Source: an uncultured delta proteobacterium
GTDB taxonomy: Bacteria; Myxococcota_A; Polyangia; Polyangiales; Polyangiaceae
Direction of reading: 5' to 3'
Assembly: GCA_963782055.1 (NCBI GenBank)
Contig: CAWAIF010000003.1
Span: forward strand, 6,656,001 to 6,720,000
DNA length: 64,000 nt
Part shown: positions 1-64,000 of the stretch, one piece after another
Numbering within the stretch: the stretch's first letter is position 1
How the letters are laid out: each line of letters begins with the position of its first letter
Translations under genes and position numbers: made by a program
Notes under the pieces: model-generated
Seen by the model: the letters and a program-made list of their open reading frames with translations, nothing else
The model's database searches: none
Told to the model about the DNA's origin: nothing

Positions 1-1
1 G

Positions 2-721
2 GCGCACCGCCAGGACACCGCGCGCGCCGCGAGCGAGATCACGGCGGGCGGCGCGGGCGCGACGCTCCTCGTGGGGTGCGCGTATCTGCGGCGCCTTCCG
101 GACGTGGCGCGCGACGCGGTGCGGGTCGCCGAGGCACTGCTCGGCCCGGTGCGGGTGGCGAGCGACTGCTGCGGCCTGCCGCTCCTGTACGCCGGCAACG
201 CGGAGGCGTTTCGCGATCACGCGCGACGCTTCGCGCGGTCGCTCGAGGGCGGCGCGGTCGTCGTCGATCCCGGCTGCGCGATGGCGCTGCGCGCACACTA
301 CCCCGCGCACGGCGTGAGCGTCCCCGGCCCCGTGCGGCTGCTCGTGGAGGAGGCGGCCGCGCGCGTGACGACGATCCGCACCGAGGCTCACCACACGCCC
401 GTGCGCTACCACGACCCTTGCCAGCTCGGTCGCGGGCTGGGCGTCTACGACGCGCCGCGCGCGGCGCTCACGCGTGCGCTCGGCGCTCCACCGGGCGAGC
501 TGCGGGACCGGCGGGAGCGCGCGCCCTGCTCCGGCGCGGGCGGCCTGCTGCCCCTGACGATGCCCGACACGTCGCGGGCGATCGCCGAGGAGCGGTTGCG
601 CGCGCACGAGGCCGCCGGCGGCGGCGAGGTGGTGACCGCGTGCGCCTCGAGCGTGGTGCGTCTGCGCTCCCTGGGCGCGGCGGTGACCAATCTCTGGACG
701 ATCCTCGCCCGGCGCGTGTGA
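2..721 (+). CDS. Fe-S oxidoreductase, cysteine-rich (CCG) domain protein; 5'-truncated by the window edge
   Basis: Frame open from base 2; CCG motif (SDCCG), YHDPCQLGR, CSGAGG and VTACASS typical of GlpC/LutA/HdrB-type CCG domains. Confidence 0.8.
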   Translation, partial: AHRQDTARAASEITAGGAGATLLVGCAYLRRLPDVARDAVRVAEALLGPVRVASDCCGLPLLYAGNAEAFRDHARRFARSLEGGAVVVDPGCAMALRAHYPAHGVSVPGPVRLLVEEAAARVTTIRTEAHHTPVRYHDPCQLGRGLGVYDAPRAALTRALGAPPGELRDRRERAPCSGAGGLLPLTMPDTSRAIAEERLRAHEAAGGGEVVTACASSVVRLRSLGAAVTNLWTILARRV

Positions 722-746
722 ACGCGGCCGGCGGCGCACCCTCACC

Positions 747-1778
747 TCAGAAGGAGCCGCCGACCGAGACGCCGGCGAGCCCGGGGCCCAGCAGCGGGTC
801 CACGCGCGCGGTGACGCCCCCGGTCTCCGTCTTCTTCGCGTGCGGCGCGACGAAGAACATGACGAGCCCGCCGGCGAGGGCGACGCCCCCGGCGACGAAG
901 GCGATGGTGGAGATGGTCGCCGCGTCGTTGGCGTCCTGGCGGAGCTGCAGGCCGACGGGGTCGCACGCGTTTTGCGCGTCGCAGTGGTTGTTGGCGTTGG
1001 AGTCGTTCAGCTTTCCCGAGGCGACCAGGCCGAAGACGCTGCCCAGGGTGATCCCCACCACGCCCGCGCCCGCCACGCCGAGCCCCGCGATGCGCAGGAC
1101 GGTGCCCGAGCTCTTCGGCGGGGGAGGCGGCGGCGGGGTCGTCGCGACGGCCTCCGGCTCGAGCGTCACCTGCACCTCGACGCTGGGGCCCTTGCAGTCG
1201 GAGCGCTCCTTGTCCGGGTCCTTGAGGACCGGGCAGCCGGGGACCTCCACGCTCTTCTCGAAGGGCTTGTGGTGCGGCGCGGTGGCGGAGATGACGTGCG
1301 TGCCGGGGTCGATCGGGATGGGCGAGCCGATGTCGACGTCGGCGAGAGTGTCGTGGTCCCGCATGATGCGCAGCCCGTCCGGCCTGGGGCCGGCGAGGGT
1401 GATGGTGATGCGGGAGAGCCTGGGCTGGAGCTCGTTCATGCGACGCCGCGCCACCTCGGCGCGCTTGTCGTGGTCCTGCTCGGCCAGCTTCATCGCCTGG
1501 CGGAACTGGACCCACGAGCTGGCGGTCTGGCCGTCGCGCTCGTAGCAGTCGGCGAGCCAGAGCATCACGCCCAGGCCGGGGTCGAGCACCATGCTCTGCG
1601 CGAACTTGGGGCACGCCTCGGAGAAGCGGCGCTGGTCCATCAGGCGTGTGCCCTCGTCGAAGAGCTTGTCCGCCTCGGTCTTGGGCCTGGCCTGCGCCGG
1701 GGCCGTCACCGCGCCGGCGGCCGCGACGCAGAGCGCGCCGACGACGAGCTTGTAGATTCCACGTACCCGCTCGCTCAT
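747..1778 (-). CDS. Secreted/membrane TPR + PEGA-like domain protein (myxobacterial kinase partner)
   Basis: ATG 1778 overlaps the kinase stop (ATGA); signal-like N-terminus, TPR (ADKLFDEG...ACPKFAQS), PEGA-like IDPGTHVISATAP, C-terminal hydrophobic hairpin. Confidence 0.75.
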   Translation of the reverse strand: MSERVRGIYKLVVGALCVAAAGAVTAPAQARPKTEADKLFDEGTRLMDQRRFSEACPKFAQSMVLDPGLGVMLWLADCYERDGQTASSWVQFRQAMKLAEQDHDKRAEVARRRMNELQPRLSRITITLAGPRPDGLRIMRDHDTLADVDIGSPIPIDPGTHVISATAPHHKPFEKSVEVPGCPVLKDPDKERSDCKGPSVEVQVTLEPEAVATTPPPPPPPKSSGTVLRIAGLGVAGAGVVGITLGSVFGLVASGKLNDSNANNHCDAQNACDPVGLQLRQDANDAATISTIAFVAGGVALAGGLVMFFVAPHAKKTETGGVTARVDPLLGPGLAGVSVGGSF

Positions 1779-3832
1779 TTCCGACCGCCGAATGCCTTGT
1801 TCTCCTGGGAGATCTTGCCTGAAGGCCTGTGATAGACGGGCGTGCTGGTGTGGGTGGCCGTCGGCTTGGGGGAGGCCGTCGCCTTCGCGGTGGCCGTGGT
1901 CGCGGTCGCGGTGGCCGTCGTCGCCGTGATGGCGGCCGTCGCGGTGGTCCCGGCCGTCGCAGTCACGGTGGCCGTGGCGGTGGGCGTCGTCTCGGTCGCG
2001 GTCGGTGTGGGCGTCGTCTCGGTCGCGGTCGGCGTGGCCGTCGTCGTGTCGACCGCCGACGTCGTGGCGGAGGTGGCGGGCGAGGACGAGGAGCCGGAGC
2101 CGAGGGTCACGGCGAGCACCACCACCGCGCCGAGGAGCAGCACGGCGGGGATGATGATCATCCACGGCAGCTTCCTGCGGAACTGGGGCACCTCTCCGGT
2201 CTGCGGGGGAGCCCACTGCGCGTTCCACCCTCCGGAGGCGGCGGCGCCCTCGGGCAGGGGGCCGGAGGTGGGCGCGCCTGTCGCCATCACGGCGGCCACC
2301 GGGCCGCTCGCCACGGCGGGGCTCGCGGCCGGTACGGGACCGCTCGCGGCCGCCGCGCTCGCGGGCGGCGCGCTCGCGGTCGCGGGCGGCGCAAGATCGG
2401 CGAAGGCGCCGAGCGGACGGAACTCCTGCGAGGTGTCCATGCTCATGCTCACCGGCGCCTGCTCTTCCAGCGGCACGTCGATGCGGGTGGGCATGTCGAA
2501 GTCGTCGTCGGAGAGCGACTCGGTGCCGGGGTGCGACTCCACCGGCGGGGGAATCGCCGCTGCGCCCGAGCCGGGCGGCGCGGGGATCGGCCCCGTGGCG
2601 AGCCGCGGCGGAGGAAGCGGAACGGACGCGGGCGGCGGCGGGGGAAGCGGACCCGAAGCAGGCGGCGGCGGAAGCGGACCCGAAGCAGGCGGCGGCGGAA
2701 GCGGGACCGACGCGTCAGGCGGCGGTGGAAGCGGCATCGACGCGGGCGGCGGCGGAACGGGATGATCCGGAGACGCGCCGGCCGGGCGGAGGCCGGAGCC
2801 GGTCACGGGGTCGGCCCGCGCGACGCCGCTCTTGGAGATGTCCCCGCGGGCGAGGAGCGCACGGACGACCTCGCGCTGGGCACCGATGTCGATGCCAATC
2901 ATCTGGTTCACGAACGCCGAGGTCTCACGGACGTTGGGCACCATCCCGTGCGCGCGGGCGGCGCGCTCGAGCGCGTCGGCGAAATCGGCGGCGGTCTGGA
3001 AGCAATCCTTCGGCTCGCGCGAGAGCCCGCGGCGGAGCACCGCGTCCACCTCCGCCGGGATCGTCGGGTCGACGGGGGAGAGCGGGGGCACCTCCGCCGC
3101 GACCACGCGGAAGAGGGTCTCGGCGTCGGCGTCGGCCTTGAAGAGGCGCTGGCCGGCCAGCATCTCCCAGAGGACCGTGCCCGCGGCGAAGACATCGGCG
3201 CGTCGGTCGACCGTGCCGCCCTTCACCTGCTCGGGCGACATGTACGCGAGCTTGCCCTTGAGCTGCCCCGCCTGGGTGTTGGTGAGGCGGGCGCTGGCCT
3301 TGGCCACGCCGAAGTCGGTGATGCGCGACACGCCGTCCACGCCGACCAGGATGTTCTGCGGGGAGACGTCGCGGTGCACGACGTTGAGCAGGTTGCCGTT
3401 CTCGTCGGCGAGCTCGTGCGCGGCGTGCAGGCCCGTCAGCGTGTCCAGCATGATGCGGATGCTGATGCTGGGCGGAAAGCGGATCCCGGCGTTGTACGCG
3501 CGCACCTGCAGGTACCCGGCGGTGTCCCCCTCGATGTACTCCATCACCAGGTAGTAGTGGTTGTCGCTGACCCCAATCTCCAGGATGGGCACCACGTTGG
3601 GGTGGTGGAGGCGCGCGGCGAGCCGGGCCTCGTCCATGAACATCTGGATGAACTCCTGCTCCTTCGCGAGGTGCGGGTGCAGGCGCTTGATGGCGACGAA
3701 GCGCTTGAACCCACCCATGCCGGTGAGTCGCGCGAGATACACTGTAGCCATCCCGCCGCTCGCGATCTCCGCGAGGAGTTCGAAACGATCGAGGCGTTCG
3801 CCGTCGCCGGGGAGTGGAAGGATCTTCGACAG
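1775..3832 (-). CDS. Hanks-type Ser/Thr protein kinase with Pro-rich linker, TM helix and Thr/Ala-rich tail
   Basis: EIASGGMATVY, VAIK, HRDVSPQN, DFG, YMSPEQ; the domain begins upstream of ATG 3751, so the probable start is CTG 3832 behind GGAGAGG. Confidence 0.92.
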   Translation of the reverse strand: MSKILPLPGDGERLDRFELLAEIASGGMATVYLARLTGMGGFKRFVAIKRLHPHLAKEQEFIQMFMDEARLAARLHHPNVVPILEIGVSDNHYYLVMEYIEGDTAGYLQVRAYNAGIRFPPSISIRIMLDTLTGLHAAHELADENGNLLNVVHRDVSPQNILVGVDGVSRITDFGVAKASARLTNTQAGQLKGKLAYMSPEQVKGGTVDRRADVFAAGTVLWEMLAGQRLFKADADAETLFRVVAAEVPPLSPVDPTIPAEVDAVLRRGLSREPKDCFQTAADFADALERAARAHGMVPNVRETSAFVNQMIGIDIGAQREVVRALLARGDISKSGVARADPVTGSGLRPAGASPDHPVPPPPASMPLPPPPDASVPLPPPPASGPLPPPPASGPLPPPPPASVPLPPPRLATGPIPAPPGSGAAAIPPPVESHPGTESLSDDDFDMPTRIDVPLEEQAPVSMSMDTSQEFRPLGAFADLAPPATASAPPASAAAASGPVPAASPAVASGPVAAVMATGAPTSGPLPEGAAASGGWNAQWAPPQTGEVPQFRRKLPWMIIIPAVLLLGAVVVLAVTLGSGSSSSPATSATTSAVDTTTATPTATETTPTPTATETTPTATATVTATAGTTATAAITATTATATATTATAKATASPKPTATHTSTPVYHRPSGKISQENKAFGGRK
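2602..2760 (-). repeat. Coding tandem repeat encoding (PPPPAS[G/V/M]PL)n
   Basis: About five 27-30 bp units of ggcggcggcggaagcgg.. inside the kinase linker. Confidence 0.8.
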
Positions 3833-4009
3833 GGGAGGGTCCTCTCCGAGGAATGGGCCAAGGTGCAGTATACCCAGGTCACGCGCTCGTGGTCAGATCC
3901 GTTGCGGCGCGGCTCCCTCGAGGGGCTGAACGTTCGTTCCGGCTCGGCCGCATTGCCGCCGGACCCGCGTTTTTTCGGCCCGAACGGCCGCGTGCGCTAG
4001 CCTCCAGCG

Positions 4010-5632
4010 GTGCGCGCCATCGACGAGCTCGACGCCGGGGTGGGCCCGGCCGCCACCGCGCGCCGGGACGAGGATCGCTCGAGCGTCCGGCCGCGGGACG
4101 CGCGGCCGCGGCGGACGATCGCCACGCGGGTGCTCGCCTCCTTCGCCGTCACGGTGGTCGCCTTCGCGGTGACCGTGGGGTGGAGCTTCGCGGCGCAGCA
4201 GCGCACCGCCGCCGACAGCGAGGAGCTCGCCAAGGGCTACGTCCCGGTGGTGCTGAAGCTCGCGCAGCTCCGCGCGACGCAGGCCACGCTCTCCACGCTC
4301 GTCGACGGCATCCCCGACGAGCGCGACCCCGTCTCGGCGCGCCTGCTGCTCAAGCCGCTCGTCAGCGCGCGGCGCGCGAAGATGCTGGAGACCAAGGCGG
4401 CGCTCGCCGAGCTCTCGCAGGTGGGGAGCCCCGACACGCGCCGGCTCGCAGACGACCTGCAGGCAGACCTCGCGTCCATCGACACGTCGCTCGACGCCGA
4501 CAAGCCGAGCTTCGAGCGCCTGTTCGCCGCGATGTCGGAGGGCGACAAGGACGGCATCAACCGGGAGCTCGTGACGCTCGGCGCGATCGAGCACGACAGC
4601 GACAAGCGCCTGCACACGCTCTCCGACAGGGTGCAGAGCTCGATGGACGCGCTCACCGCCGCCGCCAAGGAGCGCGACGTGAGGTCGATCTACGCGCTCG
4701 TCGCGCTGGCCATCATCACGCTGGGCGTGGGCGCGCTCGTCTCGCTGCACGTGCGCAAGCTGCTCGCGCCGCTCGCCCGGGTGACGCTCCGCGCGCAGGC
4801 CGTCGCGCGGGGCGATCTCACGCCCCGGGAGGTGCCGCAGGGCGGCGACGAGATCGGCGAGCTGGCGGCCACCTTCGAGAGCATGGTGGGCGCCGTCGGC
4901 AGGGCGCAGCGCGCCGCCCTCTCCAACGAGCGGCTCGCGGCGATCGGCAAGATGGCCGCGCACGTCACGCACGAGATCCGCAACCCGCTCTCCTCGATCG
5001 GCCTCAACGTGGAGCTGCTGGAGGAGGAGCTCGCCCTCTCCGGGGGCCGGGAGGAGCCCAAGGCGCTCGTCGCCGCCATCGCCCGGGAGGTCGGCCGGCT
5101 GGAGCTGCTGAGCGAAGAGTACCTGCGCGTCGCGCGCCTGCCCTCGCCGCGCATGGAGGCGGAGGACGTGGCCGCGGCGGTACGCGACGTGGTGCAGTTC
5201 TCCCGCAAGGAGATGGAGCGCTCCGGCTCCGAGGTGAAGCTCGAGGTGCAGGGCGAGGGCGGGCGCGTGCCACCGGCGCTCTTCGACGAGGCCCAGCTCC
5301 GGCAGGCGCTGCTCAACCTGCTGCGCAACGCGCGCGAGGCGATGCCCGACGGCGGCGTGATCGACGTGGGCGTGCGTGCCGAGGGCATGGGCGTCGTGGT
5401 CACGATCGAGGACCGCGGCTCGGGCATCTCGGAGGAGATCCGCTCGCGCGTCTTCGATCCCTTCTTCTCCACCAAGGGTGAGGGGACCGGCCTCGGCCTC
5501 GCCATCACGCGGCAGATCGTGGAAGCGCACGGCGGCAGCATCACCTGCGACCCGCGGGAGGGCGGCGGCACCACCTTCCGCATCGTGCTGCCGATCGCGC
5601 CCGCCCGCTCTTCCCTTCCCCTCTCCACCTGA
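4010..5632 (+). CDS. Membrane HAMP-domain sensor histidine kinase
   Basis: Two TM segments, HAMP (GDEIGELAATF), H-box HEIRNPL, N-box NLLRNA, DRGSG, FFSTK, GTGLGL. Confidence 0.92.
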   Translation: MRAIDELDAGVGPAATARRDEDRSSVRPRDARPRRTIATRVLASFAVTVVAFAVTVGWSFAAQQRTAADSEELAKGYVPVVLKLAQLRATQATLSTLVDGIPDERDPVSARLLLKPLVSARRAKMLETKAALAELSQVGSPDTRRLADDLQADLASIDTSLDADKPSFERLFAAMSEGDKDGINRELVTLGAIEHDSDKRLHTLSDRVQSSMDALTAAAKERDVRSIYALVALAIITLGVGALVSLHVRKLLAPLARVTLRAQAVARGDLTPREVPQGGDEIGELAATFESMVGAVGRAQRAALSNERLAAIGKMAAHVTHEIRNPLSSIGLNVELLEEELALSGGREEPKALVAAIAREVGRLELLSEEYLRVARLPSPRMEAEDVAAAVRDVVQFSRKEMERSGSEVKLEVQGEGGRVPPALFDEAQLRQALLNLLRNAREAMPDGGVIDVGVRAEGMGVVVTIEDRGSGISEEIRSRVFDPFFSTKGEGTGLGLAITRQIVEAHGGSITCDPREGGGTTFRIVLPIAPARSSLPLST

Positions 5633-5686
5633 GAGGACGTGCGCTTCGTTCACATCCCTCTCGGGCGCGTGCTAAACCCTCCCGCC

Positions 5687-6445
5687 ATGCGACCCGATGG
5701 ACGCGCGCTGGACGCGCATCGCCCCGTGGAGATGGTCTGCGGCTTCCACCACTTCTCGGAGGGCTCGGTGCTCTACCGCGCCGGCAAGACGGTGGTGCTC
5801 TGCACCGCCTCCATCGACGAGAAGGTCCCGCCCTTCCTGGAGGGCAAGGGCAAGGGCTGGCTCACCGCCGAGTACCAGATGCACCCGCGCGCCAACCCGC
5901 AGCGGCGGGAGCAGCGCGACGGCCGCGGCAAGGCGCCGAGCGGCCGCACGCAGGAGATCCAGCGGCTCATCGGGCGCGCGCTGCGCGCCGCCGTCGCGCT
6001 GGAGAAGCTGGGCGAACGCACCGTCGCCATCGACTGCGACGTGCTGGAGGCCGACGGCGGCACGCGCACCGCCTCGGTGACCGGCGGCTTCGTGGCGCTG
6101 GCCCTCGCGGTGCAGAAGCTCACCCGGAAGGGCGTGCTCAAGCAGAAGGTGCTGCGCGACTCGGTCGCGGCGATCAGCGTCGGGTGCCTGGGCGTGGACG
6201 ACCTGGCGCTCGACCTCGTCTACACCGAGGACTCCACCGCCCGCGTCGACCTGAACGTCGTCGCCACCGGGCGGGCGGGCATCGTGGAGGTGCAGGGCAC
6301 CGCGGAGGGCGAGGCCGTCCCCCGCAAGACCGTCGACTCCATGATCGACCTGGCGCTCGCCGGGATCGACAGCCTGGGCAAGCTGCAGCGCGCCGCGCTC
6401 GAGGGCGCGGGGCTGAAGCTCGACGACCTGCTGATCCAGGGCTGA
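5687..6445 (+). CDS. rph: Ribonuclease PH
   Basis: MRPDGR, GWLTAEY, GRTQEIQRLIGR, DCDVLEADGGTRTAS, EVQGTAEG. Confidence 0.97.
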   Translation: MRPDGRALDAHRPVEMVCGFHHFSEGSVLYRAGKTVVLCTASIDEKVPPFLEGKGKGWLTAEYQMHPRANPQRREQRDGRGKAPSGRTQEIQRLIGRALRAAVALEKLGERTVAIDCDVLEADGGTRTASVTGGFVALALAVQKLTRKGVLKQKVLRDSVAAISVGCLGVDDLALDLVYTEDSTARVDLNVVATGRAGIVEVQGTAEGEAVPRKTVDSMIDLALAGIDSLGKLQRAALEGAGLKLDDLLIQG

Positions 6446-6489
6446 TCCCCGCTTCTCGCTGGCGCGGTTCTGTTCGATACTCCCGGGCG

Positions 6490-7173
6490 GTGAGCGACGA
6501 ACGCACAGGCCGCGCGGTGATCTCGCTCGTGGTCGCGTCGACCAACCGCGGCAAGCTGGAAGAGCTGCGCGCGATGCTCTCCGGACTGCCGGTGCAGGTG
6601 CTCTCCCTCGCCGACGTCGGGGCGGAGGGGATCACGGTCGTGGAGGACGGGGCGACCTTCGAGGCGAACGCGTCGAAGAAGGCGCTCGCCATCGCCGCCG
6701 CCACCACCATGCTCACCCTGGCCGACGACTCCGGGCTGGAGGTGGACGCGCTCGGCGGCGAGCCGGGGGTCCGCTCCGCCCGCTTCGCTCACGAGCGCGC
6801 CACCGACGCGGAGAACAACGCAGCGCTGCTCGCGGCGCTCGGGGCGCTGAGCGAGGCCGGCGCGACGCCCGAGACGCTGGACGCACGCTTCCGGTGCGTG
6901 CTGGCGCTGGTGGACCCGTACGGCGCGAAGAAGGAGCCCTTCCTGGTGGAGGGCCGCTGCGAGGGCGCCATCGTGCGCGCCCCGCGCGGGCAGGGCGGCT
7001 TCGGCTACGACCCGCTCTTCCTGGTCGCCGGGACCGACAAGACCATGGCGGAGCTCTCGGCGGAGGAGAAGAACGAGCGCTCCCACCGCGCCCAGGCCTT
7101 CCGCAAGCTGCGGCCCGTGCTGGAGAAGGTGCTCCTGGCGCGGGAAGAGCGGGTGCGGAAGGTGCTGGAATAG
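6490..7173 (+). CDS. rdgB: Non-canonical purine NTP pyrophosphatase (RdgB/HAM1)
   Basis: ASTNRGKLEE, ADDSGLEVDALGGEPGVRSAR, GFGYDPLF, SHRAQA; conserved position after rph. Confidence 0.95.
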   Translation: MSDERTGRAVISLVVASTNRGKLEELRAMLSGLPVQVLSLADVGAEGITVVEDGATFEANASKKALAIAAATTMLTLADDSGLEVDALGGEPGVRSARFAHERATDAENNAALLAALGALSEAGATPETLDARFRCVLALVDPYGAKKEPFLVEGRCEGAIVRAPRGQGGFGYDPLFLVAGTDKTMAELSAEEKNERSHRAQAFRKLRPVLEKVLLAREERVRKVLE

Positions 7174-7237
7174 ACGTTTCGCCGGCCGGGGCTCGGGGGT
7201 GTGGCGAGCCGGACGGGGCGATGGTAGGGGGACGCTC

Positions 7238-7600
7238 GTGGCCTCCGACTGGAAGGCCGTCGGGCGCTACGGGACCGTCGGCTTCGATCTCATCCTCTCC
7301 ATCATCCTCGGCTACCTCCTCGGCCGCTGGGTGGACAGGCACGTGGGTGGCCACGGCTACGTGACGGTGGCGGGCGTCATCGTCGGGACGTACGCCGGCT
7401 TCCGGTCCATCTACGTGGCCGCCAAGAAGATGGAGAAGGAGGCGGAGCGCGACGAGCGGGCCCAGCGGCGCGCCGCGGAGCAGAGCTCCAAGCTGGAGCG
7501 CTTCCGGCGGGACGCGGACGCCGAGGCGGCCGCCAGCCCCCGGGACGCGGCCGGCCCCCCCGCCGCCGGCGAGGACACGACGGACCCAAAGGATGGCTGA
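7238..7600 (+). CDS. AtpZ/AtpI-family (ATPase gene 1) membrane protein
   Basis: Two TMs, GYLLGRWVD pattern, first gene of the atp cluster. Confidence 0.75.
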   Translation: MASDWKAVGRYGTVGFDLILSIILGYLLGRWVDRHVGGHGYVTVAGVIVGTYAGFRSIYVAAKKMEKEAERDERAQRRAAEQSSKLERFRRDADAEAAASPRDAAGPPAAGEDTTDPKDG

Positions 7601-7985
7601 GCCGCTCGACCCGCGTCTGGCCACCGCGATGAAGAGCGTCGCCGCCATGGGCCTGCTCGTCGCCCTGGTGGGCGGCACCCTGTACGGCCCGCGGACGGGC
7701 CTGGGGGTCGCCCTGGGCGCGGGCATCGCCGTGTCCAACCTCTACGCCCTCGCGCGCATCGTCCGGGCGCTCGCCCGGCCCGGCGCCTCTCGTAGCGTGG
7801 CCGGCTGGACTTTCGCCTTCCTGGCGAAGCTGCTCTTCCTCTTCGGGGGCGCCTGGCTCCTGCTCACATGGCACGTGGTCGGCGTGATGGCCTTGGCGGC
7901 AGGCTACGGGACCCTACCGATTGGGATTGCCATCGGCTCGCTCGTGAGCGACAAAGCGTCCCCGGAAGACGCGGGAAGCGCCTAG
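7593..7985 (+). CDS. atpI: ATP synthase subunit I-like membrane protein
   Basis: Four hydrophobic segments, directly upstream of atpB. Confidence 0.7.
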   Translation: MAEPLDPRLATAMKSVAAMGLLVALVGGTLYGPRTGLGVALGAGIAVSNLYALARIVRALARPGASRSVAGWTFAFLAKLLFLFGGAWLLLTWHVVGVMALAAGYGTLPIGIAIGSLVSDKASPEDAGSA

Positions 7986-7992
7986 GTCAGCC

Positions 7993-8808
7993 ATGCCGGA
8001 GCACACCTCCTTCATCCATTACCTCCTCAACTGGCTCTTCGGGCACACCGCGCTCGAGGAGAACATGCACCGCTTCGGGCACACGATGTTCGGCAAGACG
8101 GTGGGCGCGCACGAGGCCGAGCCTCTCGCCGCGAGCCTCCTCGTCGCCATCGTGCTGATCCTGCTCGCCTGGCGCGTGAGCGATCAGGTCAAGAACCAGG
8201 ACAAGGCCGTCATCCCGGACGAGAAGCTCTCGCTGCGGACCTTCTTCGAGATCTTCATCGGCTACTTCTACGGGATGATGAAGGACATGATGGGGGCCAA
8301 GCGCGCCAAGCGCTACTTCCCCATCGTCGGCACGGCGGCGTGCTTCGTCTTCTTCGGCAACGCGCTCGGCCTCATCCCCGGGCTCATCCCCCCCACCTCC
8401 GCGTGGGACATCACCTGGGGCTGCGCGATCGTCGTCTTTTTCGCCTTCAACTACTACGGCATCAAGGAGAACGGCTCCGCCTACTTCCGGCACCTCGCCG
8501 GGCCGTGGCTCGGGTGGCTGGGGCTGCCGATCAACATCCTGGTGTTCGTGATCGAGCTGTTCGCCCTCTTCCTGCGACCGCTCACCCTCTCCATCCGTCT
8601 CATGGTCAACATGGCGGTGGACCACCTGCTCGTCTCGGTCACCCTGGCGCTGGTGGCGCTGCTGGTGCCCATCCCGATGATCCTCCTGAGCACCCTGGTG
8701 GTCGTCATCCAGGTGCTCGTCTTCTGCTTGCTGACGGCGATCTACATCGCGCTGGCCACCGAGCACGAGGAGCACGACGAGCACGGCCACGCGGAGGCCC
8801 ACGCCTGA
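7993..8808 (+). CDS. atpB: F0F1 ATP synthase subunit a
   Basis: [35 protein letters not shown]. Confidence 0.96.
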
Positions 8809-8915
8809 GAGGCGCAAGAAAGCCTCTAGCCAGGCGGGCCGAAAAGCACTATCAACCGGGCGCCCACGACGGGGCCCAAAGTCCCCCCTCACCTTCCACG
8901 CAGGAGTCCTGGACG

Positions 8916-9242
8916 ATGTCGCTCACGAAGAAGCTCGCCGCCACCGGCACCGGTTTGGCCACGTTCCTGGTGCCTCTCGCCGCGATGGCGCAGGGTGCAG
9001 CCGGCGGAAATGACTCCGGGCCGAAGGTCGGCGCGTACATCGGCGCGGGCCTGGCCATCGGCCTCGCGGTGCTCGGCGGCGCGATGGGTCAGGGGCGCGC
9101 GGCGGCCTCCGCGCTGGAGGGCATCGCCCGCAACCCGGGCGCGGCGTCCAAGATCCAGACGCCGATGATCCTCGCGCTCGCCCTCGTCGAGTCGCTCGTC
9201 CTGCTCGCCTTCCTCATCGCGTTCTTCCTGCAGTCCAAGTAG
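8916..9242 (+). CDS. atpE: F0F1 ATP synthase subunit c with N-terminal extension
   Basis: [25 protein letters not shown] loop, ion-binding Glu in LALVES. Confidence 0.96.
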
Positions 9243-9276
9243 GGACGGCGCCCCTCGCGGGGCCCACGCGTGATCG

Positions 9277-9315
9277 CAAGGCCTCCGCGCCCGCCGGGCG
9301 TGGGGGCCTTGTTTT
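9277..9315 (+). terminator. Rho-independent terminator after atpE
   Basis: caaggcctccgcgccc-gcc-gggcgtgggggccttg stem followed by tttt. Confidence 0.75.
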
Positions 9316-9321
9316 GCGTCC

Positions 9322-10380
9322 TCAGCGCCCGCTCCCCGCGTTGGCGCAGCGGACGAGCGCATCGGCGGCGGCCAGGGCGGAGCGGGCCGGGAGGCCGGCC
9401 GAGCGGACCTTGCGCAGGGCCTGACAGGCGCTGCGCAGCTCGCGGACGTTGGAGCTGGGGGTGTCCAGCGCGTCCACGGCGAGCGCGCGCTGGGTGACGT
9501 TGGCCTCCAGCGCGCCGGCCAGGGTCTCGTCGAGGGCCTTGCCACATCGCTCGACCGCGGCCTCCAGCGGGACGGCGAGGGCGGCGTACTGCGCCTTCGG
9601 CCGGGTCTTGAGGGCGAGGTCCCAGGCCCGCCGCAGACGAGCGCAGGGGAGCGTCTCGCTCTTGCTGGCGCCGCCCAGCAGCCCCGTCTCCGCCGAGGAC
9701 CCCAGCCAGGACAGCACGTCGTCGTCGATGGCGGCCATCTGCGCGGCGGCGCCGAGGCACCGCTGGTCGTCCCGGGAGGCCACCGGCACGGTGGTGAAGG
9801 TCATCCGCACCTCGTGGGTCGCATCGACCGAGGCGAGGCCCTGACACATGGCGCCGCGCGTGGCGGCGTCGGCGAGGCGGCGCTCCACCGCGGGCGACGC
9901 GGTGGCGCCGGCGCTGGCGAGCACGCCGGTGCACTCGGAGCACCCGGCCTTCACCGCGCCCTCCAGGTCGCCGACGAAGGACGTCAGCTTGGGGCTCTTG
10001 CGGGTCATCGCCCTGGAGGCGACCGAGGCCGTTGACGCGTCGGAGAGGCCGCGTCGGATGAGCCGCGGTCCCCACGCCGCGCCGCGCTCCACCGCAGCCC
10101 ACGCCGCCAGGTAGACGTTGAGATCGTTCTTGGGCTTGGCCTCCAGCGCGGCCTGGGCCTTCGGGTTCTTGTCGGCGAGGCGGCCGAGGGCGCCGGTCGC
10201 CTCCGGCGCGGTCTGCTGATCCAGCCACGCCACGTTGCCCTTGGCCTCGGCGTCGGAGACGCCCGCCGGCTTGCAGCCGGAGAGCATGCCGAACACGACC
10301 CACGCGGCCGCGGCCGCCAGGGCGCGGGGCCGACGGCCGGCCGACGGCCCGGAGGGCGCGTGGACTCTCGCGTGGGCCAT
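9322..10380 (-). CDS. Hypothetical lipoprotein, alpha-helical with paired Cys
   Basis: Lipobox-like LSGC after a hydrophobic stretch; coding-like codon bias. Confidence 0.65.
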   Translation of the reverse strand: MAHARVHAPSGPSAGRRPRALAAAAAWVVFGMLSGCKPAGVSDAEAKGNVAWLDQQTAPEATGALGRLADKNPKAQAALEAKPKNDLNVYLAAWAAVERGAAWGPRLIRRGLSDASTASVASRAMTRKSPKLTSFVGDLEGAVKAGCSECTGVLASAGATASPAVERRLADAATRGAMCQGLASVDATHEVRMTFTTVPVASRDDQRCLGAAAQMAAIDDDVLSWLGSSAETGLLGGASKSETLPCARLRRAWDLALKTRPKAQYAALAVPLEAAVERCGKALDETLAGALEANVTQRALAVDALDTPSSNVRELRSACQALRKVRSAGLPARSALAAADALVRCANAGSGR

Positions 10381-10517
10381 CGAGGGGGATGATACCCAAT
10401 TTCACTGCCCTTCCCGGCGTTCTTCGGCCGAGCCTCCCGCTCGGACCCCATTCGCGGCGGGGCCCGCGCCAAACGCCGCGACACGCAGGGACGCCCCGCA
10501 GCGTCTAAGATGACGGC

Positions 10518-11426
10518 ATGCTCGTCGTCATCGCCGGGGGGACCGGCTTCATCGGCCGGAAGCTGGCGCGCGCGCTCGTGGACCGCGGGGACGAGGTGAC
10601 GCTCCTCTCGCGGACGGCGGCCCCGCCGGCGGAGGGGGTGCGCACGGTGGCGTGGGACCCGCGGCCGGGCGGCGACCTCGCGTGGACCCGGACCATCGAC
10701 GGCGCCGGCGCCGTGGTGAACCTCGCGGGGGCCGGCGTGGTGGACGAGCGCTGGACCGACGCGCGCCTCGCGCTGATCCGCTCCAGCCGCGTGGACTCCA
10801 CCGACGCGCTGGTGCGCGCCATCGACAGAGCGGAGCGGCGGCCGCGTGTGCTCGTCAGCGCGTCGGGCGTGGGCATCTACGGCATGCGCAAGGACGACAC
10901 CATCCTGGGCGAGGACGGCGACCACGGCACCGACGTGCTCGCCTCCCTGTGCGAGGACTGGGAGGCCGCCGCCCTGCGCGCGGAGGAGAGCTGCCGGGTG
11001 GCGGTGTCGCGCTTCGGCGTGGTGCTCGGCGCCGACGGCGGCGCGCTCGCCCGGATGGTCCCGCTCTTCCGGCGCTTCCTCGGCGGGCCCATCGGCGACG
11101 GGCAACAGTGGTGGAGCTGGATCCACTGGCGGGACGCCGTGCGCGCCCTCCTCTTCGCGATCGACGAGGACGCCCTTCGCGGCCCCTTCAACGTCACCGC
11201 GCCGGAGCCCGTCACCATGAACGAGGTGGCGCGCGCGCTGGGCGAGGTGCTGCACCGGCCGGCGGTGTGGCGCGTGCCCGCCTTCTCCCTGCGCCTGGCG
11301 CTCGGCGACGCCGCCGAGGTCATCCTCACCGGGCAGCGCGTCGTGCCGCGGCGGCTGCAGGAGCTGGGCTTCCGCTTCGAGCACCCGGACTTCACCGCGG
11401 CGCTGCGCGACGCCGTGCGTTCATAG
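10518..11426 (+). CDS. TIGR01777-family NAD-dependent epimerase (YfcH/SDR39U1-like)
   Basis: GGTGFIG, VNLAG, SRVDST, CEDWE, GDGQQWWSWIH, GPFNVTAP. Confidence 0.92.
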   Translation: MLVVIAGGTGFIGRKLARALVDRGDEVTLLSRTAAPPAEGVRTVAWDPRPGGDLAWTRTIDGAGAVVNLAGAGVVDERWTDARLALIRSSRVDSTDALVRAIDRAERRPRVLVSASGVGIYGMRKDDTILGEDGDHGTDVLASLCEDWEAAALRAEESCRVAVSRFGVVLGADGGALARMVPLFRRFLGGPIGDGQQWWSWIHWRDAVRALLFAIDEDALRGPFNVTAPEPVTMNEVARALGEVLHRPAVWRVPAFSLRLALGDAAEVILTGQRVVPRRLQELGFRFEHPDFTAALRDAVRS

Positions 11427-13349
11427 CTCGATCTGCGAGCCGAACTCCACGACCCGCCCGGGCGGGATGTTGAAGAAGGCGGTGGCCGGGCGCGCGTTGC
11501 GCGACAGGAAGGAGAAGAGGACCTTGCGCCAGCGCGCCATGCCCTTCTTGTCGGTGATCACCAGGGTCTCGCGGCCCAGGAAGAAGCTGGTGTCGTCCTG
11601 GCGCGTGACCAGGCCCTTGGCGGCGCAGCGCTGCAGGATCTCCAGAGCGTCGGGCGATTGCATGAAGCCGACGGCCGCGCGCACCTGCCAGATGCCGCTG
11701 CCCAGGTCGACCATGCGCTCGATGCGCTCGGAGGGCGGCACCTCCGGCACGTGCTGGGTCGCAATGGAGAGGCACACCACCTGCTTGTGCAGCATCTTGT
11801 TGTGCTTGAAGTGGTGCAGGAGCACCGGCGGCGTCGCGTCGGGGTTGGAGGTCATGAAGATGGCCGTCCCTTCCACCCGCGGCGGCTTCGCGCGCGCCAG
11901 GTCCTCGATGAAGGCGCTGAGCGGCAGGCGGGAGGCGAAGATGGCCCTGGCGAGCTCGGCGCGGCCGCGCTTCCACGTCACCATGATGGTGAAGACGAGC
12001 GCGCCGATGCCCAGCGGCACCCACCCGCCGTCCTCGATCTTCACCGTGTTCGCCGTGAAGAAGCCGATGTCCACGGTGAGGAAGACGGCGCAGAGCGAGC
12101 CGGCCTTGAGGATGCCCCAGCCCCAGCGGCTGCGCGCCACCGCGTAAAAGAGCACGGTGGTGATGATCATCGTGCCGGTCACCGCGATGCCGTACGCCGC
12201 GGCGAGGTCGGTGGAGTGCTTGAAGCCGAGCACCAGGGCGACGCACGCGACCATGAGCGCCCAGTTGACCTCCGGGATGTAGATCTGCCCCTCGGCCTCG
12301 CCGGAGGTGTGGAGGATGGCGACGCGCGGCCAGTAGCCGAGCTGCACCGCCTGCTGCGTGAGGGAGTAGGCTCCGGTGATGAGGGCCTGCGAGGCGATGA
12401 CCGTGGCCGCGGTGGCGATGCCGACGAGCGGGTAGAGGAACCAGCTCGGCGCGAGGGCGTAGAAGGGGTTGGCGAGCGCCGCCTTGCCGTGGGACGACAG
12501 CAGCAGCGCGCCCTGGCCGAAGTAGTTGAGCAAGAGGCACGGGAAGACGAGGCCGTACCAGGCGATCTTGATGGGCTTCGGGCCGAAGTGGCCCATGTCG
12601 GCGTAGAGCGCCTCGCCGCCGGTGATGCACAGGACGACCGAGCCGAGCACGAAGAAGCCCGCCTCCCCGTGGTGGGCGAGGAACTGCACCGCGAGCACCG
12701 GGTTGACCGCGAGCAGCACGTGCGGGTGCTTCACGATCGCGACGACGCCGATCGACGCGATGCTGCCGAACCAGAGGACCATCGCCGGGCCGAAGACGGC
12801 GCCGACGCGATGCGTGCCGCGCTGCTGTACCCAGAAGAGGCCCACCAGGATGACCACGGTGATGGGCACGACGAGGTGATGGAGCACCGGCGAGGGCTGC
12901 ACCTCGAGGCCCTCCACCGCCGAGAGCACCGAGATGGCGGGCGTGATCACGCCGTCGCCGTAGAGCAGCGCCGCGCCGAACAGGCCCAGGAACACGAGTA
13001 TCAGTATGCGCTTGCGCTTCGTGTCGCCATCGTCGCCGGTGACGACGGCGAGCAGGGCGAGGATGCCGCCCTCGCCGCGGTTGTCCGCGCGCATGATGAA
13101 GGTCATGTACTTGACCACGATCACCAGCACGAGCGACCAGAAGAAGAGCGAGAGGATGCCGAGCACGTTGGCGTGCGTCAGCGTGAGCTTCGTCACCTTC
13201 CCGGCGAAGTCGGTGTGGTCGCTGAAGCACTCCTTCACCGCGTACAGCGGCGAGGTCCCGATGTCCCCGTAGACGACGCCGAGGGCGGCCAGGGAGAGCT
13301 TCGCCAGGTCTCTGGGCGACCGAGCGCCGGAGTGCGCCTGGGATTCCAT
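11421..13349 (-). CDS. kup: KUP/HAK/KT potassium transporter
   Basis: GVVYGDIGTSPLY, GEGGILAL, GDGVITPAISVLSAVEG, EALYADMGHF, GQIYIPEVNW. Confidence 0.97.
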   Translation of the reverse strand: MESQAHSGARSPRDLAKLSLAALGVVYGDIGTSPLYAVKECFSDHTDFAGKVTKLTLTHANVLGILSLFFWSLVLVIVVKYMTFIMRADNRGEGGILALLAVVTGDDGDTKRKRILILVFLGLFGAALLYGDGVITPAISVLSAVEGLEVQPSPVLHHLVVPITVVILVGLFWVQQRGTHRVGAVFGPAMVLWFGSIASIGVVAIVKHPHVLLAVNPVLAVQFLAHHGEAGFFVLGSVVLCITGGEALYADMGHFGPKPIKIAWYGLVFPCLLLNYFGQGALLLSSHGKAALANPFYALAPSWFLYPLVGIATAATVIASQALITGAYSLTQQAVQLGYWPRVAILHTSGEAEGQIYIPEVNWALMVACVALVLGFKHSTDLAAAYGIAVTGTMIITTVLFYAVARSRWGWGILKAGSLCAVFLTVDIGFFTANTVKIEDGGWVPLGIGALVFTIMVTWKRGRAELARAIFASRLPLSAFIEDLARAKPPRVEGTAIFMTSNPDATPPVLLHHFKHNKMLHKQVVCLSIATQHVPEVPPSERIERMVDLGSGIWQVRAAVGFMQSPDALEILQRCAAKGLVTRQDDTSFFLGRETLVITDKKGMARWRKVLFSFLSRNARPATAFFNIPPGRVVEFGSQIEL

Positions 13350-13411
13350 GAGTCGGCGCTCCACAGGTACGCCGCGCAGGCCTCCTCTGTCCAGTGGTAC
13401 TCTCGCGGCGC

Positions 13412-14452
13412 ATGCCGAACGTGTCGCTCCGGCGCCTGTGGTACGCCGCCGCGCTGCTCACGCTGCTGGTGCTCGGAGGAAGCGCGGGGTACTTCGTCCT
13501 GGGCGCGGGGCGGTGGACGTTCGGCGAGTGCGTGTACATGACCGTCATCACCCTCTCGACGGTCGGCTTCGCCGAGCTGGGCGGGATGGACACCGTGCCG
13601 GGCACCCGCGGCCTCACCATGGTGCTCATCGCCGGCGGCATCGGCACGCTGGCGTACGTGCAGGCCAACGTGACCGCCATCCTCGTCGAGGGGGTGATCG
13701 GCCAGGCGCTCCGGAGGAATCGCATGCGCAAGAAGATCGAGTCCCTCGCCGGGCACATCGTCGTGGCGGGGTCGGGGTCCACCGGCAAGCACATCATCGA
13801 GGAGCTCGTCGCCACGCAGACGCCCTTCGTCGTCATCGACCGCAACCACGAGCACCTGCAGCGGCTCGCGCAGTCGGTCACGGCCACCGAGCTGCTCTAC
13901 GTGCACGGCGACGCGACGGAGGACGGCGTGCTGCTGGAGGCCGGGGTGGACCGCGCCGCCGGCGTCGTCGCCGCGCTGACGCACGACAAGGACAACCTGT
14001 ACGTGACCCTGAGCGCGCGCAGCCTCAACTCCGGCGCGCGCATCGTCTCCAAGGTGACCGAGGACGAGGCGGCGCCCAAGATGCTCAAGGCCGGCGCGAG
14101 CAGCGTGGTGAGCCCGACGCAGATCGGCGGGCGGCGCATGGCGAGCGAGGTGCTGCGCCCGGAGGTCAACGAGTTCCTCGACCAGATGCTCCGCGACAAG
14201 GACAAGACGCTGCGGCTGGAGGAGGTGCTCGTCCCGGAGACCTCGCCGTACGTGGGGCGCGCGCTCAAGGACGCGCCCATCCGCAAGGAGACGCGGCTGC
14301 TCGTCGTCGCCGTGCGCCGCAAGACGCGCGACTTCGTCTACAACCCGGAGCCGGACTTCGTCCTGGAGGCCGGCGCGACCCTCGTCGTCATGGGCCCCTC
14401 CGAGGGCGTCCGCAAGCTCCGCGCGATGATGAACGAGAAGAAGGGGACCTGA
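13412..14452 (+). CDS. 2TM potassium channel with RCK (TrkA-N/TrkA-C) domains
   Basis: TLSTVGF filter, HIVVAGSGSTG, GDAT, AGASSVVSP, TrkA-C tail. Confidence 0.9.
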   Translation: MPNVSLRRLWYAAALLTLLVLGGSAGYFVLGAGRWTFGECVYMTVITLSTVGFAELGGMDTVPGTRGLTMVLIAGGIGTLAYVQANVTAILVEGVIGQALRRNRMRKKIESLAGHIVVAGSGSTGKHIIEELVATQTPFVVIDRNHEHLQRLAQSVTATELLYVHGDATEDGVLLEAGVDRAAGVVAALTHDKDNLYVTLSARSLNSGARIVSKVTEDEAAPKMLKAGASSVVSPTQIGGRRMASEVLRPEVNEFLDQMLRDKDKTLRLEEVLVPETSPYVGRALKDAPIRKETRLLVVAVRRKTRDFVYNPEPDFVLEAGATLVVMGPSEGVRKLRAMMNEKKGT

Positions 14453-14476
14453 CCGGGCCAGGGGCCCGACGCGAGC

Positions 14477-16306
14477 TCACGCGGCGATGCCGCGGGCGCG
14501 CAGGACGTCGCGCAGCAGGGGTTTCAGCTCGGGGGAGGCGGAGGGCATGCTCTGCTTGGCGAGCTCGACGAACCGACCGGCGCGCGAGACCTTCAGCCCG
14601 GAGAGCGCGGCCTGACGCTCCTGCGGCGCGCCGTGCTCCAGCACGCCGAGCAAGAACTCGGCGGCCTCGACGGTGTCCACCTTCGCCAGGGCGTGCAGCG
14701 CCGACGCACGCACCGACATCTGCGCGGACTCGCGGACGATGCGCGAGAGCGGGTCGAAGGCGTGCGCGAAGTGGAGCGACTGGACCGCCTTCGCCGCCTG
14801 GTCGACGACGGCGGAGTCGCTGTCCCGCAGGGCCGCGCGCAAGGTGATGAAGCTGCGCTTGAAGAAGAGGGTCTGCAGGGAGGTGAGGACGGCGAGCCTC
14901 ACCGGGCGCTCCGGCCGGGCGAAGAGCTTCTCCAGCGGCGAGAGGACGGCGTAGAGCTGGAGCTGCGCCAGCTGCTCGGCGAGCCGCACGCGACCCGAGA
15001 CGGCTGCCTTGGAGGAGTCCTCCGGCCGGCCCTCCACCGCGAAGGCGGTGAGCCGCGCGAGCATCGCCTTGCGGCGGGTGAGGTCGGGCCACTGCTTGTT
15101 GAGCAGGACGTCGGCGCACGCCTCCGCGGCGCTCCCCTGCTGCTCCCACTCGATGAGGTCGACGTGCCACACGTCGGGGAACTGGTTGTCCTGCTTCAGG
15201 TGCGCGGGCAGCGGGGCCGCGTCGATCGCCTCGTCCTTCACGCCCTCGTAGCGCCTGGCCGCGCGCGCGTAGTGCTTCTTGCGCGCCGGCTCGAGGTCCA
15301 TCATCGCCAGCTCCTCGTAGACCTTGCCGACGCGCCAGTACTGGCCCACCTCGCCGAAGGCGAGCACCGCGGCGAGCATGGCGTTCTCGGCGATCTCCGG
15401 CGGGGCGCCGCGCTCCAGGTGCTGGCGGGCGACCTGCTGCCAGAGCTCGGCCTGCGCGAGGACGTAGTGCGCGCCCGTCGCCGCCATGCCGAGCGCGCGC
15501 GCGTACTCGCTCATCTCCCGGGCGATCGTCGCGGCGGCGGAGAACTCGCCCTTCTCCTTGGCCGCGGAGAGGGCATCCTCGAAGTACTGCAGGGCGAAGT
15601 ACTTGAGGTGGTCCTCGCGCAGGATGCGGATGCAGTTGACGTAGCCCTCCAGCACGTCCTCGAACATGCCGCCCTCGCGGCCGATCTGCACGAGCACCTG
15701 GAAGCAGTCGAAGGCGCGCTCGCGCTGGCCCACCGACTCGAAGTGGTCGGCCGCCTCCTCCAGGAGGCGGACGCTGGCGACGATGGCGTCGTGCGCCTGC
15801 CGCGCGTCGTCGCACTGCTTCGCGCACCGCGCCAGGTTGAACTGCACCAGCGCGGCGTTGTAGGCGTCGGCGCCGCCGCCCGTCACCTGCGTGAGGCGCG
15901 ACCAGAGAGCGCGCGCGCCCGCCCAGTCCGCCGCCTTCTCGCGATAGATCGCCGCGGCCGCCACCAGACCGGCGTTCTCCATCTCCCGCGCGGCCTGCGC
16001 CATGTCGCCGGCGGCAGCGAAGGTCCGCGCGCGGTCCACCGGCGGCACGGCCGCCAGCTTCGGCCCGGCGCGGCGGATGGCGTCGCGGTCGCTGTAGATC
16101 ATGTACCAGAGCACGGTGAGCGCGCTGCGGTGGTCCCCTCGACGGCTGAGCACGTCCTCCAGCGGCTTGAGGATGGCGAGGTAATCGTTCTCGGCGATGT
16201 GCGTCTGCTGCGCGGCGGTGACGAGCGAGTTTGCGGCGTCGTCCAGATCGCCGCGGGCCATCGACTGGCGAGCGCGATCGCGCAGGTAATACAGGTCGTC
16301 GAGCAT
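14477..16306 (-). CDS. Alpha-solenoid (TPR/SNAP-like) protein with C-terminal HEAT repeats
   Basis: Helical repeats throughout; LRAALRDSDSAVVDQAAKA and VRASALHALAK are HEAT-like. Confidence 0.7.
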   Translation of the reverse strand: MLDDLYYLRDRARQSMARGDLDDAANSLVTAAQQTHIAENDYLAILKPLEDVLSRRGDHRSALTVLWYMIYSDRDAIRRAGPKLAAVPPVDRARTFAAAGDMAQAAREMENAGLVAAAAIYREKAADWAGARALWSRLTQVTGGGADAYNAALVQFNLARCAKQCDDARQAHDAIVASVRLLEEAADHFESVGQRERAFDCFQVLVQIGREGGMFEDVLEGYVNCIRILREDHLKYFALQYFEDALSAAKEKGEFSAAATIAREMSEYARALGMAATGAHYVLAQAELWQQVARQHLERGAPPEIAENAMLAAVLAFGEVGQYWRVGKVYEELAMMDLEPARKKHYARAARRYEGVKDEAIDAAPLPAHLKQDNQFPDVWHVDLIEWEQQGSAAEACADVLLNKQWPDLTRRKAMLARLTAFAVEGRPEDSSKAAVSGRVRLAEQLAQLQLYAVLSPLEKLFARPERPVRLAVLTSLQTLFFKRSFITLRAALRDSDSAVVDQAAKAVQSLHFAHAFDPLSRIVRESAQMSVRASALHALAKVDTVEAAEFLLGVLEHGAPQERQAALSGLKVSRAGRFVELAKQSMPSASPELKPLLRDVLRARGIAA

Positions 16307-16440
16307 GGTGGTGGAGTCGCGCTTACAGTAGCATCGCCCGAGCGCACCCGGACCCCCGCGACGCCGCGGATGCGCGGCGCATCCAACTACACCCGCTACG
16401 GGCCGTCGGCCGGCCCGCGGCCGGACCTCAGTGGCACACC

Positions 16441-17124
16441 ATGATCGAGCTCTTTGCCTGGCCCACCCCCAACGGACACAAGATCTCCATCTTCCTGGAA
16501 GAGGCGGAGACCCCCTACCGCGTCACCCCGGTGAACATCGGCAAGGGCGAGCAGTTCGCGCCGGAGTTCTTGAAGATCAGCCCCAACAACCGGATGCCCG
16601 CCATCGTCGACCCCGACGGCCCCGGCGGCGAGCCCATCAGCGTCTTCGAATCGGGCGCCATCCTGATGTACCTGGGCGACAAGACCGGGCGCTTCTTCCC
16701 GAAGGAGACGCGCGCCCGCTCCAGGGTGACGGAGTGGCTCATGTGGCAGATGGGCGGCGTCGGGCCGATGTTCGGGCAGATGACGCACTTCACCCGCTAC
16801 GCGCCGGAGAAGCTCCCCTACGCCGTCGATCGCTACACCAAGGAGTCGCACCGGCTGACCGGCGTGCTGGACCGCCGCCTGGCGGAGGCGGAGTTCGTCG
16901 CGGGTGAGTACTCGATCGCCGACATGGCCATCTTCCCGTGGGTCCACGGCCTGGCCGATCACCTCGGCCTGGAGGAGCGGCCCAACGTCCGCCGCTGGCT
17001 GGAGGTGCTGCGCGCGCGCCCCGGCGTGCAGCGCGGCCTCGAGCTCCTGAAGGAGGTCCGCCGCAAGGGCCCGATGACCGACGAGGAGAAGGAGGTCCTC
17101 TTCGGCAAGAAGCAATTCAGGTGA
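16441..17124 (+). CDS. Glutathione S-transferase, YfcG/nu class
   Basis: WPTPNGHKI, ISPNNRMPAI, FESGAIL, QMGGVGPMFGQ, YSIADMA. Confidence 0.93.
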   Translation: MIELFAWPTPNGHKISIFLEEAETPYRVTPVNIGKGEQFAPEFLKISPNNRMPAIVDPDGPGGEPISVFESGAILMYLGDKTGRFFPKETRARSRVTEWLMWQMGGVGPMFGQMTHFTRYAPEKLPYAVDRYTKESHRLTGVLDRRLAEAEFVAGEYSIADMAIFPWVHGLADHLGLEERPNVRRWLEVLRARPGVQRGLELLKEVRRKGPMTDEEKEVLFGKKQFR

Positions 17125-17127
17125 GGG

Positions 17128-17952
17128 TCACGCCGACGGTGGCTGGGGGGGAGCGCTCGTCCGGTTCGCCGCCGCGCGCTCGCGGCGCGCGCGCGGGATG
17201 CCGATGATCAGCTCCACCAGGCCGAGAGCGATGTAGCAGGCCAGCAGCCACACCAGCACGAAGGCCGGCCGCGTCTGCAGCGAGATGATCGCGCTCGAGC
17301 CGATGACGAAGAAGACCAGCGCCACCGAGCGCGCGTTGAAGCGCAGGTCCTTGAAGGACCGGAAGCGGATGGTGGAGACCATCAAAAAGCTCAGGAAGAC
17401 GGTGAGCAGGCAGAGCGGCCAGACGTACTGCGGCCCGCTCAAATCCCCGCCGATGGCGTGGTTCGCCAGCACGAGCGAGACCAGGATGCCCGCGGCGCCC
17501 GGGATGACGAGCCCGATGACGTACTTGCCCGGCTTGGTGGGCGCCCCGCCCTCCCCCATGCTCAGGACGTTGAAGCGCGCCAGGCGCACCGCGCCCGCGC
17601 CGACGAAGAGGAAGGCGCACACCAGACCGATGACGCCCGCCTGGTGCAGCGACCACTGGAAGACGAGCAGCGCCGGGGCCACCCCGAAGGAGACCAGGTC
17701 CGCCAGCGAGTCGATCTGCAGGCCGAAGGCGCTCTGCGTCTTGGTGAGTCGCGCCACGCGCCCATCGAGCATGTCGAAGAGCAGGGCGAAGACGAGCAGG
17801 ATGGAGGCGCGGTAGAAGTCGTCGTCGCTCTGCCCGCGCGCGGCGAGGCGGATGGAGTCGAATCCGCAGAAGATGGACGAGAGGGTGATGAGGTTCGGCA
17901 GCAAGAAGAGCGTCTTCTTGAGGTCGAGCTTCTTCCGGCGTTCTCTCGGCAC
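17128..17952 (-). CDS. pssA: CDP-diacylglycerol--serine O-phosphatidyltransferase
   Basis: LPNLIT, DMLDGRVAR, FGLQIDSLADLVSFGVAP, RLARFN. Confidence 0.95.
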   Translation of the reverse strand: MPRERRKKLDLKKTLFLLPNLITLSSIFCGFDSIRLAARGQSDDDFYRASILLVFALLFDMLDGRVARLTKTQSAFGLQIDSLADLVSFGVAPALLVFQWSLHQAGVIGLVCAFLFVGAGAVRLARFNVLSMGEGGAPTKPGKYVIGLVIPGAAGILVSLVLANHAIGGDLSGPQYVWPLCLLTVFLSFLMVSTIRFRSFKDLRFNARSVALVFFVIGSSAIISLQTRPAFVLVWLLACYIALGLVELIIGIPRARRERAAANRTSAPPQPPSA

Positions 17953-18166
17953 GAATGTCCTCTCGTCGCGAAATGAAGACCATGACGCAAACGCCGCGGC
18001 GCGTAAAGAGAAGCACCCTATGCGCCCCCGACACCGGTGCGTAGCGCGTTACCCGCCCACCTCATCCTCGTTGCTTCCCACCATCCGTCGCCGGGTGGTG
18101 TGCGCCGGGGCCGCGGGAGGGCCGGAAATTGGCCTCGGGGCGGGGAGCGGCCTACGCTTGGAGCGC

Positions 18167-19012
18167 ATGTGCCGAACCTACGGACTCTGCGCGCTCGTCC
18201 TTCCCCTGCTCGTGGCCTGCGCCCACGGACAGAGCGCCGAGGACCGCCAGCTCGCCCAGATGCGCGACGAGCTGAGCCAGGTCCAGCACGACAGCGACCG
18301 CTTCGACCAGCGCCTCTCCTCGCTGGAGGTGCAGGCCGCCGACGAGACGCACCGTCCCGCGCGGCCCACCGACACCTCCCCCACCCCGCGGCTACGGGTG
18401 GTGCGCCTCTCGCCCGACGGCTCGGAGATCTCCCAGTCCTCCAGCGAGACCGCGGGGGCCAGCACCGAGGACGACTCCCCCCGGCCGGTCATCCGCGTCC
18501 GCGGCACCCGCGGCCGGAAGGCCGACGTCATCGAGGAGACGCTCCCCGACGAGACGGCGAACATCGGCCACACCCCGCACTCGGGGCGCCCCTCCGCGCT
18601 CGACCCGGCGGCCAAGCGCGCCTACGACGCGGCGCTCGCCCTGGTGAACTCCAAGCACTACACCGAGGCGCTCGACGCCTTCGCCGCCTTCCTCATCCGC
18701 TACCCCGACCACCCTTACGCCGCCAACGCCACCTACTGGCGAGGCGAGTGCTACTACGCGCAAGGCGACTACGTCCGGGCGAAGGAGCAGTTCGAGGGGG
18801 TCATCGCCCGCTTCCCGCTGGGCAACAAGACGCCCGACGCGCTCCTGAAGCTCGGCCTCTGCCAGCAGAAGCTCGGGAACCCGGCGCGGGCGCGCACCTA
18901 CTTCGACAAGCTGCTGCAACAGTATCCGAAGAGCGACGCGGCGCGACGCATCCCGCGTGACGCATCCGACCGAAGCGGCGCGGCCGGTCCAGGCGTCAAG
19001 GAGTCTCCATGA
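18167..19012 (+). CDS. cpoB: Tol-Pal associated TPR lipoprotein CpoB/YbgF
   Basis: Lipobox LVAC, coiled coil, YPDHPYAANATYWRGE, KTPDALLKLG. Confidence 0.88.
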   Translation: MCRTYGLCALVLPLLVACAHGQSAEDRQLAQMRDELSQVQHDSDRFDQRLSSLEVQAADETHRPARPTDTSPTPRLRVVRLSPDGSEISQSSSETAGASTEDDSPRPVIRVRGTRGRKADVIEETLPDETANIGHTPHSGRPSALDPAAKRAYDAALALVNSKHYTEALDAFAAFLIRYPDHPYAANATYWRGECYYAQGDYVRAKEQFEGVIARFPLGNKTPDALLKLGLCQQKLGNPARARTYFDKLLQQYPKSDAARRIPRDASDRSGAAGPGVKESP

Positions 19013-20412
19013 GAGCGTATCGGTTCGCAGACCACCACACTCGCAGGGTGCTCGCCTTTGGAGCGGCGGCGCTCGTGCTCCCCTTCTCGGCGGTCTCGGT
19101 CGCCTTCGCGCAGGACCAGGGCGGCGGCGGCAGCGCGCAGGGCTCGGCCGCCGGCGGCGGCGGCGCGGAGCAAGGCGCCCCGACGGTGACGACGCAGACG
19201 CAGTACTTCCCCGGCGGCGTGCTCCCCCCGCCCGCCGGCGTCCCCCTCGGCGGCGGCAACAACACCAACTCCTCCTCGCAGACCTACAGCGGCAACAAGG
19301 AGGACACCTTCGACAGCGACCCCAACGCCAGCACCGGTGCGGGGACCATCTACGGCAACCCCAACGGCGGCGCCGACTTCGGGACGCAATCCTCCGGGTC
19401 CATCACCGTTGGTGGAGGCCCCGTGCCGAACGTCTACGTCGTCAAGCGCGGCGACACGCTGTGGGCGATCTGCGACACCTTCCTCCACAACCCGTACCAG
19501 TGGCCCCGCGTCTGGTCCTACAACCCGCAGATCCAGAACCCGCACTGGATCTACCCGGGCGACCAGGTGAAGCTCCACTCCGGCGGGATCACCGGCGCCA
19601 CCGGCCCCAGCGCGAAGCAAGGCGGGACCATGCCGCCGGGCAACGGCAGCTTCATCGACCGGCGCCGCCGCGTGGTGCCGCAGACCGTCTTCCTGCGCGA
19701 CACCGGCTTCATCGCCGACGACGAGAAGGACAACTGGGGGGAGATCTCCGGCGCCGCCGTCGACAAGATGTTCCTGACCGACACCGACCAGGTCTACCTG
19801 CGCATCGGCCCGGAGCACGACGTGAAGCTCGGCCAGGAGCTCACCGTCTTCCGCCCGGTGCGCAAGGTGGGCGGCGGGCAGCTCGTGCAGATCCAGGGCA
19901 CGGTGCGCGTGGACCGCTGGGACCCCAAGCAGCGCGTCGCGCGGGCGCAGGTGGTCGAGTCGCTGGACGTCATCGAGCGGGGCGCGCGCATCGGCCCGGT
20001 CGGTCGCAAGTTCGACGTCGTCGCGCCCGTCCGCAACCAGAAGGACGTGCAGGCGCAGGTGCTCGCGAGCGTCTACCCGCACAACTTCTACGGGCAGAAC
20101 CAGGTGGTCTTCATCGACAAGGGCGAGAAGGACGGCCTGCAGGTCGGCAACCGCCTCTTCGTCGTGCGCCGCGGCGATGCCTGGGAGAAGAGCCTCGCCA
20201 GCAAGGTGGCGGGCCTGCGCATCGCGCTGGAGAGCAACTCCCCCGCGGAGGTGGAGAAGCCGCCGACCATCGCCGAGTCGAAGGCCCCGCCGGAGGTGGT
20301 GGGCGAGCTGCGGGTGCTCTCGGTGCGCGATCACACGTCGGCGGCGCTGGTGACGCAGTCGACGCGGGAGATCGAGCTGGGCGACGACGCGGTGGCGCGC
20401 AAGGGGTACTGA
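19009..20412 (+). CDS. LysM peptidoglycan-binding protein (TsaP-like)
   Basis: Signal peptide, YVVKRGDTLWAI, WPRVWSYNPQIQNPHWIYPGD; ATGA-coupled to cpoB. Confidence 0.85.
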   Translation: MRAYRFADHHTRRVLAFGAAALVLPFSAVSVAFAQDQGGGGSAQGSAAGGGGAEQGAPTVTTQTQYFPGGVLPPPAGVPLGGGNNTNSSSQTYSGNKEDTFDSDPNASTGAGTIYGNPNGGADFGTQSSGSITVGGGPVPNVYVVKRGDTLWAICDTFLHNPYQWPRVWSYNPQIQNPHWIYPGDQVKLHSGGITGATGPSAKQGGTMPPGNGSFIDRRRRVVPQTVFLRDTGFIADDEKDNWGEISGAAVDKMFLTDTDQVYLRIGPEHDVKLGQELTVFRPVRKVGGGQLVQIQGTVRVDRWDPKQRVARAQVVESLDVIERGARIGPVGRKFDVVAPVRNQKDVQAQVLASVYPHNFYGQNQVVFIDKGEKDGLQVGNRLFVVRRGDAWEKSLASKVAGLRIALESNSPAEVEKPPTIAESKAPPEVVGELRVLSVRDHTSAALVTQSTREIELGDDAVARKGY

Positions 20413-20430
20413 AGAGAGAGAGAGAGAGAG
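20413..20430. repeat. (AG)9 microsatellite at the left edge of the island
   Basis: agagagagagagagagag immediately after the LysM stop codon. Confidence 0.9.
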
Positions 20431-20437
20431 GAGGGAT

Positions 20438-20626
20438 GCCCCTCCTCGCGTGTGCTCGGGCCCATGCTCGCTCGCACGCGCGCCGATCGATGGGTGCAGA
20501 GTGCACGCGCTCCGGCACGCGCGCGAGCTTGCGCGTGGGCCCTGCGCGCACGCGTCCTCCCCACGGTGTCGCGCTCCGCGCGCCACACGGGGAGGAGGGT
20601 GCGCCGCGCGGGGCGGACCTCGGCGC
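20438..20626 (+). repeat. Left copy of the 189-bp inverted repeat
   Basis: Collinear blocks shared with the reverse complement of 28171-28359, e.g. ctccggcacgc, gccctgcgcg, tgtcgcgctccgcgcgcca, cggacctcggcgc. Confidence 0.9.
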
Positions 20627-20675
20627 AGGGAACCGGGCGCGAGCGCGAAGCGCGGGCGCGAGGGCGGGCGGCTGG

Positions 20676-20717
20676 CGATCGGCGACGTTGCCGAAAGATC
20701 GGCGACGTCGCCGATCG
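20676..20717. repeat. Double 16-bp palindrome element, copy 1
   Basis: cgaTCGGCGACGTTGCCGA-aaga-TCGGCGACGTCGCCGAtcg; near-identical to 27017-27066 in inverted orientation. Confidence 0.9.
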
Positions 20718-20720
20718 GCG

Positions 20721-21407
20721 TCACTCGACGGGGACGCGCGCCTTGGCCAGCGAGCGCAGCACGTCACCGAAGAGGCGCACGGGGATGCGGCCGATCGTGA
20801 CGTGGCCACCGGCGTAGTGAACGGTAACCTCCTTCGCCGACGCAGGGACGTGCTTGACGATCTCCGTCACGACAGGGCTGCGCTTCGCCCCGGTCGCGCC
20901 CGCCTTGCGCACCTTCTTCGTCGCGTCCCGGAGCTGCGCCACGGTCGCGTCGGCGAAGGGCACCGTCCCGGCGCCCCTTGGGATCCGGAGCTTGCCGAAG
21001 TCCACGGGGATGCGGCCGCTGGCCGGCTTGCCGTGCTTCGCCTCGAGGTAGTCGACGACCGCGTCGATCTTGCTGGCGCCGTAGCGCTTCTCCTCGTCGG
21101 GCGAGGCGTACCTCGCCACGCGCGCGCTCCGCAGCACGTTGCGCACCGTCTCGTTCGGGAGGTACTTCCTCACGAAGTCGCCGACGGTGGAGACCCCGCC
21201 GGCGAGGTAGAGCGGCGGGTTGTGGTCCAGGATCTCGCCGACGGCCTCGTACTTGCGGTCGAAGGCGAACGCGTCCTCGCGGTCGGCGCGCCGGAGGGCC
21301 GAGAGGGACGCAGCCCAGGCCTTCTTGAGGGACTGGTCCACCTTCACGGCGACGGTGCGCTGGACAGGGCGTCGGGGCTTCGCGGCCCTCCTCTTCGTGG
21401 TCGTCAT
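20721..21407 (-). CDS. Basic hypothetical protein, putative DNA-binding (DUF3102-like helical region)
   Basis: Lys/Arg-rich; LYLAGGVSTVGDFVRKYL..VRNVLRSARVAR resembles HTH-type DUF3102 proteins (family assignment tentative). Confidence 0.55.
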   Translation of the reverse strand: MTTTKRRAAKPRRPVQRTVAVKVDQSLKKAWAASLSALRRADREDAFAFDRKYEAVGEILDHNPPLYLAGGVSTVGDFVRKYLPNETVRNVLRSARVARYASPDEEKRYGASKIDAVVDYLEAKHGKPASGRIPVDFGKLRIPRGAGTVPFADATVAQLRDATKKVRKAGATGAKRSPVVTEIVKHVPASAKEVTVHYAGGHVTIGRIPVRLFGDVLRSLAKARVPVE

Positions 21408-21477
21408 GCGGCGGAGTGTCGCGAGAAGCGCCGCTCGGGGCAAGCCCCCGATCGCGCTCACGCCAGCGCTCGCATTC

Positions 21478-21493
21478 GCTGATCGCGATCAGC
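21478..21493. promoter_or_regulatory. Perfect palindrome GCTGATCGCGATCAGC, candidate enhancer (UAS)
   Basis: About 65 bp upstream of a sigma54-like promoter; same core occurs twice at 26066-26111. Confidence 0.55.
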
Positions 21494-21555
21494 CCGCCGC
21501 CGCACCCGGCGACGACAAGCCCGCGAGAACACTGGGCGCCGGAGGCAAGCGCGGC

Positions 21556-21571
21556 TGGCGCCCAGGTTGCA
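21556..21571 (+). promoter_or_regulatory. Sigma54 (-24/-12) promoter candidate
   Basis: TGGCGC-CCAGG-TTGCA fits TGGCAC-N5-TTGCW with exact GG-N10-GC spacing, upstream of ATG 21665. Confidence 0.65.
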
Positions 21572-21664
21572 ACCGGTGCTTGCGGCGCCCTCGCGCCGGC
21601 CCCCCCCCGTGGGGGGGGCAGCCAACCACGCGGCCGATGTCCGCGTGCTTCCCAGGAGCTTGCC

Positions 21665-23030
21665 ATGAAGAACGAACACCAAGCAATGACGACGCCGATT
21701 CGATGCCCGAAGTGTGGAGCCGAGCTCGGGCTCGACGCCGTGATCCGCGCTCGAGATCGCCCGCGACATGGAAGGGCAGCTCGCCGAGCAGCGGAAGGCG
21801 GCCGCAGCCACGGAGGCCGAGCTCCTCCGCCGCCGACGTACGATGGAGGAGAGGGAACAGGAGATGCTCCTCGACATGGAGCGACGTCTCCACGAGAAGA
21901 CCGAGGCGATCCGCGCGCAGGAGGCGAAGGTCGCCGTCGAGCGGGCGCGACGCGACGCGGAACAAGGGATGCAGGAGAAGAACCGCGAGCTGGCCGAGAT
22001 GCAGGCTCGTCTTCGTGGCGCCAATGCCAAGGAGGCCGACCTGCTCCGGCGTGAGCGGCTCGTCATCCAGCGTGAGGAGCAGAACACGCTGGAGGTGGAA
22101 CGCCGGATCGCAGAGGAGATGCAGCGGGTTCGCAAAGAGCAGGCGGAGGCGGCGGAGCAGCGTCAGGCGCGGGAGCGCGACGAGCGCGCGCTCCGTGAGG
22201 AGGAGGACCGGCAGCAGAAGGCGCTCCTCGAGAAGAAGATCGTCGAGCTGGAGCACCAGCTGCGCAACGGCCCGAACCACGTGCATGGGGAAGCGCAGGA
22301 GGTACTGCTCCAGTCCGCACTCGCGCAAGAGTGGCCCCACGACGCCGTGCGCGACGTGCCGAAGGGTGTCGCCGGCGCCGACGTCCTGCATACGGTCCGC
22401 GGTCCCCATGGTGAGGACAGCGGCACGATCGTCTGGGAGAGCAAGCGGACGAAGGAATGGTCCAGGGCGTGGATCAGCAAGGTGCGACGCGATCAGACCG
22501 CGGCTGGCGCGTCGCTCGCCGTCATCGTCACCCGTGCGCTGCCGGCTGGCATCCGTGGCTTCGGGTCCCACGAGGGCGTGTGGGTGTGCGAGTGGCCGTA
22601 CGCGGTGGCGCTCGGTGCGGCGTTGCGCGCGGGCCTCGTGGAGCTGTCTAGTGCCAGGCGCGCGGCGGAAGGTCGGGGAGAGAAGACCCAGGTGATGTAC
22701 GAGTACCTCACCGGGCCTGAGTTCAAGAACAGGGTGGAGGGATTGCTCGATGCGTTCAGGGAGTTGAAACACGACCTCGAGTCGGAACGACAAGCCACCG
22801 AGAGGCGCTGGGCGCGTCAGGATCGCCTGCTCCAGCGCGCCAGCACCAACGTCGTCACGTTCTGTGGGGACATCGACGGCATCTTGGGGGCACGCCTTGT
22901 CGGCAAGCACCGGGACGCGCTCGCCAGCGGTGATGAGGGAACCCCGCGTACCCCGTCGGCGAAGCTCCTCCCCCGCTCGAGCGCAGCGCTCGTGGCACGG
23001 CCGCCGCGACGCCGGAAGCTCGCCCGCTGA
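21665..23030 (+). pseudogene. DUF2130-family coiled-coil / PD-(D/E)XK-like protein with a +1 frameshift near 21752
   Basis: RBS AGGAG and N-terminal IRCPKCG knuckle in one frame; body (HGEAQE, VPKGVAGADV, IVWESKRTKEWS, YEYLTGPEF) in another frame from 21768. Confidence 0.8.
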
Positions 23031-23172
23031 TCGATGACGACGCCCTCGTGAGCCATCATGCCGAGTGACGAACGCGGCCAGCCCAGCCACTCGACGCTGG
23101 AGCTGGCCGCGTGGGCTCGTCTTTGGAGCCGTGGATGTGCATTGCACGCTATCCTTCCCGGTCGTGGATCGC

Positions 23173-24714
23173 ATGGGTTGGGTCGGCGCGACCCTCGAGG
23201 GCAAGTACCGGATCGACGCCCTCGTCGGCGAGGGCGGCTTCGGTTGCGTCTACCGCGCAGTGCACCTGCGGCTCGGCACGCCGGTCGCGGTGAAGTTCCT
23301 GCGGCCGGAGCTCGCGCTCGGCTCCGGCGACGCGGCGAAGTTCCTTCGTCGCTTCGAACGCGAGGCGCGAACGCTCCAGAACCTCTCGCGTGCCACGACG
23401 GGCGTGGTGCAGGCGCACGACTTCGGCGTGGCCACGTCGCCCCGCGGCGAGGAGACGGCATACCTCGTGATGGAATGGCTGGAGGGACACACGCTGTCGG
23501 ACGAGCTCGCCGCGAGACCGCGGCGCTCGCTGACAGACGCCCTCGAGCTGCTGTCACCGGTGCTCGACGCGCTCGCGGTGGCGCACGACATGGGCATCGC
23601 ACACCGCGATCTGAAGCCCGCCAACCTGATGGTGTGCCGTGTCGGCGGCCGCCCCACGGTGAAGGTGCTGGACTTCGGCATCGCGCAGGTCCTGGGGCCG
23701 GAGCACGAGGCCACGTGGATCGGCGTCGGCGGCAACAACACGCGAGTCTTCTCCCTGGCGCACGGCGCGCCGGAGCAGTTCGATCCCGGCCTCGGTCCCA
23801 CGGGCCCGTGGACCGATGTCTACGCGGTGGGCCTCCTGATCCTCCAGCTCGTCGACGGTGAGCACCCCTACGCCGGCGACACGTACGCGGAGCTGCGCGC
23901 CCAGGCGCTCGACCTGGAGCGACGCCCGGCCCTTCGATCCGACCGGAGCATCGACGACGTGATGCGGCGAGTGCTCGCCGTCGACTGGCGGAATCGGCCG
24001 AGGACTGCCGGGGAGCTGCGCGTCGAGCTGACGCGGGGCGAGGGCGAGGACGACCTGGGCCCGCCCACCTCCAGGATGCCGTCCGCGCCGGTCGCCCCGA
24101 CCCCGGCCGCGCCCGTCCCGCCTGCGCTCCTCGTACCTGCTCGCACCTCATCGAGTCACCCGCTCTGGACAATCGTCGCCGTCGGCGCCGGTATTGTTTT
24201 CCTCCTCCTCGCCGTCGGTGGCGCGATGGCCGCCAGGCTGCTCCTTCAAGGTGGGCGAACGACCAGCTCGGCTCGCGATGCCGCGCCGACGAGGGAGACG
24301 CAGGCTCGCGACGTGCTGAAGCAATGGAACGACGCCGAGGACAGGCACGACATCCCCGAACTTGAGTCCATGTACGCGGACCGCGTCCACTTCTACCATG
24401 CAGATCTCACCCCCCAGCAGTGCGGCGACAAGCTGCGAGGCCTGTATCGTGCCTACCCCGGCTTTATTCAGCAGGTCCATTGGGACACGGTCACGGTCGA
24501 GTCGCTGGAGAGCTCCGCCGGGGCGCGCGTGTCGTTCGACAAGACCTACCCGACGAAGACCGGCGTCAGCACCGTGCGCGGGTACCTCGTCCTGGACGGC
24601 GAGATGAGGATCGTCGAGGAGAGCGACGCGAGGACGGATTCTGGTGCTCGATCCGACGGGCTCGAGGGACCACCGTCGGTAGAAGCCGGCGCCACGCAGG
24701 CGGCCATGCGCTAG
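23173..24714 (+). CDS. Membrane Hanks-type Ser/Thr kinase with an extracytoplasmic NTF2-like domain
   Basis: GEGGFG, VAVK, HRDLKPAN, DFG, APEQ, one TM; C-terminal QWNDAEDRHDIPELESMYADRVHFY..RIVEESD is NTF2/SnoaL-like. Confidence 0.9.
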   Translation: MGWVGATLEGKYRIDALVGEGGFGCVYRAVHLRLGTPVAVKFLRPELALGSGDAAKFLRRFEREARTLQNLSRATTGVVQAHDFGVATSPRGEETAYLVMEWLEGHTLSDELAARPRRSLTDALELLSPVLDALAVAHDMGIAHRDLKPANLMVCRVGGRPTVKVLDFGIAQVLGPEHEATWIGVGGNNTRVFSLAHGAPEQFDPGLGPTGPWTDVYAVGLLILQLVDGEHPYAGDTYAELRAQALDLERRPALRSDRSIDDVMRRVLAVDWRNRPRTAGELRVELTRGEGEDDLGPPTSRMPSAPVAPTPAAPVPPALLVPARTSSSHPLWTIVAVGAGIVFLLLAVGGAMAARLLLQGGRTTSSARDAAPTRETQARDVLKQWNDAEDRHDIPELESMYADRVHFYHADLTPQQCGDKLRGLYRAYPGFIQQVHWDTVTVESLESSAGARVSFDKTYPTKTGVSTVRGYLVLDGEMRIVEESDARTDSGARSDGLEGPPSVEAGATQAAMR

Positions 24715-24723
24715 CATGGCCGG

Positions 24724-26070
24724 ATGGGGACCGAGAAGCCTACGGAGGAGCTCACGGGGCCCGCGAAGGGCCCCGCCGGCGCCGGACCTCCGGGACTGAT
24801 CATGGTGTATCCGGAGAAGCGCGCACTCCGGGTGCCCATCGACGAGCCGTGCGGCCGCGACTGGCTCGGTGCCGAGGGCACCAAGGCTTCTCGGCGCCAC
24901 ATCGTCTTCACCAAGGCGGGCAGCCGGCTGACCGTCGAGGATGTCGGCTCGCGTAATGGTACGTGGGTCGACGGAGAGCGGCTCCTCGAGGGGCAACCCG
25001 TTGACCTGGAGAATGGTTCGATCCTGCGCATCGGCGCCGCAGTGCTCGTGTACCGAAGCTCCTTCGGCCTCCCTTACGAACCCGACGCGCCGCTTCAGGT
25101 CCGCGAGGGCCCTTTCCGCGAGCTGATGAGCCCTTTCGGAATGCGTCGCGCCAGAACCGAGATCGATGCCATCGTGTCTCAGTCTCCGACTCCCAGGAGC
25201 ATCCTCATCGAGGGCGAATCGGGCACCGGCAAGGAGTTCATCGCGCGGTATCTCGCCGAGCGCTTGCACCCCGGGTGCCCCTACCTCCCAGTCAACGTCG
25301 CCGCCATCTCGAAGGAGCTGTTCGAAGCGGAGCTGTTCGGGTACGTCCCGGGAGCGTTCTCCGGCGCGCGCGCCGGAGGAAGGAAGGGATACGTCGAGGA
25401 GTGCAACGGCGGCACCCTGTTCCTGGATGAGATCGGAGAGCTTCCCGTCCAGGCGCAGGCGAAGCTGCTCCGCTTCCTCGACAGCGGCGCGTTCCTTCGC
25501 GTGGGCGAGACCAAGGTCCAGACGGCGAACGTGCTCGTCATGGCGGCGACGAATCGAACCCTCGACGACGAGGTCCGCGAGAAGAGGTTCAAGCACGACG
25601 TGCGCGCGCGCTTCCAAGCGTATCTGAGGCTCCCGCCGCTTCGCGACCGACCGGAGGACATCTGGGACATCGCCCGCACCGCGATGCCTGAAACGCCCGC
25701 GGAGGCCCAGGCCGTCGAACGGCTCCTGCTCGAGAGGTGGGGGAAGGGCAACATCCGGGAGCTCCTCAGCACAGTCTCGCGGAGCGTGGCGTCGCAACGG
25801 GCGTCCTTCCCGGGTGTGCCGCCCGCTCTTGCACATTGGGCCGTCGAGCAGACCCTCGCTCTGGCACACGGAGCTGTGGAGCAGACCGCCGATCCAGCAA
25901 GACGCGCGTCCCTGCTCACCCCCGACCGGATCCGACAGGCGCTCGCAGACGCGGGCCAGAACATCACCCACGCCGCCCAACGGCTCTCCACGCCGGGGCA
26001 CACTGTCACCATTGGGACGCTCCGCAGGCGAATGAAAGAGTTCGGGATCAAGCGGGAGAGCTCGGGCTGA
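24724..26070 (+). CDS. FHA-domain sigma54-dependent enhancer-binding protein
   Basis: FHA (SRRH, DVGSRNGTWVDG), Walker A GESGTGKE, GAFSGA, Walker B LFLDEIGE, GNIREL, Fis-like HTH (NITHAAQRL). Confidence 0.92.
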   Translation: MGTEKPTEELTGPAKGPAGAGPPGLIMVYPEKRALRVPIDEPCGRDWLGAEGTKASRRHIVFTKAGSRLTVEDVGSRNGTWVDGERLLEGQPVDLENGSILRIGAAVLVYRSSFGLPYEPDAPLQVREGPFRELMSPFGMRRARTEIDAIVSQSPTPRSILIEGESGTGKEFIARYLAERLHPGCPYLPVNVAAISKELFEAELFGYVPGAFSGARAGGRKGYVEECNGGTLFLDEIGELPVQAQAKLLRFLDSGAFLRVGETKVQTANVLVMAATNRTLDDEVREKRFKHDVRARFQAYLRLPPLRDRPEDIWDIARTAMPETPAEAQAVERLLLERWGKGNIRELLSTVSRSVASQRASFPGVPPALAHWAVEQTLALAHGAVEQTADPARRASLLTPDRIRQALADAGQNITHAAQRLSTPGHTVTIGTLRRRMKEFGIKRESSG

Positions 26071-26111
26071 TCGCGATCGCCAACGCGGGCGGTCTAGCTG
26101 ATCGCGATCGG
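26066..26111. promoter_or_regulatory. Two direct copies of GCTGATCGCGATCG, candidate tandem UAS
   Basis: Copies start at 26066 and 26097, 31 bp apart (about three helical turns). Confidence 0.55.
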
Positions 26112-26175
26112 TGACCACGACCCCGCCCATGACGCAACCTGTCGGAACTCCTCGTCATCGTCCCGTCCGGTCGCG

Positions 26176-26191
26176 TGGCACGCGCCGTGTA
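26176..26191 (+). promoter_or_regulatory. Sigma54-like promoter candidate with an imperfect -12 element
   Basis: TGGCACG-CGCC-GTGTA: consensus -24, GT instead of GC at -12; predicted +1 falls just before ATG 26204. Confidence 0.45.
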
Positions 26192-26203
26192 CTGGGTCGC
26201 GGC

Positions 26204-26500
26204 ATGACCTCGTCAGCCGCTTCCCGTCGCCTCACTCTTCACGACCAGATCCTGCTGGCCCTCCGCGCCGACGACCACGACGCGGCGCGCGTCCTCCTGC
26301 GCCGCATGCTGCTCCTGCTACCGCTCGAGGACTGCCGCGCGCGGGCCGACGTGCTCGTCACGCTCGCCTATGTCGCCATCGAGGGAGGGCGCGCGCAGGA
26401 AGGCCGCGCCATAGCGAACCTTGCCCTCGCGCTCGTTCCCGGCCACGCCCTGGCCGAACGCGAGCTGGAGCGCGCCACCCGCGGCGTGGGCATCCGATGA
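26204..26500 (+). CDS. Small TPR-like helical protein
   Basis: ADVLVTLAYVAIEGGRAQEGRAIANLALALVPGHALA resembles one TPR; ATGA-coupled to the hicA-like gene. Confidence 0.55.
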   Translation: MTSSAASRRLTLHDQILLALRADDHDAARVLLRRMLLLLPLEDCRARADVLVTLAYVAIEGGRAQEGRAIANLALALVPGHALAERELERATRGVGIR

Positions 26501-26973
26501 GCGGCCACGGAGATCCGAGAAGTTGGCGCGAGCTGCGCACCGAGCTCCGGAGCCTGGGCGCGCGCAGCGTGCGAACGAAGGGCTCTCACCAGGCCTGGAG
26601 GTTCGCGGACGGGGAGGTGTTCGTCCTGGTCGTCAACCACCTCTCCGACCCCGTACCCGGAGGCATCCTCGCGGAGTTTCGTCGCCTCAGGCGACGCCGC
26701 CTCGGACCTGCCCGCGAAGAGCCACCACCAGCCAGACACGCGAGAGCACAGTGCTCGGGCGGTCGATCCGGCAAGAAAGGAGAAGTGATCATGAGCAAGG
26801 GAAGCAGCGGCGGCAGAGGAGGTCGCGGTGGGCCGAAGGGCGCCGGTGGCCCGAAGGGCGCCGGTGGCCCGAAGGGCGGCAGCGGTCCCAAGGGCGGCCA
26901 GGCCCACGGCGGCAACTACCCGAGCACCACGGGAAACGCCTCCGGAGGCGGGCGAGGAAACACGCCGAGGTAG
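26497..26973 (+). CDS. HicA-like mRNA interferase domain, reading through into a Gly-rich tail
   Basis: RELRTELRSLGARSVRTKGSHQAWR..VVNH..PVPGGILAEF matches the HicA dsRBD pattern with the GSH catalytic His. Confidence 0.7.
   Translation: MSGHGDPRSWRELRTELRSLGARSVRTKGSHQAWRFADGEVFVLVVNHLSDPVPGGILAEFRRLRRRRLGPAREEPPPARHARAQCSGGRSGKKGEVIMSKGSSGGRGGRGGPKGAGGPKGAGGPKGGSGPKGGQAHGGNYPSTTGNASGGGRGNTPR
26791..26973 (+). CDS. 60-aa Gly-rich basic peptide with its own RBS
   Basis: AAAGGAG upstream of ATG 26791; four 18-bp units encoding GGPKGA-like repeats (26827-26898); ends NYPSTTGNASGGGRGNTPR. Confidence 0.55.
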   Translation: MSKGSSGGRGGRGGPKGAGGPKGAGGPKGGSGPKGGQAHGGNYPSTTGNASGGGRGNTPR

Positions 26974-27016
26974 CGGCAGGCACGGCGGCATCCGGACTGG
27001 CGATGTCACCGTCCGC

Positions 27017-27066
27017 ACCGGGATCGGCAACGTCGCCGATTTTTCGGCAACGTTGCCGATCCCGGT
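27017..27066. repeat. Double 16-bp palindrome element, copy 2 (long hairpin)
   Basis: accgggaTCGGCAACGTCGCCGA-tttt-TCGGCAACGTTGCCGAtcccggt. Confidence 0.9.
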
Positions 27067-27169
27067 ACGCCGTCTCCGTCTCGGATGCCGGGCGCGGCGC
27101 CCGCGTGCCAAACCATGAGGCGCCGTCGAACGCATTTCCGTCGTGGCGGGGACGCCCCATACTGAAAGC

Positions 27170-27480
27170 ATGACTGCCTAGGCGGTCCAGGCGCGAGCAG
27201 AGCCGATCGTCGTCTTCCGCAGCGTCAATCGTGACGGCGAGACGTACGCGCTCGAGCCGCGCTCGTTGGATCGGCTTCGGAAGGAGCTCGGCGCTGCCGT
27301 CCACGCTCGGCCTCGCATCTTCATCGCGCACGAGACGCGCGCAGACTACGAGCACATCCATGCCGCCATCGTCGAGCAGATCATCCAGTTGCTGACCGGC
27401 GTCACGGAGGAGCGGCTCCGCCCTCTCGGGGGCGTCATTTTCGGGATCCTGTGACCGAGCGGGATCTCCCACGGGCGTAG
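27170..27480 (+). pseudogene. Small hypothetical gene with an in-frame TAG at codon 4 and a probable 3' frameshift
   Basis: ATG ACT GCC TAG then open frame AVQARAEPIVVFRS...; adding one T at attttcggg gives VIFRDPVTERDLPRA*. Confidence 0.5.
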
Positions 27481-28058
27481 CTGGTGCTGCCGGTGGCGCC
27501 GCACCGAAGCCTCGATCGGCTTGTCCAACCGCACCCGGACCGCCGGCGATGGAGGGCAGCTGGTCGGGCCATTGATCCAGGTAGGCCGTGAGCGATGCCT
27601 CCCAGCCCGTGGCCTCGTGTTCGTTCAGGACCACCTCGAGTCCAAGGGCGTCGGTCTTCGCAGCATCGTCGGCGACCGGCCGCCTGCCCGGTCCCTCACG
27701 CGTCTTGCCGGCTTCGACGTAGGCATCGCGAAGCTTCGAGAGCTCCACCCGCGGCACGATCAAGAAGCGCCACTTCTCCCCGTGGCGCACGACCAGCATG
27801 AAGAAGAGCTCAATCGGCTGCGGTGCAGCGTAGCTGAGCCCGTGAAAGCGTGAACTTCGCCTTCACGCTGCCGCCGTTCGCCTCGCCTTCGGCAGTCTTC
27901 ACCTGCAGGCGCCAGGTCGTCTTGTCGTTGTCATCGATCACGAAGACGTCGTCGCCGACGTCGACCACGGGGACGGCGACATTCCACCCGCGGAGAAGGA
28001 GCTCCGACATCGCAAAGTACTCGCCTGCTCGTCCGAAGTGCGTCTTCTTGTCCGCCAT
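27480..28058 (-). pseudogene. PD-(D/E)XK endonuclease with a +1 frameshift near 27826; 3' end uncertain
   Basis: GRAGEYFAMSELLLRGWNVAVPVVDVGDD..RLQVK; continues in another frame as APQPIELFFMLVVRHGEKWRFLIVP. Confidence 0.72.
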
Positions 28059-28170
28059 CCCCGGCCGCATCCTCGCACGCGGGGGAGGCTGCGTGCACGA
28101 CATTGCGCGTGCGCGGTCACCGCCGGCAGCACCCGCGCTCCCTCACGCGCCCGTGCTCGCGCTCCCTCGC

Positions 28171-28359
28171 GCGCCGAGGTCCGTCCCCGTGCGGCGCACC
28201 AGCCTCCCCGATGGCGCGCGGAGCGCGACATCCGGGGGAGGGGCGCCACGCGCAGGGCTCGCGCGCAAGCCTTCGTGCGTGCCGGAGGCCTTGCATCATG
28301 CACACATCGACGGCACGCGCGAAGGCGAGCACGAGCCCGAGCATGGCGCCCGGAGGGGC
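28171..28359 (-). repeat. Right copy of the 189-bp inverted repeat
   Basis: Reverse complement aligns collinearly to 20438-20626 and abuts the ubiB-like stop codon. Confidence 0.9.
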
Positions 28360-30083
28360 TACCCCTTCGGTCTGCTCTTCAGGGCGTCGGTCAACCAGTG
28401 CACCAGCCACACGACGGCGCCCACCACGACGAACGCGCCCCCGAGCACGTCGTGGACCTTGCCGTCGAGCAGCATGGCGCCGGAGACGAACAGGCCGGCC
28501 ACCACGATGGCCGTGAAGATGCGACGGCCGATGCGATCCCCCACCTCCGGCATGAGCGGGTCGGGCGTGCGCAGCGCGAGGCGACCCAGGCGCAGGTCGT
28601 CCAGCACCTCGCGAAGCTGCAGGGGCATGTCGTAGCCCACGCGCGACAGCTGCTCCACGCCGCGCCACAGCTCGTTGCCCAGACGCTCCGGCGAGTAGCG
28701 CGCCTTGAGGAGGTCCATGAAGTAGGGCGAGGCCTCGCCGAAGACGTCCAGCTCGGGGTCGAGCTGCTTGCCGATGCCCTCGATGGTCATCAGCGCCTTG
28801 CCCACCAGCATGAAGTCGGTGGGGATCTCCAGGCCGTACTTCATCGCGCCCTGGACGAGATCGCGGATCATCGCGGAGAGATCGATGTCCTTGAGCGGCT
28901 TGCCCAGGTACTTCTCCGCCAGCATGGCGACCTCCGCGCGGTACTCGCGCATGTCCACCTTCTTCGTCGGCCGGCCGATGGCGTACAGCGCGTCGGCCAC
29001 GGCGTAGGGATCCTTGCGGGCGGCGGCGACCATGAGGTCGACGGTGCGGTCGCGCAGCTCCGGGCTGAGCCTGCCCACCATCCCCGTGTCGATCAGGCCG
29101 ACGATCGGATCGTCCTTCGGCCCGATGATGATGATGTTGCCGGGGTGAGGGTCGGCGTGGAAGAAGCCGTCCTCGAAGATCATCTTGATGACCACCGCGA
29201 CGGAGCGCTTGGCGATCTTCTTGCCGTCGGCGCCCTCCTCCACCGCCCTCGTCACCTTGGTGCCGTCGAAGAACTCCTGCGTCAGGACGTACTTGCCGGA
29301 GGCCTGCCGGTAGATCTTCGGGAAGCGGATGTGCGGGTTCGCCTCGAAGCTCTGGGCGAAGCGCTCGCAGTTGTCGGCCTCCACCGTGAAGTCCAGCTCG
29401 CTGGTGATGGAGCGGTCGAACTGCTGCACCAGCCCCACCGGCGAGTAGATCTTCGTCTCCGGCACGGTGCGCTCGAGCGCCGCGGCCATCCAGTGGAGCA
29501 GCTCCAGGTCGCGCGCGACCATCTGCCCGACAGCGGGGCGCTGCACCTTCACCACCACCTCCACCTCGCCCTCCGGCGCCTGGAGCACCGCGCGGTGGAC
29601 CTGGCCGATGGAGGCCGTCGCCAGCGGCTTCTCGTCGAAGCGGACGAAGAGCTCGGAGATGGGCGCGCCCAGGGTCTGCTCCACCTGCTGCTTGATCTCG
29701 GCGAAGGCGACGGGCGGGACCTCGTCCTGGAGCTTCTGCAGCTCGGTGATGATGTCCGCCGGGATGACGTCGGGGCGGGTGGAGACGATCTGCCCGAGCT
29801 TGATGAAGGAGGGGCCGAGCTCCTGCGCCACCATCCGGATGCGCACCGGCGTGGAGACGGTCTTCTTCTCCTTCTCGCCGGCCTGCAGCTCGCCCTCGGC
29901 GAGCTCGGGGACCGCGGGGCCTTCGCCGGAGGGCGGCGGCTCGCTCGCGCCCGGGGAGCGCTCCTTCTTCTTGCGCCCCAGGCCGGCGCGCGTCACCAGC
30001 TCGCCGAAGCCGTGGCGCACCAGGACAGCGGTGATCTCGCGCAGGCGCGCAAGGTCACGGACCGCGGTGAGGACGGAGACCAT
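28359..30083 (-). CDS. ABC1/AarF/UbiB family atypical kinase
   Basis: LGPSFIKLGQ, ATASIGQVHRA, VVVKVQRP, ELDF, FFHADPHPGN, C-terminal TMs. Confidence 0.95.
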   Translation of the reverse strand: MVSVLTAVRDLARLREITAVLVRHGFGELVTRAGLGRKKKERSPGASEPPPSGEGPAVPELAEGELQAGEKEKKTVSTPVRIRMVAQELGPSFIKLGQIVSTRPDVIPADIITELQKLQDEVPPVAFAEIKQQVEQTLGAPISELFVRFDEKPLATASIGQVHRAVLQAPEGEVEVVVKVQRPAVGQMVARDLELLHWMAAALERTVPETKIYSPVGLVQQFDRSITSELDFTVEADNCERFAQSFEANPHIRFPKIYRQASGKYVLTQEFFDGTKVTRAVEEGADGKKIAKRSVAVVIKMIFEDGFFHADPHPGNIIIIGPKDDPIVGLIDTGMVGRLSPELRDRTVDLMVAAARKDPYAVADALYAIGRPTKKVDMREYRAEVAMLAEKYLGKPLKDIDLSAMIRDLVQGAMKYGLEIPTDFMLVGKALMTIEGIGKQLDPELDVFGEASPYFMDLLKARYSPERLGNELWRGVEQLSRVGYDMPLQLREVLDDLRLGRLALRTPDPLMPEVGDRIGRRIFTAIVVAGLFVSGAMLLDGKVHDVLGGAFVVVGAVVWLVHWLTDALKSRPKG

Positions 30084-30115
30084 CGTCGTCGCTCGCCGCG
30101 GGGCTGCTCAGCAGC

Positions 30116-30652
30116 TCACGGGCAGATGTCGGTCTCGCAGCTGAAGGTCAGGCCGGCGTCGGTGCCGCTTCCCTTGCACACGCACACGTCGGTCTTGGTG
30201 CCGCTGACGCACTTGACGCCGGTGTAGAAGCACTGCTGCCCCGAGTTCTTGCAGGGGAGGTCCTTCGCCGTCTTCTCGTCGGTGGGGCAGGCGTCGGGGG
30301 TGACGACCGCCGACTTGCAGTACGGCGTGAAGTCGGTGGTGTCCGGCGCCATCACGTTGGGGCTGCCCTGCGGGTCTGCCGAGTTGTTGCACTCGTACAC
30401 GCCGCCGTGGCAGTAGCAGTTGGCCTGCTCGGGGACGATGCCGCACTTGAAGCTGATCGCGCAGAGGTAGCCCTCGGTCGAGCACTTGCCCGTGTCCCCC
30501 GAGGACAGCGCGGCGACGAGGGTGGCCGGGCACGTGACGCCCGCGTCCGGCGCGGGGGGCGTGCCGGGGCTGTCCGAGCTGCAGGCCGCCAGCACGATGG
30601 TGCCGGTGAGGGTGGCGAGTCCAACGAGTGCAGCGCGGGAGAACGAAAGCAT
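30116..30652 (-). CDS. Cys-rich lipoprotein
   Basis: Lipobox LAAC, two Cys-rich modules. Confidence 0.7.
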   Translation of the reverse strand: MLSFSRAALVGLATLTGTIVLAACSSDSPGTPPAPDAGVTCPATLVAALSSGDTGKCSTEGYLCAISFKCGIVPEQANCYCHGGVYECNNSADPQGSPNVMAPDTTDFTPYCKSAVVTPDACPTDEKTAKDLPCKNSGQQCFYTGVKCVSGTKTDVCVCKGSGTDAGLTFSCETDICP

Positions 30653-30823
30653 CGGCGTGTTTCCTTTGGCGTCGACTTGGGAAAGCTTGCGTGACGGGCC
30701 TGTTTAGCGCCTCGCCGCCAAAATCTCAACGCCTTCGATCGCAGCCGTTGCGCGCCTGGGCGTCATGACGCACTGCGCCCAGCAGCGGGGTCCAGGTTGC
30801 CGAAATGACGGAAGGATCCGCCG

Positions 30824-32128
30824 TCACCGGACGCGCGCCGAGGGGCCGCGGACCCGCACCACGGTGCCCGGCTCGCCGGGATAAGGCAGGACGGCGCTCC
30901 ACCCCGCCGGCAGGTGAGGTGCGGTGAAGCCGAAGAGCCAGCTCGCGTCGGCGGGGGCGAGGTTGACGCAGCCGTGGCTCTTCTTGCGACCGAAGGCGTC
31001 GTGCCAGAAGACGCCGTGCAGGGCGATGTCCTTGTCGAAGAACTGCACGTACGGCACGTCCTCGAGCGAGTAGCGATGGTCGGGGTCGTCCTCGTCCGTG
31101 GTGTCGGCGTCGGAGCTGGAGCCCAGGTTGTCCATCGTGCTGGCGGTGAGCTTGACCCAGATGCGGAAGACGCCCGGGCGCGTCGCGCTGGCCGTGCCGG
31201 GGGCGCCTCGGCCCGTCGAGACGAGGGTGGCGTAGACGGGGGTCTTGCCCTCGTAGGCCACGAGCGTCTGACGCGCGATGTCCACGTCCACCCACCGCTC
31301 GTGCGGGCCGGTCACCTCCGCGGGCGGCGCGGTGAGCTCGGGGTGCGCCAGATCGCGCGCCGCCATCCACAGTGTGGGCGTCACGCCGTCGTCGGAGATG
31401 CGCACCATGACGCCGCCGCGTGTCGCGCGCTCCTCCCGCCAGGGCACCACCTCGCGACGCACCTTGGAGTCCTGCGGCTTGCTGCGGTTCATCGACGCCC
31501 AGACGCGGGCGCGCTCCGGGATGACCCACGCGAAGTCCAGGTCGCCTCGCTGCTCGCCGCGGAAGGCGGACGGGCGCGCGGCGCCCAGCTCGCGCAGCGC
31601 GACCCACGGGCCGTGGTGCGTGTGCCCCCACACCTCGCCGAAGGCGGCGCGCTCCTGATCGACCGCGACGGCGAAGCCGGGGTCGAGCTGCTCGTCCGGC
31701 GCGTCGTCCTGCGCGCGGGCGAGGTCCAAGAAACCGTCCGCGCCGTTCTTGCCCACGAAGAAATAGCGGTAGGGGAGCGTGCCGGCGGGCACGCCGGACG
31801 ACGCGGGCATCGGCTCCTCCGGGCTCAGGTCCGCCGCCGCGCCGCAGACCCAGGCCGACGGGCCGACCTCCAGCCAGCGTCCGGCGCACGAAGGCCCGCG
31901 CCGCGCGGCGAAGAGCGGCAGGCGGACGCCGCGCAGGGTGGTCCCGCGCTTGGCGTCCGGCTTGCCGGGCGCGGCGACGATGGGCGTCTCGCCGTGCTTC
32001 GGGACGACGGAGCGAGCCCACGTCGGCAGGGGTACGTCGCGCGCCGAGGCCCACGGGGGCGCGTCCCCCGCGCGCGCCACCCCGGCGAGCAACAGCGCCG
32101 AGAGCACCGCGGCGCGGCGGGCGATCAC
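30824..32128 (-). CDS. L,D-transpeptidase (YkuD family)
   Basis: VDIARQTLVAYEG, VSTG, ALHGVFWH, SHGCVNL; GTG start overlaps the upstream stop. Confidence 0.9.
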   Translation of the reverse strand: MIARRAAVLSALLLAGVARAGDAPPWASARDVPLPTWARSVVPKHGETPIVAAPGKPDAKRGTTLRGVRLPLFAARRGPSCAGRWLEVGPSAWVCGAAADLSPEEPMPASSGVPAGTLPYRYFFVGKNGADGFLDLARAQDDAPDEQLDPGFAVAVDQERAAFGEVWGHTHHGPWVALRELGAARPSAFRGEQRGDLDFAWVIPERARVWASMNRSKPQDSKVRREVVPWREERATRGGVMVRISDDGVTPTLWMAARDLAHPELTAPPAEVTGPHERWVDVDIARQTLVAYEGKTPVYATLVSTGRGAPGTASATRPGVFRIWVKLTASTMDNLGSSSDADTTDEDDPDHRYSLEDVPYVQFFDKDIALHGVFWHDAFGRKKSHGCVNLAPADASWLFGFTAPHLPAGWSAVLPYPGEPGTVVRVRGPSARVR

Positions 32129-34002
32129 GGCGACCGCTGCGGCAGGCGGACCTCGAAGATCGCACCGCGCTTGGTGGAGCGCACGCTGACCGTGCCGCCG
32201 TGCTCGTCGGCGATCTTCTTGACGATCGCCAGCCCGAGGCCGGTGCCGCCCGTCTTGCCGCTCGTCACGAAGGACTGGAAGAGGCGGTGCTCGATGTCCT
32301 TGGGGATGCCCGGGCCGGTGTCGGAGAAGGTCAGGAGCAGCTCCTCCTCCGGGTCGCCCTTGTGGACGCGCGCCACCTTGATGGTGAGCTTGCCGCCCCT
32401 GTCCGCCATCGCCTCCTGCGCGTTGCGCGCCAGGTTGTGGATCAGGCGAAGGATCTTGCCCTCGTCGAAGCGGGCCGTGCCGCGGTCCTGCACGTCGATG
32501 ACCAGCTCGATGTTGTAGCGCTGCATCTCGCGGGTGAGCTGCTGGCGCACGTCCTCCATGAACTTCTGGAGGTAGACCTTGCGGACGAAGACGCTGCGCT
32601 CCCCGCGCGCGAACTCCAGCACCTCGCGCTGCATCGCGCTGATGTGATCGAACTGCTTGAGCACCGACTCGGCGTACTCGTCGCGCTTGTCGCGCTTGTC
32701 CGCCGCCTGCATGAGCTGCACGTAACCGCTGATGACGGTGAGGGGCGTCTTCAGGTCGTGGATGACGGCGGAGAGGAGCCGGCCGATGGTGGAGAGGCGG
32801 TCCTCGATCTCGCGCTGCTCCCGCGCCATCTGCAGGCGGATGGCGGTGGAGGCGTTGGCGGCGATGAGGAGCAAGAGGGAGCGGTCCTCCTCGCTGAAGC
32901 CATCCCCGTGGCGCTTGTTGTACAGGGCGATGGCGCCCATCGCGCCCTGGTCCTCGCCCTCCAGCGGCACCGCCAGCGCGGTCTGCGAGGTGAAGCCCAC
33001 CAGCGCGTCCAGGTCGGGGTCGGTGCGGCCGTCCGCCGGCGCGTCGGCGGAGACGAGCACCTCGTTGCGCCACATGGAGTAGCCGATGAGACCCTGGCCG
33101 TCGCGCAGGGGGAAGCGGCGCAGACGCTTGTGCTTGTCGTCCACCAGGTACAGCGAGGTGGCGCCCGTCTCCGGCTCGCGCAGGGCGACGGCGGCGGCGC
33201 GCGACTCGCACGAACGCATCGCCTCGCCGAGGACGGCGATGAAGAGCTCCTCCAGCGAGTGGGCGCGCGCCATGGCGCTCTCCAGCGAGAAGAGCAGGTT
33301 GAGATCGCGGACGCGGTGCTCGAGCTGCTCCTTCGTCTCGACGAGCTGCATGTTCTTCTGGATCGTCGAGAGGAACAGGCGCGAGTTGTCGATGGACACC
33401 GCGGCCTGCGTGACGAGCGACGCGAGCAGACCCTCGTCGTCCTCGGTGAAGGCGCCGTCCTTCTTGTTGAGCACCTGGATGACGCCGATGGTCCGACCCA
33501 GGTGGTTCTTCAGCGGCGCGGCGAGGATGCTCTCGGTGTGGTAGCCGGACAACGTGTCCCACTCCGGGGAGAAGCGGGGGTCCTCCCGCGCGCACGGGAC
33601 GACCAGCAGCTTCCCGGTGCGCGCCACGTGCCCGGCGATGCCGTGCCCCAGCTTCAGACGGATGGAGCGCACCTCGTCCCCCTGGATGATGCGCGAGACC
33701 AGCTCGTCGTTGGCCTCGTCGAGCAGGTAGAGGGTGGCGCGATCGGCCTCGAGGGCGTCGGTGATGCGGTCCAGGATCAGCTCCAGGACCTGATCCAGGT
33801 CCAGCGTGGTGCCCAGCGCGAGGCCCACGTCGCGCAGCGCTGAGGAGACCCTCTTCTCGCGGGCCAGCGCCGTCTCCAGCTCGGCGATCCGGCCGTCGCG
33901 CGGGTCGAGCCGGGTGAGCCCTCGCCCTGCCCCCGACGCCGGTGCCGGGGGCGCGGGCCGCGACGAGCGTCGCGGCGGGGGCGAGTCGGGGTTGTGCGCC
34001 AC
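32125..34002 (-). CDS. Cytoplasmic GAF-GAF histidine kinase
   Basis: GAF motifs (GIAGHVA, NKKDGAFTEDD), HDLKTPL, NLARNA, DTGPG, GTGLGL. Confidence 0.92.
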   Translation of the reverse strand: MAHNPDSPPPRRSSRPAPPAPASGAGRGLTRLDPRDGRIAELETALAREKRVSSALRDVGLALGTTLDLDQVLELILDRITDALEADRATLYLLDEANDELVSRIIQGDEVRSIRLKLGHGIAGHVARTGKLLVVPCAREDPRFSPEWDTLSGYHTESILAAPLKNHLGRTIGVIQVLNKKDGAFTEDDEGLLASLVTQAAVSIDNSRLFLSTIQKNMQLVETKEQLEHRVRDLNLLFSLESAMARAHSLEELFIAVLGEAMRSCESRAAAVALREPETGATSLYLVDDKHKRLRRFPLRDGQGLIGYSMWRNEVLVSADAPADGRTDPDLDALVGFTSQTALAVPLEGEDQGAMGAIALYNKRHGDGFSEEDRSLLLLIAANASTAIRLQMAREQREIEDRLSTIGRLLSAVIHDLKTPLTVISGYVQLMQAADKRDKRDEYAESVLKQFDHISAMQREVLEFARGERSVFVRKVYLQKFMEDVRQQLTREMQRYNIELVIDVQDRGTARFDEGKILRLIHNLARNAQEAMADRGGKLTIKVARVHKGDPEEELLLTFSDTGPGIPKDIEHRLFQSFVTSGKTGGTGLGLAIVKKIADEHGGTVSVRSTKRGAIFEVRLPQRSP

Positions 34003-34116
34003 GAGCCCATCTTATCGGCATTCGGCCCTGCGTGGGAGCCGCGCCCACTGGCCCTGACGGCCATTTCCGGCTATCGGACGGACCGTCGCCCTCTCGACGG
34101 CCTCGCCCCGGCTTTC

Positions 34117-34836
34117 ATGCACCCCACCCTCATCGTCACGCCCACCTACAACGAGCGCGACAACCTCCCTCGCTTCGTGGCCGCTGTGCGCGGCGCGGCG
34201 CCGGAGGCGCACGTGATGATCGTCGACGACGCCTCGCCCGACGGCACGGGGGAGATCGCCGACGCGCTGGCGAAGCAGGACGACCACGTCCACGTCATGC
34301 ACCGCGCCGGCAAGCTGGGCCTCGGGACCGCGTACGTCGAGGCGTTCCAGTGGGGGATGGGGCACGGCTACGAGCGCTTCTTCGAGATGGACGCCGACCT
34401 CTCCCACGACGTCCGCTACCTGCCCGACTTCTTCCACGCGCTGGACGAGGGCGCGGACGTGGTCATCGGCTCGCGCAACATCCCCGGTGGCGGCGTGGAG
34501 GGCTGGGGCCTCGGGCGGTACGTCATCTCCAAGGGCGGGTCGCTCTACTCGCGGACCATCCTGGGGCTGCGCGTGCGGGACCTGACGAGCGGGTACAAGG
34601 CCTTCACCCGGCGCGCGCTGGAGACGATCGACCTGGGGAGCGTGCGCAGCAACGGCTACTCCTTCCAGATCGAGACGACGTACCGCGCGGCGGTGCGTGG
34701 GATGAAGATCACCGAGGTGCCCATCGTGTTCGTGGACCGGCGGGCCGGGCAGTCGAAGATGAGCCGGAAGATCTTCCTGGAGGCCGTGGGGGTCGTGTGG
34801 AAGCTGCGGGCGGACGCGATGCGGGGGAGGATCTAG
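34117..34836 (+). CDS. Polyprenol-monophosphomannose synthase-like GT2 glycosyltransferase
   Basis: PTYNERDN, VDDASPDGT, KLGLGTAY, MDADLSH, DLTSG, GYSFQIE. Confidence 0.93.
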   Translation: MHPTLIVTPTYNERDNLPRFVAAVRGAAPEAHVMIVDDASPDGTGEIADALAKQDDHVHVMHRAGKLGLGTAYVEAFQWGMGHGYERFFEMDADLSHDVRYLPDFFHALDEGADVVIGSRNIPGGGVEGWGLGRYVISKGGSLYSRTILGLRVRDLTSGYKAFTRRALETIDLGSVRSNGYSFQIETTYRAAVRGMKITEVPIVFVDRRAGQSKMSRKIFLEAVGVVWKLRADAMRGRI

Positions 34837-34843
34837 GCGGGAC

Positions 34844-35503
34844 TCACAGCGGCGTGATCGACAGGTTGTCGAACCGGCATTCGCTCTCCCAGCCGTCGAA
34901 CGCGAAGTGATCGTGGCCGGCGCCGGCGAGCGGCGCGGGGTCGTCCCAGGACAGGAACGGCTTGCCGTCGATGCGCCAGTCGAGGTGGCTGCCCCGGCGC
35001 GTGATGGTCCAGTGGTAGGTGCGACCGGGCTCCACGCGCGGCGAGGTGCGCAGCGGCACCGTGGGGTCGTGCTGCCAGGTGTGCTCGTTCTCGCGGACGA
35101 GCACCGATCGCGAGTTCCTCCAGCCGCCGAAGATGAAGACGTAGCCGGTCGCCGTGTAGATCAGGTCCTTTCGCACGGCCTCGTCCGACTCGAAGCTCTT
35201 GCCGTCGCCGAAGAGCTCCACCTTCACGTCGCCATCGGAGCTCTTCGGCGTGACGTCGAACTCCACCTTCACGTCGTGGGGGAGCACGCGCCGGAGCCAC
35301 AGGGCGTGGTTGTGCGCGTGGTCGAACACCAGCTCGCCGTCCTCGATCCGGTACGGTCCGCCGGAGTTGAAGTAGTCCGACCCGACGTCGGCGCGGGCGA
35401 AGTCGTCGGTGAAGCCCTTGCCGAGCGGCGGGTCGTGGTGGGTGCACGCCGGCAGCGCGATCAGCAAGGCCAGCAGCGGCGCCTTCCACACCGGGGCTTC
35501 CAT
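34844..35503 (-). CDS. Hypothetical lipoprotein, beta-sandwich (ConA/LamG-like)
   Basis: Lipobox LPAC; beta-rich, ends FDNLSITPL. Confidence 0.65.
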   Translation of the reverse strand: MEAPVWKAPLLALLIALPACTHHDPPLGKGFTDDFARADVGSDYFNSGGPYRIEDGELVFDHAHNHALWLRRVLPHDVKVEFDVTPKSSDGDVKVELFGDGKSFESDEAVRKDLIYTATGYVFIFGGWRNSRSVLVRENEHTWQHDPTVPLRTSPRVEPGRTYHWTITRRGSHLDWRIDGKPFLSWDDPAPLAGAGHDHFAFDGWESECRFDNLSITPL

Positions 35504-35706
35504 GGCCGCTACTCTGCGACCGTTCGCGCGCACGCGCGAGCGCTTCTTGCGCCGGTGCGACGTGCGCGGAGCGGGGCGCTGTGCCCTGCAGCGTGGATGG
35601 AGGCCTCGATGACCCCGGCGCTCGCAGCGCGCCGGCCTTCACGAACCTTCCTCCGCGTGCGGCAAACCGTCCTATCCTCGATCGTCGCGATGACCGCCTT
35701 GACGCC

Positions 35707-37014
35707 ATGAAGATCTCCGGTCCGCGCGTCCTCCCACCTCTGGCGGCCGCGCTCGTGTGCGCCCTCCCGGCGACCGCGCGGGCCGGCAACGACGACGGCG
35801 TGCTGCTCGGCAACCAGGCGGCGATGACCGGCGGCGCCGTCACCGCCGACGTCTCCGACGGCAGCGCGCTCGTCTACAACCCTGCGGGCCTCGCGCGGAT
35901 CACGACCGACCGTGCCGACATCACGGCGCAGGCGCTCGGCGTGCGCATCACCCTCGTCCCGAGCTTCATCACCACGCCGGACGCCGGGCCGAAGGGCGAG
36001 TCGACGGTGGAGATCCTCACCATCCCGAGCGGCATCTCCTACGCGCGCCCGCTCGGCAAGAAGGTCCACGTCGGCTTCGGCGTCTTCTCGCCGAGCGCCA
36101 GCGACTCGGTGCTGCGGAGCTCGACCGACACGGCCCGCCCCGGCGGCTCGGGCACGCTGCAGCTCGCCGTGGCCGAGACGGACTCCACCTACGACTTCAC
36201 CGGCGGCGTCGGCTGGGAGGTGACGCCCTCGCTGCGCGTCGGGGCCTCCCTCGCCGTCGGCTACGACTCGACCTTCGCGACCACCCAGGTCCTGCTGCGC
36301 ACGACGACGGCCGACGACGACGTGGTCGAGTCCTTCTCCACGACCGACAGCTACAAATTCTTCTCGCTGCAGCTCCGGGCAGGGCTCCAGTGGGACGCGA
36401 CGAGGCGCCTGTCGGTCGGGGTCAGCGTGCAGAGTCCGGGCGTCGCCGTCGCGGGCTACGCGCACGAGACGACCAGCAGCGTCGTCGCCTCGGCGAGCCA
36501 GCCACCGGAGTTCGGCGCCGACGACACCGACCAGTTCGACGCGCTGTTCGAGATGTCTCGCCCCTTTCGGCTGCGCGGCGGGCTCGCCTACCGGTTGGAC
36601 CGCGGACACTTCGCGGTGGAGGGCGACGGGATCGCGCCGGTGAGCTCGACGGCGCTCGGCGTGGACCGTGGCCCGACGTGGAACCTCCGCGTGGGCGGGA
36701 CCTACGACGCGACGCGCGACGTGCACCTCGGGCTGGGGCTGTTCACCGATCGCAGCGGCGAGCGCCAGGACCCCATCCACTACTACGGGGTCACGCTGGG
36801 CCTCGGTCTGGACACGCACCTCGACCTCGCGAAGACCGAGCACGCCCACGAGATCAAGTTCGCCTCCTTCTTCGCGCTACGCTACGCCGTGGGCCTCGGC
36901 TCGGTCGGCGGCCTGGTCTTCGACCCTGCCTCGCCCGACGTCTTCCGGACGGTGCAGAGCGACATCGTGGTCCACGAGATCTTCCTGCACCTGGGCTCCT
37001 CGATCGATCTCTAA
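35707..37014 (+). CDS. FadL/OmpP1-like outer-membrane beta-barrel
   Basis: Signal peptide, AAMTGGA..D..ALVYNPAGL signature, amphipathic strands. Confidence 0.75.
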   Translation: MKISGPRVLPPLAAALVCALPATARAGNDDGVLLGNQAAMTGGAVTADVSDGSALVYNPAGLARITTDRADITAQALGVRITLVPSFITTPDAGPKGESTVEILTIPSGISYARPLGKKVHVGFGVFSPSASDSVLRSSTDTARPGGSGTLQLAVAETDSTYDFTGGVGWEVTPSLRVGASLAVGYDSTFATTQVLLRTTTADDDVVESFSTTDSYKFFSLQLRAGLQWDATRRLSVGVSVQSPGVAVAGYAHETTSSVVASASQPPEFGADDTDQFDALFEMSRPFRLRGGLAYRLDRGHFAVEGDGIAPVSSTALGVDRGPTWNLRVGGTYDATRDVHLGLGLFTDRSGERQDPIHYYGVTLGLGLDTHLDLAKTEHAHEIKFASFFALRYAVGLGSVGGLVFDPASPDVFRTVQSDIVVHEIFLHLGSSIDL

Positions 37015-37061
37015 CTTTGGAGTCGCCGCGGCACCCCGACGCCGTAGACTGCGCGGACCGG

Positions 37062-38261
37062 ATGCACCTGGATTTCTGGTTCGACTACTCCTGCCCTTAC
37101 GCGTACCTCGGCTCGACGCAGATCGAGGCGCTCGCCGCCCGCGCCGGCGCGTCGCTCACGCTGCGGCCGATGCTGCTCGGCGGGGTCTTCAAGGCGAATG
37201 ACACGCCGCAGAACCTGATGAACGTCCTGTCCCCCGCCAAGGCGCGGCACAACGGGATGGACATGATGCGCTGGGCGGAGCTGTTCGGCGTGCCGCTGGC
37301 GATCCCCTCCGGTCACCCGCTGCGCACGGTGGAGGCGCTGCGCGCCACGCTGGTGACGGGGGTGGACCCGGAGGTGGTGCACGGTTTCTTCGGCGCCTAC
37401 TGGCGAGAGGGGCGCGCGCCGTCGGATCCGCAGACCATCCGCGACGTCGTCTCCGCGGCCGGCCACGACGCCGACGCGGTGCTCGCGCGCATCGCCGAGC
37501 CGGCGATCAAGGAGGAGCTGCGGCGCCGCACCGACGAGGCCGTCGCCCTCGGCATCTTCGGCGCGCCGGCCCTGGTCATCGACGGCCAGAGGCTCTACTG
37601 GGGGCAGGACCGGCTGCACTTCGCGCTCGGCATCCCGCTCGAGCCCGCACGACCGACGGAGACCCGCCGCATGGCCAAGCACACCCTCGAGATCTACTGG
37701 GACTTCTCCTCGCCCTTCTCGTACCTGGGCGCCACGCAGGCGGAGGCGCTCGCCGCGCGGACGGGCGCGGAGCTGGTCTGGAGGCCGATGCTCCTGGGCG
37801 GCGTCTTCAAGGCCATCGGCCAGGCGGACGCGCCCATCATGAGCTTCAGCGACGCCAAGCGCCGCCACTACCTGCAGGACCTGACGCGGTGGGCGGAGCA
37901 CTGGGGCGTGCCCTTCTCCTTCCCGACGCGCTTCCCCATGAACACCGTCAAGGCGCTGCGCGCGTACCTGGTGCTGCCGGAGGCGCGGCGCAAGGCCTAC
38001 CGTGAGGCGACGTACCGCGCGTACTGGGCCGAGGACCGCGACATCTCCAGCGACGAGGTGCTGCGCGAGCTCATCGGCGCAGGCGCCGACGAGGTGCTGG
38101 CGAAGACGCAGGACCCGGCGATCAAGCAGGAGCTCATGGGCTGTACGCAGCGCGCGGTGGACGCCGGGGTGTTCGGCGCGCCCACCTGGGTGATCGACGG
38201 CGAGGATCTCTACTGGGGTCAGGACCGCATGCCGCTGGTGGAGCTGGCGCTGAAGAAGTAG
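37062..38261 (+). CDS. Tandem two-domain 2-hydroxychromene-2-carboxylate isomerase / kappa-GST (DsbA superfamily)
   Basis: FDYSCPYAYL..GIFGAP..WGQDR followed by WDFSSPFSYL..GVFGAP..WGQDR with no stop between. Confidence 0.88.
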   Translation: MHLDFWFDYSCPYAYLGSTQIEALAARAGASLTLRPMLLGGVFKANDTPQNLMNVLSPAKARHNGMDMMRWAELFGVPLAIPSGHPLRTVEALRATLVTGVDPEVVHGFFGAYWREGRAPSDPQTIRDVVSAAGHDADAVLARIAEPAIKEELRRRTDEAVALGIFGAPALVIDGQRLYWGQDRLHFALGIPLEPARPTETRRMAKHTLEIYWDFSSPFSYLGATQAEALAARTGAELVWRPMLLGGVFKAIGQADAPIMSFSDAKRRHYLQDLTRWAEHWGVPFSFPTRFPMNTVKALRAYLVLPEARRKAYREATYRAYWAEDRDISSDEVLRELIGAGADEVLAKTQDPAIKQELMGCTQRAVDAGVFGAPTWVIDGEDLYWGQDRMPLVELALKK

Positions 38262-38271
38262 GCCGGGGCGG

Positions 38272-39930
38272 TCACTTCGTCGAGTAGGCGAGCGTCCAGC
38301 TCTTGAAGACGGGGGCGTTCGCCGTGTCCGTCGTGGTGAGGGTGGCACGCAGTTCGATGCCGGCAGCCGCGGCGACGGCCGGGATGGTGGAGAGGTCGGT
38401 GCCGGTGGCGACGCCGGTCGCAAGGGGCGCGCCCTTGTCGTCCAGCACGTCCACCGCGACGGCGGTGCCGTTGCCGCTGGTGTCGTCGACGTAGTCGAGC
38501 TTCCCCCACCCGCAGAGCGTGCCCGAGCTCGGCGTGATGACGGGGGTGACGGTGGTGCCCGGACTCACGAAGGCGAGGGTGCCGGTGAAGCCGGGCGTCG
38601 GGTTCATCGTGCCCTGGGTGACGGTGTTGCCATCGACGCGGATGCGGCCCACCGAGCCCACGCCGCCGGGAGTGCCGGAGGCGCTGGTCCCGCCGGTGCC
38701 GCCCGTCGACGTGACGCTGCCCTGGTTGTCGATGGTCGGCGCCATCAGCCAGACGGCGCCGCCGGAGCCGCCGCCGGCTCCTCCGCAGTTGCCGCCCCCG
38801 TCGCTCCCGCCGTTGCCGCCCTTGACGGTGACGACGCCGGTGGACGCGATGTCGATGGACGTGCTGGAGGACAGGACGATGACGCCGCCTCCCGCGCCGC
38901 CACCGCCGGAGCCGCAGCTGTTGCCGCCTGAGCCGCCGCCGCCGCCCGAACCGCCGAGGAGCTGCGAGAGATCCGCCGAGCCGTAGCTCGCACCGCCGGT
39001 GATGCCGTTGCCGTAGGAGCTGGTGGGGGAGTTGCCGCCCGCGTTGGCGTAGCCGGCGCCGCTGCCACCCTGCCAGTTGGTGCCCTTGAGCCCCTTGCCG
39101 GAGCCGAAGCCGTCGTTACCGGGCGAGGCGGAGCCGACGTAGACGCCGTCGCCGCCGTTGCTGCCGCCGCCCACCGCGACCCCGCCCTTGCCGTAGGTGC
39201 TGAAGGTGACCCCGTTGCCGCCGTTCGGCCCGGCGGCGGAGAGCGTGCCGGCGATGCTGACGGCGCCCTGCACCTTGACGGTGAGCGCGGTGGTGCCGGT
39301 GACGGTGACCGTCACGCCGCTGGCGATGGTGAAGGTGGTGAAGTTGTGCGTCCCACCGGGGAGCGTGGTGTTGCTGCTGGCGGTGAAGGGTCCGTCGCTC
39401 CCGTCGCCTCCGTCGGCGGAGCCACCCAGGGTGACGCCGTTCGTCCCGACCACCACCGCGGTGTTGGTGTTGCCCTGGAAGTCGCTCGCCTGCGTCTGCG
39501 AGAAGGAGCCGGCGGTGCCCGGCGCGACGGTGACCGTCTGGTCGGAGGACCACGCCGACTCGTCGCTCCCCTTCTTCGCCTTGACGTGCGCGGTCCAGGT
39601 GCCGGGCCCGAGCCCGCCGACGACCTTGTAGCTCGTCTGCCCCGCCGCGACGTTCACCGAGGTGGGGGTGTCGCCCTGCTTGCCGTACTCCAGCACATAC
39701 GACGCCCCGGCCACCTCCGACCACGTGAAGGTGGCGTCGACGAGGCAGGTGCCGCCGGTGACGGGCTGCAGGGTCGGCGCGGCGAGCGCGCCGGTGCCGC
39801 CGTCGCCTGTGGTGCCCCCGTCTCCGCCCGTGGTGCCGCCGCCGTCGGGGTGGGTGGTGATGGTGGTTCCGGTCGCACAGGCGGCGAGCGCGAGGAGCGC
39901 GACGCCGGTCAAGGGGGGGATCAAGCGCAT
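38272..39930 (-). CDS. Lipoprotein with an FN3-like domain and a Gly-rich (GGxGG) region
   Basis: Lipobox LAAC, TFTWSEVAGASY..SAWS, repeated GGSGGGGGSGG / GGGSGGAVWL. Confidence 0.75.
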   Translation of the reverse strand: MRLIPPLTGVALLALAACATGTTITTHPDGGGTTGGDGGTTGDGGTGALAAPTLQPVTGGTCLVDATFTWSEVAGASYVLEYGKQGDTPTSVNVAAGQTSYKVVGGLGPGTWTAHVKAKKGSDESAWSSDQTVTVAPGTAGSFSQTQASDFQGNTNTAVVVGTNGVTLGGSADGGDGSDGPFTASSNTTLPGGTHNFTTFTIASGVTVTVTGTTALTVKVQGAVSIAGTLSAAGPNGGNGVTFSTYGKGGVAVGGGSNGGDGVYVGSASPGNDGFGSGKGLKGTNWQGGSGAGYANAGGNSPTSSYGNGITGGASYGSADLSQLLGGSGGGGGSGGNSCGSGGGGAGGGVIVLSSSTSIDIASTGVVTVKGGNGGSDGGGNCGGAGGGSGGAVWLMAPTIDNQGSVTSTGGTGGTSASGTPGGVGSVGRIRVDGNTVTQGTMNPTPGFTGTLAFVSPGTTVTPVITPSSGTLCGWGKLDYVDDTSGNGTAVAVDVLDDKGAPLATGVATGTDLSTIPAVAAAAGIELRATLTTTDTANAPVFKSWTLAYSTK

Positions 39931-40016
39931 GGGAGGAGCCTTCCTCTTTGGGGTAGATCGCTCACGATAGCGCGACCCGACGCCACCGACGAGCCCGTCC
40001 GCGCGGCCTCGGCGCG

Positions 40017-41234
40017 TCAGCCGGGCGCCGGCGCGCGGTGGCGCGACGCCGGATCGTCCTTCCGGAAGATGACGCAGAAGACGACGAAGCCCGCCCAGAG
40101 CGCGGAGAAGTGATAGATCATCGCCACCCCGCTCACGCGCTTGAAGATGAAGCTGGAGATGGGCGGCCCCACCAGCATGCCGAGCGCGTAGCACGCGTTG
40201 TAGATGGCGTTGCCGCGGCTGTAGTCCGCCGGCTCGCACACGATCCCTTGCAGCGCCAGGCTCACCGGCGAGATGGAGGCGAGCGTGGCGCCGGTGACGA
40301 AGATCGCCGCGCACATCACCGGCCAGGAGTCGAGCGCGACGAATCCGAGCGTCATCACGATGCCGACGAGCGCGAGCGCGGTCATCACGCGCAGGTGGCC
40401 GACGCGATCGCCGAGCCGCCCCGCGATGTTGGAGAAGAGGAGCATGCCGCCGGCGAAGAAGGCCGTCATCAGGATGGTGCTGCGCTCCGGTACGTGCTTC
40501 TCGCCGATGAGGTACAGGGGCAGGAAGAGCACCACCGAGGCCTGGAAGTAGCCGTAGGAGAAGGTGGCCAGGCACGAGGTCTTGATGCGCCAGAGGATCG
40601 TGGCGGAGGAGTGATGGCTGCCACCGGCGGCGTGCTCGTGGTGCGGCGCATCGGCGGCGCCGCCGCCACGATCCGGATCCAGGCGCGCCGCGGTGAAGGC
40701 GATGGCCACCACCGTGATGGCGCTGGCGACGAGGAACACCGCCATGTACGAGGTGCCGGTGATCTGCGTGATGCCCCGCGCGAGGAGCGAGCCCACCACG
40801 TACCCGATGGCGATGGCCATGGCGTAGAGGCTCGTGACGTAGGCCTTGTTGTCGTCGTCGGAGCGGGCGAGCAGGATGGTCTCGCAGCAGACCCACGCGC
40901 CGACCGACGACGCGCCGTCCAGGGTGCGCACCGCGCACGCGCCGGGATACGTCGTCTGGAAGGGGAAGAGCCCCACCGCCACCACGTACGCGCAGAGGCA
41001 CACCAGCAGCGTGCGCTTGGCGGAGAAGCGCCGGATGAACACGCCCGCCGGGATGGACATGGCGACGATGCCACCCGCGAACCACGACGCCAGCGTGCCG
41101 ATCTCCGTCTTGGAGAAGCCCACGGCGTCCAGCTGCAGCGGCGTGACGGCGAGCGACGACCCGTACGCCACGCCCAGCAGGAAGATGGTCGTGTAGACGA
41201 CGAGGATGTTGCGGTCGCGGATGCGCGCGAGCAC
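40017..41234 (-). CDS. MFS transporter
   Basis: About 12 hydrophobic segments, motif A GRLGDRVG. Confidence 0.9.
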   Translation of the reverse strand: MLARIRDRNILVVYTTIFLLGVAYGSSLAVTPLQLDAVGFSKTEIGTLASWFAGGIVAMSIPAGVFIRRFSAKRTLLVCLCAYVVAVGLFPFQTTYPGACAVRTLDGASSVGAWVCCETILLARSDDDNKAYVTSLYAMAIAIGYVVGSLLARGITQITGTSYMAVFLVASAITVVAIAFTAARLDPDRGGGAADAPHHEHAAGGSHHSSATILWRIKTSCLATFSYGYFQASVVLFLPLYLIGEKHVPERSTILMTAFFAGGMLLFSNIAGRLGDRVGHLRVMTALALVGIVMTLGFVALDSWPVMCAAIFVTGATLASISPVSLALQGIVCEPADYSRGNAIYNACYALGMLVGPPISSFIFKRVSGVAMIYHFSALWAGFVVFCVIFRKDDPASRHRAPAPG

Positions 41235-41249
41235 GGGCCGGCCGAAACG

Positions 41250-42002
41250 CTAGCGCTTCGTCGCCGCGATGACGACATGCGGATACGGCAGCACGTCGGG
41301 CACGCGGACGATGCGGACCTTGAAGCCCACGTCGGTGAGCAGCTCGGCCCACGCGCGGTGGTGGCGGTAGGCGAGCGGCTCGCGCATGCCCACCATGAGG
41401 CGATCGAGCGCCTCGGTGAAGAGCAGGCCGTAGTGCGGCTCGGTGGTGATGTCCTTGATGAGGAGCATCCCGCCGGGGACGAGCACGTCGTAGAGGCGCT
41501 CGAGCACCGCCCGCTGGGAGGCCGCCGGGATGTGGTGCATGACGTCCAGCACGTAGACCGCGTCGAAGGGGCCACCCAGCTCGGCGTCGCGCACGTCCCC
41601 CACCACGAAGCGGTGATGGGGCAGGTCCAGCTTCGAGGCCACACGCCGGGCGAGGCGGATGCGGCGCGCATTGGGATCCACGCCGGTGATGCGGCGGCCG
41701 CGGTGCGTCTGGCCGAAGTAGGCGGCGAAGAGGCCGAAGCCGCACCCGACGTCCAGGACGTTGCCCTCGTCGGTGAGCAGCAGGTCCATCACGCTCAGCA
41801 GCTTGGAGCGCAGGATGGAGAAGCGGGCGAAGGCGTAGGCGCGCTCGAAGGGGGGCAGCGCCTGCCCGATGTTGCGCATCGCCTCGCGGCCGAAGACCTC
41901 GTGCGCCTCGTAGGACGGGGCGGCGGCGATGCTCGCGCGGAGCCGGCGGCTCCGGGGGGGGGAGTCGGGCGGTCGAGAGGAGGGGACGGCCACGGGCGGC
42001 AC
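41250..42002 (-). CDS. Class I SAM-dependent methyltransferase (start uncertain)
   Basis: VLDVGCGFG, GVD, FDAVYVLDVMHH, LVPGGMLLI. Confidence 0.9.
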   Translation of the reverse strand: MPPVAVPSSRPPDSPPRSRRLRASIAAAPSYEAHEVFGREAMRNIGQALPPFERAYAFARFSILRSKLLSVMDLLLTDEGNVLDVGCGFGLFAAYFGQTHRGRRITGVDPNARRIRLARRVASKLDLPHHRFVVGDVRDAELGGPFDAVYVLDVMHHIPAASQRAVLERLYDVLVPGGMLLIKDITTEPHYGLLFTEALDRLMVGMREPLAYRHHRAWAELLTDVGFKVRIVRVPDVLPYPHVVIAATKR

Positions 42003-42305
42003 CCTAGGCTCGCCCGCTTTGGGAGGTCAACCAGCCCACCGAGGGCGTCATGGCTGAGCTGGCCGGTCGAGGCAATCGGCCCCGTCCACCTGCGCCTGGT
42101 GCCAACTGGTCCGATCGCCAGCGTGCTTGCGGTCCGACCAACCGCAGCTCAGCACGGGGCCTGGTCCGCGAGATCGGCCGTTGTTCCGGCACCTTGGCGA
42201 CAATCCGGCCATCCGGTCGAAAAAAGTGCCCCCACCCCCCCAATTGTCCCCGACTGCGTGCCGTAAAGGCACACGGGCGACGCCCCCCAGTTTTAGCATT
42301 GGCTG

Positions 42306-43994
42306 ATGGACTCCACCTCCCCCACCAAGATCGACACCGTACCCCCCCCGGCGGGGGCCGACTTCTCGCTGCTGATTCTGAAGCCACTGTTTCACGCGCT
42401 GGCTCAAGACGTTGGCGAGATGGTGCTGAGCGAGATCGGGCACGAGGTGGGTCTCACCGCGGGGGATCTGCTGCAAGGCCAGCGTTGGGTCACGCATGGC
42501 GATCTCGAAGCCCTGATGCGGCTCGCCCGCGCCCGGTACGGGAGCGACGCGGAGTTCATGAACGCATGCGCTCGCGACATGACGAAGTACTGGGGGATCG
42601 CCGCGCTGGTGTTCCGCGCCGGGACCATCCTCATGAGCTACAAGGTCCTGGCGAAAACGACCCATGTGGTCAGTCACGTCAGCGACTACGAGATGTCGGA
42701 GGGGACCGCCCGGTCGGTGACGCTGACCTACCGGAGCAAGAAGCCGGAGTCTCGCCTGATGTGCCTCTCCCGGCAGGCGCAGCTGCCGTGCGTACCACTG
42801 ATGTTCTGGAAGCTGGCGCCCGCCCGGCTGACCGAGACCCGGTGCATCGCGCACGGCGACGACGCCTGCGTCTACAACCTGCGGTGGAGCGAGCCGCTCG
42901 CCTGGCGCATCCCCGCCCTCGGCGCGCTCATCGGCGGCCTCGGCGCCGGCGTGGCCTACGCGGGCGGGTGGGAGCCGCACACCGCCGCCTTCTTGCCCCT
43001 CGTCGGGGCGCTGATGGGGGCCGCCTTCGCCTTCCGCCGCATGGTGGAGCAGAGCCACGCCTTTCACGCCGAGACCACCGAGCGCGTGGGCGAGCTGGTC
43101 ACGGCTCATCACAGCGCGATCGACGAGGTCATGGCGCTTCACCAGAGGCAGGAGGCGTACAACGCCATGCTGGAAGATCGGATCGAGTCGCGCACCGCGA
43201 CGCTGGAGGCGATGGTCCGCGAGCTTCGCGGCATCCGCGAGAAGAGCGGCACGGCCCTCAAGGGCCTCTCGCACGACATCCGCAACCCGCTGCAGGTGGT
43301 GAAGCTGAACGCGCAGGCGCTCTCCGAGTACCCCGACAAGGAGGTCGCGGAGGTCGCCGAGCAGATCACCGAGAGCCTGGTGCGCGTGGAGGCGCACATC
43401 CAGCGGCTCGCCATGCTGGCGACCGCCGAGAAGGACGCCTTCGCGCTCAAGGCGGAGCGGGTGGACGTGGGCCCGGTGGCCGACCGCCTCCGCAAGCACC
43501 TGCAGGCGCTCGTCATCGCCCGGGACATCCGCGTGAGCGTCTTCCGCACGCGCGAGGCGCCAGACGCCATCGAGACCGACCTCATGCTCTTCGACCGCGT
43601 GCTCGACAACATCCTGAGCAACGCCGTCAAGTACACCGAGCGCGGCAGCATCGTGGTGGAGGTGGGTGGCGCGCCGGAGAAGCTCTCCATCAAGGTCTCC
43701 GACACCGGCCGCGGCATCGCGCCGGAGCGCCTGGAGAAGGTGTTCGTCGGCGGCCAGCGCGACGAGCGCCCGCTCCTGGGCGAGAGCCACGGCATCGGCC
43801 TCGCCAACACCGTGCGCCTGCTCGATCAGCTCGGCGCCCGGCTCGAGGTCATGTCCAAGCCCGGGGTGGGCACCACGGTGTGGGCCCACTTCCCGATGAT
43901 GCCGCCCCCGGCGACCCCGCACCCCAGCCTGCGGCCCGGCCCGCGGGAGATGCTGGCGCGCGTGGTCACCATCCGTAACGCAGCCAACGAATAG
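42306..43994 (+). CDS. Histidine kinase with an N-terminal V4R/H-NOX-like ligand-binding domain and a TM hairpin
   Basis: ETRCIAHGDDACVYNLRW V4R-type motif; SHDIRNPL, NILSNAVKYT, DTGRG, GIGL. Confidence 0.85.
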   Translation: MDSTSPTKIDTVPPPAGADFSLLILKPLFHALAQDVGEMVLSEIGHEVGLTAGDLLQGQRWVTHGDLEALMRLARARYGSDAEFMNACARDMTKYWGIAALVFRAGTILMSYKVLAKTTHVVSHVSDYEMSEGTARSVTLTYRSKKPESRLMCLSRQAQLPCVPLMFWKLAPARLTETRCIAHGDDACVYNLRWSEPLAWRIPALGALIGGLGAGVAYAGGWEPHTAAFLPLVGALMGAAFAFRRMVEQSHAFHAETTERVGELVTAHHSAIDEVMALHQRQEAYNAMLEDRIESRTATLEAMVRELRGIREKSGTALKGLSHDIRNPLQVVKLNAQALSEYPDKEVAEVAEQITESLVRVEAHIQRLAMLATAEKDAFALKAERVDVGPVADRLRKHLQALVIARDIRVSVFRTREAPDAIETDLMLFDRVLDNILSNAVKYTERGSIVVEVGGAPEKLSIKVSDTGRGIAPERLEKVFVGGQRDERPLLGESHGIGLANTVRLLDQLGARLEVMSKPGVGTTVWAHFPMMPPPATPHPSLRPGPREMLARVVTIRNAANE

Positions 43995-44013
43995 AAATAG
44001 CGAGAAGTAAGCC

Positions 44014-45747
44014 ATGCCCGACGCATCCGGATTCACCCGTGCACTCGACGTTTTTCTCCAGTACCTGATCGCGGAGGGGGCCACGGTCGTCTTCGGGGTC
44101 CCCGGCGGGCTCCTTCACCCCTTCTTCGAGGCCGTGGAGCAGCACCCGAAGCTGCGCCTGGTGGTCACCAAGCACGAGGAGGGCGCGGCGTTCATGGCCG
44201 ACGGCTTCGCCCGGACGACGGGCCACCTCGGCGTGTGCGCGAGCACCGCCGGCCCCGGCGCGACCAACCTGATGACCGGCGTCTCCGTCGCCTACGCCGA
44301 CGGCGTCCCCATGCTCGTCCTCACCGGGCAGGTGCAGTCGTCGGCGATCGGCAAGGGCGCCGCGCAGGAGACGGGCGCGGGCGACATGGACATCGTGGCG
44401 ATGTTCCGTCCGGTCACCAAGTACTCGGCGTTCGTCGAGTCGCCCGACCGCCTCGCCCACCACCTGCGCCGCGCGCTGCGCATGGCGATGAGCGGCCGGC
44501 CGGGGCCGGTGCACCTGAACATCCCGGTCGACTTCTGGGGCAAGGCGGTGGAGGAGCACTGGTTCGACCCGGAGACGTACCGCCCGACGTCGCACCTGTT
44601 CGACCGCAACGCGGTGAGCCGCGCGGCCGAGGCGCTGCTCAAGGCGCGCAAGCCCACGCTCCTGGTGGGGTCCGGCTGCGTGGCCGCCGGCGCCGAGGAG
44701 CACGTGCAGACCCTCGCCGAGCTGCTGCAGGCGCGCGTGTGCACCTCGCCCCGCGCCAAGGGCGCGCTGGCCGAGGATCACCCGCTCTCCATGGGCGTGC
44801 TCGGCTTCGCCGGGCACCGCGAGGCGAAGTCCACCCTGCTCTCCAGCGACGTGGACACCCTCTTCACCGTCGGCGCCTCGCTGAACGAGACGACCACCTT
44901 CAACTGGAACCCCGAGCTGCGCCACGGCAAGACGCTCATCCAGCTGGACATCGACTCCGACCGCGTCGGCCGCAGCTACCCCGTCGACATCCCCCTCGTC
45001 GGCGACGCGCAGACGATCCTCGTCGAGCTCGTCTACCACATCCACCGGCGCATCCGGGACGGCGCGGTCCCGGCGTCGGAGTGGCCGAAGGCGAAGCCGC
45101 CCGTGCGCGGGCACGCGCGCTACGACCAGCCGGACCTGCGCAAGTCGGACGCCGTGCCGCTCACGCCGCAGCGCTGGCGCGTGGACCTGCAGCAGGCGCT
45201 GCCCGACGACGCCATCCTCTTCTCCGACATCGGCGGGCACATGCTCTTCAACATCCACAATCTCTGCATCCGCGAGGGCCAGCGCTTCGTGCTCAACCTG
45301 GGCTTCGGCTCGATGGGCCACGGCACCTGCGCGCCCATCGGTGCGGCGCTCGCGCACCCCGGGCGCCCTGTCGTCTCCATCATCGGCGATGCCTGCTTCA
45401 CCATGAACGGGATGGAGCTGCTCACCGCCGCCGAGTACCGCGTGCCCGTCGTGTGGATCGTGGAGAACAACCAGATGCACGGCATCACCTGGCACGGCAG
45501 CCAGAAGGTGGGCAACGGCAAGCCAATGAACGCGGTGAAGTACCAGCGCCCGCTGGAGGTCGCGTCGATCGCGCGGGCCATGGGCCTGCCGGCGTGGGTC
45601 GTCGACAGCCCGGACCAGATCCAGGACGCGCTGAAGGAGGCCCTCCGCATGCACGCGCCGGCGCTCATCGAGGTGCGCGTCGACGGCCGCATCTGCCCTC
45701 CGCTCGGCGACCGCGCGCGCAGCGTCGCGGGGTTCAAGGGTACATGA
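44014..45747 (+). CDS. Thiamine-diphosphate-dependent enzyme (acetolactate synthase-like family)
   Basis: FGVPGG, HEEGAAFMADG, GPGATN, GRPGPVHL, GSMG, GDACFTMNGMEL..ENN. Confidence 0.92.
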   Translation: MPDASGFTRALDVFLQYLIAEGATVVFGVPGGLLHPFFEAVEQHPKLRLVVTKHEEGAAFMADGFARTTGHLGVCASTAGPGATNLMTGVSVAYADGVPMLVLTGQVQSSAIGKGAAQETGAGDMDIVAMFRPVTKYSAFVESPDRLAHHLRRALRMAMSGRPGPVHLNIPVDFWGKAVEEHWFDPETYRPTSHLFDRNAVSRAAEALLKARKPTLLVGSGCVAAGAEEHVQTLAELLQARVCTSPRAKGALAEDHPLSMGVLGFAGHREAKSTLLSSDVDTLFTVGASLNETTTFNWNPELRHGKTLIQLDIDSDRVGRSYPVDIPLVGDAQTILVELVYHIHRRIRDGAVPASEWPKAKPPVRGHARYDQPDLRKSDAVPLTPQRWRVDLQQALPDDAILFSDIGGHMLFNIHNLCIREGQRFVLNLGFGSMGHGTCAPIGAALAHPGRPVVSIIGDACFTMNGMELLTAAEYRVPVVWIVENNQMHGITWHGSQKVGNGKPMNAVKYQRPLEVASIARAMGLPAWVVDSPDQIQDALKEALRMHAPALIEVRVDGRICPPLGDRARSVAGFKGT

Positions 45748-46448
45748 CCGCGGCGGCGAAGGGCGTGGGGCCCATCGAGGACCGCGAGCTGCCGCAGACG
45801 CTCACCGCCCGGGTGGTGCAGCCCGGCGCGCGGCCGAGGCTGCACGGCTACGACGTGCAGGGCGATCTGGCGCGCCACTACCGCTTCGGCGAGGTGGTGC
45901 TGCTGGCACTCACCGGAGAGGCACCGACGGAGGAGGCGGGCCGCGCCTTCGAGGTGGCGATGGTCTTCGCCGGTGCCGCTCCCATCTCCGAACCGCCTGC
46001 CCACGCCGCGTCCCTCGCCCGGCTGTGCGGTGCGCGCCCCGGCAGCGTGACGGCGGTGGCGGCGGTCGCCTTGACCGAGCAAGCGCGGGCGAGCGTGGAG
46101 CAGCACGGCGAGCTCTTGCGCTGGCTCGCGATGCCGGAAGGTCCCTTGCCCGAGTCGGCCCGCGCGAAGACCGAGGACGAGCACCTCGCCTGCGCCCGCA
46201 TGCGGCGAGCGCTGGGGGACCTGTCGCGCCTGGTCCCTGTGCTCCAGGAGGACTTGGCGCCGGAGGGTGTGCTCCTGGCAGTCCTGTTCGCCTGCGGGCT
46301 TCAGGATCCGGATCGTATCCAGGTCGCCCTGACGCTCGCGCGCCTGGCCGCCACGACGGCGGAAGGGCTCGCCACCACGCCCGGGGCGCTCCGCGACTAT
46401 CCAATGAACGTGCCCGCCTTTCGGTACGAGGAGCTCACCGATGCCTGA
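45744..46448 (+). CDS. Degenerate citrate synthase / citryl-CoA lyase-fold protein
   Basis: LHGYDVQGDL..FGEVVLLALTGEAP N-terminal pattern; ATGA-coupled; catalytic motifs not visible. Confidence 0.65.
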   Translation: MTAAAKGVGPIEDRELPQTLTARVVQPGARPRLHGYDVQGDLARHYRFGEVVLLALTGEAPTEEAGRAFEVAMVFAGAAPISEPPAHAASLARLCGARPGSVTAVAAVALTEQARASVEQHGELLRWLAMPEGPLPESARAKTEDEHLACARMRRALGDLSRLVPVLQEDLAPEGVLLAVLFACGLQDPDRIQVALTLARLAATTAEGLATTPGALRDYPMNVPAFRYEELTDA

Positions 46449-47247
46449 TGACATCACTACCCGCGTCGCGCGCGCCGACTGGGGCGAGAACCACTTTCGC
46501 GGATACCGGGTGAACGGCCAGCTCGTCGGAACCGACGGCTGGGCGAGCGTGCTGTCTCTCGCCGCGGGCGGTCCGCGTCTCGGAAAGGAGGACGCGGCGC
46601 TCGTGGAAGATCTGGCGATCTGCTCCCTGGCGGCGGACCCGCGCATCTGGCCGCTGAAGGCGGCGCGGCTCGTGGCAACGTACGGAAGTGCCTTCGCAGG
46701 CATCGCGAGCGGCCACCTGCTGCTCGCGGGTGCGATGATGGGTCCGGAACCGACGGGGGCCGCGGCCAACCTGCTCATCGAGCTCGCGACGAAGCTGGGG
46801 GACCGTGCGGATGATCCAGCCGCCGTGCAGGAGCTGGTCGACGACCTGCTCGCGAACGGGCGCGTTCCCGGCTTCGGGGTGGCGTTTCGCGGCGCCGACG
46901 AGCGGGTCAATGCAATCAAGGGGTGCATCGCGACGCGCGGGCGAGAATCCGGCCCATACTGGCGTCTCCTGAGCGCGCTCGAGGCTGCCGTCCGAGCGCG
47001 CCGAGAGCTCCACGTCAACCTCGGCCTGGCCGCAGCCGCCGTCTTGCTCGACGTCGGTATGCGACCGGACACGATCACCTTCGTGATGTCCGCGTACCTC
47101 GACGTGTGCTTCTACGCCAACGCGGTCGAGGGCGCGGAGCAGAAGTCGGAGGTGCTGCGACGCCTGCCCGACGACGCCGTGCGCTACGAGGGGCCACCGC
47201 CCCGCGTCTCCCCGCGCGCCGCGCTCGCCGGCAAAGGCGGGAGGTGA
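46441..47247 (+). CDS. Citrate synthase / citryl-CoA lyase-fold protein with substituted catalytic residues
   Basis: FRGYRV, DPRIWP, RVPGFGV (for PGFGH), DER, HVNLG (for NVD), YEGP. Confidence 0.72.
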   Translation: MPDDITTRVARADWGENHFRGYRVNGQLVGTDGWASVLSLAAGGPRLGKEDAALVEDLAICSLAADPRIWPLKAARLVATYGSAFAGIASGHLLLAGAMMGPEPTGAAANLLIELATKLGDRADDPAAVQELVDDLLANGRVPGFGVAFRGADERVNAIKGCIATRGRESGPYWRLLSALEAAVRARRELHVNLGLAAAAVLLDVGMRPDTITFVMSAYLDVCFYANAVEGAEQKSEVLRRLPDDAVRYEGPPPRVSPRAALAGKGGR

Positions 47248-47283
47248 TCCGCCGGGCGCCGCGTGCTACTCGTTGTGCCGTTC

Positions 47284-47360
<77 letters not shown>

Positions 47361-47424
47361 CTGCGCGGCCCTCGTCCGCGCCAGGTCGGTCCTGGCCCGC
47401 GCGGGGAAGTTCCGGCAAATCCTC

Positions 47425-48123
47425 TCAGTCGGAGAAGTCGTTGGTCAGGTAGAGGTGGCCGCTGACCTCCACCAGGCCGACGCCCACGCGCTTGAACTTG
47501 GTGTTCATCATGTTCATGTAGTGGCCGTGGGCCTCCCCCTGGCCGGGGCCCTCGTTGTACATGGCGAGCTGGATCGAATCGATCTGGTCGAGCTCGTTCG
47601 TCGTCGGGTCGTTGGACAGCTTGGTCCAGCCGTTGGGGTCGCCCTGGTTCTCACCGGCGCTGGTGGTGAAGCCGCTGGTCCAGAGCGTGCCGTTGTTGCC
47701 GGCGTCGATGAAGTGCTGGTGCGGAGTGTGATCCTGCGTCAGCTCCTTCGACCCCGCGAGGGCGAAGGTGCAGAGCTTGGCGTCGAGCACCAGCGGCGCG
47801 ACCCCCTTGCCCGCGCGGTACTTGTTGATGACGTCCAGGTTGTGATGCTGGAACTGGTCGAAGCCGTCCCCCGCGTCCTGGACGACGCCGCTGTCCTTGC
47901 CGTTGCTGGTGCCCGCGTCCTTGGTGGCCGGCGTGCCGGCATCGTTGCTCGTGGGGGGCGTGGTGCCGGAGTCGTCGTCGGTCGACGACGGCGGCGCGGT
48001 GGTGCCCGCGTCATCGCCGCCCGGCGAGGAGTTGTCGGTCTTTCCCCAGCCACTCGGCGCCGCCGAGCAGGCCGCGAGCCCGATGACCACCAGTCCGCCA
48101 GCAAGAAGGGTGAGCGTTCGCAT
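47425..48123 (-). CDS. CAP/SCP-domain lipoprotein
   Basis: Lipobox LAAC, INKYRA, AGENQG, GHYMNMM, VGVG, TNDF. Confidence 0.88.
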   Translation of the reverse strand: MRTLTLLAGGLVVIGLAACSAAPSGWGKTDNSSPGGDDAGTTAPPSSTDDDSGTTPPTSNDAGTPATKDAGTSNGKDSGVVQDAGDGFDQFQHHNLDVINKYRAGKGVAPLVLDAKLCTFALAGSKELTQDHTPHQHFIDAGNNGTLWTSGFTTSAGENQGDPNGWTKLSNDPTTNELDQIDSIQLAMYNEGPGQGEAHGHYMNMMNTKFKRVGVGLVEVSGHLYLTNDFSD

Positions 48124-48332
48124 GATGTATCCCTCTGGAGGGGCAGGTACCACATCGGCGCAGAAAGGCGCCCTCTGTGAGGACGATTTCTCGCAAATAG
48201 CGCTGACGTCGGTCGACACGCACTCTCACTGCATCGCGCCGCGCGGCCGGGGCGGATTAATCGCGCGACATCGAACGAGCGATGGGCGTCATCGACGCGC
48301 CCTGCGGGCCGTCGACGGCCTCCGGCCGGACC

Positions 48333-49112
48333 TCAATCCTGCGCGAAGAGCACCGCGGTGGGCGTCGCATGGACCTCGTGCTCCGGATCGTGGATGCGCG
48401 CCACGCCCGTCCCGACGGCCACCAGCTCCAGGATGTGCGAGTCCCACCCGTGGTTGCTCTCGCGCACGTCCACCGCGACGATGCCCGCATCCGCCCCCGC
48501 CTGCGCCGCCTCGTACTGCATGCGGCCCATCGCGAGCTCGCGCGCGTCGTAGAGCGCGGCGGTAAACTGCGGCATCTCCAGGTTCTGGTACTGCTGGCCG
48601 GAGAAGAAGCTGGAGAGCGCCTTGCCGAGCGACTGGTGCGCGATGTGATAGACGCACACGCCGTGCGCCAGGGAGATCGGGCGGAAGCCGGCGCGCACCA
48701 GCGCCCAGAAGTCCACGCCGGAGAGGTCGCAGGTGAAGGGCATCCCGTGCCGGTCGCGCCACGCCGCACCGTCGCCCTTGCGGCGACGCACGGCGGTGCC
48801 GATCGCGCAGAACTCGGCGTGGTCGCCCTCGCGCTCCATCTCGATGCGCATGCCCACGACGCCGTCGGCGCCGAAGCGGCCGGCCTGCTCGAGCAGCCGC
48901 GCCATCGCGAGCTGGCGGGCGCGCAGCATCATCGCCGAGACGTTGCCCAGCTCCTGGTTGGCGGTCCACGCCGCGTACGACCACCCGATGTGGAAGTAGC
49001 TCGTGCCCATCACCAGCTCGAGCGGCTCGAACCCCACCTCCTCGACGAGCATCAGCTCGTCGATGGTGAGGTCGCTCGTGAAGGCGTGGGTAGGCGCCGC
49101 CGCCTGGTTCAT
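48333..49112 (-). CDS. YbjQ/UPF0145-like (putative heavy-metal-binding) double-domain protein, paralogue 3
   Basis: FTSDL..LVMG..ARQLAMARL..GADGVVG and a second FTCDLSG..DARELAMGRM module. Confidence 0.8.
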   Translation of the reverse strand: MNQAAAPTHAFTSDLTIDELMLVEEVGFEPLELVMGTSYFHIGWSYAAWTANQELGNVSAMMLRARQLAMARLLEQAGRFGADGVVGMRIEMEREGDHAEFCAIGTAVRRRKGDGAAWRDRHGMPFTCDLSGVDFWALVRAGFRPISLAHGVCVYHIAHQSLGKALSSFFSGQQYQNLEMPQFTAALYDARELAMGRMQYEAAQAGADAGIVAVDVRESNHGWDSHILELVAVGTGVARIHDPEHEVHATPTAVLFAQD

Positions 49113-49960
49113 TCGTTCACCGTCATCACGAGCTGCGGCGTGGGCGGCGCCTCCACCGCGTGGATGGGCACCACGCTGGTGCCGATGGCGAAGAACTCGA
49201 TGACGTGGGCGTCCCACCCGCCGTGCGTCCACTCGTAGACCTCGGTCCCGACCACGCCCTGCGCGCCGTCCGTCTGCGCCTCGTACTGCAGACGCTCCAT
49301 CGCCAGCTCGCGCGCGTCGTACAGGGCCTGGGTGAAGTTGGGCATCTCCACGTTCTGCCCGGCGCTCTGGAACCAGCCGCCGAGCGTCTGGTGCGCGACG
49401 TGGTAGACGCAGTTGCCCATCACCAGCGAGACGGGCCGGAAGCCGCTGCGCAGCAGCATCCAGAAGTCCTGACCGGACAGATCGCTGGTGAAGGGCATGC
49501 CGCTCGGCGCGCGGAAGTTCGGCACCTCGTACTGCTTCTTCGCGGCCTCCTGCGCGAAGACCGCGGTGCCCACGGCGACGAACTCGATGAGGCTCTCCCC
49601 CCAGGCGTGGCGGTTGACCTTCAGCCGCACGCCGATGACACCCTCGGCGCCGAGCTCGTGCGCCTCTTCTTCCATGCGCGCCATCGCAAGCTCGCGGGCC
49701 TGGTAGAGCGCCTGCGTCAGCACGCCCATCTCCTGGTTCTGGCTGTAGCCCGCGCGCTGGTAGCCCACGTGGTAGATGGAGGAGCCCATCACCAGGCCGG
49801 CGCACTCGAAGCCGGCCTCGCGTACCAGCAAGAACTCCTTCACCGAGAGGTCGCTGGTGAAGAAGCGCTGCCCCTGCGGCCCACGCATGCGCTGGATGCG
49901 CTCGGCGGCGTGCTGGGGGATCGCCTGGCGCTGCGCCTGCGGGCGGTTGTAGTTGGCCAT
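49109..49960 (-). CDS. YbjQ/UPF0145-like double-domain protein, paralogue 2
   Basis: FTSDLS twice, ARELAMARMEEEA..GAEGVIGV, EFVAVGTAV. Confidence 0.82.
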   Translation of the reverse strand: MANYNRPQAQRQAIPQHAAERIQRMRGPQGQRFFTSDLSVKEFLLVREAGFECAGLVMGSSIYHVGYQRAGYSQNQEMGVLTQALYQARELAMARMEEEAHELGAEGVIGVRLKVNRHAWGESLIEFVAVGTAVFAQEAAKKQYEVPNFRAPSGMPFTSDLSGQDFWMLLRSGFRPVSLVMGNCVYHVAHQTLGGWFQSAGQNVEMPNFTQALYDARELAMERLQYEAQTDGAQGVVGTEVYEWTHGGWDAHVIEFFAIGTSVVPIHAVEAPPTPQLVMTVNE

Positions 49961-49963
49961 CGG

Positions 49964-50914
49964 TCAGTCCTCGCGGTTCTCGAAGCGCACGTTGGGGTTC
50001 TGCGAGGCGAGGCCGTGCTCGCCGTAGCGTGAAGGGCGATCCCGGAGGTCGACGACGACGAGCGGGCGCGGCGGCGCGTGATCGTGCGCGACGTCCGCGC
50101 GGCGCACGACGGCGGTGCCCATGACGACGAGATCGAGCTCGAAGGAGGTGTGGCTGCTCTCGTTGACCTCGTACTCGCGGTCGCGGCCGCGGCGCAGGAT
50201 GCGTACGCCGACGACCCCGTGCGCGCCGAAGTGCTGCGCGAAGGTGCGGAAGCGGTGCACCGCCTGGTCGCGCGCCTCGTGGGCCGCGCGGGTGTGTACC
50301 GGGAGCTCGCCGGAGAACCAGCTCCCCTCGCTGGCGCAGTCGGCGTGGCGCGCGTACCAGAAGCAGTTGCCGATGGCGATGCCGGAGGGCCAGTAGCCGG
50401 CGCGGTGGAGCTTGAAGAGCTCGTCCGCCTTCAGCAGGGTGAGCACCGGCTGCTGCGGTGGCGGCACGTCCTTGACGCGCACCGCTGTGCCCACGGCGGT
50501 GAACTCGATGAGATCGGCGCCCCACTCGTAGCCGCGGCCGAGGAAGCGCACGTCGATGACCATGTGCGCGCCGAGCAGCGCCGCCTCCTGCTGCATGCGC
50601 GAGAGGGCGCGGGAGCGCGCCGTCTCGTAGGCGCGGGTGAGCTGCACCAGCTCCCCGCCGCCCCACCGCGCGAAGCCGCGCAGCCCGACGTGAAAGACGC
50701 TGGAGCCCATCACCTGACTGATGGGCTCGACCCCGGTGGACCGCGCGACCACCGTCTCCGGCACCGAGAGGGTGCTGGTGAAGACCTTCTGCTGCCCCTG
50801 GTTCAGCTCCCAGATCCGGCGCTGCGCGCGCAGCGGCAGTCCGCCCTGCTGGACCTGCGCGGTGCTGCGCGCCTCGTCGACGGGGCGGTCCGGAAGAAAC
50901 TGGTGGCGCGGCAT
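49964..50914 (-). CDS. YbjQ/UPF0145-like double-domain protein, paralogue 1
   Basis: FTSTLS, VMGSSVFH, ARSRALSRMQQEA, EFTAVGTAV; TGATG-coupled. Confidence 0.8.
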   Translation of the reverse strand: MPRHQFLPDRPVDEARSTAQVQQGGLPLRAQRRIWELNQGQQKVFTSTLSVPETVVARSTGVEPISQVMGSSVFHVGLRGFARWGGGELVQLTRAYETARSRALSRMQQEAALLGAHMVIDVRFLGRGYEWGADLIEFTAVGTAVRVKDVPPPQQPVLTLLKADELFKLHRAGYWPSGIAIGNCFWYARHADCASEGSWFSGELPVHTRAAHEARDQAVHRFRTFAQHFGAHGVVGVRILRRGRDREYEVNESSHTSFELDLVVMGTAVVRRADVAHDHAPPRPLVVVDLRDRPSRYGEHGLASQNPNVRFENRED

Positions 50915-51384
50915 CAGCGGTTGCCGCCGCCGCCGCCGAACTGGCCGAGCACCCACGCCGCGCGGGCGTTGGTGTTCGCGTGGCGGGCGAGGGCGTCGAG
51001 GAGCATGTCCACCCACTGGTCGAGGGGGAGCTCCTTGGTGCGCAGGGCGATGCCGCGCACGACCTTGCGGTGCTGCGCCGCCGCGCGCTTGCCCTCCCGG
51101 CGGACCATGAAGACGTCGGGCTCCAGGTTGACCTCGATGGCGAGCACGAAGCTGCCGTTGGCCTCGATGCGGGTGTGCTCGTTGAAGCCCTGGTAGAGCG
51201 TGTTGGCCAGGTGGGAGAGGAAGTTGTCGACGTTGGCCAGGTCGAGCGCCATCCCCTGGGCGATCTGATCGGCGGTGATGCCGACCTGGATCTGTGTCCT
51301 GCAGTAGGGACAGGTGAAGATCTGGCCGTCGGGCGGGGCATCCATGATGCCGCCGCAGTTGCTGCAACGAACGGGATCGGGCAT
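50914..51384 (-). CDS. Zn-ribbon hypothetical protein
   Basis: CSNCG..CPYC, then an uncharacterised domain (VVRGIALRTKELPLDQW). Confidence 0.75.
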   Translation of the reverse strand: MPDPVRCSNCGGIMDAPPDGQIFTCPYCRTQIQVGITADQIAQGMALDLANVDNFLSHLANTLYQGFNEHTRIEANGSFVLAIEVNLEPDVFMVRREGKRAAAQHRKVVRGIALRTKELPLDQWVDMLLDALARHANTNARAAWVLGQFGGGGGNR

Positions 51385-51481
51385 TGCAGGTCGACGATAG
51401 CCAATTCGCGGGCAGATCGAAAGCCACCCGAGGGCGCGGGAGTCCGGCCCGCGGGGCCGGGGGTTGTTATGCTGCCCCGCC

Positions 51482-53329
<1,848 letters not shown>

Positions 53330-53339
53330 CGGGACAGCC

Positions 53340-54227
53340 TCAGCGCGACGAGAGGGCGCGGGCGCGGGCGGCGAGATCGCGCGCGCCCATGCGGTCGGTC
53401 CACGCGCCGAAGTCGGGGCTGGTGCCGCGCCATCGCAGATCCTCCAGCGTCTCATCGAGCGGCACGTCGGTGACCAGCGTGGCCAGCTCCTTGTAGAGCG
53501 CGAGGTCCTCGCGGGCACCGCGGAGTGTGCCGGCGAGGCGTGGCGCGCCGCGCACCCCGGCCGGCCACGCGGCGGGGTCGTCGGGGATGGCCTCCACGTG
53601 CTCGAAGCGCGCGAGGAGCGCCGCCGCGGTCTTGGCGCCGAAGCCGGTCAGGCCGGGGATGCCGTCGGCGGTGTCGCCGGTGAGGGCGAGCAGATCCGGA
53701 ATGCTCGCGGGTCCCACGCCGCGGACGGCGCGCATCGCCGCCTCGTCGATCTCCTTGCGGCGGATGCGGTCCACCTGCACCACGCGCCTGTCCGCCAGAC
53801 ATTGCCCGAAGTCCTTGTCCGGGCTGAGGATGCGCACCTGGGTGCACGCGCCGGCCGCGGGGGTCTCGCCGGCGGGCGGCGCGTGGCGACGCGCGGCCGT
53901 CGCGATGGCGTCGTCCGCCTCGTAGCGGCTCATCGACCAGACGGTGACGCCGGCGGCGCGCGTGGCCTCCTCCGCCGCGTCGAACTGCGCGTGCAGCTCG
54001 GGCGGGACGCCCTCGTCCGACTTGTAGCCGGCGAACATGTCGTTTCGGAAGGAGCGGATGGGGTTGTCGAAGGCGACCGCCAGGTGGGTGGCCTTCTCGT
54101 CGGGGTCGGCGAGCAGGGTGAGGAGCGAGGCGACCAGGCCAACTGTGGCCTTGTGGGGGCGGTCGGGCTTCGGTGAAAAGTGTGCGCGGTACAGCTCGAA
54201 GGTGCCGTCGATGAGGTGGAGGCGCAC
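53340..54227 (-). CDS. Stand-alone 5'-3' exonuclease / flap endonuclease
   Basis: LIDG, AFD, YK, EADD, SPDKD, GDTADGIPG, GAKTA. Confidence 0.92.
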   Translation of the reverse strand: MRLHLIDGTFELYRAHFSPKPDRPHKATVGLVASLLTLLADPDEKATHLAVAFDNPIRSFRNDMFAGYKSDEGVPPELHAQFDAAEEATRAAGVTVWSMSRYEADDAIATAARRHAPPAGETPAAGACTQVRILSPDKDFGQCLADRRVVQVDRIRRKEIDEAAMRAVRGVGPASIPDLLALTGDTADGIPGLTGFGAKTAAALLARFEHVEAIPDDPAAWPAGVRGAPRLAGTLRGAREDLALYKELATLVTDVPLDETLEDLRWRGTSPDFGAWTDRMGARDLAARARALSSR

Positions 54228-54263
54228 GGGGTAGGTCCTGGGGAGAGAGGCTGGGGCGCGTCA

Positions 54264-54285
54264 GACCGTTAGCATGCTAACGGTC
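54264..54285. promoter_or_regulatory. Perfect 22-bp palindrome, candidate operator or bidirectional -10
   Basis: GACCGTTAGCA|TGCTAACGGTC, 37 bp upstream of the exonuclease start. Confidence 0.5.
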
Positions 54286-54371
54286 GCGCGCGGCGGAGGG
54301 GAAATCCTGCGGGGAAGGCGGCGCGGTACTTTTTCGGGAATGAGGGCGCGCGCGCGGTGGTTGCCATCCCG

Positions 54372-54518
54372 AACGACGGAGCGGCGCGGGCCTCTCCCCA
54401 AAAAAAGCAGTCGGCAAGCTACCCCGCCAAGCCAACGCTGTCGGCTGCGCCAAAAAAAAGGCGGCTCCCCCAAAGCCCCCTCCTCCCGGAGTCGCCGCAC
54501 CTGCGCCGCCCCGTCGTT
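54372..54518. ncRNA. Candidate structured small RNA (three-way junction)
   Basis: 19-bp closing stem enclosing two hairpins separated by A7 and A8 tracts, with C-rich loops. Confidence 0.5.
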
Positions 54519-54826
54519 TCTCTAACTCATCGCGATCTCGTCGCGACGCCCCCGCGGGGGGGCCCCTCCGGACTGCGCCCGTCGCCTGTCGGCGATGTTG
54601 TCGCGCGTGCGGTGGTTCGTGTGGTCCACCTCCTCGCCCGGAGGTCGGCCGCGCGTCGTCGGCCCTCGCGCAACCCGCGGGTGGCGCGTTCGACCGTCAG
54701 CACGATTGCGGTCGGCGGCACCCACCGGCTCCGGCAGCGAGGCTGCCATCGCGTGGCCCCGCTCCGGGCCTGAAGAGGTCCCACGCAGGGAGCCCGACGC
54801 GCAGCCGAGGGCCCGCGTGCAGAGCC

Positions 54827-55576
54827 CTAGAAGTCGAAGCTCAGGCCGCCGACGAAGGTGCTCGTCCCCACGCGCATGTCGCTGGAGGAGCCGAAGCCGT
54901 CCAGGTTGGAGAGCATCCACTCGCCGAAGAGGTTGGTGTAGTTGATGCCCACGCTGGTATCGAGGCGCAGGGCGGCGCGCGGGTCGAGCCAGTTGAGCGA
55001 GAGCGCCATACCCACCGCGAGCTGGAGCCCGGGGGTGAGGCCTTCGCCGCGGACGCCCTGGTAGTGCGAGATGCCCGTGTCGGTCGACGTGTTCCACAGC
55101 GCCAGCCCGACACCGCCCTTCACGTACGGGACGAGCGGCACGCCGTAGTCGTGCTCGAAGACGTCCACCCGGAGCACGGCCACGCCGTAGAAGGGGAAGA
55201 TCTCCAGGTTGGTGTCCTCCTGCGAGGCGCCGCCGCCGCTGGAGAGCTGCGCCTTGGCGCTGGACTTGGTGTAACCCGCGGCGAGGGCCGGGCCGATGGT
55301 CCCGAAGTGCGGGATGCGCAGCGCCTGCCAGTCGAACTCGGCGCCGAAGTAGAAGTCGGCGCCGCCGCCGTAGACATCATGGTAGGGGGTGCCGCTCAGG
55401 CCGGGCTGGGAGTCGACCTGCGGCCAGTAGGGGCCGAAGCGGAACTCCAGGGCGAAGTGCTGGGGCGACTGCACGTACCGCGCCTGCTGGCCGAGATCCT
55501 GCGCCGACGCGGTGCGCGCCGCGCCGGCCACGGCGACCGCGCCGAGCAGTGAGACCAGTACCGGTGTGGGCCTCAC
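54827..55576 (-). CDS. Myxobacterial outer-membrane beta-barrel (MXAN_2562-like)
   Basis: Signal peptide, SPQHFALEFRFGPY, PLVPYVKGG, C-terminal Phe; GTGA-coupled to the upstream gene. Confidence 0.75.
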   Translation of the reverse strand: MRPTPVLVSLLGAVAVAGAARTASAQDLGQQARYVQSPQHFALEFRFGPYWPQVDSQPGLSGTPYHDVYGGGADFYFGAEFDWQALRIPHFGTIGPALAAGYTKSSAKAQLSSGGGASQEDTNLEIFPFYGVAVLRVDVFEHDYGVPLVPYVKGGVGLALWNTSTDTGISHYQGVRGEGLTPGLQLAVGMALSLNWLDPRAALRLDTSVGINYTNLFGEWMLSNLDGFGSSSDMRVGTSTFVGGLSFDF

Positions 55577-57018
55577 GCGCGACGCCTCCGTCGGACGAAG
55601 GCGATCGCGATGCCCACCATGCCGAGCACCATCACCGGCGCGCCCGCGGGGCCGCCCACCACCTCCAGCGCGCAGAAGCCGCCGCCGGCCGTGCCGCCGG
55701 CCTGCCTGTATTTCTTCCAGAAGTCGTCGACCGGCTGTGGCGTCGCGCACACCGCGCTGGAGACGTCACCGTCATTGCCGAAGGTGTCGTAGGCGGCGAC
55801 CGCGACGGCGTAGCTGGTGCCGTTGGTGAGGCCGGTCACCTGCGCGCTGACGTTGGTCGCGCCCGCCGCGGTGGCCATCGGCGAGAGGCCGGTCGTGTCC
55901 AGCGTGCCGCCATCGCCCGAGGCGGAGCAAGACGCGGTGGTGACGGGTTGCTGGTAGCAGCCGGCGTCGACGGGCACGACAACGGGGTTGCCTGCGTCGT
56001 CGGTGCCACCGTCGGTGAAGCCGCCGTCGGGGCAGACCGTGGTGGTGCCCGCGTCCGCCGGGCTGGCGCCGGAGGCCTCCACGAAGACGTGGTAGCCCGC
56101 GAGGTCCGGCTCGGTCGACGACGCCGACCACGACACCGAGAGGGCGCCGTCGATCCCCTCCGCCGTCACGCCGGTGGGCGCGCCGGGCCCGAGCAGCTTC
56201 ACCTGGATGGGATAGGGCGTGGACGCGGACACCGGGTTGGAGCTGCCGTCCAGCCAGATGAAGTTGACGTTGACCGTCGTCTCGCCGGAGCCCAGCCCGT
56301 TGTCGCAGACCGAGGAGTCCGCCGCCGTGTACGTCAGGTTCTTGGTGGACGAGCCGAGCTGGCTGACGAGGTCCTGGACGCGGACCTGCGCGATGACCGT
56401 GGACGACTGGGCGACGTTGGTCGGGTAGACCGGCCAGCACGTCGGGTTGGTGCCGGTGATCTCGCCCGTCGTCTGGCAGTTGTCCGCGCCCGCCCACACC
56501 TGGAGCGAGCTGCTGGTGGGAAGCCCGGTCAGCACCAGCGGGAAGTTGAAGGTCACGTCCTTCAGGCAATCGTCCCGGCTGATGCCCTGCTGCGTCCCGT
56601 TGACGATGCGCGTCGGCGCCGCCGAGCCGTCCGGGTACGTCCGGTACACCGCGGTCGTGGTGAAGGTCACCGTCTGGGCGAACGCGCGGGCCGGGGCGAG
56701 CCACGCGCACAGGGCGACGATCGCGAACACGAGCGGGCCAAGCGCGCGGGCCCGCCTGAGGTTCCGCGCTTGCGCGGACCGACGGCCCGAAGGGCGCACG
56801 GTACCGAGGTTCCGCGCTTGCGCGGACCGACGGCCCGAAGGGCGCACGGTACCGAGGTTCCGCGCTTGCGCGGACCGACGGCCCGAAGGGCGCACGGTAC
56901 CGAGGTTCCGCGCTTGCGCGGACCGACGGCCCGAAGGGCGCACGGTACCGAGGTTCCGCGCTTGCGCGGGCCGAGGGCGCCATCGAGGGCGGCGCGCACG
57001 GGGGAGACGCGTAGTCAT
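55573..57018 (-). CDS. FN3-domain, C-terminally anchored surface protein (MXAN_2561-like / MYXO-CTERM type); alternative GTG starts lie within the repeat (e.g. 56799)
   Basis: GLTNGTSYAVAVAAYD, DDFWKKYRQAGG..GGFC, TM followed by RRRRR. Confidence 0.78.
   Translation of the reverse strand: MTTRLPRARRPRWRPRPAQARNLGTVRPSGRRSAQARNLGTVRPSGRRSAQARNLGTVRPSGRRSAQARNLGTVRPSGRRSAQARNLRRARALGPLVFAIVALCAWLAPARAFAQTVTFTTTAVYRTYPDGSAAPTRIVNGTQQGISRDDCLKDVTFNFPLVLTGLPTSSSLQVWAGADNCQTTGEITGTNPTCWPVYPTNVAQSSTVIAQVRVQDLVSQLGSSTKNLTYTAADSSVCDNGLGSGETTVNVNFIWLDGSSNPVSASTPYPIQVKLLGPGAPTGVTAEGIDGALSVSWSASSTEPDLAGYHVFVEASGASPADAGTTTVCPDGGFTDGGTDDAGNPVVVPVDAGCYQQPVTTASCSASGDGGTLDTTGLSPMATAAGATNVSAQVTGLTNGTSYAVAVAAYDTFGNDGDVSSAVCATPQPVDDFWKKYRQAGGTAGGGFCALEVVGGPAGAPVMVLGMVGIAIAFVRRRRRA
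56758..56969. repeat. 48-bp perfect tandem repeat, 4 full copies plus a 20-bp partial, REP-like
   Basis: Unit gaggttccgcgcttgcgcggaccgacggcccgaagggcgcacggtacc at 56758, 56806, 56854, 56902, partial at 56950. Confidence 0.97.
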
Positions 57019-57210
57019 CGCTGCACCATCTCGAAGCATAGCGCGTGCCACGCGACGGCGTCGCCTTTCGCACGTGCGGCGGCCATGCATCCCGTCGGGA
57101 TGGCGGTCAAGGTGTCAGAAGTCGAGGCGGGCGAGGGCGCGTCGTGACAAACTGACAGGCGGAAGGTCCCTCGTTCCCACGCGCACGAAGGTGCGCTAAC
57201 GCGAAAGACG

Positions 57211-58428
57211 ATGCTGCACCTGATCCCCGCTCACCAGGGGCGCCCGGCGGACGACCCCATCTTCGCCCTCAACACCGAGGCCAACGCGCGGCGCGCGCGC
57301 GGCGAGTCGGTCGTCAACGCCACGGTCGGCGCGCTGCTCGACGACGACGGCAAGCTCGCCGTCCTCCCCACCGCGGCGCGTGCCGTCCACGAGGTGGCGA
57401 AGGAGGAGTGGGCGGCCTACGCCCCCATCGCCGGACCGAAGGATTTTCTGGGCGCGGTGATGGACGACCTGCTCCTCTCCCGCCCTTCGATGCGCGAGAT
57501 GGCGGTCGCCGCGGCCACGCCGGGCGGCAGCGGCGCGCTGCGCGAGGCCATCGCCAACTTCCTGGAGCCGGGGCAGGCGCTGCTCACCACCAGCTTCTTC
57601 TGGGGCCCGTACAAGACCCTCGCCGACGAGTCGGACCGGCGCGTGGCGACCTTCAACATGTTCGCGCCCGCGGGCGAGGGCGGGGAGCTCACCTTCGACG
57701 TGGGCGCGCTGGACCGCGCGCTGGACGCGACGATCAAGGAGCAGAAGCGGGCGCTGCTCTTCCTCAACGACCCGTGCCACAACCCCACCGGCTACTCCAT
57801 GAGCGAGGACGAGTGGCGGCAGGTCGTTGCGTGTATTCTGCAACATGCCGGGCGCGCGCCGGTGACTGTGCTGCTCGACGTCGCTTACGCCGCGTACGCC
57901 GCCAGCGACCCGCGCGCCTACCTGCCGGTGCTCGAGCCCCTCGCCGGCAAGGCGGGCCTGCTCTTCGCGTGGAGCGCGTCGAAGGCCTTCACCCACTACG
58001 GGCTGCGCGTCGGCGCGGTGGTGGCGTGCGTGCCCGACGCGAAGGAGCGCACGCAGACGCAGGCCGCCTTCAGCTACACGTGCCGCGGCACGTGGTCCAA
58101 CTGCAACCGCGGCGGCATGCGCGCCGTCACCCGCCTGCTGACCGACGCCGAGCTCGCGCCGAAGGTCACCGCCGAGCGCGACGAGCTCAAGGCCCTGCTC
58201 GCCGCGCGGGTGCGCGCCTTCAACGAGCACGCGAAGGCCGCGGGCCTGCGCTACCCGCGCTACGAGGGCGGGTTCTTCGTCACCGTCTTCTGCGACGAAG
58301 CGGCGGAGAAGGCGGCGAAGATGCGGGAGGCGGGGGTCTTCGTGGTCCCCATCAAGGGCGCGCTGCGCGTGGGGCTCTGCAGCGTGGCGGAGCGCGACAT
58401 CCCGCGCCTCGTCCAGGCGCTGGTGTGA
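57211..58428 (+). CDS. PLP-dependent class I/II aminotransferase (aspartate/aromatic type)
   Basis: TPGGSGAL, CHNPTG, DVAY, SASKAFTHYGLRVG. Confidence 0.92.
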   Translation: MLHLIPAHQGRPADDPIFALNTEANARRARGESVVNATVGALLDDDGKLAVLPTAARAVHEVAKEEWAAYAPIAGPKDFLGAVMDDLLLSRPSMREMAVAAATPGGSGALREAIANFLEPGQALLTTSFFWGPYKTLADESDRRVATFNMFAPAGEGGELTFDVGALDRALDATIKEQKRALLFLNDPCHNPTGYSMSEDEWRQVVACILQHAGRAPVTVLLDVAYAAYAASDPRAYLPVLEPLAGKAGLLFAWSASKAFTHYGLRVGAVVACVPDAKERTQTQAAFSYTCRGTWSNCNRGGMRAVTRLLTDAELAPKVTAERDELKALLAARVRAFNEHAKAAGLRYPRYEGGFFVTVFCDEAAEKAAKMREAGVFVVPIKGALRVGLCSVAERDIPRLVQALV

Positions 58429-58757
58429 AGGCGGGGCGCGCCGCACGCGCCGCGTTCCTCGCGCTGGCCACGCTGGCGGCGGGCGCCTGCGGCGGGAGCA
58501 GCGGCCCGGGGGCGTCCGGGCCGCCGGTCACCTGCAAGGCGAGGGCGTTCACCCCGAGCGGCGGGGACTGCACCCTCAACGCGGCGAGCTGCGACGACCA
58601 GCACGAGTACGAGCTGGACTGCGGCGGCGGCACCTGCACCTGCAACGTCAACGGCACGCCCGGCCGGTCGTTCTTCTCCAGCGACTTCTGCAACGCCGCC
58701 GACCTCGCCGCCGCGATCACCGCGGCCAACGCCCAGTGCGGCTGGAACGTCCAGTGA
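58425..58757 (+). CDS. Small Cys-rich lipoprotein
   Basis: GTGA overlap, lipobox-like AGAC, multiple Cys. Confidence 0.68.
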   Translation: MKAGRAARAAFLALATLAAGACGGSSGPGASGPPVTCKARAFTPSGGDCTLNAASCDDQHEYELDCGGGTCTCNVNGTPGRSFFSSDFCNAADLAAAITAANAQCGWNVQ

Positions 58758-58764
58758 CTCTCTG

Positions 58765-59985
58765 TCAGGCCAGCGCCTCGAAGAACTCGCACAGCTCGTC
58801 GTGGCGGGCGTGGGCGTCGGCGTAGCCGAGCTCGATGAGGCGCGAGGCGAAGCCGCCGTCGAAGAGGAGGTAGGAGAGGAGGTCGGCCTCGTTGCGACCG
58901 TCCTGCTCTGCGAGGCGGCGCATGAGGCGCCCGGTGATCCCCTGCACGTGCGAGAAGGCGGCGGAGCGCACGTACTCGGTGGCGAGCTGGCCGATGTCGC
59001 GCGACGCCCGCACCAGCATGCTGCTCATCGGCCTCAGGCCCCTGCCCGGCTTGTGGCCGAGCGTGACGTTCAGCTTGTCGACGAAGTCCGGCCCGTAGGC
59101 GCGCTTGCCGGCCTCCAGGATCTTGTTCACGCTCTCCAGCCGCGCCAGGTCGGTGTCGATGCGATCGAGCAGCAGCGCGTTGAGGGTCTTGCCGAGCAGG
59201 AAGAGCGGGCCGGGGAAGGCGTCCTCCACCTCCTCCTCCTCATCGCCGAGGGGAGTCGTCGGGATGAAGCGCGGGTTGATGACGAGCACGCCGTCGGCGC
59301 CCAGCCGCCGCGCCGGGGAGAGCGGCACGTTCTGCCGCAGGCCGCCGTCGCAGTAGTACTCGCCGTCGATGCGCACCGCGCGAAAGAGGATGGGGATGGC
59401 GGCGCTGGCGAGGGCGTGCGCGGGCGTGATCTCCTCCGCGCGCGGCTCGACGGTCGGGTCGGCGCTCCACGGCGGCAGGCCGGGCTCGCGGCGCTGGATG
59501 AAGACGACGGTCCTGCCGGTCGCGACGTGCGTGGTCGAGACGGTGAGGGCGTCGAGCAGCTCGTACTCCAGGTTGGCGCGGATGTGCGCGAAGGGGATCT
59601 CCCGCACGACGAGCCGCTCAAGCCCGGAGGGGTCGAGCAGGCCGCCCTCGCGCGCAGGGACGTCCCGGGCCCTGGGGGCGCGCCCGAGCAGGCGGCCGCC
59701 CATCGCGAACACACCGCGTACGTCCGGCGAGATCATGGCGTCGATGTCCAGGCCACGCCACACGTCCAGCAGCCGGCCGATGCGCTCGGCGGGCGGCATG
59801 TCGGCGAAGGCGGCGAGCGCGCACGCGTTGAGCGCGCCGACGGAGGTGCCGCACAGGATGTCCAGGTGGATGCGCCTGGACAGGGACCGGGCCACGTCCA
59901 GAAGGACGTACTTGACGATCCCCACCTCGTACGCGCCGCGCGCGGCACCTCCCGCGAGCACGAGCGCCACGCGCTTGCGTTTCAC
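58765..59985 (-). CDS. Patatin-like phospholipase
   Basis: GGAARG, GTSVG, ASAAIP, DGG. Confidence 0.93.
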   Translation of the reverse strand: MKRKRVALVLAGGAARGAYEVGIVKYVLLDVARSLSRRIHLDILCGTSVGALNACALAAFADMPPAERIGRLLDVWRGLDIDAMISPDVRGVFAMGGRLLGRAPRARDVPAREGGLLDPSGLERLVVREIPFAHIRANLEYELLDALTVSTTHVATGRTVVFIQRREPGLPPWSADPTVEPRAEEITPAHALASAAIPILFRAVRIDGEYYCDGGLRQNVPLSPARRLGADGVLVINPRFIPTTPLGDEEEEVEDAFPGPLFLLGKTLNALLLDRIDTDLARLESVNKILEAGKRAYGPDFVDKLNVTLGHKPGRGLRPMSSMLVRASRDIGQLATEYVRSAAFSHVQGITGRLMRRLAEQDGRNEADLLSYLLFDGGFASRLIELGYADAHARHDELCEFFEALA

Positions 59986-60007
59986 CCGCCCGAGTATAGC
60001 GCCGCGC

Positions 60008-60718
60008 TCACTCGCAGTGGATCTCGTCGACGATCACCTTGCAGCCACCCTTGCAGTCGCGGGCGGGGGCCATCTTGCCGGAGCGGCACTGCAGCATCTG
60101 CTTGCCGTCCTCGGTGCAGGCGGCGTCGTCCTCGTGCTCGCACGCGTCCCCCACGGCGGCGATGGTGGTGTCACACTGGATCTTGTCGAACTGCTTGCGG
60201 CAGCCGTGCGCGCCGCGGCAGGGCGCGTCCGCCGCCATCTTGCCGGCCCGGCACACCATCATCTGCTTGCCGTCCGCCGTGCAGGCGTACGCGTTGTCGT
60301 CCTGGCAGGGCGCGCCCACCTCGGAGACGCTGTTGTCGCACTTGACCTGCTTGGCGCTGGAGACGCACGAGCCCGGGCCGAGACACTCGTCCACCTTCTT
60401 CCAGCGGCGCGATTTGCACTGGAGCATGGCCTTCTTGTCCACCGAGCACTCGTAGTCGTCCTGCGCGATGTCGCACGGCTCGCCGTCCAGGTAGCCGTCG
60501 TTGGCGCACTGCACGTCGGCGCCGGAGGCGACGCACCCGGCGGCCCCCCGGCACGGCAAGGCCGCCCAGTGACCGTCGGTGCAGACGAGGGAGTCGGTCT
60601 TGTCCGCGCAGACCTGCTTGCCCTCCTTGTCGCACGCCTCACCCGCCTTGGCCTTCGTGCAGCCCCCGAGGGGCACCAGCAGGATCGCGAAGGCGAGGAG
60701 CGCGGCCGGACGGGTCAT
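60008..60718 (-). CDS. Cys-rich repeat lipoprotein
   Basis: Lipobox LGGC; four modules of GxxC..C..DGKQM..C..G. Confidence 0.78.
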   Translation of the reverse strand: MTRPAALLAFAILLVPLGGCTKAKAGEACDKEGKQVCADKTDSLVCTDGHWAALPCRGAAGCVASGADVQCANDGYLDGEPCDIAQDDYECSVDKKAMLQCKSRRWKKVDECLGPGSCVSSAKQVKCDNSVSEVGAPCQDDNAYACTADGKQMMVCRAGKMAADAPCRGAHGCRKQFDKIQCDTTIAAVGDACEHEDDAACTEDGKQMLQCRSGKMAPARDCKGGCKVIVDEIHCE

Positions 60719-60796
60719 GGGGACCGAGGATAGATCCCCGCGCTCGCGAGGCGAAGGCTCTTGGCCGCGGCCGCCCGGGGCGCTCAGCCGGGGCGC

Positions 60797-61075
60797 TCAG
60801 CCGGGGGCAGGCACGTCTGCCGCGGCCAGCTTGCGCCCGAGCTCACCGGAGCGATCCAGCGCGTGCAGCTCGTCGCTGCCGCCGATGGACTCGCCGTGGA
60901 TGAAGATCTGCGGGACCGTGCGGCGGCCTGTCGTCTCCACGAGCCAGGCGCGGCGCTCGGGATCGTCGGTGACGTCGATCTCGTCGAAGGCGATGCCCCG
61001 CTTCTTGAGCAGCGACTTCGCCCGGAAGCAGTAGGCGCAGTAGGTGGTTACGTAGACCTGAACGGGAGCGCTCAT
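60797..61075 (-). CDS. grxC: Glutaredoxin 3
   Basis: CAYC active site, TVPQIFI, IGGSDEL. Confidence 0.92.
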   Translation of the reverse strand: MSAPVQVYVTTYCAYCFRAKSLLKKRGIAFDEIDVTDDPERRAWLVETTGRRTVPQIFIHGESIGGSDELHALDRSGELGRKLAAADVPAPG

Positions 61076-61132
61076 CCCTCGTAACGTGGCACCGCTGCGG
61101 CGAGTTTCAAGTGGTACTCTCGTCCCCCCACC

Positions 61133-63727
61133 ATGGCCGAGCAGACCATCCACCTCGAGAAGTACGCCCCGGACGCCAAGGCCCTCGTCGCGGGCGCCCA
61201 ATCCCTGGCCGACGAGCGCAAGCACCCGCAGGTCGAGCCGGTCCACCTCCTGGCGCGCGCGCTGGACCGGGACCGCGGCGTGCAGGAGGTCTTCCGCAAG
61301 GCCGGCGCCGATCCGCGCGATGTCGCGGTGGAGGCGGAGCAGGCGCTGGGGCGCATTGGCAAGTCCAGCGGCGGCCTCGCCTACCTCTCCTCCGCCATGC
61401 TCGACCTGCTCGGCCGGGCCGAGCGCGAGGCGGGCGGGGGCAGCGTGGGCGTCGAGCACCTCCTCAACGCGCTCTCGCAGGAGATCCGCGGCTCGGCCGC
61501 CATCGTGCTTCAGGCGTTCGGCCTCGGGCCGGGCTCCTTCCGGCCGCACATGGCGGCGCTCCACAGCGTCCCGCGCGAGGTGCAGGGCGACGGCGGCAAC
61601 ACCGGGGACCCTGCCGCCCGCTACACCAAGGACCTGGTCGACCGCGCGCGCAAGGGCGGCTTCGACCCGGTGATCGGCCGCGACCTCGAGGTGCGGCGGC
61701 TGCTGCAGATCCTGGAGCGCCGGCAGAAGAATCACCCGCTGCTCGTCGGCGATCCGGGCGTGGGCAAGCAGTCCATCGTGGGCGCCCTCGCCGCGCGCAT
61801 CGCCGCCGGGGACGTGCCCGCCAACATCGCGCACTTCTCCATCCTGGAGCTGGAGGTGGGCTCGCTCGTCGCCGGCGCCAAGCTGCGCGGAGAGGTGGAG
61901 GAGCGGCTCAAGCAGGCGCTCGCCGCCGTCAAGAGCGTGCCCGGCAGCAAGGAGGTGGTGCTCTACATCAACGGCATCGACTCCCTCTTCGGCCAGGGCG
62001 CCGCCGGCAGCGGCGTGGGGGAGTTGCTCAAGCCGCTGCTCGCCCGCGGGGAGGTGCGCCTGCTGGCCACGACGACGCCGGACGGCCTGCGCAAGATCGG
62101 CGAGCGCGACGCCGGGCTACTCCGCCGCTTCACCGTCCTCTCCATCGAGGCGCCCACGCCCGACCAGGCCATCGAGATCCTGCGCGGCATCGCCACCCGC
62201 TACGAGGTGCACCACCACGTGCAGATCGGCGACCCGGCCATCGTCGCCTCGGTGCGGCTCGCCAAGCGCTACATCCAGGACCGCGCCCTGCCCGACTCGG
62301 CGATCGACCTGCTCGACGAGGCGTGCGCCCGCAAGCGCGTGGAGATCGACGGCGTGCCCGCCTCCGTCGACGACGCCATCCGCCGCCTGGCCTCGCTCAA
62401 GGCGCAGCGCGCGTCGCTCGCGGACGACGCCGACGCCATGAGCGTCAAGACGCGCGAGCGCATTGACAAGGAGATCGCCGACCTGGAGCCGAGCGTGAGC
62501 GAGATGCGCGCCAAGATGGACTCCCGGCGCGGCGCGCTGGCGGCGGTCTCGGCGCTGCGCGAGGAGTACTCCCGCCTGCAGGTGGAGCTGGAGGGGGCAC
62601 GCCAGCAACAGAACTTCGCGCGGTTGGGGGAGCTGGAGCACGTGACCATCCCCGACGTGAAGCGCCGCCTGGACGCGGCGGAGGCCGCCATCACGCGCGA
62701 GGGCATCACCCAGACGCCGAACGTCGTGGGCGAGCAGGACGTGGCGGTGGTCCTCGGCGACTGGACCGGCATCCCCGTCGCCAAGATGCTGGAGAGCGAG
62801 GCGGACAAGCTGCTCAAGATGGAGGAGCGCCTCGCGCAGCGCGTGGTCGGCCAGGACGAGGCGGTGCGGGCGGTGTCGCGCGCGGTGCGGCGCGGGCGCG
62901 TGGGCCTGCGCGACCCGGGCAAGCCCATCGGCAGCTTCCTCTTCCTCGGGCCGAGCGGCGTGGGCAAGACCGAGCTCGCCAAGGCCCTCGCCCAGTTCCT
63001 CTTCGACGACGAAGCGTCGATGACCCGCCTGGACATGAGCGAGTTCATGGAGAAGCACATGGCGCAGCGCCTCGTCGGCGCGCCGCCCGGCTACGTCGAC
63101 AGCGAGGAGGGCGGCTTCCTGACCGAGGCGGTGCGCCGCAAGCCCTACAGCGTGCTGCTCTTCGACGAGGTGGAGAAGGCCCACGCCGACGTCTTCAACC
63201 TCTTGCTGCAGGTGCTCGACGACGGCCGCCTCACCGACGGCCGCGGGCGCACCGCCGACTTCTCCAACACCGTCGTCATCATGACGAGCAACATCGGCTC
63301 GCAGCGCATCCTGGACACCGACATCAAGCTCTTCGAGACGGAGGAGGGTCGCGACGCCCTGCGCGACGTGCTGCGCGAGGAGCTGCGCAACTTCCTGCGG
63401 CCCGAGTTCCTCAACCGCATCGACGACATCGTCATCTTCCGCGCGCTCACCAAGAAGGACCTGCGCGGCATCGTCGACATCCAGCTCCGCCGCCTGGAGA
63501 AGCTGGTGGCCGACCGCGAGCTCAAGCTGGACCTGACCGAGGCCGCGAAGAACGCCCTCGTGGAGATGAGCTACGAGCCGGCGTTCGGGGCGCGGCCGCT
63601 CAAGCGCGCCATCCTCAAGAGCCTGCAGGACCCGCTGGCGGAGGAGATCCTCGCCGGCGGCTACACCACGGGCGCGGTGGTGAAGGTGGACGTGAAGGAC
63701 GGCGCCTTCACCTTCCAGAAGGCGTAG
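61133..63727 (+). CDS. clpB: ClpB-like Hsp100 AAA+ chaperone with a degenerate NBD1
   Basis: Clp N-domain, DPVIGR, M-domain coiled coil, NBD2 GPSGVGKT and LFDEVEKAH, GARPLKR. Confidence 0.85.
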   Translation: MAEQTIHLEKYAPDAKALVAGAQSLADERKHPQVEPVHLLARALDRDRGVQEVFRKAGADPRDVAVEAEQALGRIGKSSGGLAYLSSAMLDLLGRAEREAGGGSVGVEHLLNALSQEIRGSAAIVLQAFGLGPGSFRPHMAALHSVPREVQGDGGNTGDPAARYTKDLVDRARKGGFDPVIGRDLEVRRLLQILERRQKNHPLLVGDPGVGKQSIVGALAARIAAGDVPANIAHFSILELEVGSLVAGAKLRGEVEERLKQALAAVKSVPGSKEVVLYINGIDSLFGQGAAGSGVGELLKPLLARGEVRLLATTTPDGLRKIGERDAGLLRRFTVLSIEAPTPDQAIEILRGIATRYEVHHHVQIGDPAIVASVRLAKRYIQDRALPDSAIDLLDEACARKRVEIDGVPASVDDAIRRLASLKAQRASLADDADAMSVKTRERIDKEIADLEPSVSEMRAKMDSRRGALAAVSALREEYSRLQVELEGARQQQNFARLGELEHVTIPDVKRRLDAAEAAITREGITQTPNVVGEQDVAVVLGDWTGIPVAKMLESEADKLLKMEERLAQRVVGQDEAVRAVSRAVRRGRVGLRDPGKPIGSFLFLGPSGVGKTELAKALAQFLFDDEASMTRLDMSEFMEKHMAQRLVGAPPGYVDSEEGGFLTEAVRRKPYSVLLFDEVEKAHADVFNLLLQVLDDGRLTDGRGRTADFSNTVVIMTSNIGSQRILDTDIKLFETEEGRDALRDVLREELRNFLRPEFLNRIDDIVIFRALTKKDLRGIVDIQLRRLEKLVADRELKLDLTEAAKNALVEMSYEPAFGARPLKRAILKSLQDPLAEEILAGGYTTGAVVKVDVKDGAFTFQKA

Positions 63728-63896
63728 TCGCCGGCGCGACGGGGGACGGCGCGCGCGGGAGCCAGTGGTTCATCCGCGCCCGCTTCGTGTCGAGGTAGCC
63801 GGCGCTGTGCGGGTTCGCCGCGACGACAATCGGCAGGCGCTCCTCCACCACGATCCCCGTGCCCTCCAGGGCGTAGACCTTCTCGGGGTTGTTCGT
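63708..63896 (-). pseudogene. ribA: C-terminal fragment of GTP cyclohydrolase II (RibA)
   Basis: TNNPEKVYALEGTGIVVEERLPIVVAANPHSAGYLDTKRARMNH; the same frame upstream is not RibA-like. Confidence 0.72.
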
Positions 63897-64000
63897 CCCG
63901 GTGCCCGTACATCTGCAGGTACGCCGGCACCAGGAACTCGCCGAACGCCTCCAGCAGCTCCGCCGGCGCTGTGCCCGTCCGCGCCGACGCGGCGGCCACG
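63897..64000 (-). other. Internal fragment of an H-NOX/HNOB heme-NO-binding-like protein, truncated at the junction
   Basis: VAAASARTGTAPAELLEAFGEFLVPAYLQMYG resembles H-NOX N-terminal helices; only about 33 codons are visible. Confidence 0.55.

Follow-up and report, generated by a model that had tools for sequence, protein, structure and literature searches.

Known regulators related to the locus

FHA-domain sigma54 enhancer-binding proteins were reportedly described by Jelsbak, Givskov and Kaiser in 2005 in Myxococcus xanthus, in connection with fruiting-body development. These proteins have the FHA-AAA+-HTH architecture that is predicted, with a sub-threshold HTH match, for the activator considered here, and their coupling to Ser/Thr kinases was proposed, whereas the present activator belongs to a distinct subfamily that is accompanied by a paired palindrome and phased promoters and whose probable targets are viperin, CBASS, nuclease and toxin genes. 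The Psp system (PspF, sigma54 and PspA) is triggered at the envelope and can be induced by phage. It has in common with our locus a sigma54 activator, the envelope trigger proposed here and, in one clade, a coiled-coil first gene. However, PspF is not known to have an FHA domain and is controlled by PspA binding, whereas the present activator has an FHA domain and a kinase neighbour; it reached 154 bits against the cut-off of 443 for TIGR02974, and a search for PspA gave no match. In animals, the interferon response combines a receptor kinase, a phospho-binding transcription factor and a palindromic element with viperin, CMPK2 and cGAS. The proposed logic of our locus resembles it in having a surface receptor, phosphorylation, one DNA element and antiviral genes including viperin; the regulators are non-homologous, a secreted signal would be hypothetical here, and the likeness is one of analogy only.

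Viperin has been noted near a Psp-type system (e1-6788529). Defence islands also have known transcription regulators, among them CapH-CapP and WYL-domain proteins (10.1101/2022.04.27.489752, PMC9122601, PMC13228613), which are likewise portable and control varied defence operons, including CBASS. Such regulators sense DNA damage or nucleic acids inside the cell and work by derepression, whereas here a sigma54 activator is encoded next to a membrane kinase that has an outer domain. For HicA, two of 14 classes of genomic context have hicA beside viperin without the classic bicistron (PMC10865869); a TPR-coupled, hicB-less hicA under a sigma54 enhancer is not among the contexts in the available part of that paper, and the words TPR, sigma and Myxococc do not appear in its text. 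The timing of antiviral gene expression in bacteria is treated as largely open in a further source (10.64898/2025.12.14.694197). The described defence regulators that we found in the literature are intracellular; here, a route from a receptor kinase to transcription is proposed, for which the DNA site, the promoter geometry and natural specificity variants are all defined. Our literature search found no description of such a kinase/FHA-sigma54/paired-palindrome switch, and within the literature searched this would be the first binding site and regulon assigned to an FHA-type sigma54 activator.

Organization of the locus

The window is the whole 64-kb stretch of DNA that was analysed. The sequences themselves show that motif, box, activator and kinase lie together, that the sites are paired at 31 bp and helically phased, and which genes follow them. 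These features suggest that a receptor kinase probably switches an FHA activator, and with it a regulon that is triggered at the envelope and has taken up defence genes. In soil myxobacteria, palindrome pair and box accompany one activator family and its neighbouring membrane kinase; they precede a nuclease-like gene and an antitoxin-less hicA here, and viperin and CBASS genes in relatives, so that a cell-surface signal is likely to switch these genes on.

The candidate enhancer element consists of two GATCGCGATC palindromes 31 bp apart. Exact matches to the 13-mer GCTGATCGCGATC occur at 21478 (+), 21481 (-), 26066 (+) and 26097 (+), and an exact match search confirmed that the 64-kb window has no others. 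The original prediction had called this motif a perfect palindrome; its positions hold, but the 13-mer is not palindromic, in contrast to the 16-mer at 21478..21493 (core 21481-21490), which forms the proximal site of pair 1. Nor does the latter stand alone, as had been supposed: a partner with one mismatch, GATCGCGCTC, lies at 21450..21459, 31 bp 5' of the core at 21481. The double site predicted at 26066 and 26097 was recovered as pair 2 (26069..26109), with exact cores at 26069-26078 and 26100-26109, the first of which overlaps the stop codon of the activator gene. Two sigma54-type -24/-12 boxes follow on the plus strand, box 1 (TGGCGCCCAGGTTGCA, 21556..21571) 65 bp after its proximal core and box 2 (TGGCACGCGCCGTGTA, 26176..26191; non-canonical, T replacing C at -12) 66 bp after its own; the claim that each site lies about 65 bp upstream of a promoter thus suits the proximal cores but not the distal site of pair 2, 97 bp from box 2. 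From the consensus, transcription starts are predicted near 21582 and 26202, and rpoN is present in the genome. Box 2 is separated from the next ATG by 12 nt, the modal distance in the family, and since this ATG is at 26204 the mRNA of operon 2 is predicted to be nearly leaderless.

Pfam searches upheld the gene identities that had been proposed (DUF2130, Pkinase with weak SnoaL, FHA/Sigma54_activat with sub-threshold HTH_8, weak TPR and HicA). Behind promoter 1 lies a DUF2130 gene (21665..23030, plus strand; Pfam E 3e-44) with a zinc ribbon, a coiled coil and a PD-(D/E)XK-type domain, the class in which the family has been placed (PMC3424549); it is frameshifted near 21750 in the assembly, and a paralog at C3:2.245 Mb keeps the N-terminus in frame. 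The receptor-type Ser/Thr kinase (23173..24714, plus strand) comprises a kinase domain (PF00069, 114 bits) with the catalytic motifs VAVK, HRDLKPAN and DFG kept, a hydrophobic segment and a C-terminal outer domain with a weak SnoaL match, for which the structural model had a pLDDT of 89.8 and NTF2-like folds were the best Foldseek matches. In the activator (24724..26070, plus strand), the FHA domain (PF00498, 48.9 bits) keeps the phospho-Thr-binding Gly-Arg and Ser-x-x-His, and in the AAA+ domain (PF00158, 158.7 bits) Walker A/B, arginine finger and sensor II are aligned, with Lys in place of the first Arg in RxDxxxR. Its loop reads GAFSGA, one of the GAFTGA variants expected to stay active (PMC4641369). 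Both the FHA phospho-binding residues and the Thr of an N-terminal arm are conserved in the subfamily alignment.

Operon 2 begins with a mini-TPR gene (26204..26500, plus strand; weak Pfam TPR), which overlaps by ATGA with a gene (26497..26790, plus strand) for a predicted HicA-like RNase toxin domain (residues 10-60; PF07927, 28.1-30 bits over a cut-off of 27). The GSH motif is kept and, within a dsRBD-fold, aligns with its catalytic His to a HicA-family chain (E 0.011). Without a stop codon of its own, hicA reads in frame into a Gly-rich peptide (26791..26973, plus strand) whose C-terminal motif is conserved and which has a ribosome-binding site of its own. For hicB, neither PF15919 nor PF05534 was matched in the 97% complete genome, the gene upstream of hicA being the TPR gene, and database searches found no relatives of this HicA. 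The TPR-hicA pair, sought in other subfamily loci and in databases, is unique to this genome; the expected synteny of kinase, activator, TPR and hicA failed to appear, with no hicA match in 63 other loci. Relatives of the mini-TPR protein (34-40% identity; eight family members) head motif promoters in G001, before a GHKL ATPase and two nucleases, and in G400, before a PD-(D/E)XK-like gene, and a role as HicA-specific antitoxin is therefore disfavoured. Genes for relatives of the Gly-rich peptide stand first behind motif promoters in G241, G308 and G390 and on one metagenome contig; the peptide was rejected as a regulon marker, the motif being upstream in five of 17 matches, four of them alignment seeds.

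The divergent hypothetical gene to the left (20721..21461, minus strand) belongs to a Myxococcota family, had no Pfam, NCBIfam or PADLOC match, only unnamed Atlas clusters and no match in 63 other subfamily loci, and is an island neighbour probably outside the circuit. The right end of the island is formed by another neighbour, a split PD-(D/E)XK nuclease gene (27531..28061, minus strand; PDDEXK_5, E 2e-5) that resumes in another frame. PADLOC 2023 returned no families for the six window proteins scanned, no transposase was found among the island genes scanned, and no empty site was found, the flanking genes being non-adjacent in five congeners. A transposon with terminal inverted repeats was rejected, as the inverted copies at the flanks are members of a repeat with 54 copies across the genome.

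In the switch that we propose, the outer NTF2-like domain of the kinase would bind a ligand and the kinase would autophosphorylate, after which phospho-threonine on the kinase or on the N-terminal Thr arm of the activator would engage the FHA domain and the AAA+ ring would assemble. Bound at sites separated by three helical turns, two activator dimers would touch the sigma54 polymerase on the same face of the DNA. Promoter 1 would provide positive feedback on DUF2130, kinase and activator, and promoter 2 would yield an mRNA for TPR, translationally coupled HicA and the peptide. With no HicB to neutralise HicA, the safeguard would lie in transcription itself. In relatives, viperin and CBASS would be governed by the same switch.

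The activator subfamily and the doubtful autonomy of the circuit

The circuit had originally been regarded as self-contained, which now appears doubtful because the genome contains a paralogous module of kinase and activator, also with this motif (C3:4.71 Mb), and because the recognition helix of the window's activator diverges. This activator forms a long branch in the subfamily, and its HTH_8 match (14.9 bits, under the cut-off of 22) has an insertion and a changed recognition helix relative to the family, whereas the paralog keeps to the consensus helix and comes with an exact pair of its own. It is thus possible, if somewhat unlikely, that the window's activator is decaying or has changed its specificity, and that the two promoters are either silent or activated in trans by the paralog. 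In keeping with decay, three island genes (DUF2130, the PD-(D/E)XK gene and an ORF at 27171) are broken by frameshifts or a stop in the assembly. However, a read-derived contig has an extra base at 27437 in one of the broken ORFs, which points weakly to assembly indels (one contig, depth 2.7; the single DNA read run covers 15 of 30 bins). The frames of kinase and activator are intact, with catalytic motifs kept, and in G001 and G034, too, the helices of the activators depart from the consensus, yet the exact sites are retained. Such a reading would be compatible with the kinase-activator switch favoured here. In G452 and G219, activators with a changed recognition helix are accompanied by variant palindrome pairs (spaced at 32 bp), 42 and 46 bp before a box; a search for variant palindromes in the 20 motif-less subfamily loci gave one case only.

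Targets in related genomes

The targets of the switch are swappable: they are mostly envelope proteins and small peptides, and also viperin, CBASS and nucleases. The commonest first genes behind motif promoters encode a coiled-coil membrane protein, lipoproteins and small peptides; for the coiled-coil protein, neither Atlas nor NCBIfam gave a function and no pspA-family match was found. A defence switch had been proposed. Viperin and CBASS are among the targets in relatives, where PADLOC matched pVip, CBASS cyclase, effector, E1-E2 and JAB; most family targets are neither defence genes nor toxins. An exact core 45-86 bp before a box was found in 10 of 22 assessable viperin genes, belonging to four genera and three viperin clades, and several of these genes are far from the activator gene; the other 12 have no exact core. 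Viperin-kinase fusions also occur among motif targets. Two CBASS operons begin at motif promoters. The link is rare, one genome showing it among the 20 in which SMODS was matched, with a weak single site in addition, and CBASS as a general target was mostly negative.

A bolder reading, which we put forward tentatively and regard as rather doubtful, is an interferon-like circuit in Polyangiaceae, in which a surface receptor kinase would sense phage or a neighbour's warning and, through the FHA-sigma54 activator and one palindromic element, induce viperin (with a nucleotide kinase), CBASS, nucleases and the antitoxin-free HicA; small motif-driven peptides could act as an amplifying signal. If so, the enhancer would mark further candidate defence systems, such as an epimerase-glycosyltransferase/radical SAM-WG repeat-phosphatase operon. 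Should the defence reading be true, bacterial viperin would be inducible downstream of a receptor kinase, as in animals, and the motif would offer a route to new defence systems.

A general envelope-stress or cell-contact regulon, for which phage is not the relevant signal and in which defence genes came to stand behind the promoter because the modules sit in insertion hot spots, is unlikely in our judgement. It would account for the prevalence of coiled-coil and lipoprotein genes in first position, for kinase outer domains that differ between clades, for the rarity of the CBASS link and for G000, in which neither viperin nor SMODS was matched. However, three viperin clades have the enhancer and box directly before the start, and this intact spacing, also in genes far from the activator, argues for selection on regulated expression.

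Association of the element with the activator

On comparative evidence, this FHA-sigma54 activator subfamily likely uses the paired GATCGCGATC palindromes as its enhancer, as had been predicted for the window. An exact core with a downstream box was present within 4 kb of the activator in 44 of 64 subfamily genes, as against none of 80 other activators (ordinary ones recovered in the profile search with the activator alignment), although these counts overstate independence because the genomes are kin. When the eight profile-seeding loci are left out, 37 of 56 remain; among controls above 62% GC, 0 of 25 had core and box. The motif is missing at 20 of the 64 loci. Among the 52 genomes that have the subfamily, 18 contain pairs with a period of 31-32 bp, versus two among the 349 that lack it. 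The membrane kinase also proved a constant neighbour, a Ser/Thr kinase domain lying within 2.5 kb at 42 of 49 subfamily loci with full flanks versus 15% of random segments. For other activators in G000, an insensitive tblastn search for FHA gave seven matches, and this count was left out of the comparison.

It is very improbable that another protein (a repressor or nucleoid protein) binds the palindrome, or that it is a mobile-DNA repeat, its adjacency to the activator being incidental. Motif promoters in three genomes without the subfamily activator (G306, G331 and G345; best E 1e-88 to 1e-82) would fit this explanation, as would arrays of five copies with a 29-bp period at one locus and of several copies at 11 bp at another. 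Yet the motif tracks the activator on either side, irrespective of the other neighbours, and no other gene is common to the loci; the sites are helically phased to the sigma54 box, and variant sites stand beside variant helices.

Pairing and promoter geometry

The pairing and position of the sites exceed chance, whereas their number alone is unremarkable. The genome-wide count suggested as a check gave 96 strand matches of the 10-mer core versus 65-106 expected and five strand matches (four sites) of the 13-mer versus 1.6-2.4, so that the former is not enriched and the latter is about twofold over expectation; motif frequency was not used as evidence for this reason. Only three 31-bp pairs with at most one mismatch exist among the 48 core sites of the genome, all of them at the two places where the genome has an activator of this subfamily. 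Of the 40 exact distances between sites that do not exceed 60 bp, 22 are 31 bp. Chance matches in a 72% GC genome would explain these plain counts, but such an origin is hardly conceivable in view of the empty set of 80 control loci, zero matches of the reversed pattern in 401 genomes, and the fixed spacing and phasing.

The sigma54-like promoters of the original prediction are likely real, judging from spacing, phasing and ATG distance across the family. Site-to-box distances cluster at 33-34, 44-46, 54-56 and 65-66 bp, in steps of one helical turn, with a phase coherence of 0.865 at 10.5 bp versus 0.012 in the opposite direction. A box scoring at least 9 accompanies 33 of 35 pairs versus 306 of 3000 random positions, and for pairs within coding sequence the score never exceeds 7. 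Of 106 promoters, 19 have an ATG 11-13 nt downstream of the box, as against 1, 4 and 2 in control windows. Two viral-contig matches to the pattern had no box; among the metagenome and viral matches, a box was present in 26 of 48, with a coherence of 0.83.

Candidate enhancer motif and promoter geometry

A scan of the window recovered the 13-mer exactly at 21478 (on both strands), 26066 and 26097, the last two being the copies 31 bp apart that the original prediction had described, while the perfect palindrome claimed at 21478 holds for the 16-mer at 21478-21493 and not for the 13-mer alone. The first site is also paired, with GATCGCGCTC at 21450, 31 bp upstream. Both sigma54-type -24/-12 boxes, placed earlier about 65 bp from the sites, were found there, starting at 21556 (promoter 1) and 26176 (promoter 2), 65 and 66 bp past the proximal 10-bp core. 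A genome-wide count confirmed that the motif is not frequent, the 13-mer giving five strand matches in 7.58 Mb (1.6-2.4 expected); the core gave 96 (65-106 expected). Only three 31-bp pairs, allowing one mismatch, occur among the genome's 48 core sites. The window holds two of them; the third, at C3:4709184 (C3, a contig of the same genome), precedes a paralogous lipoprotein-kinase-activator operon.

A sequence was accepted as a box when it agreed with the general sigma54 consensus at no fewer than 9 of its 12 positions. One side of 33 of 35 pairs carried such a box, compared with 306 of 3000 random positions, and pairs within coding sequence scored at most 7. The site-box distances of 31 pairs at activator loci cluster at 33-34, 44-46, 54-56 and 65-66 bp (outliers at 93 and 98), with a phase coherence of 0.865 at 10.5 bp and of 0.012 on the other side. 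A pattern scan of metagenome and viral sequences added 48 loci, some of them near-duplicates of one another or of the genomes, with a box in 26 and a coherence of 0.83. An ATG lies 11-13 nt past the box, coinciding with the predicted +1, in 19 of 106 distinct promoters, including promoter 2 of the window, versus 1, 4 and 2 in control windows. Judged from these regularities, the sigma54 promoters at motif pairs look real. According to the accessible text of a Desulfovibrio study (PMC4641369), most sigma54 promoters there lie within 100 nt of an activator site, and GAFSGA is one of the tolerated loop variants.

Divergent sigma54 boxes flank core arrays with periods of 29 bp and 11 bp (L244:1963-2117 in genome G233; L016:11014-11172 in G034), which read as expanded bidirectional enhancers. 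On four metagenome or viral contigs (L291, L313, L323 and L328), a site pair has identical surroundings and no sigma54 box.

Activator subfamily and its probable link to the motif

In a search of 41 genomes, seven other proteins (E <1e-65) stood apart from the bulk of activators, and a profile was built from these and the window's activator (24724..26070, + strand). Of 401 genomes of the order, with four candidates scored in each, 58 gave a profile match at E <=1e-95; 52 reached 1e-110 or better, and 51 lie in the window's family. Further analysis took in the 64 loci, seeds included, that passed the 1e-110 threshold.

Site pairs with no more than a single mismatch were present at 30 of the 64 loci, and 31 bp accounted for 22 of 40 exact site-to-site distances of up to 60 bp. 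An exact core with a box (at least 9/12) was found within 4 kb of the activator gene at 44 of 64 loci (37 of 56 with seeds removed) versus none of 80 control loci around other sigma54 activators, 25 of which exceed 62% GC. All but four of the matches were listed; among these, pairs with a 31-32 bp period occurred in 18 of 52 subfamily genomes versus 2 of 349 without the subfamily, a set that includes the unpublished genome G146, related genomes not being independent; a reversed control pattern gave zero matches across the same genomes. The motif accompanies the activator, on either side, while neighbors change. Strict coupling is argued against by three genomes (G306, G331 and G345) that have motif promoters without a subfamily activator, and by the absence of the motif from 20 of the 64 loci. 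On this comparison, a link between enhancer, activator and promoter is very probable, and the regulatory anatomy is well supported.

Most subfamily members share the recognition helix G[VI]xRxxLxR. Two variant pairs with a 32-bp period, GCTCGCGAGC upstream of a viperin gene in G452 (L348:8037-8078; box 42 bp away) and GTCCGCGGAC in G219 (L203; box 46 bp away), adjoin activators that both carry Tyr in this helix, which is suggestive of natural specificity variants (n=2). The window's activator has a long branch, an insertion and Ile at the family's Arg position, so that the paralog at C3:4.71 Mb may serve the window's two promoters.

Probable kinase coupling and proposed mechanism

Where the flanks are complete, 42 of 49 loci have a kinase domain no farther than 2.5 kb away, versus 15% of random segments of the window's genome, which encodes 166 such domains. 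Most neighboring kinases have a hydrophobic segment and a clade-dependent C-terminal domain of 145-290 residues, modeled with confidence as an NTF2-like fold in the window's kinase. Family-wide, FHA keeps the residues that bind phospho-Thr, and the N-terminal arm keeps a Thr; by analogy with GarA/OdhI, this arm may be the phospho-site. Kinase control of the activator is probable.

The most likely scheme runs from kinase through FHA activator to sigma54 promoter. An envelope ligand would activate the kinase, recognition of phospho-Thr by FHA would release the activator, and two activator dimers at a paired site would open sigma54 promoters located on the same face of the helix. Promoter 1 would amplify the module and supply a nuclease-like protein, and promoter 2 would yield the TPR protein, HicA and the peptide. 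Sigma54 promoters are silent without an activator, so that a toxin without antitoxin could safely be kept behind promoter 2.

Predicted targets of the enhancer promoters

A defence purpose of the regulon has about even chances, the main rival being an envelope-stress regulon of a general kind with defence genes as passengers. The commonest first genes encode a coiled-coil membrane protein outside known families, lipoproteins, or either of two small peptides, including the family of the window's Gly-rich peptide; defence genes are a substantial minority. The second peptide family, with an NPNNP motif and without match in Pfam and NCBIfam (L209:12740-12907, L014:7172-7360, L018:9729-9899, L219 near 7990), is a first gene in several genera. 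In one clade, the coiled-coil protein (335-345 aa, N-terminal Thr/Ser motif; L017:3389-4414, relatives L015 and L160-L174) is predicted to share a transcript with the activator; it could serve as an FHA ligand or, like PspA, as a feedback partner.

Of 301 family genomes, 21 encode prokaryotic viperin, in 23 genes altogether, one of which lacks upstream DNA; 10 of the other 22, from four genera and three viperin clades, have an exact core standing 45-86 bp ahead of a box, three of these having first revealed the link and six sharing one genus. Two of the ten (L274, L275) are fusions with a C-terminal nucleotide-kinase-like domain. CBASS operons lie behind the enhancer in G315 (cyclase, CHAT-SAVED, cyclase, E1-E2, JAB) and G241 (SAVED-peptidase, cyclase, McrBC); the reverse test, enhancers in SMODS genomes, was mostly negative (1 of 20). 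Further targets are DUF2130 in G034, where it adjoins JetB, and, on a single metagenome contig, a Mokosh-like helicase. In three genomes the enhancer precedes a low-GC operon (L227:658-6865, L237:1-6641, L240:636-7502) of NAD epimerase, glycosyltransferase-radical SAM fusion, WG-repeat protein (with or without methyltransferase), histidine phosphatase and TPR protein, a candidate nucleoside-analogue defence system. A defence role is plausible but partial.

Conserved kinase-activator-TPR-hicA synteny was not supported, the 63 other loci giving no hicA hit. The mini-TPR gene is first behind motif promoters in three genomes, each time with an ATGA overlap into the following gene, which is hicA in the window; in G001 a GHKL ATPase with two Endonuc_Holl genes follows, and in G400 a PD-(D/E)XK-like gene. 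The HicA circuit specifically is cargo of one strain. The source label of one TPR relative makes Polyangiaceae the probable host family.

Relation to known systems

FHA-type activators are said to have been described in Myxococcus xanthus by Jelsbak in 2005, with a kinase link proposed. The literature searched, largely open-access main text, yielded no description of the motif, subfamily or regulon, which are new as far as it goes, FHA-type activators themselves being already known. Known defence-island regulators include CapH-CapP and WYL proteins. In the accessible portions of the sources, 14 HicA contexts are listed with TPR and sigma unmentioned (PMC10865869), transporters are the only sigma54-linked defence targets named (PMC12316311), and neither sigma and viperin (10.64898/2025.12.14.694197) nor FHA (PMC3162934, PMC7694542) is mentioned.

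Genes of the window

All predicted gene identities agreed with domain analysis. DUF2130, counted as PD-(D/E)XK family in the available part of PMC3424549, carries a frameshift close to its start. The window's hicA, the sole one in the genome and with its His retained, is open into the peptide in the same frame; no match for a hicB was found in the genome, and PADLOC matched none of six window proteins. ORF 27171-27454 is interrupted by an in-frame TAG and has probably lost 1 bp to the assembly at 27437, where one single contig derived from reads shows an additional base; indels of this kind are therefore possible for DUF2130 and hicA as well. The PD-(D/E)XK gene at 27531-28061 is also split; multiple breaks within one island suggest assembly indels or decay.

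The Myxococcota family of the hypothetical protein at 20721-21461 (- strand) is large and unnamed, with 13% DUF3102 in one Atlas cluster; one paralog lies at C3:888474. The module is flanked on both sides by paired 16-bp palindromes (TCGGCRACGTYGCCGA, 20-bp period), at 20677-20716 and 27022-27061. Four further genome sites have pairs like these, 3' of a repeated gene end in those viewed. An intergenic repeat of ~190 bp at 20420-20635 (+) and 28171-28359 (-) has 54 copies genome-wide, often directly after gene ends and sometimes as inverted pairs 1-8 kb apart, and is MITE- or REP-like.

Follow-up and report, generated by a model that had tools for sequence, protein, structure and literature searches.

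Our analysis points to a cassette of four genes, found again in many uncultured myxobacteria, that might constitute a signal synthase-receptor system, in which a ThDP enzyme would carry out a coupling reaction, a pair of citrate-synthase-like (CS-like) proteins would close a lactone and an orphan, membrane-anchored sensor histidine kinase would sense the product. We consider this reading possible, slightly short of an even chance.

Gene order and recurrence of the cassette

The four genes are co-directional and tightly packed (table 1), as the first-pass annotation of this DNA had described: 19 bp separate the kinase gene from the ThDP gene, which overlaps the gene for CS-like 1 by 4 bp (ATGA), and the two CS-like genes overlap by 8 bp. 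Together, the three enzyme genes take up 3.2 kb. The GC content of the cassette (0.69-0.72) is similar to that of the window, i.e. the whole 64-kb stretch of DNA that was analysed, and there is therefore no compositional trace of a recent insertion. No sigma-70-like promoter was found at the cassette, and its one terminator-like site is at chance level. Likewise, no convincing upstream motif was shared among 50 kinase leaders, whose enriched words look like composition bias when compared with mononucleotide shuffles. The cassette contains no acyl-CoA ligase, exporter or regulator; neither an acyl-CoA ligase nor an ammonia lyase was found in the flanking genes scanned, and none was conserved in the loci of relatives. 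That no response regulator lies nearby, as noted earlier, was confirmed: none of the 114 receiver-domain matches of the source genome (97% complete) falls within the window, the closest being located approximately 54 kb downstream and 84 kb upstream. A methyltransferase gene (41250-42002) was rejected as a cassette member since it recurs near close relatives only, and the T6SS and other flanking genes of nannocystid loci were rejected as lineage synteny.

Table 1. Features of the cassette and its downstream flank (positions within the window).
Feature	Position	Strand	Remarks
Sensor histidine kinase P0001	42306-43994	+	562 aa
Sensor domain of P0001	42348-42893	+	conserved SRLxCLxRQ motif and predicted zinc site C153/E177/C180/C188
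ThDP enzyme P0002	44014-45747	+	577 aa
CS-like 1, P0003	45744-46448	+	234 aa
CS-like 2, P0004	46441-47247	+	268 aa
tRNA-Arg(TCG)	47284-47360	+	ARAGORN; flanking feature, 36 bp past the cassette end

A locus search with the single P0004 sequence returned no loci, and an alignment query returned 64. Among 88 loci that were anchored on CS-like 2 and long enough to judge, counts that cover related genomes rather than independent samples, 84 carried a ThDP gene within 4.6 kb and 49 a P0001-type kinase, so that the kinase linkage, for which a neighbourhood check had been proposed, is conserved. Eleven further loci of the 88 carried a stand-alone DUF2378 gene, usually with a separate HATPase protein and with a divergent ThDP clade, whereas 28, among them every one of the 15 loci whose ThDP enzyme is ScyA-type, had no sensor of either type. 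Long metagenome loci of CS-like 2 gave a similar picture (ThDP gene in 21 of 22), and 48 of 56 long loci of P0002-type enzymes had the kinase linked. Since the arrangement recurs in dozens of genomes, it is not due to chance. Viewed from the sensor side, 24 of 33 kinase-clade matches adjoined a ThDP gene with either the CS pair (18) or a FabH gene (6), although these matches lean to cassettes, as mostly cassette kinases had gone into the sensor profile; another six had no synthase gene within about 9 kb. None of 16 lower-scoring fusions of the sensor domain adjoined either combination. Enzyme-only loci (28/88) and sensor-only genes (6/33) both exist and were counted against a receptor function.

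The distribution is patchy, with matches in 34 of 151 genomes of the family and in 41 of 401 genomes of the phylum, about half of the latter being weak and including ordinary citryl-CoA-lyase-like genes. Such ordinary genes adjoined acyl-CoA ligases in 10 of 11 weak-match loci, the eleventh lying on a short contig. Plasmid records held no match to P0002 at E 1e-85 and none to P0004 at E 1e-3. In the literature covered, which did not extend to subscription journals, ChemRxiv and most supplements, we found no description of the cassette or of a citryl-CoA-lyase-like partner of a ThDP enzyme.

The ThDP enzyme and its exchangeable partners

The best solved relatives of P0002 are BbmA (8x3x, E 3.7e-131, residues 8-563) and CsmA (8x3z, 2.9e-100), both matching along its full length, compared with 8.4e-73 for AHAS I; P0002 has an intact GDA...ENN motif and the catalytic glutamate of HEE. 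Among 59 kinase-linked ThDP sequences, 212 positions are at least 95% conserved. Against the IlvB model TIGR00118, P0002 scores under the cut-off (399.8 vs 538.35 bits). The genome has no match to ilvN and none to ilvC over the cut-off (one 66-position fragment lies below it), both families having been found in 13-14 of 14 control genomes, and P0002 is therefore not a housekeeping IlvB. The first-pass annotation was thus correct on this point and on the missing ilvN/ilvC neighbours, which holds genome-wide. Its likening of the enzyme to ScyA was right as to secondary-metabolite keto-acid coupling and wrong as to type: the ScyA models NF035923 and NF035927 are not among the best 25 NCBIfam matches of P0002, and the genome's ScyA-related paralogue (696 bits) is 28% identical to it and sits in another clade of our ThDP tree, a quick-mode tree of 63 of 95 distinct ThDP sequences that was calculated without a mixture model and without housekeeping IlvB, BbmA and CybE sequences. 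By its sequence, P0002 belongs to a BbmA-like clade with secondary-metabolite keto-acid-coupling enzymes, and is neither IlvB nor ScyA-type.

An arrangement of a ThDP gene followed by a FabH-like gene, cybE-cybF, has been described, and myxobacterial cybE/F pairs also occur without the full operon (PMC8777810). PMC12395478, in the passage that names BbmA (there spelled 'BpmA') and CsmA, describes both as homologues of CybE that make alpha-hydroxy-beta-keto acids. The CybE/CybF pathway makes cyanobacterin, nostoclide and maculalactone and has been proposed for the deoxyenhygrolides of Plesiocystis and Enhygromyxa. Our cassette resembles it in that the gene of a ThDP enzyme predicted to act on two 2-oxo acids precedes a dedicated partner gene; it differs in that the partner is a citryl-CoA-lyase-fold pair instead of a FabH-like protein, that CoA ligase and ammonia lyase are not linked and that a sensor kinase is part of the operon.

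Relatives of the cassette do use a FabH-like partner. Loci L141 and L145 combine a P0001-type kinase and a ThDP orthologue (73-74% identical to P0002) with a FabH-like gene in a divergent slot that is filled by the CS pair in L031 and L115, and in L156 kinase, ThDP (68%) and FabH-like genes are consecutive. The ThDP tree implies three changes between CS and FabH partners, and in two of these the neighbouring kinase and ThDP orthologue are the same. The FabH-like partners keep the catalytic cysteine (ACS/VCN motif), and their main family shares 40-50% identity with FabH-like genes of cyanobacteria that lie directly downstream of ThDP genes. A FabH near L120 was rejected as a partner, being an ordinary FabH with about 22% identity to the cyanobacterial FabH-like proteins. 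In the source genome itself, a paralogous kinase adjoins a second ThDP-FabH cluster. This interchange of the pair and the FabH-like gene across relatives suggests that the pair assumes the role of CybF, coupling an acyl-CoA and forming the lactone. However, the ThDP enzymes found upstream of FabH-like genes in cyanobacteria share no more than 28% identity with P0002, and, as regards the FabH partners, two of five plasmid relatives inspected precede NRPS/PKS genes instead; both observations were counted against the signal synthase-receptor reading.

The CS-like proteins had been assigned a citrate-synthase fold; they are instead citryl-CoA-lyase-like. The model of CS-like 2 (pLDDT 95.6) matched the citryl-CoA lyase of Hydrogenobacter thermophilus best (6hxp; Z 22.7, rmsd 3.6, 250 aligned), with citrate synthases at Z 10.5-15.4, and by this modelling CS-like 2 has the short citryl-CoA-lyase fold; it belongs to a 'DPRIW' clade and falls into Citrate_synt clusters in the ESM Atlas. 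Like citryl-CoA lyase, the CCL module of ATP-citrate lyase and PRK06224, it has the same length and fold and keeps the GxG loop, the DxR arginine and the N of NVD. It differs in that DHG is changed to DPR, GYGH to GFGV and NVD to NLG, that new residues are invariant, and that the cassette has two unequal genes tied to ThDP enzymes and not to acyl-CoA ligases. Among 236 homologues, G144, D153 and R155 (236 each), R150 (235), G146 (234), E154 and E230 (231 each), K73 (229), N193 (228), D66 (225) and R68 (222) are conserved. The catalytic histidines are replaced by P67 (231/236) and V147 (213/236), and position 195 is A, G or S. Both proteins had been reported to lack the canonical motifs; the loss stands, with the PGFGV and NLG motifs confined to CS-like 2. 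In relatives, ordinary ligase-linked proteins of the citryl-CoA-lyase type read NAT, NVT or NLA at NVD, hence loss of the aspartate is not distinctive, and the distinctive losses are the two catalytic histidines.

CS-like 1 matches citryl-CoA-lyase-like proteins with a profile probability of 96.8%, has lost the GFGH, DPR and NxxG motifs and conserves H87, E207, Y219, P220 and Y228. It is strongly eroded and likely the non-catalytic partner subunit, with CS-like 2 likely the acyl-CoA-binding catalytic subunit. Having lost the aspartate as well as the two catalytic histidines, however, CS-like 2 may do no more than bind. The proposed heterodimer agrees with the joint travel of the two genes and gains weak support from modelling: complex prediction gave a score of 0.44 (best control 0.00; partner pLDDT at least 85; runs agreeing in at least 1% of contacts). 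Of 157 solved complexes, 116 attain the method's mark, as do 2 of 215 mismatches; at scores up to 0.60, only 18 of the complexes do, together with both mismatches. The score may reflect likeness to solved CCL oligomers. A longer, fused CS-like 1 was absent from 8000 candidates between 425 and 2000 aa in length, a negative result of little weight.

The sensor kinase

P0001 (model pLDDT 93) consists of a sensor domain (residues ~15-196), two hydrophobic helices (~200-244), a coiled coil, HisKA (H323) and HATPase_c, the latter two above their Pfam cut-offs (4e-9 and 8e-21). Family-averaged hydrophobicity has two peaks and no N-terminal signal segment, and the sensor domain is predicted to lie in the cytoplasm. 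As first noted, it carries the motif E177-x2-C180-x3-G184-x3-C188, with C153 as an additional conserved cysteine. Among 48 homologues, R156 and W61 are kept in all, C153 in 47, C188 in 46, C180 in 41 and E177 in 40. C153/E177/C180/C188 presumably form a zinc site, a role which we transfer by analogy from the PoxR/MopR and H-NOX sites.

The domain had been called V4R-like, which fits the V4R-type Cys/Glu cluster; in fold, the model is nearer to H-NOX (4u99; Z 12.9, rmsd 3.1, 167 aligned; Foldseek E 5e-7), tied with VirS (8rcx, Z 12.3), than to the classic V4R protein PoxR (5fru, Z 7.8). P0001 has no match to Pfam V4R (PF02830), whose cut-off the domain does not reach, and 8 of 48 family members match it at E<=0.1 (best 0.0045). 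Like H-NOX domains, VirS-type AraC N-terminal domains and PoxR-DmpR V4R domains, solved members of which bind small ligands in a pocket, the sensor belongs to this fold clan; in contrast to them, it is joined to a histidine kinase through two membrane helices, probably lacks a conserved proximal histidine and stays below all Pfam cut-offs. ESM Atlas placed it in unnamed clusters at 0.85. DUF2378 resembles the sensor weakly by profile, and L067 carries a weak DUF2378 gene (E 0.014); the DUF2378 family search of genomes was silent even in controls and hence uninformative. Matches of toluene monooxygenases to the sensor profile were partial and without fold support, and were rejected.

The heme-propionate (YxSxR-like) motif is partly kept (of 48 homologues, Y142 in 42, S144 in 35, position 146 R in 23 and K in 13). 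Heme or gas sensing by the domain may be read from this motif, and it was counted against a receptor for the cassette's product. The strongest competing explanation, which we regard as unlikely while giving it some weight, builds on such a cue: the enzymes would make a furanolide-like metabolite, and the kinase would be an upstream regulator that senses something else (an aromatic precursor, heme/NO or cysteine redox) and switches production on. The best sensor fold matches are indeed heme-binding H-NOX domains, the 28 loci without a sensor keep their enzymes, and nostoclide is not an autoinducer of its own gene cluster (PMC9324945). On the other hand, the H-NOX proximal histidine falls on Y112, in a low-confidence region of the profile alignment, with the nearby H120 kept in only 27 of 48 homologues, and the genome has a separate canonical HNOB match. 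Moreover, this one sensor family goes with two different ThDP clades and with two partner enzymes, consistent with its tracking a product class.

A possible signal and its meaning for myxobacteria

In the preferred signal synthase-receptor reading, the predicted first step, of which we are fairly confident, is the ThDP-dependent coupling of two 2-oxo acids by P0002 to give an alpha-hydroxy-beta-keto acid. In the second, which we favour with more reserve, CS-like 1 and CS-like 2 would form a hetero-oligomer whose retained GFG loop binds an acyl-CoA and whose R150/R155 bind the acid carboxylate; acyl transfer, decarboxylation and ring closure as in CybF would then yield a small butenolide-type lactone. 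The proposed acyl transfer needs no acetyl-CoA enolisation, which would explain the loss of the His/Asp pair. Finally, and here the chances seem evenly balanced, the hydrophobic product would cross membranes, bind the sensor domain and alter kinase activity. The output would run through a response regulator encoded elsewhere, for which the LuxR-type regulator that accompanies the paralogous kinase (G000:C3:6249090) is one candidate. A precedent for such a signal is the furanolide nostoclide, which serves Nostoc as a density-dependent mediator (PMC9324945). Coupled synthase and receptor genes are familiar from quorum sensing (LuxI/LuxR, CqsA/CqsS, gamma-butyrolactone systems). The cassette is similar in coupling small-molecule synthase genes to a receptor gene and in the orphan receptors of its relatives, but its synthases and sensor have no sequence relation to those systems.

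It is improbable, in our estimation, that the CS-like proteins are pseudo-enzymes which, with the ThDP enzyme, serve as an intracellular 2-oxo acid/acyl-CoA sensor contacting the kinase directly, with no diffusible signal. The loss of all classical catalytic residues, the erosion of CS-like 1, the predicted cytoplasmic sensor domain and the far higher conservation of the ThDP enzyme among relatives (64-81%) compared to its neighbours would all agree with this, but the FabH-like proteins that replace the pair keep their catalytic cysteine, and the pair occurs with three ThDP clades, often without the kinase. We give similarly little credence to an acyloin from the decarboxylated ThDP product as the signal, with the pair acting on it as a decarboxylase or lyase, either to complete or to degrade it. 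The fold family is that of a C-C lyase, the invariant arginines could bind a carboxylate and CoA ligase is unlinked; against this, the glycines of the GxG CoA loop are near-invariant (G144 236/236, G146 234/236) and the FabH-like swap points to acyl transfer. A housekeeping or catabolic operon of acetolactate synthase and citrate-cleaving enzymes with a chance kinase is highly improbable: databases label close homologues 'acetolactate synthase large subunit', and among NCBIfam models those of AHAS and citryl-CoA lyase score best, but these scores are all below cut-off, the genome lacks ilvN and any ilvC over the cut-off and has a separate canonical citrate synthase, and the distribution is patchy.

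More tentatively than for the cassette itself, we propose that myxobacteria might use an unrecognised butenolide signal family, in which a ThDP carboligase would be combined in a modular manner with either a FabH-like enzyme or a rebuilt citryl-CoA-lyase-fold acyl-transfer/cyclase heterodimer. The receptors would be heme-free H-NOX-fold domains, kinase-fused or in the form of free DUF2378 proteins; the source genome would run two channels, and solo kinases would eavesdrop. Natural swap controls exist, since this ThDP enzyme also occurs beside a FabH partner, and make the idea of a signal cassette directly testable by heterologous expression. If this idea is right, the citrate-synthase/citryl-CoA-lyase fold would have gained a new reaction by convergence on the furanolide synthase CybF, one of use in biocatalysis, and orphan H-NOX-fold and DUF2378 domains would have a ligand class. 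For Polyangia-type and nannocystid myxobacteria, in which dedicated autoinducer systems are little known, it would also put forward a candidate chemical language.

Layout and recurrence of the cassette

The first-pass annotation had described four tightly spaced co-directional genes, and both their positions and their spacing were confirmed (see table). A response regulator is likewise absent near the kinase, none of the 114 receiver-domain matches of the genome lying inside the window. The reported lack of ilvN and ilvC neighbours extends to the whole 7.58 Mb genome (97% complete), which has neither an ilvN match nor an ilvC match over cut-off and encodes a canonical citrate synthase separately. 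The cassette contains no CoA ligase or exporter gene, and no promoter motif common to relatives was found in 50 kinase leaders.

Matches to CS-like 2 occur in 34 of 151 family genomes, the source genome included. An alignment query retrieved 64 loci, all metagenome-assembled and titled as Polyangiaceae, Nannocystaceae, Myxococcales or further delta-group bacteria, and a profile search reached 291 clusters at the 50% level (E<=1e-30). Neighbourhoods were counted in the 88 of 98 de-duplicated loci whose upstream sequence spans 4.6 kb or more; the other 10 were too short and were excluded. The proposed linkage of kinase, ThDP enzyme and CS-like pair was kept: 84 of the 88 loci have a ThDP gene and 49 a kinase of the cassette family, while in 11 DUF2378 is encoded by a gene of its own and in 28 both sensor types are missing. 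Where the ThDP enzyme is of the cassette type, the kinase is present in 48 of 56 loci. Four loci lack a ThDP gene. The genomes of three of them have a 65-68% ThDP orthologue elsewhere, adjoining the kinase; at the fourth, which has the kinase on site, the genome's 63% orthologue lies on a short contig. In a metagenome sample of 80 loci, 22 were long enough to count (ThDP gene and kinase in 14, ScyA-type ThDP gene without sensor in 7, neither in 1). Locus comparisons revealed no further neighbour genes conserved across lineages.

Some loci show local peculiarities. The nannocystid cassettes (L072, L075, L084, L086, L096, L099, L101, L102, L105, L128, L129) have structural genes for type VI secretion on their flanks (TssF, TssG, gp25-like, ClpV-like ATPase, FHA). 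L181 has two full modules of ThDP gene and CS-like pair in tandem with a LuxR-HTH gene in between, and L296 is a decaying copy in which an in-frame stop splits the ThDP orthologue, adjoining a second kinase. At sensor-less loci L041, L083, L090, L097, L108 and L116, CS-like 2 is followed by an unannotated protein of ~170 aa without Pfam hit.

Coordinates of the cassette, other window features and related loci (window positions unless a locus or contig, G000:C3, is named)
Feature	Position	Strand	Remarks
Kinase (P0001)	42306-43994	+	HisKA and HATPase_c domains
ThDP enzyme (P0002)	44014-45747	+	19 bp after kinase
CS-like 1 (P0003)	45744-46448	+	4-bp overlap with ThDP gene
CS-like 2 (P0004)	46441-47247	+	8-bp overlap with CS-like 1
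tRNA-Arg			downstream of cassette
Second orphan histidine kinase	32125-34002	-	GAF-GAF-HisKA-HATPase; overlaps L,D-transpeptidase gene
Three YbjQ-like tandem genes	48333-50914	-	putative heavy-metal-binding
Tandem repeat	~56800-57000		about five 42-bp copies; repeated peptides in all frames (ORF list)
Pfam HNOB match over cut-off	63711-64000 and beyond; G000:C3:6719904-6720146	-	spans right edge of window
Second cluster of same genome (L067)	G000:C3:6249090-6258645		alpha/beta hydrolase, ScyA-related ThDP, FabH-like, anti-sigma kinase, SpoIIE, two STAS, weak DUF2378
Sensor fusion (L138 / L068)	L068:7177-8961 (G000:C3 ~52200-53960)		same sensor domain fused to Ser/Thr protein kinase
Decaying copy	L161:5974-8859		IS66 transposase interrupts CS-like 2
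Duplicated kinase	L264, L265 (179-3408)		tandem, before one cassette

The ThDP enzyme and its interchangeable partners

The ThDP enzyme had been compared to ScyA of secondary metabolism. It is indeed not a housekeeping enzyme, scoring under the IlvB cut-off, but it is not ScyA-like either: among solved structures BbmA (E 3.7e-131) and CsmA (2.9e-100) come closest to it, with AHAS I far behind (8.4e-73). BbmA and CsmA are homologues of CybE, which couples two 2-oxo acids before the FabH-like CybF acylates and cyclises the product using acyl-CoA (PMC12395478, in excerpt).

A sensor-profile search of 201 order genomes gave 33 kinase matches at E<=1e-44, the next best reaching only 1e-31. Eighteen lie by a ThDP gene and CS-like pair and six by a ThDP gene and a FabH-like gene; among the rest, one each has FabH at a contig end, the pair alone, or a ThDP gene 7 kb off, and six have none. 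No synthase-type genes were found at 16 loci sampled from the 55 weaker matches. In L141 and L145, which share the kinase and a 73-74% ThDP orthologue, FabH occupies the divergent slot held by the CS-like pair in L031 and L115; together with L152 they represent one genus and were thus counted as one swap event. L156 has the order kinase-ThDP-FabH with a more distant FabH. A quick-mode ThDP tree (63 of 95 sequences) requires three partner changes, and CS-like partners accompany three ThDP clades (that of the cassette, a ScyA-related and a DUF2378-linked one).

The main FabH partner family retains the catalytic cysteine and shows 40-50% identity to genes of cyanobacterial plasmids; in the five records inspected these genes directly follow ThDP genes (two) or precede NRPS/PKS genes (two) or an ACP/adenylation cluster (one). 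Butenolide-producing myxobacteria are reported to carry two-gene cybE/cybF pairs, without genetic proof (PMC8777810, available part). On the simplest reading of these gene arrangements, the CS-like pair would perform the job of the FabH-like enzyme.

The second cluster, L067, converges on two genes, one for a LuxR-type regulator and one for a kinase paralogous to that of the cassette, and its type was seen again in L156, L157 and L158. In another variant (L057, L058, L059, L062, L063, L131, L132) DUF2378 has a gene of its own, the ThDP enzyme is divergent and a single DPRIW-type protein of ~305 aa is encoded, in many cases along with a HATPase protein; a flavin halogenase is added in L058 and an NAD-dependent epimerase-type gene in L057 and L059. 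DUF2378 is a myxobacterial family of unknown function, one member of which is induced by a quinolone signal (PMC9257966, in part).

The citryl-CoA-lyase-like pair

Both CS-like proteins had been described as citrate-synthase folds without canonical motifs. The motif loss stands, but the fold of CS-like 2 (model pLDDT 95.6) is nearer to citryl-CoA lyase (Z 22.7) than to citrate synthases (Z 10.5-15.4). The catalytic motifs of citryl-CoA lyases, DHG, GxGH and NVD, have become DPR, GFGV and NLG in CS-like 2; in CS-like 1 the motifs of the small domain are gone. In relatives, ordinary lyase-like genes mostly keep both histidines and adjoin acyl-CoA ligases. Across 236 homologues D66, R68, W70, K73, R76, R150, D153, E154, R155, N193, E230 and R255 of CS-like 2 are near-invariant, which exceeds what a decaying gene would keep. 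The citryl-CoA-lyase-like genes of L192, L194 and L195 have MDQ for MEH and lie next to acyl-CoA ligases, within a multi-gene cluster that these loci share.

The suggested heterodimer gained weak support from complex prediction (0.44 versus 0.00 for the best control; partner pLDDT at least 85; runs agreeing in at least 1% of contacts), although this pass may stem from likeness to solved lyase oligomers. Of 157 solved complexes, 116 reach the mark (only 18 at <=0.60), against 2 of 215 mismatches (both at <=0.60). At some loci one ~305-aa protein with a DPRIW-type motif replaces the two genes, which fits a homo-oligomer that may have given rise to separate catalytic and helper subunits.

Sensor domain and possible function

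The kinase sensor had been called V4R-like. Its C153/E177/C180/C188 cluster is of V4R type, but the fold (pLDDT 93) is about equally near to H-NOX (Z 12.9) and the VirS ligand-binding domain (Z 12.3), and nearer to both than to PoxR/DmpR (7.4-7.8). Among homologues the heme-ligating His is not clearly retained and YxSx(R/K) is retained in part. Since two hydrophobic helices follow the domain and a signal segment is absent, it is likely cytoplasmic. DUF2378 shows a weak likeness to it (probability 32%, E 5e-4). Weaker fusions of the domain to Ser/Thr protein kinases are frequent across the order, and none turned up close to a ThDP gene.

We tentatively favour, as the most likely reading, that the ThDP enzyme would form an alpha-hydroxy-beta-keto acid, which the CS-like pair would acylate and cyclise to a butenolide-type lactone sensed by the kinase. 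Acyl transfer onto the hydroxyl or a decarboxylated enediolate would make an acyl-CoA-enolising His/Asp pair unnecessary, and could thus explain why it is lost from proteins that keep the CoA loop and arginines. The furanolide nostoclide offers a precedent as density-dependent mediator, without autoinduction or known receptor (PMC9324945, in excerpt). This lactone reading is weakened by the sensor-less loci (28/88), by the 6 of 33 kinases without synthase genes and by the lack of CoA ligase, exporter and shared promoter motif. That the kinase instead switches production in response to another cue seems rather unlikely, the sensor-less loci notwithstanding. A sensing complex of pseudo-enzymes, as the altered motifs might suggest, is improbable, and we likewise give a low probability to the acyloin itself being the signal. 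A housekeeping operon, with an enzyme below the IlvB cut-off, is very improbable.

The cassette was not found described in the literature searched, though such clusters could be listed in genome-mining supplements of the BbmA/CsmA and original cyanobacterin papers. The available text of PMC13288894 and PMC12826048 does not mention a citrate-synthase-like partner. We class the cassette as a variant of the furanolide-type module of ThDP enzyme plus partner, outside the CybE/CybF pathway and the citrate synthase, IlvB and ScyA families. What the analysis adds is the interchange of two partner types, the CS-like pair and the FabH-like gene.
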